DNA of 62,861 nucleotides, counting the filler. It is 5 parts of 5 records of this genome, joined end to end, with 100 filler letters (N's around TTAATTAATTAA, not from the genome) between each part and the next. Parts side by side here need not be neighbours in the genome. Positions count along the whole stretch, not along the records: positions 54,352 to 62,861 come from SRR22947727_1802; 4 more parts are not named here. One strand, 5' to 3'. This document shows, in pieces, positions 1 through 62,861 of this stretch. Position numbers and translations under genes: made by a program. Under the pieces are notes generated by a model. That model ran no database searches, was not told the DNA's origin, and saw only the letters and a list, made by a program, of their open reading frames with translations. Each line of letters begins with the position of its first letter. Position 1 is the first letter of the stretch.

Positions 1-144
1 CTTACTTATAGTATTAGTAATGGTATTGCTCTTGCGTTTATAGCTTACGCATTAATTAAGATTTTTACTGGAAAATTTGGTTCTACTTCTCCTGCAATAT
101 GGTTAATTGCTGCGTTAAGTGTTGCAAGTTTTGCTGTAAATTAA
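1..144 (+). CDS. 3' end of an NCS2/AzgA-family purine permease (partial)
   Basis: Frame 1 reads LTYSISNGIALAFIAYALIK...FAVN*, the typical AzgA C-terminus; it lies next to a purine PRTase. Confidence 0.8.
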   Translation, partial: LTYSISNGIALAFIAYALIKIFTGKFGSTSPAIWLIAALSVASFAVN

Positions 145-156
145 AAATTAAATTTT

Positions 157-182
157 TAAGGGCTGGTGAAAACTGGCCCTTA
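157..182. terminator. Hairpin between convergent genes, probable intrinsic terminator
   Basis: TAAGGGCTGGT-GAAA-ACTGGCCCTTA stem-loop with G-U pairs. Confidence 0.65.
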
Positions 183-704
183 TCTTTTGTGCTTCTTAAG
201 TAAATCTTCTATTCTTACCTCTTCATAATTTTCAAAAGGCTGAACAATCCAAGGGTTATCATCCAATCTTTCTGCACAATAATCAGGCTCAAACGTTGAG
301 TCCTTTTTTTTCCATAGAACTGCAGTTTTAATTGATTCAATATTATCTTTAATTGGAGGATATTTTTTTAACCACTCAATGCTTTTATTTAAAGTAATAC
401 CTGTATCTGAAAGATCGTCACACAAAAGCAACCTGCCTCCCATGTCATGAACTGTTGAGCTCATCTCCCTTGAAAATACAAGTTCTCCTTGCTGATCTTC
501 AACACCTGTTCCAGAGTAAGACTCTACTGCGAGATAAGCACATTTGAGTTTAAAAATTCTGCTTAATACATCAATAATTGGTGCGCCACCTCTCATAATA
601 CCAATAAGCATAGTGGGTTTAAAACCACTCTCGTGTATTTTAACTGCTAATTTTTCTACTATTAGATTATATTGTTTCCAGTCTATGATTAGTTTGTTGG
701 CCAT
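180..704 (-). CDS. Purine (xanthine/guanine-type) phosphoribosyltransferase
   Basis: RGG loop, LLCDDLSDTGIT PRPP motif, C-terminal WIVQPFE. Confidence 0.85.
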   Translation of the reverse strand: MANKLIIDWKQYNLIVEKLAVKIHESGFKPTMLIGIMRGGAPIIDVLSRIFKLKCAYLAVESYSGTGVEDQQGELVFSREMSSTVHDMGGRLLLCDDLSDTGITLNKSIEWLKKYPPIKDNIESIKTAVLWKKKDSTFEPDYCAERLDDNPWIVQPFENYEEVRIEDLLKKHKR

Positions 705-737
705 AGAAATTATTAATTCTTTTTGGAGGTATTGTAA

Positions 738-1037
738 ATGAGCAAAGGATATTGGATAGCACTTTATAAAAAAATTGAAAGCACTGAAAACTTAGGTGAT
801 TACGCAAAACGTGCCACTGAAACAATTATAAGTCATGGTGGCAAACCATTGGTTAGAGGAGGAAAGTATAACGTATTAGAAGGAGAAAACTATCCAAGAA
901 CTGTTATTTGGGAGTTTCCATCTTATGAAGCTGCAGAGAAGTGTTATAATTCTAAAGAGTACCAAGGTGCTTGGGAACTAGCTAAAAAAACAACTGAACG
1001 AAACCTACAAATTGTTGAAGGTTTTAATACTGTATAG
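738..1037 (+). CDS. DUF1330 family protein
   Basis: GGKPLVRGG, EFPSYEAA..CYNS.EYQ motifs. Confidence 0.85.
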   Translation: MSKGYWIALYKKIESTENLGDYAKRATETIISHGGKPLVRGGKYNVLEGENYPRTVIWEFPSYEAAEKCYNSKEYQGAWELAKKTTERNLQIVEGFNTV

Positions 1038-1656
1038 CTTTTGGTTCATTATCAATAGATCTCCATAAATACCAAGTTGCTACGGAACAATGTGGAGAAA
1101 GTTTTTTATAAAGTTTTTGTACAAATGAACTTGGAGGCGGATATTTTTTTTTATAATTATTTGAAATTGCTCTCAAAAGACCAATGTCTTGTATTGGCCA
1201 AATATTAGATCTATTAAAAGTAAAAAGTAAAATCATTTCAGCAGACCATCGTCCTATTTGTCGTAATTTAGATAAATACTGAATAGCTTCTTCGTCACTT
1301 AGTTTTTTAATTAAACTCGGCTTAAAGCTTTTGTCTAAGAATTTTTGAGCTAGCTCTTTTATACCTCTTACTTTTTGCCTGCTGAGCCCACACTTTTTAA
1401 GATTTATAAAAGTTAATTTATTAACTATTTTTGGACGAATGTTGCCTTTACATAGAAGTTTAAATCTATCAAAAACAGAGTTGGCTGCCGCAACACTAAT
1501 TTGTTGACCAACAATACTCTTGCATAGAGAGAAAAAAATATCATTCCTACTAATTAGATAGCCTGAATTGTATTTTTTTATTAATTTTTTAATTATCTTA
1601 TCTTTTTTTGATAATTGAATTTTTGCTTTATTCCAATAAGCCGGTGGTTTCTTCAT
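1024..1656 (-). CDS. alkA: DNA-3-methyladenine glycosylase II (HhH-GPD)
   Basis: IVGQQIS, HhH L..LRQIGRWSAEM, P..D motif, YLWR end. Confidence 0.85.
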   Translation of the reverse strand: MKKPPAYWNKAKIQLSKKDKIIKKLIKKYNSGYLISRNDIFFSLCKSIVGQQISVAAANSVFDRFKLLCKGNIRPKIVNKLTFINLKKCGLSRQKVRGIKELAQKFLDKSFKPSLIKKLSDEEAIQYLSKLRQIGRWSAEMILLFTFNRSNIWPIQDIGLLRAISNNYKKKYPPPSSFVQKLYKKLSPHCSVATWYLWRSIDNEPKAIQY

Positions 1657-2558
1657 GATCTTGGTGCAACAATTTCCTTTTTTAATTGTTTTTCTCTAAT
1701 AAAAATAATGAAAGAACTTGCAACAACCAAAGCTGAACCAGCTAACATTAGAGGCTTTGGAACTTCACCCCAAATAATAAAACCAAAAGTAATAGCAAAA
1801 ACTAAACTTAAATATTTAATTGGAGTGACTAACGAAGCTTCTGCTAATCTATAGCTTTGAGTTAACAACAAGTTAGCTACACTTCCACATAAACCCATTA
1901 CTACAAATAATAATAAATCTTTTGCTGTTGGCATTACCCAGCCATAGGGAAATGTTACTAATCCTATGATTGTACATAAAAAAGTAAAGTAAAAAGCAAT
2001 TCTATAATTTGGTTCAGTTTTTGATAAAGCCCTTACACTTATAGCCACACCGGAAAAAAAAATGCAAAAAAGTATTGGTGATAAATAATAATAATTTAAT
2101 TCTGCATATGCAGGCTGAACTATTAGAAGCATACCTAAAAAACCTATAAAAACTGCTGACCATCTTTTGACTCCAACTTTTTCTGATAAAATTAAAATTG
2201 AAGCGATTGTAACGAAAATTGGACCTGCAAATGTAAGGGACACTACGTCTGCCAAAGGTAAATTCCTTAATCCAAAAAAAATACAAATAAAAGCAGTTGC
2301 ACCAGCAATAGCTCTAAATGCATGTAAGCCTGGCCTAGATGTTTTATAAAAATCTTTCCATCTATCTCTTGGAATAATTAAAAAAATCGGTATCAAACCA
2401 AAAAAAAATCTTGCAAAGAAAACTTCTCCAAAGGGATAATAATTTAGCCATTTGACGCATAAATCCATTACCGCAAAGCACATAACGCTTGCGACCATAT
2501 ACAAAACTCCAGTTTGATTTCTTGTTAGCAATTGAATATCCTTTAGCTTTATTAACAT
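1653..2558 (-). CDS. DMT/EamA family transporter
   Basis: About 10 hydrophobic helices, ILSEKVG..RW and IWGEVP motifs. Confidence 0.85.
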   Translation of the reverse strand: MLIKLKDIQLLTRNQTGVLYMVASVMCFAVMDLCVKWLNYYPFGEVFFARFFFGLIPIFLIIPRDRWKDFYKTSRPGLHAFRAIAGATAFICIFFGLRNLPLADVVSLTFAGPIFVTIASILILSEKVGVKRWSAVFIGFLGMLLIVQPAYAELNYYYLSPILFCIFFSGVAISVRALSKTEPNYRIAFYFTFLCTIIGLVTFPYGWVMPTAKDLLLFVVMGLCGSVANLLLTQSYRLAEASLVTPIKYLSLVFAITFGFIIWGEVPKPLMLAGSALVVASSFIIFIREKQLKKEIVAPRS

Positions 2559-2569
2559 ATTATTTCACT

Positions 2570-3019
2570 ATGCAAAAATGTTACTTGGCACTTGGATGCT
2601 TTTGGAAACCTGAGGAAATATTTAGACAAACAAAAGGTGTTTTGAAAACTGAAGTTGGGTACGCAGGAGGTGATAAGAATAATGTAAGTTATGAAGAAGT
2701 TTGCGAAGGTAATACAGGTCATGCAGAAACTGTTAAACTAACTTTTGACGAAAATATTATTTCATACGAACAAATAATAGAAACTTTTTTTAAAATTCAC
2801 GATCCAACGCAAAAAGATATGCAATATCCTGATATTGGAACTCAATACAGAAGTGAAATTTTTTACGAAGATGAAAACCAAAAAGATATAGCTGAAAGAA
2901 TAAAAAATAAATTAAATAAAAAATTTGATGGTAAAATTGAAACCATTATTTCAAAAATTAAAAATTACTGTAAAGCTGAAGAATATCATCAACAATATAT
3001 AATGAAAAAAAGAATTTGA
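2570..3019 (+). CDS. msrA: Peptide methionine sulfoxide reductase A
   Basis: GCFW, GYAGG, TGHAE, HDPT, AEEYHQQY; start moved to ATG 2570 because the upstream extension overlaps the divergent gene. Confidence 0.9.
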   Translation: MQKCYLALGCFWKPEEIFRQTKGVLKTEVGYAGGDKNNVSYEEVCEGNTGHAETVKLTFDENIISYEQIIETFFKIHDPTQKDMQYPDIGTQYRSEIFYEDENQKDIAERIKNKLNKKFDGKIETIISKIKNYCKAEEYHQQYIMKKRI

Positions 3020-3831
3020 TGACTTTAGTATCTACAGATTGGTTGGATAGTAATTTATTTAAAGTTAAAATTTTGGATGCAAGTTGGCATATGCCTTCAA
3101 CCAAAAGAGATGCAGAACAAGAGTTTTTAATTAATCATATTCCAAATTCTCAATTTTTTGACCTCGATAAGAATTCTGATAGCAATAATCTACTTCCACA
3201 TATGTTGCCTTCAAAGGAAAAATGGAAAGAAATTATTTCAAACTTTGGAATCGAAAATGATGATTATGTTATCATTTATGATGACTCTGACGTCATAAGT
3301 TCATGTAGATGTTGGTATATGTTTATATATTTTGGTCACGATATTAAAAAAATTTCTGTTTTAAATGGTGGATTAAAAAAATGGAAAAATGAAAATAGAA
3401 AATTAACTAAAGATATTTTAAAATTAAAAAAAACTAATTACCAAGTTACTGAAAATAAAAATCTTGTAAAAAATAAAGAAGAAATTGATTCAAATATTAC
3501 TTCTAAAAAATTTGATCTAGTTGATGCTAGGGGTAAAAAAAGATTTGATGGAATTGAACCAGAGCCAAGACAAGGACTTAGAAGTGGCCACGTACCTAAT
3601 TCAAAAAATTTACCTTTTATGGAATGTATTAATAATGATCGAACATTTAAAAGTAAAAAGGAGTTACAAGATTTATTCGCAAAAATGATGTTAGACAAAA
3701 AAAATAATATGGTTTTTACTTGCGGATCTGGTGTCACTGCGTGCGTTTTGGCACTAGCTAATTATGTTACAAATGATATGAATCCTGTGATTTATGACGG
3801 TTCTTGGTCTGAATATGGAATAATTAAATAA
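3019..3831 (+). CDS. sseA: 3-mercaptopyruvate/thiosulfate sulfurtransferase
   Basis: Two rhodanese domains, CGSGVTA active site, YDGSWSEY. Confidence 0.9.
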   Translation: MTLVSTDWLDSNLFKVKILDASWHMPSTKRDAEQEFLINHIPNSQFFDLDKNSDSNNLLPHMLPSKEKWKEIISNFGIENDDYVIIYDDSDVISSCRCWYMFIYFGHDIKKISVLNGGLKKWKNENRKLTKDILKLKKTNYQVTENKNLVKNKEEIDSNITSKKFDLVDARGKKRFDGIEPEPRQGLRSGHVPNSKNLPFMECINNDRTFKSKKELQDLFAKMMLDKKNNMVFTCGSGVTACVLALANYVTNDMNPVIYDGSWSEYGIIK

Positions 3832-3832
3832 A

Positions 3833-4708
3833 ATGAAATCTTCAAATAAATTTAAAATTTTTTTAATAATTATACTAATCGCTATAATTGGAGTTATTGC
3901 TGGAAGATATTTTATTGGTCAACATTTCAAAAAAAAATTTAGTGTAAGACCAGATCCAGGTGTAATTATAGAAATAGTTACCAAAAAAAGTTTTTTTGAT
4001 AGCATAGAAACTTTTGGAACGGCCATTGCTTCAAACTCCAAAACTTATCGAGTAAAAAAAGATGAGATTGATGGAAGCTTTGATAGTGAAGGAAAAATTG
4101 TAAAAAAAGATGATACTATTATTAAATTAAAAACAGATGAAACCATACTTGCAGACTTTGACGGAAAATTAGGAAAAAGAGAGATTGCTCAGGGTGTTTT
4201 AGGTACAGATAGTTTTATAATTACTTTAGATGATAGCAGTAAAATAGTTATAGATATTAAAATACCTGAAAATTTTGTTGGAATTTTAAAAAATGGTTTA
4301 GACGCAGAAATAAAATCTGATGCATTTAATAAAACCTTTTATGGAAAAATTGATTCTGTAAGTTCAAGAGTCGATCCTTCTACAAGATCAATATTAGCTA
4401 GGGTAGTAGTTGAAAACAAAGATTATGAGTTAATTCCAGGACAATTATTATCTGTAAAAATAATTTATAACAAAACTGAAACTTTAGGAATTTCTGAGAG
4501 ATCTATCACAATTCAAGGTGATACTGCTTTTGTATATGTTGTAAAAGATGAAAGTGTTGTTGAAAGAAGAAATATTAAAATAGGTCAGAGAAATTTTGGA
4601 TTAGTCTCAATAATAGACGGATTAAATGAAAATGAGAAAATAGTTTCAGAGGGCATATCTAAGGTTAGAGATAAAGGAAAAATTAAGATTATAAACAAAC
4701 CTAACTAA
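3833..4708 (+). CDS. RND efflux periplasmic adaptor (MFP)
   Basis: N-terminal TM, SRVDPSTRS, L.PG motif; directly upstream of an RND permease. Confidence 0.85.
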   Translation: MKSSNKFKIFLIIILIAIIGVIAGRYFIGQHFKKKFSVRPDPGVIIEIVTKKSFFDSIETFGTAIASNSKTYRVKKDEIDGSFDSEGKIVKKDDTIIKLKTDETILADFDGKLGKREIAQGVLGTDSFIITLDDSSKIVIDIKIPENFVGILKNGLDAEIKSDAFNKTFYGKIDSVSSRVDPSTRSILARVVVENKDYELIPGQLLSVKIIYNKTETLGISERSITIQGDTAFVYVVKDESVVERRNIKIGQRNFGLVSIIDGLNENEKIVSEGISKVRDKGKIKIINKPN

Positions 4709-4712
4709 AAAA

Positions 4713-7349
4713 ATGTTTTTAACTGACTTATCAATTAAGCGTCCTGTAATAGCTTCTGTGATGAGCTTGGTTTTAGTTTTATTTGGTTTAGTTACTTTTC
4801 AAGAAATACCCACGGATGAATTACCAGATGTCCAACCTCCTATAGTTTCTATTCAAACTGATTATAAAGGAGCATCTGCTGAAATTGTTGACTCTCAAAT
4901 TACTCAAAAAATTGAGGACTTTGTTGGAGGTACGCCAGGCTTGGAAACTATTGACTCTACAAGTGAAGATGAAAGATCATCGATTAGATTAACTTTTAAA
5001 ACTGGTTTAAACTTAGATAACGTAACTAACGATGTTAGAAATGCAGTTTCTAGAGTAGTAGATAATTTACCAGAAGGCGCTGAACCACCAGAAATATTTA
5101 AGCAAAGCGCAGGTTTTAGAACGACTATGTGGATCGAATTCAGTTCTGAGACTATGACAGATCTAGAGTTATCTGATTACGCTGATAGATATTTAATTGA
5201 TAATTTTTCAACTGTTGAAGGAGTTGGAAGAGTTACTCTTGGCGGAGAAAGAGAATTATCACTTAGAATTTGGCTTGATCCTATAGCTTTAGCAGCAAGA
5301 GATTTAACTACTCAGGAGGTTGAGGCAGTTTTAAGAAAAGAAAATTTAGAATTTCCTGCAGGAAAAATTGAAAGTAAAGATATCGATTTAACAATCAAAT
5401 TAGATAAAGCTTATCAAAACTTATCTAACTATAAAAAACTACCTCTAAAGAGATCTAAAGATGGATCTATTATAACTTTAGAAGATGTCGCAAAAGTAGA
5501 ATTAGGACCTGCTTCAACAAGAACTTTATTTAAAGGAAATGGAAGACAGGTTGTAGGTATAGGTATTTATCAACAATCAGATGCGAATACTATTGCGGTT
5601 GCAGATGGAGTTAGAAAAAAAATAGAAGAAATGCAAACTTCATTGCCTCCTAACACAAAGTTGGAAGTTTCATTTGATCGAAGTACTTATATATCTCAAG
5701 CAATAACAGAAGTTTATAAAACTTTAATTATTGCGGTAATTCTAGTAACAATTATTATTTATTTATTCCTTGGAAATATTAGAGCTCTAATTGTTCCAGT
5801 AGTGGCTCTTCCTGTTTCTTTAATATCTACTTTCTTGGCAATTTATCTTTTTGATTTTTCAATAAATCTTTTTACTTTAATGGCTCTAGTGCTTGCGATT
5901 GGTATCGTTGTTGATGATGCAATTGTGATGCTTGAAAATATCGTAAGAAGAATTGATGAAGGTGAAACCCCACTAGTAGCAGCTTATAAAGGTGCAAAAC
6001 AAGTTTCATTTGCAATTATAGCTACAACTGTTGTGCTTGTAGCCGTGTTCGTGCCGCTTGTTTTTATAAAAGGAATCACAGGTGTATTATTTACTCAAAC
6101 AGCAGTCACATTAGCTTCGGCAGTCGTAATTTCAAGTTTTGTTGCTCTTTCTTTAAGTCCAATGCTTGGAAGCAAATTTTTAAAAAAAAATATGGAAAAA
6201 AGAAGTTTTATTCTTAAGTTTGAAGGTAAATTAAAAGAGTTAACTTCAATTTACACAAGCTCATTAACTTACTGGCTTAAAAAGAAAAAAATAATTACGC
6301 TATTTTTATTTGGAACTTTTGTTCTTACAGTTTTTTTATTCAAATTTGCTCCAAAAGAACTCATTGCTGCTGAGGATAGAGGAGCATTCTTTGTAATAAT
6401 TAAAGCGCCAGAGGGATCTGGATTCAATTATACAAAATCAAAAGCCGAAGAAATCGAGTCTTTTTTACTTCCAGAAGTAGGAAAAGGTGAGTACAGAAAA
6501 CTAATTCTAAGAGTCCCGGGTTTTGGAAGATCTAATAAAGCTGTTAACAGCGGGTTTATAATTGTTCTCTTAGAAGATTGGGATAAAAGAAAAAGAGATG
6601 GTACACAAATAATGAGAGAGTCCTTTGGAAAAATTTCTAGAGTTCCAGGAGTGTTAGCTTTTCCTGTAATGCCTCAAAGCATTAGAACTGGAGGCGTTGA
6701 AAGCCCAGTTCAATTTGTAATTCTAGGTAGAACTTATGAGCAGTTAATACAATGGAAAGAAATTATAAAAAAAGAAGCAAGAAAAAATCCAGGCTTAACC
6801 TCTATTGATGATGATTTTGATTTAGATAAGCCTCAATTAAATGTAAAAATTGATCAACAAAAAGCTGCTGACTTGGGTGTGGCAACAGAAGATATTGGTA
6901 AAACTATTGAAACAATATTTGGTTCTAAAACAGTTACAAGATATGCATACGAAGGAAAAGAATACTCTATAATTTTGCAAGGAGACATTAAAGATAGGCA
7001 AGAACCTGGAAATTTAGATAAACTTTATGTCAGATCTAAAAATAATGGCAAATTAATTCCTATAGCCAGTTTAGTAAGTTATAATGAAAAAGGTGAAGCT
7101 CCTTTTTTAAGTCGTTACAATAGACAAAAAGCAGTTACGATTTCAGCAAGACTTGTTGGTGATTACACATTAGATCAAGCACTTAATTTTTTAGTAGAAA
7201 CTGTAAAAAACAATACTCCTGAAGCACAAATTGCATACAAAGGAGAGAGTGAAGAGTATAAAAAAACTAGTTATGAGATTTATTTTATATTTATTTTAGC
7301 TTTAATCACAGCGTATCTAGCAATGTGTGCTCAGTTTGAAAGTTGGAAA
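4713..7349 (+). CDS. AcrB/AcrD/AcrF-family RND permease (3' truncated at contig end)
   Basis: IKRPV start, GIVVDDAIVMLENI proton-relay motif; the listed stop is inside the linker. Confidence 0.92.
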
Positions 7350-7449
7350 NNNNNNNNNNNNNNNNNNNNNNNNNNNNNNNNNNNNNNNNNNNNTTAATTA
7401 ATTAANNNNNNNNNNNNNNNNNNNNNNNNNNNNNNNNNNNNNNNNNNNN
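7350..7449. other. Artificial contig linker
   Basis: N44-TTAATTAATTAA-N44, giving stops in all six frames. Confidence 0.98.
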
Positions 7450-7482
7450 AGCGTGCGCCTTAAACCACTCGGCCACCTCACC
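7450..7482 (-). tRNA. tRNA-Ser, 5' half only (cut by contig end before the anticodon)
   Basis: Reverse complement GGTGAGGTGGCCGAGTGGTTTAAGGCGCACGCT matches the Ser tRNA acceptor and D arm; anticodon not visible. Confidence 0.8.
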
Positions 7483-7597
7483 ACAAGAACGGTTTCGAGA
7501 TAGTGCGATATAAAGAGTTTTTATGACTTCTCAAGCTGTTTTATCATAGTTTAAATGAACGGTTACTAATCACGCATTACTTGATATATATGTCTCT

Positions 7598-8320
7598 ATG
7601 AAACAGAATTTTCAGGTTATTAAGGCACTACGAAATACGCCACTTTTTATTTTTGGGGATCACGCCTCAAGATATATTCCAGAGAAATATAATAACCTAG
7701 GACTTCAGGTTGAAGATTTAGATCGACATATAGCATGGGATATAGGAACTGAAACTGTTGTAAGAGAATTATGTGAAGCATTCGGATGTTCAGGGCAAAT
7801 AGCAGGAGTATCGCGCCTAGTAATAGACTTAAATCGTCATTTGACTTCTCCAAGTTTAATTCCAATTAAAAGTGATGGAACCACTATAAAAAGAAATATG
7901 TATTTATCAGAGTTAGAACGAAAAGAACGGATTGATAACTTTTATAGGCCGTATCATGAAGGAATTAATGGTTCTTTAGATAAGCTTGAAAAGCCTCTTG
8001 TAATATCAATTCATAGTTTCACAAAAAAGCCAAAATTAGGGCACCTAAGAACTGTTGATATCGGACTGCTTGTTAAACATGATGAGCAAACAGCCAAAAG
8101 ATTTCAAACTCAGTTGAATTTACATGGAGCTCATTTAAGTCTTGGTATTAATGAGCCTTATTCCGCTTATGATTTAAATCATACAATAGACGTGAATGTT
8201 GCGCCTCGTTCATTGCGACACCTTGCAATCGAGATACGTCAAGACCACGTAGATACTGATGACAAAGCAATTTTAATGGCAAATATTCTGGCTAATTGTA
8301 TTAAGCCAATAATGAGTTAA
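7598..8320 (+). CDS. N-formylglutamate amidohydrolase family
   Basis: DHAS, HIAWDIG, SRLVIDLNR, PYH, SIHSFT, NEPY, IEIRQD. Confidence 0.88.
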   Translation: MKQNFQVIKALRNTPLFIFGDHASRYIPEKYNNLGLQVEDLDRHIAWDIGTETVVRELCEAFGCSGQIAGVSRLVIDLNRHLTSPSLIPIKSDGTTIKRNMYLSELERKERIDNFYRPYHEGINGSLDKLEKPLVISIHSFTKKPKLGHLRTVDIGLLVKHDEQTAKRFQTQLNLHGAHLSLGINEPYSAYDLNHTIDVNVAPRSLRHLAIEIRQDHVDTDDKAILMANILANCIKPIMS

Positions 8321-8353
8321 TAAAATTCAGGTATAAAGACTTTAGGAGACATT

Positions 8354-8935
8354 GTGATTATTAATAACCAACTTTGTGCAAACCCTACACATTTCTTAAA
8401 TAATAGAAATATGTTTGAAACCATCCCAGATGATATGCAGCAAGTTCAGCTTGGTATGGGTTGTTTCTGGGGAGCTGAAAGAATATTTTGGAAGCTTGAC
8501 GGAGTTTTTGTAACTTCAGTTGGCTACTCTGGAGGGCATACTAAAGACCCAGATTATCCTAAAACTTGCACAGGAACAACAGGTCACGCAGAGGTTGTTC
8601 ATGTAGTTTTTGACCCGGAGGTTATTAGTTTTGATAAAATATTAAAAGTTTTCTTTGAAAATCATGACCCAACTCAAGGTAACAGACAGGGTAATGATCG
8701 TGGTTCACAATATAGGAGCACCATTTACACTTATACAGAAACTCAAAAGATTAAAGCGCAAGAGGCAATTTCTAGATATGAAATTGCTTATGGGAAGACA
8801 ATTACAACTGAACTAAATGCCGCTCCGACCTATTACCCAGCAGAAGATTATCATCAGCAATATCTAGCCAAAAACCCAAATGGATATTGCATGCATGGTC
8901 CTACAGGTATCGTTTGCGAAATACCAGAGAGATAA
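8354..8935 (+). CDS. msrA: Peptide methionine sulfoxide reductase A
   Basis: GCFWGAE, HDPTQGNRQGND, AEDYHQQYL, C-terminal resolving Cys. Confidence 0.93.
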   Translation: MIINNQLCANPTHFLNNRNMFETIPDDMQQVQLGMGCFWGAERIFWKLDGVFVTSVGYSGGHTKDPDYPKTCTGTTGHAEVVHVVFDPEVISFDKILKVFFENHDPTQGNRQGNDRGSQYRSTIYTYTETQKIKAQEAISRYEIAYGKTITTELNAAPTYYPAEDYHQQYLAKNPNGYCMHGPTGIVCEIPER

Positions 8936-8975
8936 AATACTTGCATGTATTATTCATCAAGGCTTAGTTAAAATA

Positions 8976-10139
8976 ATGAATATGAAAAATGCAATAGACC
9001 CAGTAAAATTCGCAGCGGATTTGATTTCGTACCCTTCCATTACACCAAAGGATGAAGGGGCTCTTGATAGGTTGGAAAAACAGCTATCTGAGCTTGGGTT
9101 TAGATGCCGCCGTTATCCATTTGGCTCAGGAGAGGACAGAGTAGATAATTTGTACGCACGCCTAGGTGATAGGGCTCCAAACTTTTGTTTTGCGGGTCAC
9201 ACGGACGTTGTGCCGCCTGGTGACAAAAAAGGATGGGAGCTTGATCCGTTCGCAGGCGAAATTAAAAACGGTAAACTTATAGGGCGCGGCGCTGCAGATA
9301 TGAAAGGTGCTATAGCTGCTTTTGTAGGAGGACTTTCAGAGCTTCTTGCTACTGGTTGGCTGCCAGAAGGTTCAGTAAGTTTTTTGATAACGGGTGATGA
9401 AGAAGGACCCGCAATTAATGGTACAAAAAAATTACTTTCTGCAATAACAGAAGAGGGCGAAAAAATAGATCATTGCCTTGTGGGCGAACCAACAAATCCA
9501 TTGCGAATGGGTGAAATGATTAAAAATGGCAGACGTGGTTCATTAAATGCCGAGATAACAGTCATAGGCAAGCAAGGGCATGTCGCCTATCCACACCTCA
9601 CAACAAATCCAATTCCTATTTTAGTGGGTATAATTAGCGAACTTCAGTCACGTTTTTTAGATAATGGTTCAGAGTTTTTTCAACCCTCTAATCTAGAGGT
9701 TACAACTATCGATGTAGGCAATCCTACTGAAAACATGATACCGGAGAGAGCTTGTGCTCGCTTTAATATTAGATTTAATATTGAACATAATAGTGCTGAA
9801 CTCATACAATGGATTGAAGGAGTTATTGATAATGCGCGTACAAAATTTGATGCATTAATTGAATTAAATGTTAGAGTTTCAGGTGAAAGTTTTTTAACTC
9901 CGCCATGCAAACTTACAGATATCATACAAAACTCAGCTGAAAAAATTTTAGGAATAAAACCGGCCCTGTCTACGTCAGGCGGAACTTCGGATGCTCGCTT
10001 TATAACTCATTATGCACCAGTTGCCGAGTTTGGTCTTGTTGGCGCAACAATGCACCAAGTTAATGAGCAAGTAGATGTTGAAGATATATTATCCCTAACT
10101 AAAATTTATAAAGAAGTTTTATTGAGCTACTTCCGTTGA
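8976..10139 (+). CDS. dapE: Succinyl-diaminopimelate desuccinylase
   Basis: AGHTDVVP, GRGAADMKG, GDEEG, GRRGS, GHVAYP, GGTSDARF; start adjusted to ATG 8976. Confidence 0.93.
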   Translation: MNMKNAIDPVKFAADLISYPSITPKDEGALDRLEKQLSELGFRCRRYPFGSGEDRVDNLYARLGDRAPNFCFAGHTDVVPPGDKKGWELDPFAGEIKNGKLIGRGAADMKGAIAAFVGGLSELLATGWLPEGSVSFLITGDEEGPAINGTKKLLSAITEEGEKIDHCLVGEPTNPLRMGEMIKNGRRGSLNAEITVIGKQGHVAYPHLTTNPIPILVGIISELQSRFLDNGSEFFQPSNLEVTTIDVGNPTENMIPERACARFNIRFNIEHNSAELIQWIEGVIDNARTKFDALIELNVRVSGESFLTPPCKLTDIIQNSAEKILGIKPALSTSGGTSDARFITHYAPVAEFGLVGATMHQVNEQVDVEDILSLTKIYKEVLLSYFR

Positions 10140-10696
10140 ATATTTATCGTAATTTAAAGGGATGTTTCGAAGTGCTTATGGGCCATGAGGGCTGGGAGAG
10201 TTATTTTGAATTAAGTCGTGATGGGGTATTAAGAAGTTTTTATGGTTTATTATTAATTCTGCCAAACTTTTATTTAATTGCTTATGTTGTACAACGTCAG
10301 AAGTATGACCAAGTATATAATAATCTATCCGAAATATTACCCCTATCTGCTATTACAATAACCTTAACAATATATTTGCTTAGTTTTTCAGCTCTGGCAC
10401 TAATTGTTGCTATGGTTTTTGATTTTCAAGATCGATTAAGACCTTGGTTAATAACTCGTCATTGGTGTGTAATATGGTTATCAATTATTATTGGTTTAGT
10501 CTTTAGCATTCATAGTCTTGGATTTATTTCTTTTTATTTTGCTAATTTTATCGCATTGCTTGGGTTTTTAAATATTCTGTTTATAGATATCTGCTTAGCA
10601 AAAAGTATTCTTTGTTATAAGAATGGCCCTGCAATTTTAATTGGTTGTGGTATTAATATAATTGGTCTTTCAATAATATTAATTAGTATTAATTAA
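10136..10696 (+). CDS. Hypothetical membrane protein
   Basis: About 5 hydrophobic segments; overlaps the dapE stop. Confidence 0.7.
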   Translation: MNIYRNLKGCFEVLMGHEGWESYFELSRDGVLRSFYGLLLILPNFYLIAYVVQRQKYDQVYNNLSEILPLSAITITLTIYLLSFSALALIVAMVFDFQDRLRPWLITRHWCVIWLSIIIGLVFSIHSLGFISFYFANFIALLGFLNILFIDICLAKSILCYKNGPAILIGCGINIIGLSIILISIN

Positions 10697-10706
10697 CCTG
10701 CTTTAA

Positions 10707-11765
10707 TTATTCGGAAGACATGCATTCTAAACCATCAACTAAATCAGTGCTACATTGATAAACTCTAACCCAATCTATCAAAAATTGATTTGGAATTGTA
10801 TCATCAGAAATCCCTGTGTCATTTAATGGCTCAGGAAAGTTACCGCCAATAGCAAGATTTAATATAAGGTAGAAAGGTTGGTCATAGGGAGCATTGATAT
10901 TGTCAGGTGCTCCATCTGTATACCACTGGTTATTTCTAACAGTTCCATAAAGCTCGCCATTAAGAAACCATTTAATTACACCTTTACCCCATTCGATAGC
11001 CCAAACATGATAGTTGTCTGCTGGATTAGAATTATCGGCTAAATGTGTTCTACCATCTATCAAACTATTATTTGGCCACTGACTTCCAAAATGCAGAGCA
11101 TATACTGTTCTATTTTCACCATCTGTGCCTGTGCATTCGTCACATCGTGCACCCAAGTTCACTGCTTCCATTATATCTATTTCACCTTTTAAAGGCCAGC
11201 TGTCGCCATATGTATTCGAGGCACCTAACATCCAAAATGCAGGCCAACTCCCTTGTCCTTCTGGAAGTTTAGCTCTAAATTCCATTCTACCATAGGTCCA
11301 TGCTTGGAGTCCTTCAGTTGTTATCTTTCCTGAAGTATAAGGTTGTGTATTTTGTGTTGAATCCCAATCGTTATTAGGCCCTGTAAATGTTTCCTCTAAT
11401 GCTACTAGTCGCATTAAGCCATTTACTATTTCTATATTGTCATCCCTATCCGTGTAGCATTGTTTTTCATTATTGCCTCCACCATAACATTCATTTTTTA
11501 AGTTCCAGTTATTAGTATTGATTGAGGGTCCATCGAATTCATCGGACCAGATAAGTTCCCATCCTTTATTTAAGGGATGGTAACTTGGTCCATCGGGAGC
11601 TGCCTCTGGCATTGCAGGCCGATTAACCCCGGGGGGTGTAGTTACTACGGGTGGTGTAACAACAGTTATTGGAGGTGGAGCTATGTTTTCTGAATTCCCT
11701 CCGCAAGCGGATAGAGCCGCGATAATAGTAAGAGATAAAGTATATATTTTATTTAAACTCATCAT
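10707..11765 (-). CDS. GH16 beta-glucanase (laminarinase-like) lipoprotein
   Basis: Lipobox LSAC, Pro/Thr linker, WSDEF, WPAFW, catalytic GEIDIME, DWVRVYQ. Confidence 0.9.
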   Translation of the reverse strand: MMSLNKIYTLSLTIIAALSACGGNSENIAPPPITVVTPPVVTTPPGVNRPAMPEAAPDGPSYHPLNKGWELIWSDEFDGPSINTNNWNLKNECYGGGNNEKQCYTDRDDNIEIVNGLMRLVALEETFTGPNNDWDSTQNTQPYTSGKITTEGLQAWTYGRMEFRAKLPEGQGSWPAFWMLGASNTYGDSWPLKGEIDIMEAVNLGARCDECTGTDGENRTVYALHFGSQWPNNSLIDGRTHLADNSNPADNYHVWAIEWGKGVIKWFLNGELYGTVRNNQWYTDGAPDNINAPYDQPFYLILNLAIGGNFPEPLNDTGISDDTIPNQFLIDWVRVYQCSTDLVDGLECMSSE

Positions 11766-11835
11766 TAAGTACCTTAAAAAATCAACCTCAATTAAATAAC
11801 TTAGATCAAATCTAAAATATAAGTCAATGAATTTG

Positions 11836-11849
11836 TGACAGCGCTGTCA
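11836..11849. promoter_or_regulatory. LacI-family operator-like palindrome upstream of the GH16 gene
   Basis: Perfect 14-bp palindrome TGACAGCGCTGTCA with a central CG, about 70 bp upstream of the GH16 start. Confidence 0.7.
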
Positions 11850-11861
11850 TTGTTTTAAACC

Positions 11862-12602
11862 TTAGTATTTGACTGACTTGAGGTATAATCCATCAGGCGG
11901 TGCTACAGGTCCGCATTTTGTTCTATCTCTGCTCTCAAGAATTTCCTTAATTGATTCAGGGTTTAATTTTTCAAGCCCAACTTCAACTAATGTACCAACC
12001 ATTGATCGAACTTGTTTATGAAGAAAACTTCTGGCACGAAAATAAAAATGAATTTCTTTTTCTTCACGCGCAATAGTTATTCTATCAATAGTTTTTGTAG
12101 GGCTTTTGGCTTGGCACTGCGTATCCCTAAATGTTGTGAAGTCATGTTGTCCAACAAGGTGCTGTGCAGCTTTATGCATTAATTCTACGTTTAATTTTAC
12201 TGGAATTCTCCAAAGTCTACCCTTATCTAATGATAGCTTCATTCGTCGATCTATAACACGATATAAGTACTCTCTTTCTGTTGCATCAAACCTTGCGTGC
12301 CATTCATCTGGAACCATCTCTGCTTTCAAGATAGTTACAGGGTCATCAGCCATATGAAAGTTCATGGCATCTCTTATTTTATCTGTTCGGTATTCTTTTT
12401 TTAAATCCATATGAGCTATTTGGCCTAATGCATGAACTCCGCTATCTGTGCGTCCAGAACCATATACTTCAACCGGTTCATTACGATTTAATTTTTTTCC
12501 TGCGTTTTCAAGAACGCCCTGAACACTTGGCCCATGGTTTTGCCATTGCCAGCCCATATAAGGAGCTCCGTCATATTCTATAGTTAGTTTATAACGCGGC
12601 AT
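11862..12602 (-). CDS. truA: tRNA pseudouridine(38-40) synthase
   Basis: EYDG, GRTDSGVHA, SFLHKQVRSMVG, APPDGLYL. Confidence 0.95.
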   Translation of the reverse strand: MPRYKLTIEYDGAPYMGWQWQNHGPSVQGVLENAGKKLNRNEPVEVYGSGRTDSGVHALGQIAHMDLKKEYRTDKIRDAMNFHMADDPVTILKAEMVPDEWHARFDATEREYLYRVIDRRMKLSLDKGRLWRIPVKLNVELMHKAAQHLVGQHDFTTFRDTQCQAKSPTKTIDRITIAREEKEIHFYFRARSFLHKQVRSMVGTLVEVGLEKLNPESIKEILESRDRTKCGPVAPPDGLYLKSVKY

Positions 12603-12632
12603 AAAAATAACTTTGTATTTGTTGGAACTTAT

Positions 12633-13562
12633 TCATTTCAATTCAGTGTTTAATGGCACTTTTCTACCTTTTAAAAATTCTCTTACATTCATTTTTGACT
12701 TTCCTGCGGGCTGAACTTCAACTAAGCGCACCGCGTTTTCTTTGCATGCAATTAATAAACCCTCTTCAATAACGGTTCCGGGTTGAACATTTTCTAAGTT
12801 TTTGAAGTTTTCATATTTACTCATGTGAATTTTAACGCGCTCTCCATTAATTTTACACCATGCTCCTGGAAAAGGAGAGAGACCACGTATGTGCCGATCA
12901 ATTATAACGGCAGGCAAATCCCAGTTTATTCTTGATTCAGTTTTTTTTATCTTATGGGCGTAAGTAGGTTTGCCTTCCTGTTTATGTGGGCTTAGCCCCT
13001 CTCGTTCAATTGCACCCAGTACCCTAGGCCACATGCTAGCGCCAATTCTAGAAACACTCTGAAACAAAGATCCAGTTGTATCCGTATCTTTAATTTTTAT
13101 GAGTTCTGATAAAAGAATATCACCAGTGTCCAGGCTTTCTTTCATCTTTTGTATCTGAACCCCAGTTTGCTCATCACCAGCCATTATTGCGCGATGTATT
13201 GGAGCAGCACCCCGCCATCTAGGGAGAAGTGAGGCGTGAAGGTTTAAGCATCCATATTTAGTTGATTCTAATGCCCTTTTAGGTAAAATTTGTCCGTAAG
13301 CTACAACGCAGCATACATCTGCTTCTAATGCTTCAAGCTCATCAAGAACTTCGCATTCATTAAACTTTTCCGGGATTTCTACGGGGATTCCCATAATTTC
13401 TGCAAACTGATGAACAGGAGATTTTGTGATTTTTTTACCACGTCCTGAAGCGCGCGGTGGTTGAGTGTAAACTCTTACCACATCATAGCTGTTAGCAATA
13501 ATTTCGGCTAATGAAGGAACCGCAAATTCAGGTGTTCCCATAAAAACTATTCTTAAACTCAC
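12633..13562 (-). CDS. fmt: Methionyl-tRNA formyltransferase
   Basis: FMGTPEFA, NLHASLLPRWRGAAPI. Confidence 0.95.
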   Translation of the reverse strand: MSLRIVFMGTPEFAVPSLAEIIANSYDVVRVYTQPPRASGRGKKITKSPVHQFAEIMGIPVEIPEKFNECEVLDELEALEADVCCVVAYGQILPKRALESTKYGCLNLHASLLPRWRGAAPIHRAIMAGDEQTGVQIQKMKESLDTGDILLSELIKIKDTDTTGSLFQSVSRIGASMWPRVLGAIEREGLSPHKQEGKPTYAHKIKKTESRINWDLPAVIIDRHIRGLSPFPGAWCKINGERVKIHMSKYENFKNLENVQPGTVIEEGLLIACKENAVRLVEVQPAGKSKMNVREFLKGRKVPLNTELK

Positions 13563-13617
13563 TTTTATGATCCTATTTATTGCACTCTATAAATCATAAA
13601 TATTAATTTTTATGTAC

Positions 13618-14136
13618 TTAATTTTCAGATTTTAATTTATTGAATTTTTGAACTTTTTTTACCGCGCGATCTCTTTTGAGGCGAGATAGATAGTCTATGA
13701 AAACAACCCCTTTGAGATGATCCATTTCATGCTGTATGCATGTCGCGTAAAGACCTTCGCACCACTCTGTTACTCTTTTCCCATTGTAATCTAAGTATGT
13801 AAGCTTAACTTTTTCTGGTCTTTCAACTGTATCAAATACATCTGGTACCGAAAGACACCCTTCCTCATAAGTTGATAAATTTTCAACAACTTCGAGAATT
13901 TCTGGATTTACAAAATATTTTACTTTAGGTTTTTCCTCATCTCTCGCAAGATCCATAACTATAATGTTTGAAGGAACACCTATTTGTATTGCTGCAAGCC
14001 CTATGCCAGGCGCTGCATACATTGTTTCAAGCATATCATCCATAAGCCTACGAGTATTATCCGTCACCTTCTCTACAGGTTTAGAAATTTGCTTCAATAT
14101 AGGGTTGGGCACTGTGAGTATAGGTCTGACTGTCAT
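13618..14136 (-). CDS. def: Peptide deformylase
   Basis: [20 protein letters not shown]. Confidence 0.96.
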
Positions 14137-14280
14137 TACCCGTAACTAGTCATCTGGGCGTTAAAGGTCAAGCATTTGACTTTAGATAGCGTGGCATTCT
14201 GACCTAAAATACTACCTAATTCATCGTTGACTCATACTCATCTACAGCTAACTTGCTCGCCTGTTTAAAGGAAACATAGT

Positions 14281-14661
14281 ATGTCAGCTCAATGGAATGA
14301 TAAGCGCCCCATGGCGCCTCACTTGCAAATTTGGAAATGGCATCCTGCTATGTTAAGCTCAATTCTTCATCGTGCCAGTTCTATAGTTGCTTACATTGGG
14401 CTGATAATAGTTTCATTTGGAATTTTTTACTTATCATTAAAAGGGAGTTTGCCTTTAGAGTTTATTGTTTTTAGTCCGGTTGGTCTTGTTGGTTTTGGGA
14501 TATTTATTTTTTCATTTATGTTTATGGCCTTAGCGCAAGTACGACACGCCATCTGGGATAAGGGGTTTATGATGGATCCAATTAAAAATAATATCCTATC
14601 TTATTTGATAATAATTATTTCCGTAATTTGGACTTTTTGCATATTATCAATGAGTGTTTAG
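14281..14661 (+). CDS. sdhC: Succinate dehydrogenase membrane anchor, large subunit (heme His replaced)
   Basis: RPMAPHLQIW, SILHR, RHAIWD; first gene of the sdh cluster. Confidence 0.88.
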   Translation: MSAQWNDKRPMAPHLQIWKWHPAMLSSILHRASSIVAYIGLIIVSFGIFYLSLKGSLPLEFIVFSPVGLVGFGIFIFSFMFMALAQVRHAIWDKGFMMDPIKNNILSYLIIIISVIWTFCILSMSV

Positions 14662-14671
14662 GAGATAAAAA

Positions 14672-15001
14672 GTGTCGAAAAACTCTATACATAATAAATT
14701 ACACAAGTATGTTGGTTATGGGGTTATTATAAGTTTACCTCTAGTTCTTCTCAGTGCAGTTGAAGCTATAAAAGGAGGTTCACAAGGTTTTACCACTTGG
14801 CTTTCTAACCCTGTTGGCGGCATTGGTTTTTTAGCCTTTTTTACTGCAGCAATATGGTACTGCAAGTTAGAGCTTGATGAGGTAATACTTGACTATTTTG
14901 ATGGAAAATTGCGCTCAACATCTTTAATCGTCAACCGATTAGTCGCCTTGATCGTATGGTTTACAGTAGCGAACACTATCACAAGACTAATTCTAGGATA
15001 A
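14672..15001 (+). CDS. sdhD: Succinate dehydrogenase membrane anchor, small subunit (divergent)
   Basis: Position between sdhC and sdhA, 3 TM segments, W..NP and VILDY motifs. Confidence 0.8.
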   Translation: MSKNSIHNKLHKYVGYGVIISLPLVLLSAVEAIKGGSQGFTTWLSNPVGGIGFLAFFTAAIWYCKLELDEVILDYFDGKLRSTSLIVNRLVALIVWFTVANTITRLILG

Positions 15002-15007
15002 AGAACA

Positions 15008-16792
15008 ATGACAAAATGGATAGATCATACATATGACGTTGTTGTTGTTGGAGCCGGTGGATCTGGCCTGAGAGCGACATTGGGTGCGGCTCAGGCGGGA
15101 CTAAAAACAGCTTGTGTAACTAAAGTGTTTCCTACTCGCTCCCACACCGTTGCAGCTCAAGGTGGAATAGCTGCATCTTTGGGTAATATGGGACCGGATG
15201 ATTGGCGATGGCACATGTATGATACCGTTAAGGGGTCTGACTGGCTTGGGGATCAGGACAGCATTGAATATCTTTGTCGAGAAGCTCCAAAAGCAGTTTA
15301 TGAATTAGAGCATTGGGGAATGCCATTTTCCCGTAATGAAGATGGTAAGATTTATCAGCGACCTTTCGGTGGTCACACAACAGAATTTGGTGAAGGACCC
15401 CCAGTTCAAAGAACGTGTGCTGCTGCTGATCGTACAGGTCATGCAATGTTACATACTTTATATGGACAATCATTACGTAATGAAGCTGAGTTTTTCATCG
15501 AGTATTTTGCTTTGGACCTTATTATGGAAGATGGTGTCTGTAGAGGCATAACCGCTTGGAAGTTAGATGATGGAACATTACATAGATTCCGATCGCAAAA
15601 AGTTATTTTAGCAACGGGTGGTTACGGAAGAGTATTCTTTAGTGCTACATCTGCTCACACATGTACTGGTGATGGTAATGCTATGGTTCTCAGAGCAGGT
15701 TTGCCTTTGCAAGATATGGAGTTTATTCAGTTTCATCCCACTGGTATATATGGAGCAGGGTGTCTTATCACCGAAGGCGCAAGAGGAGAAGGCGGCTATT
15801 TAACAAATTCAGAAGGTGAGCGTTTTATGGAACGATACGCCCCTAGTGTCAAAGACCTTGCACCACGCGATATGGTTAGCCGTGCTATGGTTATGGAAAT
15901 TCGAGAAGGTCGAGGTGTAGGTAAGGATAAAGACCATATTTATTTACACTTAGATCATTTAGACCCAAAAGTTCTAGCGGCTCGGCTACCAGGTATTTCA
16001 GAGACTGCTAAGATTTTCTCCGGAGTTGATGTAACTCGAGAGCCCATACCCGTTCTTCCTACATGTCATTATAATATGGGTGGTATACAGACTAATTACT
16101 ATGGTGAGGTTTTAACAAAAAAAGGCAAAGATCCTGATGCTATAGTTCCAGGGTTAATGGCGGTTGGAGAAGCAGCATGCGTATCCGTTCATGGTGCAAA
16201 TCGCCTGGGCTCAAACAGCTTAATTGATTTAGTAGTATTTGGCCGAGCAGCTGGTATGCGCTGTGGCGAAACAGTTAAAGCTAATGCTAAGCAAAAGCCG
16301 CTTGCTCAAGATGCTGGTGCAGCTTCAATGGAGAGACTTGATAGGTTTAAAGCTGCTAATGGTTCCAAGAAAACATCTGAAATTCGCTTACGGCTTCAAA
16401 AAGCCATGCAAGAGCATTGCGCTGTTTTTCGTACCGAAGATAGTATGGAAGAGGGAGTAAAAAAAATTACAGATATTGCTCATTCTATTAAGGATATAGC
16501 AGTCTTTGATAAGACAATGGTTTGGAATACCGATCTTATGGAGGCTCTAGAGCTTGATAACTTAATTTGTCAGGCCATGGTGACTATGGCCTCAGCAAAC
16601 AATAGAAAAGAATCACGTGGTGCACACGCCCACGAGGATTATACAGACCGTAATGATAAGAAATGGATGAAACATACTCTTGCTTGGTATGATTCTGAGA
16701 AGAACAAGGTTAAAATTAATTATCGTCCTGTTCATAAATATACTATGTCTGATGGAATAGATTATATTAAGCCAAAGAAAAGAGTATATTAA
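15008..16792 (+). CDS. sdhA: Succinate dehydrogenase flavoprotein
   Basis: [13 protein letters not shown]-His, [23 protein letters not shown]. Confidence 0.97.
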
Positions 16793-16868
16793 GTTTTCTG
16801 GCTAAAATAATATATATTTTCCCTTGTTCGATTTTTATAAGGTTGGACACTAAAAAAAGGACTGTTTG

Positions 16869-17693
16869 ATGACCCTTGTACTTTCTGTTAGAGATCAGAA
16901 GACACCTTCTGTTGTTGTTCTCACAATGAATAAACCTGAGACAATGAACTCCTACAATATAGAACTTCACTCTGCGCTTCTGGAGGCGATTGTTTCGGCT
17001 GATAAAGACCCTTCTGTAAGAGTAATTATTGTAACAGGTGCAGGAAGAGCATTTTGTGCTGGCGCAGATATTAGTCAAGGTTTTGGCGGAGCAAACTTAG
17101 ATAGCGGCATGGGTGCTGATGCAGTCAATGGTATAAACCGAGACGCTGGAGGCATTTTAAATTTAGCAATATTCGATTGTGATACACCAATTATTGCTGC
17201 CATAAATGGTGCAGCTGTAGGGATAGGCGCAACTATGACTTTAGCTATGGACATAAGAATTGCGTCTAAAAAGTCAAAATTTGCCTTTCCATTTGCACGT
17301 CGTGGAATTGTTTTTGATGGTGCAGCAAGTTTTTTCCTACCTAAACTTGTTGGTTATTCCAAAGCAAATGAATGGATTTTAAAGGGTAACATTATGATGG
17401 CCCAAGAATTACTAGAGGGTGGTTTAATTTCAGAAATTTGCGAGCCGGAAGACGTGCTCACAAGATCTCTTGAATTAGCCAGAGATATTGCAGTTAATTG
17501 TTCTCCGACTAGTGTATCTAACAATAAAAAGCTATTGAGGCAGTCTATGCTTGGTAAGGGACCTTTTGATTTGCATATGATAGAGAGTAAAATGCTAAGT
17601 GAAGCTTTTTCTAGTGCAGACTGTGCAGAAGGGGTGCAGTCTTTTTTAGAGAAAAGGCCTCCAAGATTTTCAGATAGGAAGTGCAACGAATAA
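16869..17693 (+). CDS. Enoyl-CoA hydratase/isomerase family protein
   Basis: AFCAGADI, AAINGAAVGIG, EGVQSFLEKRPP. Confidence 0.9.
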   Translation: MTLVLSVRDQKTPSVVVLTMNKPETMNSYNIELHSALLEAIVSADKDPSVRVIIVTGAGRAFCAGADISQGFGGANLDSGMGADAVNGINRDAGGILNLAIFDCDTPIIAAINGAAVGIGATMTLAMDIRIASKKSKFAFPFARRGIVFDGAASFFLPKLVGYSKANEWILKGNIMMAQELLEGGLISEICEPEDVLTRSLELARDIAVNCSPTSVSNNKKLLRQSMLGKGPFDLHMIESKMLSEAFSSADCAEGVQSFLEKRPPRFSDRKCNE

Positions 17694-17818
17694 TTTTTGA
17701 TTATTTGGACTTCTAGTTAATATATAGGTTTACTAGAGCCGCGACAAAAAAACAAAAAATAACCGTCGCATACTTTGTGTGTTCCTATTATACGTAACTT
17801 AAATAAGGAATATTTTTA

Positions 17819-18598
17819 ATGGTACAGCTTACGCTTCCTAAAAACTCTAAGATAGCTCAGGGTAAAGACTGGCCATCTAATGCTACTGGGAAAAATATTA
17901 AAACCTTCAAAATTTATCGTTATGATCCTGAAGACGGAAGTAATCCTTATTGGGACACGTACCACATTGATTTAGATGCATGTGGACCAATGGTGCTTGA
18001 TGCACTTTTTAAAATTAAAAATGAAATAGATCCAACCTTAGCCTTCCGTAGGTCTTGTAGGGAGGGAGTCTGTGGTTCCTGTGCAATGAATATTGGGGGT
18101 CGTAATACACTTGCCTGCACCAAAGCTATAGAAGATGTATCAGGTAAAAGTATATCTATCTCACCACTGCCTCATATGCCTGTTGTACGTGACTTAGTTC
18201 CTGATTTGTCAAATTTTTACAATCAATACGCTTCGATTGAACCATGGCTTCACACTTCTACTCCACTTCCAACTGAGGAATTGACTCAAACAATAGAAGA
18301 TAGAGATAAATTAGATGGTTATTATGAATGTATTTTGTGTGCATCTTGTTCAACGTCTTGCCCATCTTATTGGTGGAACGGTGATAGATATTTAGGCCCT
18401 GCGGCTCTATTGCAGGCTCATCGCTGGTTAGTTGATAGTCGGGATGATGCTAAAAATGAACGCTTAGAAAAACTTGACGACCCTTTTAAGCTTTACCGTT
18501 GTCACACAATCATGAATTGCGCGAATGTATGTCCGAAAGGCCTAAACCCTGCAAAGGCTATTGCAGAAGTTAAAAAAATGATGGTTGCAAGAACTTAA
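17819..18598 (+). CDS. sdhB: Succinate dehydrogenase iron-sulfur subunit
   Basis: [34 protein letters not shown]. Confidence 0.97.
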
Positions 18599-18609
18599 CT
18601 TAAAGGCAA

Positions 18610-19404
18610 TTACAGACTTTCTACCATATCTCTGATATCTTTGGTTGCCTTAGCAGCATTTTTTGACAGACTGGACGCACTTATAGGCTCACCAAACGTT
18701 AACTTAAAAGTTTTCCCTTTTTTATTTAAAAGTTCCTGAAAGAGAGTAATATCTCTAAGTTCTCGGTTAGCCCAGGCAAATAAATAGTATAAGAAGCTAT
18801 TGCGGGCTTTCATTCTTAGAGGAATTACTTGTGTTCCGTACTTTTTAGCTAGCATTGCTGCCGAGTTTTCCCATCTCCTATCTATAAGTCCTCTGCAAGT
18901 AATTTTTGCAAGCCTTCCGCTAGGAAAAATAACAATACATTTATCTTCTTTCAAAGCTTTTTTAAGCAGAATAAGGGTTTGTCGAGTTTTTTTAGTACTT
19001 CTTTTCTCTTTTTTCCACTCAACTGGAATAAATAAATCTGTTGCTAGAGGCATAACGCGTAAGGCATCTGAGTTTGCAAGAAAAATATGATCAGGCCTTC
19101 TTTCTTTAATCGCTTGATGAACTGCTATACCATCCGCTAGCCCAGTAGGATGATTGCTGATTAAGATACACTTTCCTTCTTTAGGTAGGCGGTCTAGGTT
19201 TTGTACAGATATTCTGGGGTTTATATGTTTGATCATTAATTTAAACGCATCATGCCCAGTTTTATTCTTGATCGCGTCTGTAAGAAATACAGCAGCGTCA
19301 TAAGCTAGAAGCCTGTACAGAAACGGTTTAAAAAATTTAAACAAGACAGGATGGCTCATCATCTTAGGGGCACGTTCTGATATAAGTTCTTCTACAATAT
19401 GCAT
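18610..19404 (-). CDS. Lysophospholipid/glycerolipid acyltransferase family
   Basis: SNHPTGLADG, IFPSG motifs. Confidence 0.8.
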   Translation of the reverse strand: MHIVEELISERAPKMMSHPVLFKFFKPFLYRLLAYDAAVFLTDAIKNKTGHDAFKLMIKHINPRISVQNLDRLPKEGKCILISNHPTGLADGIAVHQAIKERRPDHIFLANSDALRVMPLATDLFIPVEWKKEKRSTKKTRQTLILLKKALKEDKCIVIFPSGRLAKITCRGLIDRRWENSAAMLAKKYGTQVIPLRMKARNSFLYYLFAWANRELRDITLFQELLNKKGKTFKLTFGEPISASSLSKNAAKATKDIRDMVESL

Positions 19405-19532
19405 CTAAGTTTCTATAATACTATTGCGCTAAAAAAGAAAATAAAATTGAAGGCCACTAGCTTGAAAGTATTTATTGATTATGTTTATAGATCTGCAGGT
19501 AAGAAGTTCAATTAACTTAAGAAAGTTAAAAA

Positions 19533-20009
19533 ATGTTAAGATTTAACCCAATTAATGTTTTGTTTCTCTGTACTGGAAATTCAGCTCGATCAATTATGTC
19601 TGAAGCAATATTAAACGATATTGGTAAAGACAATTTTATTGCTTGGTCAGCAGGTAGCAAACCCTCTAAAAAACCACACCCTGATGCTTTGAGAGAGTTA
19701 TTTAATAGAGGTCACACTATTGAGTCTTATCGTTCAAAATCTTGGAGTGAATTTACAGCCGGACCTGCAATGGATATTGTGATAACTGTTTGCGATAACG
19801 CAGCAAAAGAATCGTGTCCTATATTTCCTGGGAAAGGTATAAAAATTCATTGGCCTGCTTTTGATCCTGTAAGTATTGGCGATCCTGATGAGCGTGCTAA
19901 ATCATTCTGTGATGTTTATGATATATTTTATAGCCGTATAACTAAATTGGTTTCATTACCGTTAGAGTGCTTGAGTAATAAGTCACTTTTGCAAAGTATT
20001 AGTAATTAA
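19533..20009 (+). CDS. arsC: Arsenate reductase (LMW-PTP fold)
   Basis: FLCTGNSARS, ITVCD..A.E.CP, HW...DP. Confidence 0.85.
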   Translation: MLRFNPINVLFLCTGNSARSIMSEAILNDIGKDNFIAWSAGSKPSKKPHPDALRELFNRGHTIESYRSKSWSEFTAGPAMDIVITVCDNAAKESCPIFPGKGIKIHWPAFDPVSIGDPDERAKSFCDVYDIFYSRITKLVSLPLECLSNKSLLQSISN

Positions 20010-20016
20010 CAAGCAG

Positions 20017-21228
20017 TCACCTTTTTCTGGTATTCTTATTACTCGGCATCCATAACTCTAGTTTTTTTGCGGCCCATTCACGACCTCCAAGACCAAAGGC
20101 AATTGCACCTCCTGCTCCAGCTGCGACTGCCGCAGCCATGGCGGAATAACGAAATGCTGTATCAACTATGCCTTCACCTAGTTGCATGGTTTCCAAGCCC
20201 ATAAATATAACTATTATCATAGTTGCATACTTTATTATTTTACCTGCGAGGTCTCCGGATGTCTGTGTAACGATCTTAGCTATAAAATTAGTTATAAACA
20301 GACCTGCACCTATGATTACTGCACCTAGGACAACTCTTCCTCCAATTTCAAGTAATGTATTAAATACGTTAGTTAGCTCATCAATGCCTAGAGCCTTCAT
20401 AGCTGCTGTAAGCCCTGTAAGTGCTACTCCTATAAAGCCTATATTTCCAATTATAACAGAAGGTATAAAACTTGTTCCCTTACCATCCAAGCTTGCAAAA
20501 GATGATAATGAGTTATCGATACCTAAAGCGGGCAATGTGCTTTTAGCTAAATTAGAAACAAATTTTCCTATAAAAACAAATATACATAGAATAATTGCAG
20601 CTCCAATAATTCTTGGTATATATCCCAAAATTGCATTTAACAGATCTGCTACTGGAGCTGAAACCCCTGGTATATCCCAAATCCCAATTGCAGTCGCAGC
20701 AGCTGTTATGATCACGACAGCTGCTACTATTAATCCTGAACTTTTTGCTAGCGATGTTGATTTATCTTCATCACCAGTTAACCCAAAACGTGTTACTAGA
20801 TTATCTATTTGAGCTGCTTCTAAGGTAGATGTCAGTGCCTCTTTTACTACTCGAGACAAGAAAATACCAACTGTGAGCACAAAAGCACCTACAGCAAGCT
20901 GCGGTAGATAGTTTAAAATATTATCCATCATACCATTTAGAAAACTGAGTTGACTGGAGAGTAATGGAAATTCGCCAAGGCCCATAAGAATAAATATTAA
21001 CCAAAGAACCCAAAAAACTGCCTTTGACAGTGATTTTCCAATATTTCCCCCTGTAGTCTTTACCTTGCGTCCAATTCCAGTTCGATTTATTGCACTTGAA
21101 ATTACAGCTTGTGCAATTTTTGATATGAAATATCCAATAATAATTACCCCCAAAGCTATCAAGGGCCCTGAAAGCCACTGTAGATTACTTGGTAAGATGT
21201 CTCCCACTGATTGACTAATTTTTTCCAT
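20017..21228 (-). CDS. CmpX-like / mechanosensitive-channel TM-helix repeat membrane protein
   Basis: Repeated YLP/YIP-led TM units, C-terminal AFGLGGRE. Confidence 0.8.
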   Translation of the reverse strand: MEKISQSVGDILPSNLQWLSGPLIALGVIIIGYFISKIAQAVISSAINRTGIGRKVKTTGGNIGKSLSKAVFWVLWLIFILMGLGEFPLLSSQLSFLNGMMDNILNYLPQLAVGAFVLTVGIFLSRVVKEALTSTLEAAQIDNLVTRFGLTGDEDKSTSLAKSSGLIVAAVVIITAAATAIGIWDIPGVSAPVADLLNAILGYIPRIIGAAIILCIFVFIGKFVSNLAKSTLPALGIDNSLSSFASLDGKGTSFIPSVIIGNIGFIGVALTGLTAAMKALGIDELTNVFNTLLEIGGRVVLGAVIIGAGLFITNFIAKIVTQTSGDLAGKIIKYATMIIVIFMGLETMQLGEGIVDTAFRYSAMAAAVAAGAGGAIAFGLGGREWAAKKLELWMPSNKNTRKR

Positions 21229-21483
21229 TTTGGTCTCTCCGGTATATCCTAATGCAAAAGAATACAGCTGTAGTGATTTGTTTCTGTTGCCAACACTTTA
21301 TAATCTGAAAATGAACGAAAGCTTAAGGAAATTACTTATTAACTACCTCTTGACCTTATTCAGAGCCACGTTAGGTAGATTTATGCGTGCTGCACCTATA
21401 AAAAATAAATTACTTTTGCTGTTTTTAATAATTATCAGCTTTGGATTACCTATTTTAGCTATTCTTCTTTTGCTTGACTTGTC

Positions 21484-22569
21484 ATGAGCGTAGTTTCTGA
21501 ACTTAAATCACGTGTTGTTACTGGTGAGCTAACCTCTGATCAATCTCAATTAGAAGCAGCCAAACATCTCGACGAATTATTGGAACGATTGTCTAATCGT
21601 TCAATTGAGTTCAGAAATTTTCGGTTGCGCCCTAAATTTATAAAAGGTTTATATCTTTGGGGCGGTGTTGGAAGAGGAAAATCAATGTTAATGGATTGGT
21701 TTTTTGATATGGCAGAGGTTAAAAATAAGAATAGAGTTCACTTTCATTCTTTTATGCTTAAAGTGCATTCACGAATGAACTATTGGCGTAAGTTTGGCGA
21801 AGGTGATCCCATTAAACCTGTAGCTAAAGAAATAGCTCAGGAATCTAAATTATTATGCTTCGATGAATTTCATGTTACTGATATTACTGATGCTATGATA
21901 CTTTCGCGTCTTTTTGAAGCTTTATGGAAAAAGGATATTGTTGTTGTTGCTACATCAAATAGATCTCCTGAAGAACTTTATAAAAATGGATTAAACCGCT
22001 CTCTTTTTTTACCTTTTATTCATTTGATGCATTCCTATTTAAAAATTCATGAATTTGGGGGGGCTACAGATCACAGACTAAGACAATTACAAGCAGCTCC
22101 GGTATATTACACACCATTAGGTGAAAAAGCTGCTGCTGCTGTAGATAAAGCGTGGCACCGCTTAACAGGCGTAGCTAGGGAACGGGAAACAATTTTAAGG
22201 ATACAGGGACGCAATTTAATAATTAGCCAAACTGCTGCAGGAACTGCTAGAACAACTTTTAACCATCTTTGTGCTAATGCATTAGGAGCCGCAGATTATC
22301 TTAAGCTTTCCCATGCTTTTCAAACATTAATCTTAGAAAACGTACCTAAGCTAGGAGCCCATAATCGTAATGAAGCTAAAAGGTTTGTTACATTAATAGA
22401 CACTCTTTATGAAACAAAAACAAAATTAATAATAAGTGCAGAGGTGGAGCCGCACGAACTTTATAATAAAGGTGATGGGGCGTTTGAATTTGAAAGAACA
22501 TCAAGCAGACTTATGGAGATGAGAAGTACTGAATATCTTAGTCAAAGACGAATACTTATTGAAGAGTAA
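21484..22569 (+). CDS. zapE: AFG1/ZapE family ATPase
   Basis: GLYLWGGVGRGKS, CFDEF, TSNR.P, RFVTLID. Confidence 0.93.
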   Translation: MSVVSELKSRVVTGELTSDQSQLEAAKHLDELLERLSNRSIEFRNFRLRPKFIKGLYLWGGVGRGKSMLMDWFFDMAEVKNKNRVHFHSFMLKVHSRMNYWRKFGEGDPIKPVAKEIAQESKLLCFDEFHVTDITDAMILSRLFEALWKKDIVVVATSNRSPEELYKNGLNRSLFLPFIHLMHSYLKIHEFGGATDHRLRQLQAAPVYYTPLGEKAAAAVDKAWHRLTGVARERETILRIQGRNLIISQTAAGTARTTFNHLCANALGAADYLKLSHAFQTLILENVPKLGAHNRNEAKRFVTLIDTLYETKTKLIISAEVEPHELYNKGDGAFEFERTSSRLMEMRSTEYLSQRRILIEE

Positions 22570-22639
22570 GGCTAATATTAATATCAATAAAAAATAAACT
22601 TTATTTATGGGTTATACTTATTGCGACTCGCTTAGTTAG

Positions 22640-23647
<1,008 letters not shown>

Positions 23648-23845
23648 TTTGGTTTTTTACAACAATCAAAACATTTTTATTTATTTATTAATTTGCCTCA
23701 ACTGATTTGAAAGCACTTGGTAAATTTTTTTGATCAAAATATGTTTTCGGCTGTTGCTAGTAAGAAATAGCACCCTTATAGACACTATCCAAGTTGGGAT
23801 TAAACTTAGTTCTAACCATTTGAAATAAAAGTTGAGAGAAACTCC

Positions 23846-25042
23846 ATGAATATCCATGAATATCAAGGCAAATCTGTACTTAAACAAATAGGTGCACCTG
23901 TATCTAAGGGAAAAGCAATATTTGATGCCTCTGAAGCTGAAGCAGCAGCGATAGAATTAGGGGGACCTCTTTGGGTTGTTAAATCGCAAATTCATGCTGG
24001 TGGTCGTGGAAAGGGTACTTTCATAGAAACCGCTGCTGGCGAAAAAGGCGGTGTCAGGTTGGCTTGGTCTATAGAAGAGGTTGTAGAAAATGCTCATCAA
24101 ATGCTTGGGTCTCATCTTGTGACTGCTCAAACTGGAAATGATGGCAAGCAAGTTAACAGGTTATATATTGAGGATGGCTCTGACATTGATCGTGAGCTTT
24201 ATCTTTCTATTATAATAAATAGAGAAACCTCTAGAGTATCATTTATAGTTTCTACTGAAGGGGGTATGGACATAGAGGCAGTTGCGCATGATACTCCTGA
24301 AAAAGTTATTAATTTTGACATTGACCCTGCTACTGGTTTTATGCCCCACCACGGCCGCAGACTTGCTAAAGCCTTAGAACTGGAGGGAGATTTAGCAAAA
24401 CAAGCAAATACTCTTGGACGCATATTATATGACGGATTTCTGTCTAAAGATATGAGCATGTTAGAAATTAATCCATTAATTGTTACTGAGAGTCAAAAAC
24501 TGCATTGTCTAGACGCTAAAATTAGTTTTGATGAGAATGCTCTTTTCCGTCATAAAGACATTCAAGAATTGCGCGATGCCACAGAAGAGGACTCTAAAGA
24601 AACCGAGGCTAAGAAATTTGATTTGTCATATGTAGCACTTGATGGAAATATTGGGTGCATGGTAAATGGTGCTGGACTGGCTATGTCAACTATGGATATC
24701 ATAAAGTTATATGGAGCAGAGCCTGCAAACTTTTTAGATGTGGGTGGAGGAGCCACAAAAGAAAATATTGTAGCTGCCTTTAAAATTTTGACATCAGATT
24801 CCAAGGTTAAGGGAATACTTATTAATATTTTTGGTGGAATAATGAAATGTGATGTTATTGCTCAAGGAACTGTAGATGCTGTCAAAGAGGTCGGTCTTAA
24901 GGTCCCTTTAGTTGTGAGGCTTGAAGGAACAAATGTAGAAGAGGGTAAAGATATAATCAATGACTCAGGTTTGAACGTAATAGCTGCTGATGACTTAGAT
25001 GATGCTGCACAAAAGATTGTAGCAGCGGTTGGAGCAATATAA
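23846..25042 (+). CDS. sucC: Succinyl-CoA synthetase beta subunit
   Basis: [32 protein letters not shown]. Confidence 0.97.
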
Positions 25043-25929
25043 TGTCAGTTCTTATTAATAAAGATACAAAAATTATTACTCAAGGCATGACTGGTAAAAC
25101 CGGTACATTCCATACAGAGCAAGCCCTTGCTTATTATGACACCAAAATGGTTGCTGGCGTTACTCCAGGAAAAGGTGGAAGTACTCATATTGGCTTACCA
25201 AATTATGATACTGTTGCTGAGGCTAAACATGCTACAGGTGCTACAGCTTCAGTAATTTATGTACCTCCTCCCTTTGCAGCCGACTCAATTCTAGAGGCTA
25301 TAGAGGCTCAGATGGAATTAATTATTACAATTACTGAAGGAGTTCCTGTAGCTGATATGATACCTGTTAAACGAGCACTTCAAGGCTCAAATTCAAGGCT
25401 AATAGGCCCTAATTGCCCAGGTGTTTTAACTCCAGAAGAATGTAAGATTGGTATTATGCCAGGTAAAATATTCAAAAAAGGAAGTTGTGGTGTTGTATCT
25501 CGTTCAGGAACATTAACATATGAAGCTGTCTTTCAAACTTCTCAAGTTGGCTTAGGTCAAACCACTGCCATTGGAATTGGAGGAGATCCTATTAATGGAA
25601 CAAACTTCATTGATTGTTTGGAACTATTTTTTAACGATGAAGACACCAAACAAATAATTATGATTGGTGAGATCGGAGGATCGGCTGAAGAAGAAGCTGC
25701 TGAATATGTTTCTCATATGGCAAAAAAGGGTATCAAAAAACCTATGGTTGGGTTTATTGCGGGGCGTACTGCTCCCCCAGGTCGTACTATGGGGCATGCT
25801 GGAGCTATAGTTTCCGGCGGAAAAGGCGGTGCTGAAGATAAAATAATGGCAATGGAAAAAGCAGGAATACGTGTTTCTGAGTCGCCTGCAAAGCTCGGTG
25901 TTACAATGATGGAAGTTCTCAACGGATAG
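25042..25929 (+). CDS. sucD: Succinyl-CoA synthetase alpha subunit
   Basis: [21 protein letters not shown]. Confidence 0.97.
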
Positions 25930-25959
25930 GAGCATAATTGCTCTGAAAGACGGTATGTT

Positions 25960-28923
25960 ATGACTAACAAAGGTCGTAGTAAAAAAAATAAAGAAATGCT
26001 CGAGACATTATTTCTTGATGGCGGAAACGCATCTTATCTTGAAAAAATGCAAGCTAAGTATTTTGCTGACCCTCAAAGTGTTGACCCTAGTTGGCAGCAA
26101 TATTTCTTTTCTTTGGATGAAGATCCTGGAAATGCTAAATTAAATGCTAATGGCCCAAGTTGGAAATCTGAAAATTGGCCCAAAGATATTAATGGAGAAA
26201 TAACTTCAGCTCTAACTTCAGACTGGATTGAAAATGTTACATTAGAAAAAAAAGTTTCTAAACATATGCCCAATGCTTCTATTGACGATATTAGGCAGGC
26301 AACTAAGGATAGTTTACGTGCTTTGATGTTAATTAGAGCTTTCCGTATGAGAGGGCATTTAATAGCTACTCTAGATCCACTAAATATGCAGAAACCTGAA
26401 GTACACTCGGAGCTCGAACCTTCAACATATGGGTTTTCTGATAGTGATTTGGATAGAGAGATTTTTATCGATGGAGTTCTAGGATTACAAACTGCATCTA
26501 TTAATCGAATACTAGAAATTGTTAAGCGTACTTATTGTTCGACCTTTGGAATGCAATTTATGCATATATCTGACCCAGATGAAAAGAGTTGGCTGCAACA
26601 ACGTATCGAGGGCCCAGATAAAGAAATTAGTTTTTCTAAAGAAGGCAGAAGAGCAATTTTACATAAACTTATAGAGGGCGAAGCGTTTGAACAACTTATT
26701 CACAAACGATACCCTGGTACAAAACGTTTCGGTTTAGATGGTGCTGAGAGTTTGCTACCAGCATTAGAACAAATTATTAAACGGGGAGGGCAGTTGGGGC
26801 TTGAAGATATTAATTTTGGTATGCCGCACAGAGGTCGTTTAAATGTAATGGCCTCAGTAATGCAAAAGCCTTATTCTGCTATTTTTCATGAATTTTTAGG
26901 AGGTGTATCATCAGGGGGCGATGACTATGGTTCTGGAGACGTAAAATATCACTTAGGTGTATCTAACGACCGTCAATTTGATGGAAATAAAGTACACCTT
27001 TCTCTCGCGCCTAACCCTTCGCACCTTGAGGTTGTTTCACCTGTAGTCATGGGTAAGGCCAGAGCAAAGCAACAAATGGCTTCTGGGACATATCAATCCC
27101 ATAACCCCGAAAAAGTAATGGCAGTCATTCTTCATGGGGATAGTGCTTTTGCTGGTCAGGGTGTTGTTATGGAATGTTTCCAAATGAGCCAATTAGTGGG
27201 TTACAGAACTGGAGGTACTATTCATGTGGTAGTAAACAACCAAATTGGCTTCACAACTACACCAAGTGAGTACCGTTCTGGTCAATACTGCTCTGATGTG
27301 GCGTTTATGGTTGAGGCACCAGTATTTCATGTTAACGGCGATGACCCAGAATCAGTAGTGTTTGCTGCACGGGTGGCAACTGAGTACCGTCAGAAATTTG
27401 GAAAAGACGTTGTGCTTGATATCATTTGCTACCGAAGATATGGACACAATGAAGGTGATGATCCTTCTTTTACTCAACCACTGATGTATAAAGCAATTGA
27501 TGGAAAAAAGACAACAAGAGAGATTTATGCAGACCGTTTAATCAAAGCGGGTGATTTAACTGTAGAAGAACATCAAGGTGATGTAGCCAATGTTTACGCA
27601 AAGCTAGACTCTGAATTTGAAAAAGCAAAGTCATTTAAAACTCAACCCCCAGATTGGTTACAAGGAGTTTGGCAAGGCTTATCTCAGCCAGAAGCAAAAG
27701 ATGAGAGACGCCAAGGCGATACATCGGTAAAGTTAGAAGTGCTAAGAGAAATTGGCAAAAAAATTACTTCAATACCTGAAACTGTTAATATTCATCGCAC
27801 TTTAAAACGAATTATAAATGCTAGATTTGAAAAAATTATTGCAGAGAAAAATATTGATTGGGGTCTAGCTGAGCATTTAGCCTTTGGAACATTAATTTCC
27901 GAGGGACATCCTGTACGACTATCTGGTCAAGATTCAGAAAGAGGTACTTTTTCACAAAGACAGTCACATATAATAGATCAAGTAACTGAAGAGAAATATA
28001 CACCTTTAAATAATATCTCCGATACACAAGAGTATTATCAAGTATTAAACTCACATTTATCGGAAGAAGCTGTTTTAGGATTTGAATATGGCTTTTCTTC
28101 CGCAACTCCTAAAGGTTTAACAATATGGGAAGCGCAATTTGGTGATTTTGCTAATGGTGCTCAAGTCATGGTCGACCAATTTATTTCAAGTGCTGAGCAA
28201 AAGTGGTTACGAATGTCGGGTCTTGTTATGTTATTACCGCATGGATATGAGGGTCAAGGCCCTGAGCATAGTTCAGCTAGGCTCGAACGTTATTTACAAA
28301 TGTGTGCTGAAGATAATATGCAAGTAACTAATGTAACTACTCCTGCAAATTACTTTCATGTTTTGAGGCGTCAAGTTAAGCGTAATTTCAGGAAGCCTTT
28401 AATAAATATGAGCCCAAAGTCTCTACTTCGTCATAAATTATGTGTTTCTACCTTTGAAGAAATGTCAACAGGGTCTGATTTTCATAGGCTTTTGTGGGAT
28501 GATGCAGAGTTTAGACCAGAAGTAACTAATATAAAACTATGTTCTGATAATAAGATAAAACGGGTTATCATTTGCTCTGGTAAGATTTATTATGATTTAT
28601 TTGAAGCAAGAGAAAAATTGCATAGAAATGATGTTTATCTACTCAGAGTAGAGCAATTATACCCTTACCCTGAGCATGCGATGAATAAAGAATTGAAGCG
28701 ATTTAACAATGCAGAATTTGTTTGGTGTCAAGAAGAACCTAAAAATATGGGCGCTTGGTCTTTTATAAACCCACTTATTGATGAAACATTATTATCTATA
28801 AATGTAAAGCAAGATCGTATACGTTATATAGGACGAGCCTCCGCAGCCTCGACTGCAACAGGTATTGCAGTTAAACATAAAAGAGAACAGCAAAGCATTA
28901 TTGATAATGCTTTTACAAAATAG
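25960..28923 (+). CDS. sucA: 2-oxoglutarate dehydrogenase E1
   Basis: GMPHRGRLN, GDVKYHLG, HGDSAF, LPHGYEGQGPEHSS. Confidence 0.97.
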   Translation: MTNKGRSKKNKEMLETLFLDGGNASYLEKMQAKYFADPQSVDPSWQQYFFSLDEDPGNAKLNANGPSWKSENWPKDINGEITSALTSDWIENVTLEKKVSKHMPNASIDDIRQATKDSLRALMLIRAFRMRGHLIATLDPLNMQKPEVHSELEPSTYGFSDSDLDREIFIDGVLGLQTASINRILEIVKRTYCSTFGMQFMHISDPDEKSWLQQRIEGPDKEISFSKEGRRAILHKLIEGEAFEQLIHKRYPGTKRFGLDGAESLLPALEQIIKRGGQLGLEDINFGMPHRGRLNVMASVMQKPYSAIFHEFLGGVSSGGDDYGSGDVKYHLGVSNDRQFDGNKVHLSLAPNPSHLEVVSPVVMGKARAKQQMASGTYQSHNPEKVMAVILHGDSAFAGQGVVMECFQMSQLVGYRTGGTIHVVVNNQIGFTTTPSEYRSGQYCSDVAFMVEAPVFHVNGDDPESVVFAARVATEYRQKFGKDVVLDIICYRRYGHNEGDDPSFTQPLMYKAIDGKKTTREIYADRLIKAGDLTVEEHQGDVANVYAKLDSEFEKAKSFKTQPPDWLQGVWQGLSQPEAKDERRQGDTSVKLEVLREIGKKITSIPETVNIHRTLKRIINARFEKIIAEKNIDWGLAEHLAFGTLISEGHPVRLSGQDSERGTFSQRQSHIIDQVTEEKYTPLNNISDTQEYYQVLNSHLSEEAVLGFEYGFSSATPKGLTIWEAQFGDFANGAQVMVDQFISSAEQKWLRMSGLVMLLPHGYEGQGPEHSSARLERYLQMCAEDNMQVTNVTTPANYFHVLRRQVKRNFRKPLINMSPKSLLRHKLCVSTFEEMSTGSDFHRLLWDDAEFRPEVTNIKLCSDNKIKRVIICSGKIYYDLFEAREKLHRNDVYLLRVEQLYPYPEHAMNKELKRFNNAEFVWCQEEPKNMGAWSFINPLIDETLLSINVKQDRIRYIGRASAASTATGIAVKHKREQQSIIDNAFTK

Positions 28924-28932
28924 GTTGAATAT

Positions 28933-30414
28933 ATGACTGATATTATCATACCGAATGTTGGTGAAAGTGTTTCTGAAGTCACAATTGCTCAATGGTTTAA
29001 AAAAGTAGGTGATATAATAAAAAAAGATGATCCAATTCTTGAACTCGAAACCGATAAAGCTGCCCAAGAAATTGTATCTCCTGCGGACGGTGTCATAGAA
29101 GAAATATTAGCCAAAGAGGGCGATAATGTTGCGGTGGGAACTTTAGTAGCGCGTATAAATTCGAATAATCCCAGTCTTGCTCTACAAAAAGACATATCTG
29201 CTTCTAATAATACTTCTTCAACTCAAATTACAGTTCCGAATTTAGGAGAATCAGTATCGGAAGTTACTATTGCATCTTGGAGCAAAAATATTGGAGATAA
29301 AGTAGTTAAAGATGAGGCTATAGTCGAATTAGAAACTGATAAAGCCTCTCAAGAAATTGTAGCCCCCTTTACAGGTATAATTACTGCCATCAATGTTATT
29401 GAAGGCGAAACTGCATCAGTCGGCCAAGTTCTTTGCGAGTTAAAGCTAATTGATTCAAATAAAAACGCTGATAATAATAAAGAAAGTGGAGTATCTGATA
29501 ATAAAGCAGAAGCATTGAAGCCTAAGAAAGCCCCTATGCCAAGTGCTGAGAGGCTTATCAAAGAAAAGGATCTCAATATATCATCTATGAAAGGTACGGG
29601 TAAGGATGGCCGAATAACCAAAGGTGACACTTTGTCTGCCATTGCAAATACTAATTTAGATGCTCCAGATTCTATCGAAAGCAATATAAATGGGACTGGA
29701 TTAAAAGTATCAGAATTAAGAGAAGAACGAGTACGGATGTCTCGGTTGCGCCAAACAATTTCTCGTCGTTTGAAAGATGCTCAGAACACTGCTGCTATGC
29801 TTACTACCTATAATGAAGTAGATATGAGTAACATAATTCGGATGAGAAATAATTATAAAGAAATCTTTGTTTCAAAGCACGGTGTAAAATTGGGCTTTAT
29901 GAGCTTTTTTGTTAAAGCATGCGTACAAGCACTAAAAGATGTTCCAGCTGTTAATGCTGAAATAGATGGTACCGATATTATTTATAAGAATTATTATGAT
30001 ATTAGTGTTGCTGTTGGAACACCAAAAGGACTTGTAGTTCCAGTACTGCGAAGTTGCGATAGTCTTTCACTTGGAGGTATTGAAAGAGGTATAGGCGACT
30101 TAGGAGCAAAGGCTCGTGACGGATTGCTTTCAATGGATGATATGATGGGAGGCACGTTTACTATTTCCAATGGTGGAGTCTATGGTTCATTGATGTCATC
30201 ACCAATATTAAACCCTCCGCAGGTTGGTATCTTAGGGATGCATAAAATAGAGAAGCGCCCTATTGTAATAGATAATCAAATTGTTATCAGACCGATGATG
30301 TATTTGGCATTGAGTTATGATCACCGCATAGTTGATGGCAAAGAGGCTGTAACTTTTCTGGTAAGAGTTAAAGAGTGTTTAGAGGATCCTGAACGTTTAT
30401 TGCTAGACCTGTAA
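28933..30414 (+). CDS. sucB: Dihydrolipoamide succinyltransferase E2 with two lipoyl domains
   Basis: Two ELETDKA lipoyl motifs, E3-binding [17 protein letters not shown]. Confidence 0.96.
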
Positions 30415-30484
30415 TAATTTTAATTGTGTTGTAGGAATTTAATGTTGACTGAATTAATAATAATTAACCACCTTCGGAGTTTTA

Positions 30485-31870
30485 ATGTCAAATAATTATG
30501 ATGTGATAGTTATTGGTGGAGGTCCTGGAGGCTATAATTGTGCTATTCGTTGTGGGCAGCTAGGGTTGAAGGTCTTATGTGTAGAAAGTCGAAAAACACT
30601 AGGCGGAACATGCTTAAATGTGGGATGTATTCCTTCAAAGGCATTGCTACATTCGACTGAAATGCTCGAAACAGCTCAAAATGATTTTATAAATATGGGT
30701 CTTATAGGTGATATTAGTTTTGATCTAAAAAAAATGATGTCAGCTAAAGAAAAAACAGTTAACGGTCTTACATCAGGAATTGAGTTTTTATTTAAAAAAA
30801 ATAATGTTATTCATATAAATGGAACTGGTAAAATTATTAATGACTCTACAGTTATGATTGATGGAGCATCTTATAGTACTAAAAATATTGTTATCGCTAC
30901 CGGTTCTAATGTTACAAAATTACCGAATGTAGAAATTGATGAGAAGAATATTGTATCTTCGACTGGCGCGTTGAAATTAGATAAAGTTCCAACTAAATTA
31001 GTTGTTATAGGCGGTGGTGTTATAGGTCTAGAACTCGGGTCTGTCTGGCGTCGTTTGGGCTCTGAAGTAACAGTAGTAGAGTATCTTGATCATATAATGC
31101 CAGGCATGGATTCTGAAGTTCAAAAACAAGCTTTGCGTATTTTTAAAAAGCAAAAAATGAAATTTGAACTTAGTAGAAAAGTTATAAGCGTTAATAAAAT
31201 AAGTCATGGTTTAGAAGTTCAAACTGAAGCAAGCTCCGGTGGTAATTTAAAAACTATTAATGCTGATGTTGTCTTAGTTTGCATTGGTCGAAAACCTAAT
31301 ACTGATGACCTTGGACTAGACGATATAGGTCTTAAAAAAAATGAACATGGTTTTATAGTAACGGATAATTTTAAAACAAATATATCGAATATTTATGCTG
31401 TTGGTGATTGTACAACAGGCCCAATGTTGGCCCATAAAGCCGAGGATGAAGGTGTTGCAGTTGCAGAAATTATAGTTGGAAAGGCTGGTCATGTTAATTA
31501 TGAAGTAATTCCAGGTGTGGTTTACACATCTCCAGAAATTGCTTCTGTTGGTAAAACAGAGCAGGATTTAACAAACGCTAATATACCTTTTAAGCGAGGA
31601 AAATTTTCTTTTGCTGCAAACTCTAGAGCTCGCGCAAATCATCAAACTACCGGATTTGTAAAGATTCTTGCCCATGCGGAAACAGATGAAATTTTAGGTG
31701 CACATATAATTGGTTCTCATGCTGGTGACTTAATTGCTGAAATAGCTTTAGCTATGGAATTTAAGGCTTCGAGCGAAGATGTAGCACGTACATGCCATGC
31801 TCATCCTACTATCACTGAGGCTATCCGACAGGCGGCTATGGATGTTGAAGATTGGGCAATGCAAAGCTAA
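30485..31870 (+). CDS. lpdA: Dihydrolipoamide dehydrogenase (ODH-linked)
   Basis: GGTCLNVGCIPSK, HAHPT..E. Confidence 0.96.
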   Translation: MSNNYDVIVIGGGPGGYNCAIRCGQLGLKVLCVESRKTLGGTCLNVGCIPSKALLHSTEMLETAQNDFINMGLIGDISFDLKKMMSAKEKTVNGLTSGIEFLFKKNNVIHINGTGKIINDSTVMIDGASYSTKNIVIATGSNVTKLPNVEIDEKNIVSSTGALKLDKVPTKLVVIGGGVIGLELGSVWRRLGSEVTVVEYLDHIMPGMDSEVQKQALRIFKKQKMKFELSRKVISVNKISHGLEVQTEASSGGNLKTINADVVLVCIGRKPNTDDLGLDDIGLKKNEHGFIVTDNFKTNISNIYAVGDCTTGPMLAHKAEDEGVAVAEIIVGKAGHVNYEVIPGVVYTSPEIASVGKTEQDLTNANIPFKRGKFSFAANSRARANHQTTGFVKILAHAETDEILGAHIIGSHAGDLIAEIALAMEFKASSEDVARTCHAHPTITEAIRQAAMDVEDWAMQS

Positions 31871-31901
31871 CTTTATTAATCAATTAGAAAGTCAATCGCA
31901 T

Positions 31902-33191
31902 TTGTGTATTCATAAAATTATAAGATTTTTCAGTATATTTTTTACAGTAATTCTTACCTTGTCAGCATCCGATATTGAGAAAATTTCTCATAATAATATG
32001 AATGAAATTGATAATCTTTTACGTACTTCTGTTTTAAATAAAGAAGTAATTGGAGTATCAGCTTTAATCTACGATGAGGGAAGCGTTATCTATAAAAATT
32101 CATATGGTTTGCGTGATCGGGAACGAAATACCCCGGTAGAAGTAGATACTATTTGGAGAATTTTTTCCATGACAAAACCAGTAACTGCAACAATAATTAT
32201 GGATTTGAAAGAAGAAAAAAAACTAAATCTTTCTGACCCTGTTTCTAAATATATTCCTGAAATTGATAATATGCAGGTAGCAAGAATTGATGAAAATGGG
32301 TTTGTAAGTCTTGAGTCACAAAATAGAGCTATTACTTTAGAAGACTTAATGTTGCATCGTTCAGGAATGGGCTATGGTATATTTGGTTCTCAAAGCATCC
32401 TTACGTCCTTATACAATGATGCTGAACTTTTTTATGTGGTTGATAAAAAGTCCGGAATATCAGAGAGCATGGAAAAAAAAATGATTAAGCTATCCAAGCT
32501 GCCTTTATTGTTTCAGCCTGGTGAGGCTTGGTACTATAGTTACTCAATGGATGTACTTGGTAGAGTTGCTGAAGTTATTGAAGGTAAGAAATTAGGAGAG
32601 ATAATGGAGGAGCGGCTGTTTAAACCGCTTGGTATGACTGATACTAGTTTTGCAATTAAACCAGAGCAACAAAAACGATTTGCTTCAAACTACTTTAGAA
32701 CAAAGGAAGGAAATTTCATTTTAATAGAGGATGGACAAAATAGCCCTTTTGCTAATCCTTTGAATGAATTCCAAAGTGGAGGAGCAGGACTTGTTTCTAC
32801 AATAGATGATTTTACTATATTTGCTAAACTTATACTCGATGGAGGAAAATATAAAGGCCATAGAGTATTAGATGAAGAAACTATTGATTTAATGATAAAA
32901 GATCATATGGGGCAAGATAAGCCTTATTTAATTCCATGGTTGGGTCCTGATTTTATGTCAGGTTTTGGTTATGGTGGATCTATTCAAATTAACGAAACAC
33001 CCGAGCAGTTAGCTAGAAACGGTAAAGGCATTGGTCATTGGGGTTGGTCAGGAGCGGCTCGCACAATTTTCTGGATTGACCGAAAAAATAATTCATTCGG
33101 TATACTGTTGCTACAGTTCCTGAGTGATGAGGATCCAAAAATACATGATGAATTTAGAGCTTTAGCATTTGCTATGACTAAAAATCAGTAA
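31902..33191 (+). CDS. Serine hydrolase, beta-lactamase/class C esterase family; start uncertain
   Basis: FSMTKP (SxxK), FQPGEAWYYS, WGWSG; the TTG start would give a signal-peptide-like N-terminus. Confidence 0.85.
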   Translation: MCIHKIIRFFSIFFTVILTLSASDIEKISHNNMNEIDNLLRTSVLNKEVIGVSALIYDEGSVIYKNSYGLRDRERNTPVEVDTIWRIFSMTKPVTATIIMDLKEEKKLNLSDPVSKYIPEIDNMQVARIDENGFVSLESQNRAITLEDLMLHRSGMGYGIFGSQSILTSLYNDAELFYVVDKKSGISESMEKKMIKLSKLPLLFQPGEAWYYSYSMDVLGRVAEVIEGKKLGEIMEERLFKPLGMTDTSFAIKPEQQKRFASNYFRTKEGNFILIEDGQNSPFANPLNEFQSGGAGLVSTIDDFTIFAKLILDGGKYKGHRVLDEETIDLMIKDHMGQDKPYLIPWLGPDFMSGFGYGGSIQINETPEQLARNGKGIGHWGWSGAARTIFWIDRKNNSFGILLLQFLSDEDPKIHDEFRALAFAMTKNQ

Positions 33192-33201
33192 ACTAGATCA
33201 G

Positions 33202-34593
33202 TTAAAAGTGTATTGTTCTATTATATGCGTTTAATACAGCTTCATGCATCATTTCGGATAAAGTAGGGTGCGGGAATACTGTTTCCATTAATTCATGCTC
33301 AGTTGTTTCTAGTTTTTGTGCAATTGTATAGCCTTGAATAAGTTCAGTGACTTCGGCTCCAATCATATGCGCTCCTAATAGCTCACCTGTTTCTTCATTA
33401 AAAATAGTCTTTATTAATCCCTCAGGCTCTCCTAAAGCTATTGCTTTACCATTACCTACAAATGGAAATTTCCCAACTTTTACTCTATAGCCTGCTTTTA
33501 TGGCTTGTTTTTCTGTATAACCCACGGATGCAATCTGGGGGTGGCAATAAGTGCAGCCAGGAATAGATATCGGATTTAGAGGCTCTGGGTTTCTACCCGC
33601 TATTTTTTCAATGCATATTATGCCTTCATGGGATGCCTTATGAGCTAGCCAGGGAGGTGTAGTCACATCACCTATAGCGTATAATCCTTTAATACCAGTT
33701 TGGCTAAACTCATTAACTGAAATGTGATTTTTATTAACTTTAACACCCAATTTTTCAAGCCCTATATTTTCAGTGTTTCCTACAATACCTATTGCAAGAA
33801 TTACTCTGTCATAAGTTTTTGTATTACTTTCACTTATATTTTCAAGGACTGCCTTAACCCCATTTTCAACAACTTTTAAAGTTGCTTTTGAGTTTGTTAT
33901 AATTTTTATCCCACGTTTAGAGAATGCTTTTTTTGCCAATGCAGATATTTCTTCATCTTCTGCAGGTAAAATTCTATCTTCCATTTCAACTACTGTAACT
34001 TTTGAACCAAAAGCATTATAAAATGAAGCAAATTCCATACCAATGGCACCAGAGCCGATAACCAGAAGTTTGTTTGGCATAGTGTCAGGAATCATTGCCT
34101 CTTTTGCAGACCATATATACTTTCCGTCTGGCTCTAAACCAGCTTGTGGTATGGTTCGAGCCCTTGCTCCTGTTGCTAATATAACATGCTTAGCATTGTA
34201 TATTTTTCTATCAACATGAACTTCTGGTGCTGCTTTTCCGGGTTGTAGAGATGCAAAACCATCTATAATTTTTACATTGTTTTTGCTCAATAGATGCTTA
34301 ATCCCTCCCGATAGCTGATTAGCAATATTTCGAGATCTTTGAACTATACTTTTTAAATTAAATTCAGGAGAGGCCGATAACCCATAGTCCTCAGCGTGCT
34401 TCATATTGCTATATACTTCAGCTGATCTGAGGAGAGCTTTGGTAGGTATGCAGCCCCAGTTCAAGCAAACTCCGCCTAGACTATCTTTTTCAATTATAGC
34501 TGTTTTAAAACCAAGTTGACTTGATCTGATGGCAGTTACATATCCACCAGGACCTGATCCTATTATGATGACGTCAAAGTTTGTATCAGACAT
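33202..34593 (-). CDS. lpdA: Dihydrolipoamide dehydrogenase (PDH-linked)
   Basis: GGVCLNWGCIPTK, FPHPTLSE. Confidence 0.96.
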   Translation of the reverse strand: MSDTNFDVIIIGSGPGGYVTAIRSSQLGFKTAIIEKDSLGGVCLNWGCIPTKALLRSAEVYSNMKHAEDYGLSASPEFNLKSIVQRSRNIANQLSGGIKHLLSKNNVKIIDGFASLQPGKAAPEVHVDRKIYNAKHVILATGARARTIPQAGLEPDGKYIWSAKEAMIPDTMPNKLLVIGSGAIGMEFASFYNAFGSKVTVVEMEDRILPAEDEEISALAKKAFSKRGIKIITNSKATLKVVENGVKAVLENISESNTKTYDRVILAIGIVGNTENIGLEKLGVKVNKNHISVNEFSQTGIKGLYAIGDVTTPPWLAHKASHEGIICIEKIAGRNPEPLNPISIPGCTYCHPQIASVGYTEKQAIKAGYRVKVGKFPFVGNGKAIALGEPEGLIKTIFNEETGELLGAHMIGAEVTELIQGYTIAQKLETTEHELMETVFPHPTLSEMMHEAVLNAYNRTIHF

Positions 34594-34638
34594 TTTTTGA
34601 TCTACTTTTTGTATGTTAAGTTAACATGAAAGCTTTGT

Positions 34639-35844
34639 TTAAAGCATCATTGTTATTGGTTTTTCAATGTATCTCTTAAAGTGTTGCAACCACTTTGCCC
34701 CCAAAGCTCCATCTATTACTCTATGATCACATGTTAAGGTTACTGTCATAATGGTTGCTAGGTCTAAAGCCCCTTCACGAACTATTGGTCTCTGATTACC
34801 TTCGCCTACGGACAGTATCATTCCATGCGGTTCATTTATTATTGAACCAAACTCTTTAATACCCATCATCCCAAGGTTAGATATTGAAAATGTTCCTCCT
34901 TGGTACTCAGTTGGTTTGAGCTTACGCTCTCTGGCTCGAGAGGCTAAGTCTTTCATTTCTGTAGAAATTTGTGATAAGCCTTTATTATCTGCTTGTCGAA
35001 TAATAGGAGTTATTAAACCGCTTTCGATTGAGACTGCAACTGCGATATCTGCATGTTTGTGTATTGCTATTCCATCCGGTGTATAGCTAGCGTTAGCTTC
35101 TGGGCAGTGTTTTAATGAAAGCGCTGAAGCTCTTATGAGCATATCATTTACACTTATTTTAACAAACTCACCTGCTTGTTGGTTTAGCTCTTTTCTAAGT
35201 CTAAGTAATTCATCAATTTCACAATCAATTGTTAATGGAAAACTAGGTACATTTTGTGAAGAATCCAGTAGTCGTTTCGATATAACTTTTTGAATATTGT
35301 TTAGGGGCACTAGGTCATAGGATCCTGGTTCTATTCCTAATTTAGTCAAATGCTCAGCACCTCCATACCTTAGCGCTCCTATTTCTTTTGAGGCAGAGTT
35401 ATCACTAAAGACTTGTTGATTGGTTTGAGATGGAATAATATTTGACTCTAAGTCTTTTATATAGGCTTCAATATCTATTTTTATAACTCTGCCGTTAGGC
35501 CCAGAGCCAGAAATTTGACTTAAGTCTACATTTAAATTCTTTGCCAGACGACGAGCTAGGGGAGATGACTTTATTTTTTCTAATTTTCCAGAAGCTTTTT
35601 CTTTTTGAGTATCTATTTCATTAATGGTTGCTTCCATAGTTTTTTCTACAGATTTACTAATTGGGGCTTGGTTAGTTGAGTCTTTGTAATTATTTAGTGA
35701 ACTTATATCTTCACCATCTTCAAGTAATATTGCAATTGGCCGGTTGACCTTAACATTAGTACTCCCTTCAGGAAATAGTAGCTTTACTATAGTTCCTTCC
35801 TCTACCGCTTCAATTTCCATAGTTGCTTTATCTGTTTCAATTTC
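34639..35844 (-). CDS. pdhC: Pyruvate dehydrogenase E2 acetyltransferase (5' truncated)
   Basis: Frame continues to the contig end as [10 protein letters not shown] (lipoyl); SPLARR, DHRVIDG. Confidence 0.93.
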
Positions 35845-35944
35845 NNNNNNNNNNNNNNNNNNNNNNNNNNNNNNNNNNNNNNNNNNNNTTAATTAATTAA
35901 NNNNNNNNNNNNNNNNNNNNNNNNNNNNNNNNNNNNNNNNNNNN
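35845..35944. other. Artificial contig linker
   Basis: N44-TTAATTAATTAA-N44. Confidence 0.98.
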
Positions 35945-35945
35945 T

Positions 35946-36197
35946 TTTAAACAAATTTGTGATGAAAAAGATGACAAGAAATGTTTGGAATTAGGAAAAA
36001 GTTGGATAAATGCAATGGAAACAAATCTAACAAGTATGGAAAAAAATCTTAATGGAGCAGATAAACTTAAGCATAAGGATGATGTTCAAAGCAATCGAGA
36101 CCATTTAAATAGTTTGAAAAATAAAAGTCCCTTAGAATGGAGAGAGTACGCTACTCAATGTATGATTGAAATAATGAGTAATAAAGGACAACAATAA
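35946..36197 (+). CDS. Hypothetical protein (5' partial)
   Basis: Open frame from the contig edge (FKQICDEKDDKKCLELGKSW...). Confidence 0.65.
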   Translation, partial: FKQICDEKDDKKCLELGKSWINAMETNLTSMEKNLNGADKLKHKDDVQSNRDHLNSLKNKSPLEWREYATQCMIEIMSNKGQQ

Positions 36198-36286
36198 TGG
36201 GCAATCAGGAAAAAGTTTTTTTAATTATTTGCTGCTCTTTGATTGTCTATACCTTGTACTATTTAATGGAAAAATATTTTATTTAA
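36197..36286 (+). CDS. Putative 29-aa single-TM peptide
   Basis: TAATG coupling; MGNQEKVFLIICCSLIVYTLYYLMEKYFI. Confidence 0.45.
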   Translation: MGNQEKVFLIICCSLIVYTLYYLMEKYFI

Positions 36287-36293
36287 ATAAGTT

Positions 36294-36956
36294 TTAAACA
36301 AAACACTGCCAAAATTTTTTCTCAAGTATTGTTGATTTTTTAAAATTTTTTATTATTTTATTTGTATTTATATTTTTATTTTTTTTAAAAAGAGTATCTA
36401 GATAATTAATATTTTCTTTAGCTACTTGTTGATATTCTTTTGAGGAGTACATCTTAATCCATGATTTATATTTACTTTTTTTCCAATCTTTAACTTTTGA
36501 GAGGTTAAAACCAATTTCGCCATATCCAATAATGCATGGTGATAAACATGAAAAAATATCAAGATTGTTTCCATTTTTTCCTACATTTAATACGTGATCA
36601 GTGTATGCGCTGTTAGCTTTTTCAACTTTAATATTATTGAGTGATTTAAGGGGTATATTCCACTTTTTACAATAACTAACATGAAGTTTGATTTCATGAT
36701 CAATTCCCTTAATAAAGTTTACTGACCTATTGATTTCCTCAAATGAACTAGACTTATAAACACTTAAAGATAAAATTTTTAAAAATTGTTGTAAAAAAAT
36801 ATAATCTTGGACTAAATACTTTTTAAAGTTTTTGTCAGGCAGTTTATCATTTACTAAATCAGTTAAAAATTTATGATTAGTGTATTCTAACCATTCCTGC
36901 TTGCAGCTACTTTTTAATTTATAAAAAAGTGTTTTTTTATTATTATAAATATTCAC
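36294..36956 (-). CDS. tenA: Thiaminase II / TenA
   Basis: YLVQDYIFL, AYT, catalytic PC..GY, WI.MY, E..FW. Confidence 0.9.
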   Translation of the reverse strand: MNIYNNKKTLFYKLKSSCKQEWLEYTNHKFLTDLVNDKLPDKNFKKYLVQDYIFLQQFLKILSLSVYKSSSFEEINRSVNFIKGIDHEIKLHVSYCKKWNIPLKSLNNIKVEKANSAYTDHVLNVGKNGNNLDIFSCLSPCIIGYGEIGFNLSKVKDWKKSKYKSWIKMYSSKEYQQVAKENINYLDTLFKKNKNINTNKIIKNFKKSTILEKKFWQCFV

Positions 36957-38449
36957 TATTTTGCAATTACTGCCCTAATCTTAGAAAAATTAAATTTACT
37001 ATTTTTTTTAAAGATTAATAGGGTAATTATTGGTAAAAAAGTTGCTAAAACAAATGACCAAAATAGTAGTGCTGTAGATATCCATACTGGAAAAGCTTCG
37101 ACTGGAAATATTCCACCAATTAAAATGCTTTTATCAAATGTTTGATTTGGAAATAAAAGTAATCCAGATACCAAACCTATTATAACAGAAATTAAAGATA
37201 TTTTTTCATTAACATCACTTTTAAACATTCCATAAAAAATGGGAAATACTGCAGCACAACATAGTAAATCAGCAAATAGAAACATAAATAATACGCTATA
37301 TCCTTTGGATGCTATTAAAAAAACTATTATAGAAAGTACACATATTAAATATTTTGAAAGAGTAAGATAACTATTCTTATTCTTTAAATTAATAAATTTA
37401 TTTCCTTCAATAGTTATAGTGCTAGAGAGAGCATTAATGAGTGTATCCATACTGCTTATCACTAAGGCTAAGACCAAAACTAATATTGAAATAGTTAGTA
37501 AAGAATTTATTCCTGAAAATGGTTCTAGTAAAAGAGTAAAAAATAAAGTGCTGGGATCAGATGCTTTACCTACTGATACTGCCAGAATTCCAAAAAATCC
37601 CAAAACAAGCATAAATGGAATTACAATAAAAAATGCTGACATAAAACCTTTTCTTAAATCATCTGAGCTTTTAGCAGCAAACACTCTTTGCCAAATACCT
37701 TGATCAAATAAATTGGTTGCAAAAACAGCAATAAAAAAAGTTAATCCAGCTGTATAGCCATAAAAATATTTGCCACTCATTAATGTTCCAGCTTTTTCAT
37801 TAATTAAATCCACAGAGAAAGTGTTGTTTCCAGAATTAAAAATATGATTGATTGCAAAGATTAACAAAATCATAATTACGATAAATTGTATTTTATCTGT
37901 AAAAATTGAAGCTCTAAGTCCACCGTAGAGCGTATAAGAAAGAGTTGTAATGATTATTACAAGCGAGGTTTGCCAAAGTGGAAAACCAGACATCAAGTTA
38001 ACTACTTTTGCTATAGCTGTAACCTCAGCTGCAAAATAAACAAACATGTACATTATAGTAAGTAATAAAACTAAACGAAACATTGTTTTACCAAACCTTA
38101 TTAAAACAAATTGAGTTAGAGTATTGCCATTAGGCATAATTTTTCTCATTCTTTGACCAATTGTAATGAAAGCTAAAAAAGGAAGTGCTTGACCTAAACC
38201 ATAGCCAATTATAGCTCCCAGACCTCCCCAAGTTGCAGCTTCAGATGGACCAATTAAAATCCAAACTCCAAAACATGAAGCAATTAGTGATGCCGTTAAA
38301 GATCTTTTACCAATTGATCTATCTGCGTTTAAATAAGAGTTAATTGAAATACCGCCTTTTGAGTAAACTATTCCAATTATAGCAAAGGCTAGAGAGGTAA
38401 AAAGTAGAGTAATTATAGTTGTAGATTGATCTAAATATATAGTGTTCAT
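36956..38449 (-). CDS. thiV: Sodium:solute symporter, ThiV-type (thiamin pyrimidine precursor uptake)
   Basis: SSS motifs YTLYGGLRASIFTD and WQRVFAA; lies between a TPP riboswitch and tenA. Confidence 0.82.
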   Translation of the reverse strand: MNTIYLDQSTTIITLLFTSLAFAIIGIVYSKGGISINSYLNADRSIGKRSLTASLIASCFGVWILIGPSEAATWGGLGAIIGYGLGQALPFLAFITIGQRMRKIMPNGNTLTQFVLIRFGKTMFRLVLLLTIMYMFVYFAAEVTAIAKVVNLMSGFPLWQTSLVIIITTLSYTLYGGLRASIFTDKIQFIVIMILLIFAINHIFNSGNNTFSVDLINEKAGTLMSGKYFYGYTAGLTFFIAVFATNLFDQGIWQRVFAAKSSDDLRKGFMSAFFIVIPFMLVLGFFGILAVSVGKASDPSTLFFTLLLEPFSGINSLLTISILVLVLALVISSMDTLINALSSTITIEGNKFINLKNKNSYLTLSKYLICVLSIIVFLIASKGYSVLFMFLFADLLCCAAVFPIFYGMFKSDVNEKISLISVIIGLVSGLLLFPNQTFDKSILIGGIFPVEAFPVWISTALLFWSFVLATFLPIITLLIFKKNSKFNFSKIRAVIAK

Positions 38450-38451
38450 TT

Positions 38452-38520
38452 TTTCCCTTCGTTGTGATTATACAACAGGTTCTTTGGGTATATTCTCAGC
38501 TTTTTATAGCACCCCAGAAA
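38452..38520 (-). ncRNA. TPP riboswitch (compact)
   Basis: Minus strand GGGGTGC...GCTGAGA..TACCC..GAACCTG..ATAAT..CGAAGGGAA, ending a few nt before the thiV ATG. Confidence 0.9.
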
Positions 38521-38550
38521 CTGATATTTTTATAAATAAAAATATATCTA

Positions 38551-38579
38551 CCTTTAAATCAGTCACTTTTTCATGTCAA
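38551..38579 (-). promoter_or_regulatory. Putative sigma70 promoter for thiV-tenA
   Basis: TTGACA-17 nt-TAAAGG upstream of the riboswitch; the -10 box is imperfect. Confidence 0.45.
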
Positions 38580-38609
38580 CTTTTTTGGATACTTTAAATC
38601 AGTTAAAAT

Positions 38610-38978
38610 TTATAGAGCTTTTATTTGAGAGTAAATTTTTTCTTTATCAGTCTGGCCTATTGTTCTCGATATTTCTTTGTTATCTTTATAAACTAAAATT
38701 GTTGTCCAGTAATCAACACTTAGGAATTTAGCAATATCTATATCTTTTGTTTGTTCAAAGCTTAGAAAAAGAACATTCTCAAAATCTTTTTTTGCTTGAT
38801 CTAAAATCTGCACTTGTTTTGCACAAGTAACACAAGTTTTGTTCCATGAATTAATTACTACAGTTTTTCCTTCAGATTGAGCTTTTTGAAAAATTTCATT
38901 TGTGAAAGTTGTTGTTTCTGCAAGAGCAAAACAGTCTAAATTTAATAAGATAAATAATAAAACTAGTATTTTTTTCAT
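38610..38978 (-). CDS. Exported thioredoxin-family protein
   Basis: Signal peptide, W...CVTC motif. Confidence 0.8.
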   Translation of the reverse strand: MKKILVLLFILLNLDCFALAETTTFTNEIFQKAQSEGKTVVINSWNKTCVTCAKQVQILDQAKKDFENVLFLSFEQTKDIDIAKFLSVDYWTTILVYKDNKEISRTIGQTDKEKIYSQIKAL

Positions 38979-39031
38979 ATTCTAATTTTATATATGATTT
39001 TATTTAAACTGTAATTTTTTTAATTTAAAAT

Positions 39032-39187
39032 TAAGGGTTCGCTCTTTAAGATAATAACCTAAAGAGCTCCCTTATATTGCCTCTTTGGCATTTAAATCCA
39101 AATGGATTTCATTGTTTTTACGTCTTTGAAAAGTGATAACGCCCAGTTATGTATCAGGTGGTGATAGATTTAACATAATAACCTCCT
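39032..39187 (-). other. Candidate small RNA / leader with a 9-aa mini-ORF (39147-39176) and four hairpins
   Basis: AGGAGG SD then MLNLSPPDT*; hairpins at 39136-39150, 39094-39109, 39078-39090, 39032-39074. Confidence 0.45.
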
Positions 39188-39313
39188 TGTTAATAAAGAT
39201 AATTATTAATAAATAAATTTCAATTTATTTATTTTAATTTTATGCAAATATACTTCTTGAATACAACCTACCTCTTTAGTAGATTCCCGATATCTCATTT
39301 ATCTTCTCTAAAA

Positions 39314-40171
39314 TTATTTTTTATTTATTAATTCGCTAATAAAATTTTCTCCATAACCATCATCGACAGCTTTTTGAAAGTAATTTTTATTTATTTCTGC
39401 TACCTTTTCAGCTTCTGGAAAATCTTTTAAAAGATCTTGGATATAGGTTAAATCTTTTACTGAGTTAGTGGCTGTAAATTTAAAACCAGTGAAATCATTT
39501 TTTAGTAAATTATCAAAAACTCTGTTCAATGCTGCTGAATTACCTGACCCAAGTTTTGCAACATCATAAAATTTTTTTAAATCTAGACCTAATTTTGTAG
39601 CTGATTTAGCTGCATGATTAATTAAAGCAGCATTTCCTAATGTTAAAAAATTATTTAAAAGTTTAGATTTTGCACCCATGCCAACTATTCCAAAATGAAA
39701 ATAATCTTTGCAGAACATCTTTAGATAAGGCTCTGCTAACTTAAAATTATCTTCAGATCCACCAACTATTCCACCCAAAACTCCTTCTTCTGCTTGCACT
39801 GGACCACCCATTACAGGACACTCTATGTAATTTATATTATTTGATTTGTAGATTTCTTCAGTTTCAATTGAGCCAGTTTTACTATGTGTAGTGATATCTA
39901 TAACAATAGTTTTAGAATCTATTATTTTTATCATTTTTTCAGATATAGATTTTGCTATAGGTGTATTAGTGACACACATAAACAATGCATCTAATTTTTT
40001 ATTTGAAAATTCTTCTATAGCCTCTATTTCCTCAGCACCATCATTTACAATTTTATCAATAGGCTCTCTATTCTTATTGGCAACAACATAAAGTTTATGG
40101 TTATTTCTTAAAACATTTTTAGCAATGCCATAACCCATATAACCAACACCAATAAAACCAATATTTTTCAT
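39314..40171 (-). CDS. NAD(P)-dependent beta-hydroxyacid dehydrogenase (3-hydroxyisobutyrate DH family)
   Basis: GFIGVGYMG, PVMGG...A..G.L, KLLNN. Confidence 0.87.
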   Translation of the reverse strand: MKNIGFIGVGYMGYGIAKNVLRNNHKLYVVANKNREPIDKIVNDGAEEIEAIEEFSNKKLDALFMCVTNTPIAKSISEKMIKIIDSKTIVIDITTHSKTGSIETEEIYKSNNINYIECPVMGGPVQAEEGVLGGIVGGSEDNFKLAEPYLKMFCKDYFHFGIVGMGAKSKLLNNFLTLGNAALINHAAKSATKLGLDLKKFYDVAKLGSGNSAALNRVFDNLLKNDFTGFKFTATNSVKDLTYIQDLLKDFPEAEKVAEINKNYFQKAVDDGYGENFISELINKK

Positions 40172-40227
40172 AATCTCCCCATCTAATTAACGTTTACTTA
40201 ATAAATTAATCTGTATAATGTTTAAAT

Positions 40228-40407
40228 ATGAATTATGTAGACGCATTAATCAAACTTTTAATCAGCTTGGTTATTTCTACGGTAATCATTTATTCAATAA
40301 ATATTGTTGCTGGATTTGGAGGTGCAGATTACTCCTTTTCTCATGGAGACACATTTATAATTTGGATATTAATGGCTATTTTAGTTAATAACTGTTTAAA
40401 AAAATAA
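40228..40407 (+). CDS. Putative 59-aa two-TM protein (below ORF-track cutoff)
   Basis: MNYVDALIKLLISLVISTVIIYSINIVAGFGGADYSFSHGDTFIIWILMAILVNNCLKK fills the intergenic gap. Confidence 0.6.
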   Translation: MNYVDALIKLLISLVISTVIIYSINIVAGFGGADYSFSHGDTFIIWILMAILVNNCLKK

Positions 40408-40408
40408 A

Positions 40409-41296
40409 TTAATTTTTTAATTTAATTTTCTTTTTAGAGCCTTCGGTTCTTATAAACATAATTCCAAAAATAATAATCCCAATTACACCTACAATCTTAT
40501 TTATATCAAATGGTACACCAAATATTAGAAAATTAATTACTGTTGACCATAATAACTGTGAATATTGAAAATTTGTTACGAATGATAGGTTTGAAAGTTG
40601 AATAGCATAGATAATTACAAAATGGCTTATGAAACCAAAAATTCCCATCATAATTAAACCAAACCATAGATATTTATTTTCAATTGTTACCCAGTTAAAA
40701 GAAATATAAATTGTAAATATTAAAGCACCTAATATTGCTGTGTAGAATGCCGCAGTAAATGGTTCATTATTTCCAGAAATAAGTTTGGTAAAAAATTGAT
40801 AGAGTGCCCAGCATAGGGGTGGAATTATTGGAAATATCAATTCAGGTGATAAAACTTTCATGCTTGGTCCCAATGAATAAATTATAGAACCAAAGCTTAA
40901 AAGCATTAAAAGTATTCCTTTTGGAGACAGAATATCTTTTAAAAAATATGCAGATAATATTGATACTATTAAGGGTGCGCTAAAAAATACAACATAAATA
41001 TCTACCAAATCAAACCTTTGAAGCGAATTGAACATAAAGAAGGTGGCACTGACCATTAAAATTGATCTAATAATCTGTATTTTAAAATTTTTTTTTAAGT
41101 TTAGTTTGGGTCTAAATGCTAAGAAATATAAACATAACGCCATAAAATGAAAAAAAAATCTACCCCAAACAACTTGAGTTACAGGCATAATACTTCCTAA
41201 ATATTTTGCTGTGGAGTCCATACAAACAAACATAAAAAAACCAATTGCAGATAAAAATATAACTTTAATTAATGGATTTTTTTGGCTTCGAGACAT
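40409..41296 (-). CDS. DMT/EamA family transporter
   Basis: About 10 TM segments, MDSTAKYL, WGRF, FQYSQL. Confidence 0.85.
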   Translation of the reverse strand: MSRSQKNPLIKVIFLSAIGFFMFVCMDSTAKYLGSIMPVTQVVWGRFFFHFMALCLYFLAFRPKLNLKKNFKIQIIRSILMVSATFFMFNSLQRFDLVDIYVVFFSAPLIVSILSAYFLKDILSPKGILLMLLSFGSIIYSLGPSMKVLSPELIFPIIPPLCWALYQFFTKLISGNNEPFTAAFYTAILGALIFTIYISFNWVTIENKYLWFGLIMMGIFGFISHFVIIYAIQLSNLSFVTNFQYSQLLWSTVINFLIFGVPFDINKIVGVIGIIIFGIMFIRTEGSKKKIKLKN

Positions 41297-41355
41297 TGAT
41301 TTGATTATTTTGATTTATTAGTTAGAGGAACATATTACTTAGTTGTTGTATCACA

Positions 41356-41548
41356 CTACATTACAACACCCACTTGCCAAGGGTTAAATTCTTCATCCCC
41401 ATAGCCATTAATTTCACTTTTAGATTTATTCCCAGAAGCAGTATTAACAACTAATTCAAATATTTTTTGACCCACATCTTCAATTTTTTCATTTCCATCT
41501 GCTATAGTTCCGCAGTTTATATCCATATCTTCAGACATTTTTTCATAC
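41356..41548 (-). CDS. 3' end of a UxaA-family (altronate/galactarate/sulfolactate) dehydratase
   Basis: M.EDMDINCG.I, ASG.KSKSE..GYGD.EF.PW. Confidence 0.85.
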
Positions 41549-41648
41549 NNNNNNNNNNNNNNNNNNNNNNNNNNNNNNNNNNNNNNNNNNNNTTAATTAA
41601 TTAANNNNNNNNNNNNNNNNNNNNNNNNNNNNNNNNNNNNNNNNNNNN
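41549..41648. other. Artificial contig linker
   Basis: N44-TTAATTAATTAA-N44. Confidence 0.98.
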
Positions 41649-42068
41649 TGGTGCCTTTTCTTCTTTAGCTTCTTTTTTGACTACTGGTGCCTTTTCTTCA
41701 GAATGAGATACCTCTTTATTTTGATTTTCTCCAAGAAGTGACTTAGATTTTTCTTCACCCATCATTGGAGACTCTGAGGTAACTGCTGTTTTTTTGGAAA
41801 CTACAAGATGCCTAATAACAGCATCGTTAAACTTAAAGTTATGTTCCAACTCTGCCAAAGATTCTAAAGAACACTCAATATTCATAAGAACATAATGTGC
41901 TTTATGTATTTTTTGAATTGGATAAGCAAGTTGTCTTCTTCCCCAATCTTCCAAGCGATGAATGTTGCCTTTATTGGTTGAAACAGACTTTTGAATTCTT
42001 TCGATCATTGAAGGTACTTGCTCACTTTGATCAGGATGAACAATAAAAACGATTTCGTAATGTCGCAT
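41649..42068 (-). CDS. rpsF: 30S ribosomal protein S6 (3' truncated)
   Basis: [30 protein letters not shown]. Confidence 0.97.
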
Positions 42069-42071
42069 AAA

Positions 42072-42117
42072 CTCTCCTTATGGCTTATAGCTTCCAACTA
42101 ATGTTGTGAAGCAAGGA
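42072..42117 (-). promoter_or_regulatory. S6:S18 ribosomal protein leader
   Basis: TCCTT-GCTTC-(A)CAAC-ATTA-GTTG-GAAGC-TATAAGCCAT-AAGGA hairpin sequestering the rpsF SD, with CC just 5' of the SD. Confidence 0.7.
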
Positions 42118-42169
42118 TTAAAGATTGATAATTATATTGACTTAAATGTTTTAAATCAATGTTTTTAAG

Positions 42170-44206
42170 TTAATTAATTTTATCTTTAATGTTGGCACCA
42201 TAAATTTTTTCTTTCAAAAATTTTATTAAATCACGCGTATTTGCAGCTTTTTCAAACTCAAGATTTCTGGCTGACGACTGCATGACTTTTTCAAGCTTTC
42301 CTATCTCTTTTATTATTTGTGGCTCAGTAAAATCTTCATACTTTCGATTTGACTTTGATTGGGCTTTTTGCCTTTTAAACTCTTCTTCATCCTGAACGCT
42401 TTCGATAATATCCTTTACTTTTTTCAAGATACCAACGGGAGTAATATTATTATCCTTGTTAAATTTAAGTTGTTTTTTTCTTCTTCTCCCTGTCTCATCA
42501 ATTGCAGCCTGCATACTTCTTGTGGTTCTATTAGCATAAAAGATAACCTTTCCATTTAAATTTCTCGCAGCCCTACCTGCAGTCTGAATAAGAGATCTTT
42601 CCGACCTCAAAAATCCTTCCTTATCGGCATCCAATACAGCAACAAGTGATACCTCAGGTATATCAAGACCCTCTCTCAATAGATTAATACCTACCACCAC
42701 ATCAAATTTACCTAGTCTTAAGTCTCTTATAATCTCTACCCTCTCAACAGTGTCTATTTCAGAATGAAGGTACCTTACCTTTATTGAATGTTCAGTTAAA
42801 TAGTCTGTAAGATCCTCAGCCATCCTCTTTGTCAGGGTTGTAATGAGGACTCTTTCATTTATCTCAACCCTAATTTTAATTTCACTCAGCACATCATCTA
42901 CTTGTGAATTAGCTGGTTTTATCTCTATCTCAGGGTCTATTAACCCAGTTGGTCTAGCAACCTGTTCAACAATAATTTTTGAATGCTTTTCCTCGTAATC
43001 AGCAGGCGTTGCAGATACAAAAATACATTGAGGCATAATTGCTTCAAATTCATGAAATTTTAAGGGTCGATTGTCATGTGCTGATGGTAATCTAAAACCA
43101 TAATCAACTAAATTATTTTTTCTAGCACGATCTCCTTTTGACATACCACCAATTTGAGGAACCGTAACATGACTCTCGTCTATAATCATTAATGCATTAT
43201 TAGGAAGATAATTTAGTAAGGTAGGGGCAGGCTCTCCTGCCTTTCGACCTGATAAATGCCTTGAGTAATTTTCAATTCCCTTGCAAAAACCAATTTCATT
43301 TAGCATTTCTAAATCAAATTTTGTTCTCTGCTCTATTCGTTGAGCCTCTAAAAGCTTTCCTTGAGATATATACTCTTTTACCCTTTCTACCAATTCTTCT
43401 TTAATCCGCTCAATAGCCTTAAGCGTTGTTTCTCGCGGGGTAACGTAGTGACTTGAGGGATATATTGTGAATCTATTAAGCTTATCAAATAGTTGCCCAG
43501 TTAAAGGGTCAAAGGCAGTTATAGATTCAATAACGTCATCAAACAATGTAACTCTGATTGCTGTCTCAGAATTTTCAGCAGGAAATATATCTATTACATC
43601 ACCCCTAACCCTAAAACAACCTCTAGAAAAATCAAAATCATTTCTATCATATTGCATTGATACCAACCGCAAAATTATATTTCTTTGAAGAATTTTTTCA
43701 TCTTTTTGAATATGAAGGACCATTCCATGATAATCAACAGGATCACCAATGCCATAAATTGCTGATACTGTAGCAACAATAATTGAGTCATCTCTTTCAA
43801 GTAAAGATTTAGTTGCTGATAGTCGCATTTGTTCTATATGATCATTAATACTTGAATCTTTTTCTATAAATACATCTCTTCCAGGAACATAAGCTTCAGG
43901 CTGATAGTAGTCATAATAAGATACAAAGTATTCAACAGCATTATTTGGGAAAAAATCTCTAAACTCTGAATAAAGTTGTGCGGCTAGTGTTTTGTTGGGT
44001 GCCATTACTATAGAGGGTCGTCCTGTTTGAGCAATAACATTAGCAATGGTAAATGTTTTACCAGAGCCTGTTACCCCTAACAAAGTTTGAAATTTCTCAT
44101 TTTTATTAATGCCATCCACTAACTTTTTGATTGCATTAGGTTGATCACCAGCTGGTTTAAAAGGCTGATTAAGAACAAACGGACTGTTAGGAAAGGTTAA
44201 ATTCAA
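42170..44206 (-). CDS. uvrB: Excinuclease ABC subunit B
   Basis: [23 protein letters not shown]-terminal UVR domain. Confidence 0.97.
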
Positions 44207-44306
44207 ACTATCACTTTTTTTAAAAAATTAATTTAGCTGGTATGAGAACTTTAATAAATAGATCCAGTCTTTTAAAGTAGTATTTAATTAACAGGAAAAT
44301 TTTAAA

Positions 44307-45296
44307 ATGTCTAGACTTCTCATACTTATATTAACACTCAGTGCTTCTTTCACAACCCTTGCATTTGATAGGGAAAACTTAATGAATGCCTGGTCTTCTA
44401 GCGTCGTTATTAGAGGCTATACAGAAGCTGGTCTGGCTTATGGATCAGGAGTTGTTGTTGCCAAAGATAAAGTCATAACTAATTGTCATGTTCTAAGAAA
44501 AACTAAGTCTCCTTGGGTTTCCTATGGTGATTCTAGCTTTCCTGTAACTGGGGTTCAAGCAGACAGGTGGCATGATCTTTGTCTATTATCAGTCTTTAAT
44601 TTACCAGTTAAACCTGTCCCACTTGGTAATAGTAGAAACCTAAAAAAAGGCCAAGAGATAGTTGGAATTGGCCATTCTGGTGGCGCACCTGTCGCATTAA
44701 CCACTGGAGGAAATATTATTGCTACTTATGATTTTGAAGGGGAAAATATTATACTCAGTTCAGCAAAGTTTCGGATGGGGGCAAGTGGAAGTGGGTTATT
44801 TGATTTAAAAGGCAACCTAATCGGTATAAATACATTCAAAACAACTGGCTATGGAAATTATTACTCATTACCTGCTGATTGGATTAAGCCATTAATGAAT
44901 AAGGAGGTTGAAACTGTTTTTCCCATAACTGGTAAAGCGCTTTGGGAGGAAGATGAAGATAAAAAACCTTATTTTTTGAAGATTGCAATCCCTAAAACAA
45001 AAAAAAATTGGGCTGAGCTTGAAGCTGTCACAAAAGAGTGGGTAAAAAATGAGCCAAATAATACAGAGGCATGGTACGAACTTGGTTATGCTTACGAAAA
45101 GCTTGGTAAAATTTCAGATGCATTAAAATCATACGATAAAGCTTTAGAGATTGACGAAAATAACTCTGATGCGCTTTTAAGGGAAGCTGTAATTTACAAA
45201 AGTAGAGGTGATTCAAAAAAGGTTGCGCAGATACAATCGACTTTAGATGCGGTTGATCCAAACAAAGCTTGGATTTTAAAAAATAATAAGTATTAA
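44307..45296 (+). CDS. Exported trypsin-like serine protease with C-terminal TPR
   Basis: Signal peptide, TNCHV, DL, GASGS; AWYELG.AY TPR. Confidence 0.85.
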   Translation: MSRLLILILTLSASFTTLAFDRENLMNAWSSSVVIRGYTEAGLAYGSGVVVAKDKVITNCHVLRKTKSPWVSYGDSSFPVTGVQADRWHDLCLLSVFNLPVKPVPLGNSRNLKKGQEIVGIGHSGGAPVALTTGGNIIATYDFEGENIILSSAKFRMGASGSGLFDLKGNLIGINTFKTTGYGNYYSLPADWIKPLMNKEVETVFPITGKALWEEDEDKKPYFLKIAIPKTKKNWAELEAVTKEWVKNEPNNTEAWYELGYAYEKLGKISDALKSYDKALEIDENNSDALLREAVIYKSRGDSKKVAQIQSTLDAVDPNKAWILKNNKY

Positions 45297-45369
45297 TTGT
45301 AAATATAGATTCAACCCATAAGATTTTTACAGTAAAATTAAAATCTTTAATTACTTAACGGATAATGTT

Positions 45370-46575
45370 GTGAGTAAGTCACCCCTTTCAAAGTGTATGG
45401 GACGAATTCAAGAGTCGCCTACACTCGCTATTACCGCTAAAGCACTAAAATTAAAATCAGAGGGAAAGGACATTATAGGTTTAGCCGCAGGCGAACCTGA
45501 CTTTGACACACCTGACTTCATTAAGGAAGCTGCGATTGAAGCAATAAAATCAGGTTTTACAAAATATACCGCAGCAACAGGTACTCCGAGTTTAAAAAAA
45601 GCAATTGTTGATAAATTACAAAATGAGAATAATCTCACTTATAACTCAAGTGAGGTGATTGTTGGTACTGGTGGAAAACAATGTATCTTTAATTTGTGTC
45701 TTGCTATTCTCGATCATGGTGATGAAGTTATTATCCCAGCACCATACTGGGTTTCATATACTGATATAGCAGAGCTAACGGGTGCAAAATCTGTTGTCAT
45801 TCCCTGTGGTATTGCACAAGAATTCAAGGTTTTACCATCACAGCTTGAAGATGCAATTACTGAAAATACCAAATTGGTTATGCTTAATTCTCCCTCAAAC
45901 CCCACTGGCTCTGTTTACTCCAAAGATGAATTAAAAAAATTAGCAGAAATTTTATTAAAGCACCCTAACGTCTTCATAGGCACTGATGATATTTATGAAA
46001 AAATTAATCTAAATGACGAACCATTTTTTAATATTGCTATGGTTGAGCCTAAGCTTAAAGATAGAACGATTATTTTGAGCGGCGTTTCGAAAGCTTACTC
46101 GATGACTGGCTGGAGAATTGGATATGCTGCTGGACCTAAAAATATAATTAAAGCAATGGGCATTTTACAATCGCAATCAACTTCAAACCCAACATCAATT
46201 TCACAGGTTGCGGCAGAAGCCGCTCTCAATAGTGATCAATCATGTATTATACCTATGGTAGAGGCTTTTAAAGAAAGACATCGTTTTGTTGTAGATGCCT
46301 TTAATGATATTAAAGGCATTAAATGTATAGATGCTAAAGGGGCCTTTTACTCCTTCCCGTTTGCAGAAGAAGCAATAAAAAAATTATATAACGATGGCAA
46401 ACTAAAAAATAATGATGACATTGCATTTTCTGAATTCTTGCTAGAGACTAAAGGTGTTGCTGTAGTTCCGGGAACAGCATTTGGAGCACCCAATTATTTT
46501 AGGATATCTTTTGCAACTTCATTGGATAATTTAAAACAAGCACTCAAGCGAATTAAAGAAGCAATAGAAGACTAG
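45370..46575 (+). CDS. Aspartate aminotransferase (class I/II PLP)
   Basis: GEPDF, NSPSNPTG, DDIY, SKAYSMTGWRIG. Confidence 0.92.
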   Translation: MSKSPLSKCMGRIQESPTLAITAKALKLKSEGKDIIGLAAGEPDFDTPDFIKEAAIEAIKSGFTKYTAATGTPSLKKAIVDKLQNENNLTYNSSEVIVGTGGKQCIFNLCLAILDHGDEVIIPAPYWVSYTDIAELTGAKSVVIPCGIAQEFKVLPSQLEDAITENTKLVMLNSPSNPTGSVYSKDELKKLAEILLKHPNVFIGTDDIYEKINLNDEPFFNIAMVEPKLKDRTIILSGVSKAYSMTGWRIGYAAGPKNIIKAMGILQSQSTSNPTSISQVAAEAALNSDQSCIIPMVEAFKERHRFVVDAFNDIKGIKCIDAKGAFYSFPFAEEAIKKLYNDGKLKNNDDIAFSEFLLETKGVAVVPGTAFGAPNYFRISFATSLDNLKQALKRIKEAIED

Positions 46576-46622
46576 ATTCAATTTAAAAGCTTTGTTAAAA
46601 TGCTCGGATTAAAACAAGTTAT

Positions 46623-46698
46623 TCCTCAATAGCTCAGTTGGTAGAGCACATGACTGTTAATCATGTTGTCCCTGGTTCGAGCCCAGGTTGAGGAGCCA
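46623..46698 (+). tRNA. tRNA-Asn(GTT)
   Basis: 76-nt cloverleaf TCCTCAA...CATGA-CTGTTAA-TCATG...TTCGA...TTGAGGA-G-CCA. Confidence 0.97.
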
Positions 46699-46701
46699 AT
46701 T

Positions 46702-46734
46702 AAAAAAAGGGCTTCAAAAGTGAAGCCCTTTTTT
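46702..46734. terminator. Bidirectional intrinsic terminator
   Basis: A7-GGGCTTCA-AAAG-TGAAGCCC-T6 between convergent tRNA-Asn and rlmB. Confidence 0.9.
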
Positions 46735-46742
46735 ATTTAGTA

Positions 46743-47483
46743 TTAGGTTTTCTGGCGGTTAATTTCATACAAGCAAATTCCTGAAGCCACACTTACATTT
46801 AAGCTTTCAACTTGGCCCATCATAGGAATTGAGAAAATATCATCACATAACTTTTTTGTTAGTCGCCTCATTCCTTTTCCTTCAGATCCCATCACCAAAG
46901 CAATAGAACCTTTAAAGTGAGTTTCTTGAAGAGGTTTATTTGCATCATCATCTGTTCCATAAACAAAGATATTTGAGCTCTTAAGGTATCTTATTGTCCG
47001 AGCTAAATTTGTCACAACTACAAAAGGCACAGACTCTGTACCACCACATGCAACCTTTCTTACAGTCGCATTTAATCCAACCGCATTATCTTTCGGACAA
47101 ATTAATGCATCAACACCCATAGCATCAGCAACCCTAAAACATGCCCCAAGGTTATGAGGATCAACGACGCCATCAAGTATTAAAAATAAAAGAGCTTTAT
47201 CATGATTTTCCTCAATAATATCCTCAATAGTTACATACCTATTTTGCGTTTCTCTCACTAACGCCACCACACCTTGATGCTTATTGCTTGAAACCATGCC
47301 ATCAAGTCTATCTTTAGTTGATAGATGAAATTTCACTTCGTTCTCTTTAATCAACTTTATTAAATCATTTACTCTGCCATCAGTTCTTGCCTCATCAATA
47401 AATACCTCCTTGACTGCTAAAGAATCTAATCTGATTTGTGAGGTAATTGAATGAAATCCATATATTTTCTTTTCAGTGCTCAT
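46743..47483 (-). CDS. rlmB: 23S rRNA Gm2251 methyltransferase
   Basis: HQGVVA, DPHNLGAC.R, GSEG.G, SLNVSVA. Confidence 0.95.
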   Translation of the reverse strand: MSTEKKIYGFHSITSQIRLDSLAVKEVFIDEARTDGRVNDLIKLIKENEVKFHLSTKDRLDGMVSSNKHQGVVALVRETQNRYVTIEDIIEENHDKALLFLILDGVVDPHNLGACFRVADAMGVDALICPKDNAVGLNATVRKVACGGTESVPFVVVTNLARTIRYLKSSNIFVYGTDDDANKPLQETHFKGSIALVMGSEGKGMRRLTKKLCDDIFSIPMMGQVESLNVSVASGICLYEINRQKT

Positions 47484-49729
47484 TTTTTCTTTTTTCGTTT
47501 AATTTTTTTATTACTTTTTTCAGACCTAATAAATGATTTTTTAAATTTTTTTGAAGATTTTTTTTGTGAGCCGATTAAGCCTAAATCAATTTTTATTGTA
47601 TCTAAATCAACTCTAATGACTTTTACTTCTAAACGATCGCCTAACCGGTAAGTTAGATTCGTTTTTTCGCCTACCATTGCATGCCTTGCTTTGTCGAATG
47701 TAAAGTAATCGTTACCCAACTCAGTTACATGTAAAAGCCCCTCAATATATATATCATCAAGCTCTATAAATAAACCAAAGCCGGTTACACCAGCAACTGT
47801 CCCCCAAAAACTTTGCCCCACCTTGTCTTGCATAAAATAACATTTTAGCCATGATTCAACATCCCTTGTAGCATCATCAGCCGTTCTCTCTGTGGTTGAG
47901 CAATGTAAAGCTACAGCTTCAATATTTTTAATAACTGGCGCCTTACCCAAAATTTGTGACTTAATTGCACGATGCACCGTTAGATCAGGGTATCTTCTAA
48001 TAGGCGAAGTAAAGTGGGTGTAAGCTGAATAAGCGAGACCAAAATGCCCAAGATTTTTACTGCTATAAACTGCTTGCTGCATTGATCTCAATAAAACTGT
48101 TTGCAGCAAATGTGAATCTGGTCGATTAGCGATCTTTTTAAGTATTTCTCCATAATCTTTTACCGTTGGTTCAGATCCGCCTCCCAGAGTCAGACCAAAA
48201 TCAAGTAAAAAATCTCTAAGATTCGCTAGCTTTTCCTCTGAGGGTGTTTCGTGATTTCGGTATATGCCATCACCAGGATTATCTAATAGATAGTTTGCTG
48301 CACAAACATTTGCAGATAACATACATTCTTCTATAATTCGATGCGCCTCATTTCTATAAATAGGCTTTATAAAGTCAATTTTTCCCTTGTCATTGAATAC
48401 AATTGAGGTCTCCGTTGAATCAAAATCTATTGCCCCTCTTTTTTCTCTTTTCTTTGATAAAAGTCTAAATAAATTTTGTAAATTAACTAAATCACCATAT
48501 GATTTTTGGTACTCCTTTTTTAACAGCTGGTCGTCATGATTTAATATTTTATCAACAATTGTATAAGTTAGCCTTGCCTTTGAATTCATCACTGAAGGAT
48601 AAAATTTATAATTCGTAATGTCTCCGTTTAAATCAAAAGTCATATCACAGACCATACACAACCGATCAACATTTGGGTTTAGCGAACAAAGACCATTTGA
48701 AAGAGCTTCTGGCAGCATAGGTATTACACGCCTTGGAAAATAAACCGAGTTGCCTCTTTCTAATGCAGATTCATTTAATTTTGAGTTCTCTTTTACATAA
48801 TTACTAACATCAGCAATTGCAACAACCAATCTCCAACTATCTTTTTTTTGCTCGGCATAAACTGCATCATCAAAATCTCTTGCTGTCTCACCATCAATGG
48901 TTACCAATGGTAAATCTCTTATATCAATACGACCCTTAAAGTCTTTTTCATTTACTTTTTGATCAAATGACTCTGCCTCATCAATAACTTCCTTCAAAAA
49001 CTCATAAGGTAAGTTGTGTTTTCTTAAAGCAATTTCAATCTCAATGCCGCTGTCAGAATAATTACCAAGAATATTTATCACCTTACCCATAGGTTTACTT
49101 CTGAAGCTGGGTTGGGTTGTTATCTCAACCTCGACTACATCACCTGTTTTTGCATCAAGGTCTAAGTCATATGGTATTAAAATATCCTGGCTAATTCTTT
49201 TATCTTCAGCCGAGACCACTGTCACACCTTGTCCCTGAATAACTCTTCCTACTAAAACCTTATTCACCCGTTCAAGTACCTCAACAATCTTTCCCTCCAG
49301 CCTCCCTCTTCTATCCTGGCCTGTTACCTGAACCATTACACGATCTTTATTAAATACCTGAGACATTTCTCTTGGGGATAAAAAAACATCATCCATTCCT
49401 TCGTCGTCTGGAATCAAGAAACCATAGCCATCTGGATGCCCCATCACACGACCTGAGCTTAAATTTATTTTTTTTGAGATACATAAAACATCTTTACGGT
49501 TAATTAAGACTTGCCCTTGTCGTTCCATTGCCCTTATTCTTTTTTCAAAAAAAATAATCTCGTTTTCTTGAATCTGTAACATTTTTATTAAGTCAGATTT
49601 TTTAACAGGCACTCCATGTTCTTCCATCACTTGCAGGATTAATTCTCTACTTGGTATTGGGTTTTCATAAAGCTCAGATTCGCGAGCTAATTGAGGGTCA
49701 ATTCTTTTAGTATTTTTCTTATTTTTCAT
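47480..49729 (-). CDS. rnr: Ribonuclease R
   Basis: GHPDGYGF, TIDGETARDFDDA, HFTSPIRRYPD, S1 domain, basic tail; start set to ATG 49729. Confidence 0.95.
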   Translation of the reverse strand: MKNKKNTKRIDPQLARESELYENPIPSRELILQVMEEHGVPVKKSDLIKMLQIQENEIIFFEKRIRAMERQGQVLINRKDVLCISKKINLSSGRVMGHPDGYGFLIPDDEGMDDVFLSPREMSQVFNKDRVMVQVTGQDRRGRLEGKIVEVLERVNKVLVGRVIQGQGVTVVSAEDKRISQDILIPYDLDLDAKTGDVVEVEITTQPSFRSKPMGKVINILGNYSDSGIEIEIALRKHNLPYEFLKEVIDEAESFDQKVNEKDFKGRIDIRDLPLVTIDGETARDFDDAVYAEQKKDSWRLVVAIADVSNYVKENSKLNESALERGNSVYFPRRVIPMLPEALSNGLCSLNPNVDRLCMVCDMTFDLNGDITNYKFYPSVMNSKARLTYTIVDKILNHDDQLLKKEYQKSYGDLVNLQNLFRLLSKKREKRGAIDFDSTETSIVFNDKGKIDFIKPIYRNEAHRIIEECMLSANVCAANYLLDNPGDGIYRNHETPSEEKLANLRDFLLDFGLTLGGGSEPTVKDYGEILKKIANRPDSHLLQTVLLRSMQQAVYSSKNLGHFGLAYSAYTHFTSPIRRYPDLTVHRAIKSQILGKAPVIKNIEAVALHCSTTERTADDATRDVESWLKCYFMQDKVGQSFWGTVAGVTGFGLFIELDDIYIEGLLHVTELGNDYFTFDKARHAMVGEKTNLTYRLGDRLEVKVIRVDLDTIKIDLGLIGSQKKSSKKFKKSFIRSEKSNKKIKRKKKK

Positions 49730-50264
49730 TAAATGAGAATAGATTGGGGAGGTTTCGCCCACCTCCTTTAAAGTCTAAGCCAAACCCGTAAACATATTTA
49801 TTAGGAACTTCTAAGCCTACAAAGTCTGCAGTCATTGATTTATTTTTACTAATTTTTTTATCAAATAAAACAGCTGTCACTATTGATCTTGCTCCCATAG
49901 ATTTTAATTCATTTTTTATATTGAGAAGTGTAATTCCCTCGTCAAGAATATCATCTAGCACCAATATATCTTTATTTTTAATGACACTAGCATTTGGCTT
50001 ATAAATCCAACTGCAATTCTTTGCTCCAATGTTTTGATGGTATCGGGTTACATGTACATACTCGATATTAGTATTAAACGAAAGCTGAGGGATAAGGTAG
50101 CCAGCAAAAGGAATCGCACCTTTCATTACCGGTAAAACAGTTACACTATAACTTAATTCTTTAAAATATTCGTTTATTGCATCTGCTATATTCGAAATGC
50201 TAATTTTAATTTCATCATAAGAGTATAAAATCTCGGAATCTTTGACTACATCCTTAATTGTCAT
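49719..50264 (-). CDS. hpt: Hypoxanthine-guanine phosphoribosyltransferase
   Basis: LVLDDILDEGITL, YVYGFGLD...RNLP. Confidence 0.88.
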   Translation of the reverse strand: MTIKDVVKDSEILYSYDEIKISISNIADAINEYFKELSYSVTVLPVMKGAIPFAGYLIPQLSFNTNIEYVHVTRYHQNIGAKNCSWIYKPNASVIKNKDILVLDDILDEGITLLNIKNELKSMGARSIVTAVLFDKKISKNKSMTADFVGLEVPNKYVYGFGLDFKGGGRNLPNLFSFNEK

Positions 50265-51124
50265 AATAAATTTTTAATATATATCTTTAATTCATCACTG
50301 TAATTCGGATTATTTAAAGCAAAAGCAATATTAGCTTTTATAAACCCTATCTTTGTTCCGCAGTCATACCTAGTCCCACTAAACTTATAGCTATAAATAG
50401 GATTTGTTTTTAGTAACAATTTTATGGCATCAGTTAATTGAATTTCATTGCCAACGCCAGCTGATACTTTATCAAGCATAGAAAATATCATACTACTAAA
50501 GATATATCGGCCTACAACACCATAATTTGAAGGAGCATTTTCAGGAGAAGGTTTCTCAACTATATCAATAATTTTCATAAGATCTTTATTAACTTCTTTG
50601 AATTCAATAATTCCATAATTAATAGACTCTGATTTGATAATTTTTTGCACAGAAATGATTGATGAATTTTCATCCTTATAATGATCTAACATTTGTTTAA
50701 GGACACCTTGTTTAGAATCAATAAGATCATCAGCCAACACAACTGCAAAAGGGTCTTCACCAATAGCCTCTTTAGCCTGTAATATTGCATGACCAAGCCC
50801 TAAAGGCTCATCTTGGATAATATATTTGCACGAAACATGACTAGGTATAACTCTATGCATTTCTGATAGAAACTTTTTTTTGTCTACTGTTAAATTAGAA
50901 ATATTTAAATCAGGATTAAATTTTAAATGATCTTGTATAGCCTTTTTTGTATTGCCTGTAATAAAAATCAGCTCACTAAAACCTGCATCTATTGCCTCAT
51001 CCACTGCATACTGAATTAAAGGTTTATCAATAATTGGCAACATCTCTTTAGGGATAGCTTTAGTTGCAGGTAAAAACCTTGAACCTAAGCCAGCTACTGG
51101 GAATACAACCTTGTTTACTTTCAT
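50261..51124 (-). CDS. galU: UTP-glucose-1-phosphate uridylyltransferase
   Basis: PVAGLGSRFLPATKA.PKEML, GNEIQLTDA. Confidence 0.95.
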   Translation of the reverse strand: MKVNKVVFPVAGLGSRFLPATKAIPKEMLPIIDKPLIQYAVDEAIDAGFSELIFITGNTKKAIQDHLKFNPDLNISNLTVDKKKFLSEMHRVIPSHVSCKYIIQDEPLGLGHAILQAKEAIGEDPFAVVLADDLIDSKQGVLKQMLDHYKDENSSIISVQKIIKSESINYGIIEFKEVNKDLMKIIDIVEKPSPENAPSNYGVVGRYIFSSMIFSMLDKVSAGVGNEIQLTDAIKLLLKTNPIYSYKFSGTRYDCGTKIGFIKANIAFALNNPNYSDELKIYIKNLL

Positions 51125-51189
51125 ATTTTACAAATTTTTTTTAGTTATCTTAAATTAAATTATGCTTGAAAAAAGACAATTTAATCCTT

Positions 51190-51636
51190 TTAATTCCAGT
51201 TTGTTTTCTTAATAATATCTTCCTGTCTTTCATCGACCCAATTTTCACTATCTTCAGAGATCTCTTTCTTCCAAAAAGGCGCGTCTGTTTTTAAAAAATC
51301 AATAACAAACTCACATGCCTTAAAGGCATTTGAGCGATGCATACTCGAAACAATAACGCCTACAATTAAATCTTTAGGTAAAAGTCTTCCTACCCTATGA
51401 ACGATCCTTATATCAGCAACATCCCAATTTTTCATTGCTTTTTTTTCAATGTCTTCAAGAGCTTTTTCAGTCATACCAGGGTAATGTTCAATCTCTAAAT
51501 ACTTCAGTTGCTTGTCTTTTGAGAACTCTCTTACATGTCCACTAAAACTTACTATAGCCCCGACATTATCTTTATCTGATAACTCTGCACAAATTTTTGA
51601 GATAGAAAAACTATCCTCTTGAATAATTATAGCCAT
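51190..51636 (-). CDS. moaE: Molybdopterin synthase catalytic subunit
   Basis: EHYPGM, HRVG.L, HR..AF, APFWKKE. Confidence 0.93.
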   Translation of the reverse strand: MAIIIQEDSFSISKICAELSDKDNVGAIVSFSGHVREFSKDKQLKYLEIEHYPGMTEKALEDIEKKAMKNWDVADIRIVHRVGRLLPKDLIVGVIVSSMHRSNAFKACEFVIDFLKTDAPFWKKEISEDSENWVDERQEDIIKKTNWN

Positions 51637-51637
51637 T

Positions 51638-51898
51638 TTAACCCCCTGTTATTGGCGGAAAAATTGCCAGTTCATCGCCATCATTTATGACAGCTCCCCA
51701 GGATGCAAGGTTTTGATTAATAGCTACCTTATATAAATTTTTATCTTCCAATAATTTTATCCAATCTTCTCCAGCCCCTAAACTCATTAGTTGCAAAAAC
51801 TCCTCTGGTGACTTCACATCCTTTGCCAAGGTAATTTCTTTATAACTAAACCCAAATCGCTCTCTTAAGCTTGCAAAAAATAATAGCTTAAGCTTCAT
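51638..51898 (-). CDS. moaD: Molybdopterin synthase sulfur carrier
   Basis: FFASLRE, C-terminal FPPITGG. Confidence 0.92.
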   Translation of the reverse strand: MKLKLLFFASLRERFGFSYKEITLAKDVKSPEEFLQLMSLGAGEDWIKLLEDKNLYKVAINQNLASWGAVINDGDELAIFPPITGG

Positions 51899-53183
51899 TT
51901 TTTTTATTAATTATTGGCTTTTCTTCAAAATCAAGGACATTATTTGGGTCATCCTCAAGCTCAACCTTTTCAATTTGCGTAAATCTTTGTGTAATTTTTT
52001 GACTAGTAATATGAACATCTTGTGCATTTTCATGTGCTTGTCGGATATTATCTGCTAATTTTTTCATCCTTGTATCAAAGCGATCAAATTCTTTTCCAAG
52101 TTTGCCAAGTTCAGATTTTATAATATGAACTTGTTTTCTGGTTTCAACATCTTTTAGGACTGCCCTGGCCGTATTAAGAACAGCCATAAGAGTGGTAGGA
52201 GATACTAACCAAACTTTTTTTGCCATTGCCTCTTGAATAAGTTCTGGGTGATAAGCATGTATTTCAGCAAATACAGCTTCTGCGGGTATAAACATCACGG
52301 CACCATCTGAGGTTTCATCAGAAATGATATATTTGCTTGCAATGTCAGCAATATGTTTTTTAACATCAACTTTAAATTGTTTTTGTGCTTTAGCTTTATC
52401 GATATCAGAAAGCTTTATATCAAACATTTTTTGATAATTTTCCATTGGAAATTTTGAGTCAACTGCAACAGTCCCCGTTGGGTCCGGAAGAAATAAAACA
52501 CAGTCTGCTCTAACGCCTTTTGAAAAAGTATGTTGAAAACTATATGAGTCTGGTGGCAATATATTTTTAATTAAACCCTCTAATTGCAACTCTCCGAATG
52601 CCCCCCTTGATCTCTTATCTCCCAATAATTCTTGTAAACTCACCATATTGGTTGTTAGGCCATCAATCTTTTTTTGTGCCTCATCAATTGTTGCTAATCT
52701 TTCCATAACACTAATAAAGGTTTGGTTTGTTTTTTTAAATCCCTCATCTAATCTTTCCTGAACCTTTCCTGTAATTGCCTCTAATCGTTTATCAACAGAT
52801 TTTGTTAGTGTTTCAACAGATGCAATCAATTGCAAAGCCGTATTTTTTAGAGAATTTTGAAGAGTTTCTTGTTGGGCCTTGCCTTGTTCAGAAAGTGTTT
52901 TATGTAATTTTTCAGTAATTTCCTCACGTATCTTTGACAATGCTTCCTGTTGAGATAACTGTAGATCATTGACTGACTTTCTAGTTGATTTTAATTCCTC
53001 TGAAACTGTCTTATTGAGTCGGTCTGAAGATTTATTTAGACTGTCGTTAATATCGACAATCATAGAGCGATGCTTTTCCTCTAGCAGTTTATCTAAATTA
53101 TTTTGCTTTGGTTCTTGGAAAACTTTCCATAAGATTAGAATACTAACTAAAAGAATTAATCCTAAAAAAATCTCAAAGAGCAT
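51888..53183 (-). CDS. rmuC: DNA recombination protein RmuC
   Basis: N-terminal TM, coiled coil, RGAFGE, VDSKFP, MFIPAE, SPTTL. Confidence 0.93.
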   Translation of the reverse strand: MLFEIFLGLILLVSILILWKVFQEPKQNNLDKLLEEKHRSMIVDINDSLNKSSDRLNKTVSEELKSTRKSVNDLQLSQQEALSKIREEITEKLHKTLSEQGKAQQETLQNSLKNTALQLIASVETLTKSVDKRLEAITGKVQERLDEGFKKTNQTFISVMERLATIDEAQKKIDGLTTNMVSLQELLGDKRSRGAFGELQLEGLIKNILPPDSYSFQHTFSKGVRADCVLFLPDPTGTVAVDSKFPMENYQKMFDIKLSDIDKAKAQKQFKVDVKKHIADIASKYIISDETSDGAVMFIPAEAVFAEIHAYHPELIQEAMAKKVWLVSPTTLMAVLNTARAVLKDVETRKQVHIIKSELGKLGKEFDRFDTRMKKLADNIRQAHENAQDVHITSQKITQRFTQIEKVELEDDPNNVLDFEEKPIINKKNEA

Positions 53184-54251
53184 TATTTTTTTGATGCCTC
53201 GAGTGCCTGCTCAACATCGCTTATAATGTCATCAATGTGCTCTATACCCACAGAAATTCTTACCATATCCTCACTCACCCCAGCTAAAGCTAGCTCCTCG
53301 GGGCTCAATTGTCTATGAGTTGTAGAGGCTGGGTGACATGCAAGTGATTTGGCATCTCCAATATTCACAAGCCTTAAAATCATTTGTAATGCATCAATAA
53401 ACTTAGTTCCAGCTTTAATTCCACCCTTAATACCAAAACTGATAATGCCTGAAGCTTTACCATTAGTAATTTTTTTACATAAACTGTTGTATTTATCATT
53501 AGGTAAGGCGCCGTAATTAACCCACTCGACACAGTCATGATTTTCTAAATATTTTGCAAGTGTAAGTGCGTTCTCACAATGTTGCTTGATCCTAAGACCC
53601 AGCGTTTCTAGACCTTGCATAATTTGGAAGGCACTATGTGGTGAAAGTGCTGCGCCTGTATTTCTTAATGGAACCACCCTACATCGACCAATGAATGCTG
53701 CAGGTCCTAAAGCTTCAGTATAAACAACGCCGTGATAAGAGGGATCCGGCTCATTAAGCATAGGGTATTTTTTTGGCTCCTTGGCCCAATCGAATTTTCC
53801 AGAATCAACTATAGCTCCACCAATCGTTGTGCCATGCCCACCCATATATTTAGTAAGTGAATGAATCACAATATCTGCACCAAAATCAATGGGTCTGCAT
53901 AGGTAGGGAGTTGGGACGGTATTGTCAACAATCAAAGGAATGCCATGCTTATGTGCAATGTCTGCAAGTTCCTTTAAATCAATAATGTTTCCTAAAGGGT
54001 TCCCAATTGATTCGCAGTAAAGAGCCTTAGTATTATCATCTATTGCCGCATCGATTGCTTTAAAGTCTCCGCCATCAACCATTTTTACATTTAACCCTTG
54101 TTGAGGAAAACTATGTGCAAATAAATTATAAGTCCCTCCGTAGAGTTGATTGGTGCTTACAATATTATCGCCTGTTCTAGTAATGCACTGAATCGCATAA
54201 GTAATTGCAGCCATACCAGACGCAAGAGATAAGGCAGCAATGCCACCCTCC
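53183..54251 (-). CDS. metY: O-acetylhomoserine aminocarboxypropyltransferase (5' truncated)
   Basis: LYGGT, HSLTKYMGGHG, NIGDAKSL..HPASTTH. Confidence 0.9.
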
Positions 54252-54351
54252 NNNNNNNNNNNNNNNNNNNNNNNNNNNNNNNNNNNNNNNNNNNNTTAAT
54301 TAATTAANNNNNNNNNNNNNNNNNNNNNNNNNNNNNNNNNNNNNNNNNNNN
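54252..54351. other. Artificial contig linker
   Basis: N44-TTAATTAATTAA-N44. Confidence 0.98.
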
Positions 54352-54352
54352 C

Positions 54353-54880
54353 AAAATAATGATTGTAGGCATTACCCCTGGACTTCAACAAATGCTGCAG
54401 AGTTTTCAAGTAATAAATGATGGCAAATCACTAAAAGAAGTCAAAGATCTATCTAGCTTTAAAGGTAGTATGAGAACTACCCTAATTAAATACTTGGATG
54501 AATTAAAAGTAAATAAGAAATTAAAAATTAAATCTTGTGAGAGTTTATTTAATAAAAACAGCAAACATCTCCATACTACGTCTTTAGTTAAATACCCTGT
54601 TTTTGATAAGGGTAGAAATTATTCTGGGTCAAATATCTTAAAGAAAGAATTACTATTAAATTTCATTGAAAAGAATTTTCTTAAAGAATTGAAAATACAT
54701 CAAAATAGCATTATCATCCCACTTGGAAATACGGTTTCATCTACAATTAGATATTTGAATGACAAATATAACCTTAAATTATCATGCTTTCTTGAGGGTT
54801 TTCCGCATCCATCAGGTGCAAATGCTAGAAAGAATATTCAATTTAAAGAAAATAAATCAAGAATGCTGAAATTGTTATAG
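54353..54880 (+). CDS. Uracil-DNA glycosylase superfamily-like protein (probably 5' partial)
   Basis: Motif-1-like IVGITPG, IIPLG, motif-2-like FPHPSGAN. Confidence 0.65.
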   Translation, partial: KIMIVGITPGLQQMLQSFQVINDGKSLKEVKDLSSFKGSMRTTLIKYLDELKVNKKLKIKSCESLFNKNSKHLHTTSLVKYPVFDKGRNYSGSNILKKELLLNFIEKNFLKELKIHQNSIIIPLGNTVSSTIRYLNDKYNLKLSCFLEGFPHPSGANARKNIQFKENKSRMLKLL

Positions 54881-54897
54881 AATTAAACTAACTAAGA

Positions 54898-55239
54898 ATG
54901 CTAGATAAATTTAAAAAAACTTTAAATACTACGATAGAAAAATCTAAGGAAGTAACAAGTGTTTCAATAGCTAAATCTAAAGAAATAACAAATGCTTCTA
55001 TAGATAAATCAAAAGAAGTGACAGATGCTTCCATTAAATATGGTAAAAAATTTATACGTAAAAAAGCCATAGATAGTATTAGGGACAAGCTTGAGTTTGC
55101 TCAAAAGAAAGAGAGTGATTTTACTAATGAACAAATGCGTGAAATGATTCAAAAAGAAGAAAAAAAAATCATTAAAAGCTTTGGTATTAATGGTGCAGTT
55201 ACAACAATATTAGCTTTATTTGGGATTACAAACTTCTAA
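54898..55239 (+). CDS. Hypothetical protein with 11-mer amphipathic repeats and a C-terminal hydrophobic tail
   Basis: TIEKSKEVTSV/SIAKSKEITNA/SIDKSKEVTDA. Confidence 0.75.
   Translation: MLDKFKKTLNTTIEKSKEVTSVSIAKSKEITNASIDKSKEVTDASIKYGKKFIRKKAIDSIRDKLEFAQKKESDFTNEQMREMIQKEEKKIIKSFGINGAVTTILALFGITNF
54931..55029 (+). repeat. 3 x 33-bp degenerate intragenic tandem repeat
   Basis: ATAG..AAATC.AA.GAA.T.ACA recurs at a 33-nt period. Confidence 0.8.
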
Positions 55240-55631
55240 TGATTAAATGGCTTTCAAAACAATTTATCTGGGGTCAAATTTATCATTGGGCTAAAGATCG
55301 ATTAAGTGGAATTTTATTTACTGCAATTATCTTATTTTTGATAATTTACTTTCATAATGAATACTTAAAGTACATTGAGTTTAAAGAAAAAAATACTGGA
55401 AACTATATAGGCATTTCTTTCTTAATTAAAAATACATTAATCTTGATTGTAACTTTTAGTTATTTCTATTTTTATAAATTTTTAAATAAAGCAAAAGACA
55501 CTATTAAAAAGAGCGAAAAAAAATTAGAGCAAACTAATCATAACGATATGATTAAAACTGCTGATAGCAATGAGATGGTTGATAATTTAGACAGATTTCT
55601 AGAAGATGATGAAATTAATAGAGATAAATAA
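55239..55631 (+). CDS. Hypothetical two-TM protein
   Basis: TAATG coupling, two hydrophobic helices, charged tail. Confidence 0.7.
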   Translation: MIKWLSKQFIWGQIYHWAKDRLSGILFTAIILFLIIYFHNEYLKYIEFKEKNTGNYIGISFLIKNTLILIVTFSYFYFYKFLNKAKDTIKKSEKKLEQTNHNDMIKTADSNEMVDNLDRFLEDDEINRDK

Positions 55632-55693
55632 TGCTTGAAGCACTAATTATTATTGAATTAACATTTTTAACATACAAATTATTAACGGATTAA
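55631..55693 (+). CDS. Putative 20-aa peptide
   Basis: TAATG coupling; MLEALIIIELTFLTYKLLTD. Confidence 0.4.
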   Translation: MLEALIIIELTFLTYKLLTD

Positions 55694-55696
55694 CTT

Positions 55697-55876
55697 ATGA
55701 CAACTTGGCAAATTATACTGGCAATAATAGTTGTTGCATTATCAATTATAATGCCAATTTATTATTCTCATCAAAGAAAGAAAGAAGCTCAAAAAGAAGC
55801 AGAAGCTATAGAAAGAATGCAGATAAGAGAGTATGGAAAAAAAATAAACGATGAAACCAGAAATAAACACAAATAA
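55697..55876 (+). CDS. Putative 59-aa single-TM protein
   Basis: MTTWQIILAIIVVALSIIMPIYYSHQRKKEAQKE...; 3-nt gaps to both neighbours. Confidence 0.65.
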   Translation: MTTWQIILAIIVVALSIIMPIYYSHQRKKEAQKEAEAIERMQIREYGKKINDETRNKHK

Positions 55877-55879
55877 ATT

Positions 55880-56332
55880 ATGGGCTTCTTTGGAAAATCA
55901 TTAAAGAAACAACTTATTGATCTTGCTTTATCAAAATTGAAAGAGGGAGACCAAAAAGACTTCGATACATATTTAGATGAAATACCTGAAAGCTCTTCTT
56001 TAGGTAAAGAAAAAATAGATATTTTAAAAGATCATTGGAAAGCTGTTTTAACAATGTTGATATTGCACATATATTTAAGATTAGGAACTGAGGCGAAAGT
56101 TATATCCACTGGTGAATTTTCAGACATTGAAAATGCAATAAGACTTGAGTTAGGTTCAGTTGAAGTTGGTATGCTTTTATTTGATTATCAAAATAAAGGT
56201 TTAGATCCGAGTGAAATGATTTCTAAAAGTTGTTTTGATGAAAATCTATCTCAGTCTTCAAAGAATAAAATTTCAGATATTGTTCAAGAAGTTTATCAAT
56301 CTATTGAAAAATCAGTTCAGGTATTAATATAA
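55880..56332 (+). CDS. Hypothetical helical protein
   Basis: 150-aa ORF with an MGFFG start; no recognised motif. Confidence 0.7.
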   Translation: MGFFGKSLKKQLIDLALSKLKEGDQKDFDTYLDEIPESSSLGKEKIDILKDHWKAVLTMLILHIYLRLGTEAKVISTGEFSDIENAIRLELGSVEVGMLLFDYQNKGLDPSEMISKSCFDENLSQSSKNKISDIVQEVYQSIEKSVQVLI

Positions 56333-56431
56333 TTTTAAACGACTACCTGATCACATCATACTGACGTCACGCTTATTAAAGAAATTTAATTACAACTAAA
56401 ACTTTTGAAAAAAAATATACTAAATAATAAT

Positions 56432-56803
56432 CTATTTTTTTTTCTTTTTGGTTTTTCTTTTAACCAAAGGGTTGGCACCATATTTATTTTTACCTTTAGT
56501 ACCCTCTGGAATTAAAAAGAATAATAGAATTAAACCTCCAATAAATGGAATAAAGCCTATTAAAAGAAAAAAACCTGATCTATTTGTGTCGTGGAGTCTT
56601 CGTACACCAACACTAATTGCAGGTATAAGAGTTACTAAGGCAATACCTAAAAAAAGATAAGATATATCCGTCTCTGTAAAGTCTGATATCACAAAGGAAG
56701 GGGTGACAATTAATTGAAACCACCAGTATTCTGATCTACTAGCTCTACCTTTAAAGACAAAATATTTGTTAAAACATGTCGATACTGATTCAGAAAATGT
56801 CAT
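56432..56803 (-). CDS. DUF805 (YhaH-like) membrane protein
   Basis: F.GRASRSEYWWF, VRRLHD..RSG, G..G.NKYG. Confidence 0.92.
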   Translation of the reverse strand: MTFSESVSTCFNKYFVFKGRASRSEYWWFQLIVTPSFVISDFTETDISYLFLGIALVTLIPAISVGVRRLHDTNRSGFFLLIGFIPFIGGLILLFFLIPEGTKGKNKYGANPLVKRKTKKKKK

Positions 56804-56935
56804 TTATATTTGTAACATAATTTTAGGTTGTTTTAAAAGATATATTAAAAGTACTTTATATATGCTCTTATTTAACCTTTAAATAATTGATTTTTTTTGA
56901 AATAGTACGATGATTGTATTAATTCATATTTAACA

Positions 56936-57640
56936 ATGATTACTCTTTTATTAACTATTATACCTTCAATATTAATTTTACTTTATTTTTTTTTATCAGA
57001 TAGGTTTAAAGAGCCCAAAGGGACAATAGCTTTAATTTTTTTCTTAGGTATTTTAATTTGTTTGCCTGCAGGAATTATCAATGGTTTTATGAATGATAAT
57101 TTTAATGATGGTTCAGATTTATCTGAAAAACTTTACTCAAGTTTTTTGGGACCTGCTTGGGCTGAAGAATTATTAAAATTTGTTATTTTATATTTTGTTG
57201 TTTTAAGAAGAAATGAATTTAACGAGCCAATGGATGGTTTAGTATATGGAGTAGTTGTATCCTTAGGCTTTGCAACTTATGAAAATTACACATATGTTTA
57301 TGAATGGGCTTCAACAATCGCTGCTGAAGAAAATTTAGATTTTACAAAATTTTCATATATTGTTGCTAAAGCAAGATCTTATTCAGCAATACCAATGCAC
57401 GGTTTAAATGGTGCAGTTATGGGATATTATTTCGGTCTCTACGCTTTTAGTAGTAAAAAAAAATATTTAATATTATCGCTCATTCTTCCATATTTATTTC
57501 ATGGTTTTTATAATTTCCTAGGATGGCCTAATATGCTTGTTATTATAGGTATCTTAATTGTTTATTCATTAGCTCTTCATTCTAATTTAAGAACATTGCA
57601 GCTAGCTAAGAAAAAAGAACAAGAGATTAAAAAAGTATAA
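56936..57640 (+). CDS. PrsW-family intramembrane metalloprotease
   Basis: EELLK, GFATYEN, PMH, HGFYN. Confidence 0.9.
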   Translation: MITLLLTIIPSILILLYFFLSDRFKEPKGTIALIFFLGILICLPAGIINGFMNDNFNDGSDLSEKLYSSFLGPAWAEELLKFVILYFVVLRRNEFNEPMDGLVYGVVVSLGFATYENYTYVYEWASTIAAEENLDFTKFSYIVAKARSYSAIPMHGLNGAVMGYYFGLYAFSSKKKYLILSLILPYLFHGFYNFLGWPNMLVIIGILIVYSLALHSNLRTLQLAKKKEQEIKKV

Positions 57641-57646
57641 TTATTT

Positions 57647-57802
57647 ATGAATAAAAGAAGAAAATTTATAATTTCATCACTATCAGGTTTGGCATTAGCT
57701 ACTTTACTGAGATTTACTTATGCCTCATCCTTTAATTTGGATGTAGTTGCGATAGGTTCAGGCGCTGCAGGAATGTTTTTAGGTAACAAGTTTATTGATT
57801 AG
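57647..57802 (+). pseudogene. 5' remnant of a Tat-exported FAD-dependent oxidoreductase
   Basis: MNKRRKFI (twin-Arg), hydrophobic core, DVVAIGSGAAGM (GxGxxG), then a stop after 51 aa. Confidence 0.65.
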
Positions 57803-57803
57803 C

Positions 57804-59384
57804 ATGAATAGAATCAAAATAATTTTTTTATTTATAATTATTACTTTCTTATCTTTTAATAATGTATATTCAGAGACTCCAAAGATCAATAACCCTCCTG
57901 AAATAGTAGATGAAAGGGTTGGTTGCAGTGTTTTCTTTAATAAATTACGCAAATCACCTAATAAAAAAGTAAGAAATTTTTATGCACAATTTACTTATGA
58001 TGATTTTGGTTTTTATCCAAAACCCTCCTTTAATTTAAATACAGGTGCTCGAAATTCTTTACCAAATAAAAATGGTAATCTTGTGGTTGGTCAAATATAT
58101 AATGATGTAACTGCTTCAAAAATAAAATCTGGTGATGAAATATTATCAATAAACAATAAAAAGATAAAAAATATTGATGATTTTTTAAAAATTATTTATG
58201 ACGAAAATATTAAAGAGATAAAAGTTAATCTATTAAACCGCCAACAAATAAAGTATGAAGTTATTTTAAATAAATCTTTAAATAGTTACAGAAAAGTAAA
58301 ATATTCAATTCAGAATTTTGATATTAGTAATATTGATATAAAAAAGAGCACGTATGATGTAACTATTAAACATAGTTTTTCAGATTACTACACAGATAAT
58401 GAGAGATCTGAATATAAAGAGAGTCATCCAATATTTGATTTATCATTAGGTACTCTTATTTATTTTGATGAAAAGTTTGATACATATAGCTATCATATTT
58501 GTGATATTCCTGAAAATGAATTCAAAAGTCGAACACTATTAGACCCTAGTTACAAAGTTAAAATTAATAACTTAATTAAAAATGATAAAGATTTAGAAGA
58601 AATTTCTAGTTATGCTACTCCTTATCATAAACTTGTTGGGAATACGAGTAATTATGTAAAAATTGAAAAAAGTTATTCTAGTGTATTGAAAATAAAAAAT
58701 AAATTTAATTTAAAATCCTTCCCTTTTGATAAGCAAGTACTTAAATTTCAAGTTATTGATCTTGGATATGGGTTGGATACTAGAATATTAGACCCTTCGA
58801 TTTTTACATACAAGTCCTTTGAAAATTTTCTTGCAATAGACGATATACCTGGATGGAATAAAAAGTCTTTTAAGATTGATAATTTAGCTTTTACTCCTGT
58901 CACTCAGAATGAAGGCGAATATAACGATTCACATATGGTGGAGTTAGTAATTGAACGTAAGCCTGGTTACTATATTTTTAAAGTTATATTTCCAATACTA
59001 CTAATATTGTTAATATGCTGGTCTGTAGTTTGGGTGGATCCTAAAGAACTAGAGGCAAGATTAACAATAACCATTGTCTGTCTACTTTCGTTAATTGCAT
59101 ATAATTTTGTTATTGATTCAGAGCTACCCAAATTAGAGTATTTAACTGTGTTAGACTGGGTTATCTTAATTTCATATATCTATGCGACTATACCAAACTT
59201 ATTAAGTATAATCTCTTTTAGATTGCTCAAAACCAACTTACCTTTAGGTAATAAAATAGAAAAGTTAAGCAAAAAATATGGTTTATCGTCTTATGTATTT
59301 TTAATTTTTTTTATTGTTTTGTTAAACGCTAACACTAATTTTGAACACTCAAGTTCACTTCTTTCATGGATGGCACCAAGATAA
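57804..59384 (+). CDS. Prokaryotic pentameric ligand-gated ion channel subunit with an N-terminal PDZ-like domain
   Basis: Signal peptide; IKSGDEILSINNK PDZ-like segment; Pro-loop FNLKSFPFDKQ; IER..GYYIFK..P..L M1; EARLTITIVCLLSLIAY M2; LPKLEYLT M2-M3 loop; 4 TM. Confidence 0.85.
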   Translation: MNRIKIIFLFIIITFLSFNNVYSETPKINNPPEIVDERVGCSVFFNKLRKSPNKKVRNFYAQFTYDDFGFYPKPSFNLNTGARNSLPNKNGNLVVGQIYNDVTASKIKSGDEILSINNKKIKNIDDFLKIIYDENIKEIKVNLLNRQQIKYEVILNKSLNSYRKVKYSIQNFDISNIDIKKSTYDVTIKHSFSDYYTDNERSEYKESHPIFDLSLGTLIYFDEKFDTYSYHICDIPENEFKSRTLLDPSYKVKINNLIKNDKDLEEISSYATPYHKLVGNTSNYVKIEKSYSSVLKIKNKFNLKSFPFDKQVLKFQVIDLGYGLDTRILDPSIFTYKSFENFLAIDDIPGWNKKSFKIDNLAFTPVTQNEGEYNDSHMVELVIERKPGYYIFKVIFPILLILLICWSVVWVDPKELEARLTITIVCLLSLIAYNFVIDSELPKLEYLTVLDWVILISYIYATIPNLLSIISFRLLKTNLPLGNKIEKLSKKYGLSSYVFLIFFIVLLNANTNFEHSSSLLSWMAPR

Positions 59385-60266
59385 ATGGCAAAGTTAGCTT
59401 TAATTAGATTTAGCATATTATCATTAAGCACTTATAATAAAAAAAAATTAATAAATATCTTAAATATTGGAATTTTTATATCCATATTTGCATTATCAGC
59501 TTCTATATTATCAATGTTTTATGAAGTAAAAATTGATAAGATTGAAAAAAAAATGATTTATGACGATATAAATAAAGTCATTTATAACGATGTCTTATTT
59601 CAAACTTCAAAATATATTAAAAATACAGATTCACTCTTAGATGATATTTTTCATCAAACAAGTCTAAAATTATTATTAGAAAAAAGTATTAATGATAAAA
59701 AATTAATGTCTAAAAGAGAAATTTTTTATACTCAATTTTTTTTATTAAAAACAAAAGTTGATTATAATAAAAATTTTATTGATAGTTCACTTAAAAACTC
59801 AATTATAGTTGCAGATGAAGAGGATGATTTAATACTAATAAAAAAATTTAGAGAAAAATATGATGATTTGTCAAAAAAAATTGATGGAATTAATTTTGAC
59901 CAAAATACACATGATTATGAAAAACAACCTCCTAGAGACAAAAACAATAATTATAATGAAACAAATCATTCTCTTGAGGAATGGTATAGTTATTATGAGA
60001 TTCTAGTTAAGCGCCATATGGATATTTTGATATTACAAAAAACTTTTTTTTATAATTTTAATATTGAATTTTTTACAAAAAAAAACAATCAGTATGATGA
60101 AAGAAAAAGACTAAATTTAGAAAAGATCAAAAAAAATTCAATATTGGAGTCCAGAGCAATATTTTTTGCTTTTTTAATACAATTGATAATTTTCGTAATT
60201 AGTCAATTTTTTGAATTAACATTAGATAACTTTATAAGAAAAAAAAAAAATGCGAAGAGGAAGTAA
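59385..60266 (+). CDS. Hypothetical protein: TM, large helical extracytoplasmic domain, TM
   Basis: Hydrophobic helices near residues 22-46 and 259-277; starts directly after the channel stop. Confidence 0.75.
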   Translation: MAKLALIRFSILSLSTYNKKKLINILNIGIFISIFALSASILSMFYEVKIDKIEKKMIYDDINKVIYNDVLFQTSKYIKNTDSLLDDIFHQTSLKLLLEKSINDKKLMSKREIFYTQFFLLKTKVDYNKNFIDSSLKNSIIVADEEDDLILIKKFREKYDDLSKKIDGINFDQNTHDYEKQPPRDKNNNYNETNHSLEEWYSYYEILVKRHMDILILQKTFFYNFNIEFFTKKNNQYDERKRLNLEKIKKNSILESRAIFFAFLIQLIIFVISQFFELTLDNFIRKKKNAKRK

Positions 60267-61074
60267 AATTTTAACAAGTAGTTTTGTATATTTAATATTA
60301 GCGGCAGTATTTAATTTGTCATCATTTTCATTAGATCAATTTGTTGTTCAGCAGGAAGATAAACTACGAGAAGTATCAAGAGAAATGATTAATCTTGAAA
60401 CTAAAATATCTACTTTAATTAATACAAAAAACTCAATTCAGGAACTTGCTTTTCAACTTATTAAAGAGGAAAACCTTCTTTATGATGCTTTAGACTTAAA
60501 TACACGCAGCGTAACAATGTTAAATGACAACACCAACTTATTTAATAAAAAGTTGGGAAAAAATGATCGTAAAGAATTAAAAATATATTTTAAAAAAAAC
60601 TTAATAAATTTTGCAAATAGATTTAATCTTAAATTAAATGAGCTTAAAAAAGTTATTAGTAGCAATCTTGATAATAAATTAATTAAAAATGAAATTTCAA
60701 TTTATGGTTACTCAGAAAAATTTGAAGAAGTGGTTAATTATACTCCTAATGAAATTAAAATTTCTATATTAGATGATTATGGCAAAGTTGGCACCAATGA
60801 ATATGAAGATGCTAACTATGAAATTTATAATTCATTATATGATAAGATATATAATAATTTTGGTATATCGTGGGATTTGGAGAGAATTTTTATAATCATA
60901 GACAAAATTTATATAAAAACGTTTATCCAATATCTAAATGTTTCTGATGTATATGCTGACATTAAAAATAAGAATAATTTTTTTATACTTCTGAGTATTG
61001 CGTCACAAATACTAGGAATTACTTTTTTATTATTGTTATTTAGATCCCTTGTAAGTGAGAAGGTTTATGACTAA
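60250..61074 (+). CDS. Hypothetical protein: TM, large helical/coiled-coil domain, TM
   Basis: Hydrophobic N- and C-terminal helices; overlaps both neighbours. Confidence 0.75.
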   Translation: MRRGSKILTSSFVYLILAAVFNLSSFSLDQFVVQQEDKLREVSREMINLETKISTLINTKNSIQELAFQLIKEENLLYDALDLNTRSVTMLNDNTNLFNKKLGKNDRKELKIYFKKNLINFANRFNLKLNELKKVISSNLDNKLIKNEISIYGYSEKFEEVVNYTPNEIKISILDDYGKVGTNEYEDANYEIYNSLYDKIYNNFGISWDLERIFIIIDKIYIKTFIQYLNVSDVYADIKNKNNFFILLSIASQILGITFLLLLFRSLVSEKVYD

Positions 61075-62095
61075 ATATTTTTTTATTTTTTTATTCATAG
61101 TTAATATTTTTTTTATGCCAAAAATTTCTAATTTATCAGCAGCATCACTTACATCTAAACAAACCGATCTTTATTATGCACTTGAAAATTGTAATTATAG
61201 ATCTGTAAAATGTATTAAAATCTACACAGAATTATTAAACCTTATAGAAGTTAGAAAAGATAAATATCAAATTGAAGATTATTTGGATATTAAGTATTGG
61301 GGTGCGGATTTCTTTTATAACTCTGGTGATGAAAAATTAAGAAGAAAAGGGATTGATTTATGGAATGAAATTATAAATGATTCAAATTTTGATAAAAATG
61401 AAAAAGAGATTACATATGCATATATAGCTTTAGGTTGGCATCACTACCTTGATATAAAAGATTTAGATGATGAAAAAGCTTTTTTATATATGTCAATAGC
61501 TGCCAAAACTGGAAGCCATTGGGCATTAAATAATTTAGGTGTTATTTACGAAGAAGGCAGAATTATTAAAAAAGATTTAAAAAAAGCATTTGAATTATAT
61601 TCTGAAGCAGCAGAACTAGGTAATGATTATGCTTATTCTAATATTGCTCGTTTTTATCTTCTTGGTCGAGCCGGTGTTGAGAAAAGTTTTGAAAAAGCTT
61701 TAAGAAATTACAAACTTTCTAGAATTTCAGAATTTGGTGATAATGATTTTGGAGACTTGGGCCTGTTATTGAAATATCAAAAAAATCCCTCCAACGTTAA
61801 GGAGTATTTGATGTGGTTGGAAAAAGATTTAATAGAAAAAAAATATCCTCCTATTTTTATTACATTGGCATGGGCTGTAGATTTTAATGAGGATAATAAA
61901 ATTATTCCATCAAAAAAAATATTAATGTCAGAATATAAGTGGTTTTATCTGTGTGAAAAATTTTCTACAATCTCAGAAGATACAACAAGATGTGCTCAAG
62001 AAATGGATATATTAGAACTACAAAACTTAACAAAAAATGAAGTTTCTATTTCAGTTAAAAATGCTGAAAATTGGATAGAGAAAAATTGGAATTAA
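61067..62095 (+). CDS. Exported Sel1-like repeat protein
   Basis: Signal peptide; ALNNLGVIYEEG...KD.KKAF.LY..AAELG and A..NIA.FY..G.AGVEKS..KA repeats. Confidence 0.88.
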   Translation: MTKYFFIFLFIVNIFFMPKISNLSAASLTSKQTDLYYALENCNYRSVKCIKIYTELLNLIEVRKDKYQIEDYLDIKYWGADFFYNSGDEKLRRKGIDLWNEIINDSNFDKNEKEITYAYIALGWHHYLDIKDLDDEKAFLYMSIAAKTGSHWALNNLGVIYEEGRIIKKDLKKAFELYSEAAELGNDYAYSNIARFYLLGRAGVEKSFEKALRNYKLSRISEFGDNDFGDLGLLLKYQKNPSNVKEYLMWLEKDLIEKKYPPIFITLAWAVDFNEDNKIIPSKKILMSEYKWFYLCEKFSTISEDTTRCAQEMDILELQNLTKNEVSISVKNAENWIEKNWN

Positions 62096-62100
62096 ATTAG

Positions 62101-62607
62101 TTAAAATTCTCTTTTTTTTTGACTTTTATAATCTGTTTTTTCACCCAAATTTAATTTTAGCTTAAGTTCAGCAATTTTTTTTTCTAATTCAATAACCTCA
62201 ATAGAAATTTGTTCTTTTTCATCTTCATCAACCTTATCATCATCTAAAGCATTACGAGTTTCTTCCATGATATCACCTATAGATTCTCCTAATCTGAGCA
62301 AATTATCAATAATTTCGTCACTACTGCCATGATCTTTTTGTTTAGCTATTTCTTTTCTAAGTAAAGTCTCATATGCAGTTAAGAAAGGAGTTCCTTTACC
62401 CAACTTTTTACAATGAATATCAAGCTCTAATCCATCTTGTATGTGTAGTTGTCTATCTTTGAAATTTGGATTACTTATATGTTCAATCGCTTTTCTCTTT
62501 TTTTCAATAACGGTTTCAATACTGTCATAACCAATATCATCAGCCAAATCTTTTAAAACTCTTTCAAATGAATAAGGTTTTCTAGGATAACCTTTTTTGC
62601 TCTTCAT
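62101..62607 (-). CDS. Phage regulatory CII (CP76/186-type)-like HTH protein
   Basis: HTH-like N-terminus ending in SNPN; C-terminal E.IGD.....ALDD.KVD..E...I helical hairpin typical of this family (recognised by eye). Confidence 0.6.
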   Translation of the reverse strand: MKSKKGYPRKPYSFERVLKDLADDIGYDSIETVIEKKRKAIEHISNPNFKDRQLHIQDGLELDIHCKKLGKGTPFLTAYETLLRKEIAKQKDHGSSDEIIDNLLRLGESIGDIMEETRNALDDDKVDEDEKEQISIEVIELEKKIAELKLKLNLGEKTDYKSQKKREF

Positions 62608-62626
62608 TTAACTAGCTTAATAGAAA

Positions 62627-62666
62627 TTTATCCGTAGGCAAAGCTGAAAGTTAACCTACGGGTAAA
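62627..62666. promoter_or_regulatory. Inverted repeat 20-60 bp upstream of the CII-like gene (operator or hairpin)
   Basis: TTTATCCGTAGG-N16-CCTACGGGTAAA, 11 of 12 positions complementary. Confidence 0.6.
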
Positions 62667-62719
62667 ATGGTCTAAGAGCACATATATTCTTAATATGTTT
62701 ATTAAGCAGTAAACATTAA

Positions 62720-62861
62720 GTGATTAAGACGAAAGTAGCTTACTGGTTTTAACCTTTTTATTTGCTTTCTACAGTATGCGTCATCGTCTAGTCATGAGTG
62801 GTTAAGGTGAAAGAAGCTTTCATTGTTAAGCCTTTCTTATGAATGCGTCATCATCTTAACC
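62720..62861 (+). ncRNA. Two tandem copies of an unrecognised structured element (62720-62795, 62800-62861)
   Basis: Each unit: outer stem, AAG(T/A)A, GC, T, 5-bp stem, loop with TTAA..CTTTCT, 5-bp stem, T, GC, GTCA, outer stem; stem sequences differ but pairing is kept. Confidence 0.6.

Follow-up and report, generated by a model that had tools for sequence, protein, structure and literature searches.

What are the two similar hairpins that close this stretch of DNA, and what might they do for the genes on either side of them? The window, by which we mean the whole 62,861-nt stretch analysed here, ends at 62720-62861 in what the first-pass annotation had described as two units of one architecture, lying 4 nt apart, and the sequence agrees exactly with that reading. 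The features of the locus, with coordinates counted along the window, are as follows.

62101..62607, - strand: gene for a 168-aa CII-like regulator, divergent from the leader
62631..62662, either strand: hairpin A, stem CCGTAGG / CCTACGG with a 16-nt loop, 23 nt upstream of the ATG of the CII-like gene (- strand)
62695..62716, + strand: inverted repeat ATGTTTA-N8-TAAACAT, 3 nt before unit 1
62720-62795, + strand: unit 1, with outer stem P1, internal loop AAGUA/GUCA, a clamp of a G-C and a C-G pair, a U-U mismatch and inner stem P2 (UACUG/CAGUA)
62765-62769, + strand: CUUUC at the end of the 26-nt, U-rich apical loop of unit 1, with GAAAG at 62731-62735
62796-62799, + strand: linker GAGT, 4 nt, joining unit 1 to unit 2
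62800-62861, + strand: unit 2, of the same architecture as unit 1, with P2 UUCAU/AUGAA and internal loop AAGAA/GUCA, stopping at the window end
62832-62836, + strand: CUUUC in the 15-nt apical loop of unit 2, with GAAAG at 62809-62813

Two hairpin modules of one design

Each module follows a single plan, in which an outer stem of 11-13 pairs leads through a 5x4 internal loop, the G-C/C-G clamp and the U-U mismatch to an inner stem and a variable, U-rich apical loop ending in CUUUC, which sits 2 nt ahead of the closure of the inner stem. Modules are 62-80 nt in size, and the linker between them in homologues is mostly GAGT, GAGC or AAGT, with TAAAGT in one case (L201). Folding of the + strand gives -19.0 kcal/mol for unit 1 (z -3.48) and -19.4 kcal/mol for unit 2 (z -4.32), and for neither unit was any of 200 shuffles as good; the corresponding - strand folds are weaker, at -14.0 for unit 1 (5/200 shuffles as good) and -15.9 for unit 2 (2/200). 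The core pattern common to both units occurs twice in the window, where none would be expected from 100 shuffles, and a covariance model, R1, run on the window found only these two units, scoring unit 1 at 87.1 bits (E 6e-18) and unit 2, truncated at its 3' end by the window edge, at 72.2 bits.

Conservation, covariation and strand

A tightened sequence pattern run against a metagenome collection returned at least 34 true homologous loci among the 120 matches listed, and these loci, together with the window, supplied 59 + 1 units, 41 of them distinct, for an alignment. Because the pattern imposed GAAAG, AGCT, CTTTC and TGCGTCA on at least one unit per locus, the invariance of these words in the units that it matched is by construction. 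Nine distinct units lay outside the pattern and entered as neighbours, eight of them with GCGCCA and one with GAGAG, and CUUUC stands at the same place in all nine. Across the 41 distinct units, both clamp pairs and both U residues of the U-U mismatch are invariant, as are A15, G16 and A18 on the 5' side of the internal loop and G67, C69 and A70 on its 3' side; among the remaining columns of the loop, a single unit has G in place of A14, column 68 alternates between U and C, and any of U, A and C may stand in column 17. The U-U mismatch and most letters of the internal loop are therefore fixed, as first proposed, with columns 14, 17 and 68 excepted, and from the apical TTAA...CTTTCT that had been described as conserved, CUUUC is kept but TTAA is not conserved in the loops of unit 1.

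The stems, by contrast with shuffled alignments, hold together as they change. Pair cells are paired in 98.2% of 769 cases over the 41 units, as against 87.0% in shuffles, and 0/500 shuffles reach the observed value. Two-sided changes are seen at 8 of the 19 pairs, the covariation score is 0.403 (shuffling gives 0.201, and sliding the partners no more than 0.098), and RNAalifold, unprompted, recovers 17 of the same 19 pairs. Since the units are close kin that fall into two main types, cell counts of this sort overstate the independent changes; counts of pair types are free of inflation by kinship. The inner stem P2 takes at least eight forms, every one of which pairs, and the compensatory difference between TACTG/CAGTA and TTCAT/ATGAA, originally noticed between the two units of the window, extends as covariation through the whole set of distinct units. 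In the outer stem, the 5' strand UUAAG is nearly fixed while its partner bases drift by way of wobble pairs, which suggests that this stem is under a constraint beyond pairing.

The + strand had been preferred from the outset on account of G-U wobbles, and three lines of evidence now agree on it: 57 G-U cells in the alignment would be A-C mismatches on the opposite strand and fit the + strand only, the + strand folds are the better ones, and R1 scores the listed loci at 55-92 bits on the + strand and at no more than 24.5 bits on the - strand. The element is thus very probably a conserved, covarying functional RNA structure specific to the + strand, and it has one feature of the riboswitch type, namely a covarying, aptamer-like fold with invariant unpaired letters.

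A leader at the head of a variable operon

Two metagenomic loci (L134 and L144) match window 62095-62861 at 99.2-99.5% identity and extend beyond the window end, where unit 2 is followed by 21 nt, AAGGA, and then the ATG of an 83-aa ORF with a signal-peptide-like start. Because these near-identical contigs run within 20-21 nt into a ribosome-binding site and an ATG, the module is the 5' leader of the next gene. The suggestion that an array might continue past the window is not upheld, in that two units were counted and the gene on the far side is the 83-aa ORF, and what had looked like a free-standing tandem array is better described as a leader set 20-21 nt ahead of the ribosome-binding site.

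The same arrangement recurs among the matches listed. The element lies on the strand of the downstream genes in 34/34 loci, with two units in 26 loci, one unit in seven, and one locus cut off. Of the 32 loci long enough to show it, 29 have a ribosome-binding site of the form A[AG]GGA[GTA] starting 20-21 nt past the last unit, and in those 29 an ATG follows it after 11-12 nt; in the remaining three loci an extra hairpin stands between the last unit and the ribosome-binding site, at a distance of 68-80 nt. Two or three further pairs could lengthen the last stem, leaving about 19 nt to the ribosome-binding site. When the full leader of one locus (L149) is folded, three hairpins appear in series, formed by the inverted repeat and the two units in turn, and the ribosome-binding site stays open.

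What follows the leader is far from constant. Among the same 34 listed loci, the first downstream gene encodes a secreted protein of 83-87 aa in 17, a MADPxKF protein of 83 aa in eight, DUF2130 in four and small membrane proteins in three, and is cut off in two, so that four or five classes of cargo stand behind one unchanging leader. Further genes of the operon include DUF2130 (PF09903), DUF805, a Cas4-like PD-(D/E)XK protein and an HATPase_c_3 protein. DUF2130 is listed as a PD-(D/E)XK family (PMC3424549), and a search of the DUF2130 literature found no report dealing with RNA.

Scanning the 34 listed loci with R1 found no units elsewhere except for a remnant in L174. In that locus (1780-2260, - strand) a duplicated N-terminal fragment of DUF2130 (80 aa) comes first, then a third, decayed unit, and then the full gene, an arrangement that is a recombination scar inside the operon. 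The displaced unit scores 55 bits and has lost the letters of the clamp, of CUUUC and of GCGUCA; conserved letters therefore decay away from the leader position, which would fit selection acting only at that position.

Simple scans found neither a sigma-70-type promoter nor a + strand terminator near the element, and a terminator-like hairpin inside the L149 operon lies on the - strand. RNA-library contigs extend over the element and the genes on both its sides in two runs, both from one study, and the small gene downstream is covered in runs from two other studies; these contigs are strandless and open to DNA carry-over, and as evidence for transcription through the element they are weak. In the RNA sets X6 and X7 the units are without contig cover, which carries no weight as absence. 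Two X7 contigs that end at one spot inside unit 2 were considered as RNA ends and set aside, as they look like graph bubbles.

The CII-like gene and the left flank

The divergent gene on the left had been called CII-like, and the searches support that likeness: the protein scores 24 bits against Pfam PF06892, below the cut-off of 26, matches PHROG 101, 'CII-like transcriptional activator', over residues 12-152 (E 1e-6), and has an Atlas score of 0.97 to CII clusters. The 132 clusters related to it include many, 60-93% identical, that carry a precomputed PF06892 assignment. Among the matches listed, the 168-aa CII-like gene is the neighbour of the element in 32 of 34 loci. The other two (L183 and L208) have another CII-like gene, of 152 aa, about 1 kb away (PF06892 E 0.0027 for the L183 protein), and their homology to the other loci starts just upstream of the inverted repeat.

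Hairpin A is kept in homologous loci, where it also takes the compensated form CCGGAGG/CCTCCGG, and no ribosome-binding site of the CII-like gene is recognisable in the 23 nt between this hairpin and the ATG. Hairpins of a recurrent type, GTAGGC ... AACCTAC with a 10-17-nt loop, are found at 62631-62662 of the window and in L179 and L149, always in the same orientation. One stands on the + strand after unit 1 in the single-unit loci L179 (about 918-950), L238 and L214, and another, ahead of DUF2130, falls inside the MADPxKF gene at its 3' end (L149, about 1800-1830).

The inverted repeat at 62695-62716 varies in homologues while remaining symmetric, as in ATGTTTG/CAAACAT and in ATGCTTCC/GGAAACAT, the latter with one mismatch. 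By analogy with phage 186, whose CII is described as binding an inverted repeat at positions -38 and -58 of the promoter that it targets (PMC6593788), the repeat may be a candidate operator of the CII-like protein; equally, judging by the predicted L149 fold, it may be the first hairpin of the leader RNA.

Beyond the CII-like gene, window 56432-61074 encodes DUF805, a PrsW-family protease and two membrane proteins; compared by eye, these far-side genes resemble those of some loci (L204, L183 and L198 were compared) and differ from those of others. Further left, at 54359-56332, four ORFs of 113-173 aa without a Pfam match mark the shift from housekeeping genes (RNase R, RmuC and a Cys/Met PLP enzyme) to unannotated ones. 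The locus seems to lie at the edge of a variable chromosomal region.

Host and composition of the window

Sequence comparison indicates that the window is a composite. Its segment 7450-35844 (28.4 kb, G+C 0.35-0.39) is 99-100% identical to a single contig (G001:C19) of the nearest genome compared, G001, and the flanks, 1-7449 and 35845-62861 (G+C 0.26-0.35), which include the element, have weak or no matches in G001. A 36-nt stretch at the right-hand join, 35809-35844, has a second match to the same contig at 94%. The window may represent either a chimeric assembly or a very recent transfer.

Among the clusters listed, named NCBI records of the CII-like protein belong to Candidatus Pelagibacter only (2 of the 8 clusters looked up; 2 among the 120 listed), and an attribution of the element to SAR11 is tentative. 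The A+T-rich part of the window has relatives at some distance among the genomes sampled. For its RNase R protein (47480-49762) the highest identity is 54-55% in a set of 401 genomes of the phylum and 61% (in G1052) in a set of 61 genomes of one order, and its aminotransferase is 68% identical to that of G1052, the best among sampled genomes; an RNase R search at E 1e-290 gave 0/250 genomes of the class, a threshold too strict for ranking.

Several searches for the element drew on samples that have no bearing on its distribution. R1 gave 0/151 and 0/17 in genomes around G001, which share only window 7450-35844, as well as 0/3, and 0/151 around G1052, in a sample that holds no known element carrier; the CII-like protein likewise gave 0/400 genomes (one more unscored) in a sample without a known carrier. 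The sequence pattern matched 7/201 of the genomes around G001 as against 4 control matches, none of them hairpin-like, and G001 itself lacks the element-bearing part. A loose, gapped 16-letter pattern gave 0 true loci among the 127 checked from the matches listed in contigs of named genomes. In a collection of viral contigs, the protein search and the strict pattern found nothing, and a looser pattern found five chance matches without stems.

Known families and the RS05825 motif

The absence of a recognised family, asserted at first from the sequence alone, holds against Rfam 15 (4227 models), where nothing reaches its gathering score at the element. Over the whole window the one match is a tRNA at 46623-46695; in the region 62560-62861, searched at E up to 10, the best is rliF with 21.4 bits against a gathering score of 60; and five complete homologous loci, searched on both strands at E up to 1, have no match. 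The survey of Pelagibacter RNAs by Meyer et al. 2009 (PMC2704228), in the portion available to us, describes nothing resembling the element.

The nearest published candidate is the RS05825 motif of SAR11 strain HIMB5, which Stav et al. 2019 (BMC Microbiol 19:66, PMC6429828) termed a 'strong riboswitch candidate'. Those parts of the paper that we draw on give 80 unique examples, confined to SAR11 and unassigned metagenome sequence, with three hairpins and an asymmetric internal loop in P2, and list a span of 166 nt (NC_018643.1 1096812-1096977); no later literature on the motif was found. Measured against that partial description, the likenesses are several: the L149 leader likewise lines up three hairpins and has an asymmetric internal loop that is conserved, both elements stand near a ribosome-binding site ahead of a gene of unknown function, upstream neighbour genes occur in both directions, and the span here is 167 nt (62695-62861). 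The distance to RmuC is about 2 kb for RS05825 in HIMB5 and, within the window, about 9.5 kb for the present element. There are also differences, in that P3 of RS05825 is placed 8-12 nt from the ribosome-binding site, whereas the distance here is 20-21 nt in 29/32 loci; RS05825 is said to be always upstream of one gene (HIMB5_RS05825), whereas four or five classes follow the present element; and two like units do not figure in those parts of the paper. Compared by description only, the element is quite possibly the RS05825 motif, an identification to which we give somewhat less than even weight. What we describe is a structured leader RNA outside any curated family that may already be published under that name.

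How the leader might act

We favour a structured 5' leader that controls the first gene of the variable operon in cis, either riboswitch-like or bound by a protein, a proposal for and against which the arguments are about evenly poised. Transcription would start upstream of the leader, so that the + strand mRNA would begin with the inverted-repeat hairpin and continue with one or two hairpin modules of 62-80 nt. The loop CUUUC could pair with GAAAG at the base of its own module, forming a pseudoknot, or alternatively with AAAGG of the ribosome-binding site, which follows the last module at a constant 20-21 nt; the balance between the two CUUUC pairings would then be shifted by temperature, by a protein or by a ligand, and the presence of two modules would sharpen the response. 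A switch of CUUUC between GAAAG and the ribosome-binding site is the more speculative part of this proposal, and we think it rather unlikely in that particular form. The sequence CCUUUCU is similar to the 3' terminus that 16S rRNA has in many bacteria, and GAAAG is similar to a portion of an extended ribosome-binding site. The complementarity between CUUUC and AAAGG amounts to 5 nt, with 4 pairs in unit 1 types; no helix hiding the ribosome-binding site was found in the L149 minimum-energy fold, where the site is open; and because CUUUC is invariant and GAAAG unvarying save for the one GAGAG unit, no covariation backs the pseudoknot.

Like the tandem aptamers of the glycine riboswitch and of guanidine-II (mini-ykkC), the element presents two like units side by side in a 5' leader, where the stems covary and unpaired letters are conserved. 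It differs from them in having no covariance-model match at E up to 10, in that single-unit forms are common, and in that the downstream genes share no metabolic theme. A classical metabolite riboswitch is thus disfavoured, because the first genes and those behind them are unrelated and there is no clear expression platform.

The leader might instead sense nothing, its hairpins merely stabilising the mRNA against 5'-end-dependent decay or serving as a standby platform for the ribosome. Three stable hairpins at a putative transcript start with the ribosome-binding site open, a leader that stays constant though its cargo varies, and a fixed distance to the ribosome-binding site would all suit such a role, for a transcript that belongs to a weakly expressed, horizontally shuffled operon. 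A stabiliser would not, however, need the invariant 5x4 loop, the U-U mismatch, the fixed UUAAG or the fixed CUUUC, and we regard this explanation, the weakly expressed operon included, as improbable.

Marginally less probable again is that the units are excised from the leader as small stable RNAs, by analogy with the CI and c4 immunity RNAs of satellite phage P4 and phage P1, whose loops pair with the ribosome-binding regions of their own operons. The phage-like regulatory setting with its CII-like neighbour, the long outer stems of 11-13 pairs, the complementarity of CUUUC to the AAAGG of ribosome-binding sites, and the occurrence of units singly or in pairs all recall these RNAs. The complementarity extends over just 5 nt, however, and Rfam, which contains a C4 antisense RNA family, gave no match either at the window end (E up to 10) or in the five loci (E up to 1). 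Compared with phage immunity leaders in general (P4 CI, P1 c4, HK022 put), the element shares a structured RNA at the start of an operon with a phage-type regulator adjoining, but it lies in a chromosomal setting with no surrounding phage genes and no Rfam match.

The put RNA of phage HK022 acts on RNA polymerase as an antitermination signal, and the two hairpins right behind the presumed promoter of a long, shuffled operon could by analogy provide a processive signal of this kind for heterogeneous genes. The terminator-like hairpin in the L149 operon would suit such a signal, though it is on the - strand; the seven single-unit loci among the matches listed speak against it, and the fixed spacing of 20-21 nt favours an effect on translation over one on elongation. 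We rate antitermination as distinctly improbable.

Slightly less probable still is that each unit is a small self-cleaving ribozyme. Under it, a 60-80-nt hairpin with A-A-G-W-A facing G-Y-C-A and a pseudoknot from loop to base would represent a new class that cuts the leaders of nuclease-rich operons, a proposal in which we place very little confidence. The size of 62-80 nt, the invariant internal loop, the possible pseudoknot and the multiple copies are typical of such a class, and genes for DUF2130 and other PD-(D/E)XK nucleases lie downstream. Hairpin ribozymes carry the letters AGAA / N-GUC in loop A, which AGAA facing GUC in the internal loop of unit 2 recalls. Rfam, which holds the known ribozyme classes, gave no family match, however, and there is no second loop for docking; a hairpin ribozyme proper was rejected on these same grounds of no loop B and no Rfam match, together with a loop of 5x4 instead of 4x4 and AGUA instead of AGAA in unit 1. 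The twister and hammerhead ribozymes have unexplained gene neighbourhoods in common (PMC6765202), and the leader would lie in a neighbourhood of the kind that bacterial ribozyme classes share, but the equation of a 'protein 130' with DUF2130 is a guess.

Could the hairpins act as single-stranded DNA, serving recombination or replication in the manner of attC or of a transposon end? Such a site would account for the changing cargo, of which the variable downstream genes and the recombination scar of L174 are signs, and the element shares with integron attC sites an imperfect, strand-biased hairpin with unpaired conserved bases, a variable loop and changing genes adjoining; the words TTAAC/TTAAG also recur. 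The units do not flank each gene, however, R1 finding only the L174 remnant elsewhere in the listed loci, and the left neighbour is nearly always the same gene. The attC boxes read RYYYAAC (5') and GTTRRRY (3'); the outer stem of the element, G[AG]TTAAG ... CTTA[AG][CT]C, departs from them and has the wrong order, and with no further units within the operons and no integrase or other recombinase domain among 40 proteins scanned, integron attC was rejected and a DNA site of any such kind is highly improbable.

Repeats of a type III toxin-antitoxin system (ToxI-like) were also rejected, the downstream gene not being conserved and PADLOC giving no toxin-antitoxin match among 12 proteins. Finally, a short hydrophobic peptide starting with GTG/ATG at the first base of unit 1 is hardly credible and was rejected, for although a start codon stands at the same place in 21/21 distinct forms and a 28-aa frame is open in 11, the open frames range from 7 to 50 aa, their second half runs in different frames between loci, the frame of the window copy closes after 10 aa, there is no upstream ribosome-binding site, and coding does not explain the compensatory stem changes.

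Implications

The element is a testable orphan, for which a ligand, a protein partner or self-cleavage can be sought. If it is the RS05825 motif, the present analysis adds to that motif a modular architecture of one or two units, evidence for the strand, and a variable cargo. In streamlined marine bacteria protein regulators are few, and control by RNA plays a large part. Here, next to a gene for a phage-type activator, a leader stands at the head of an operon that differs in content between strains, and if that leader is a true sensor of a signal, it would show how an island of variable genes is switched as a block.
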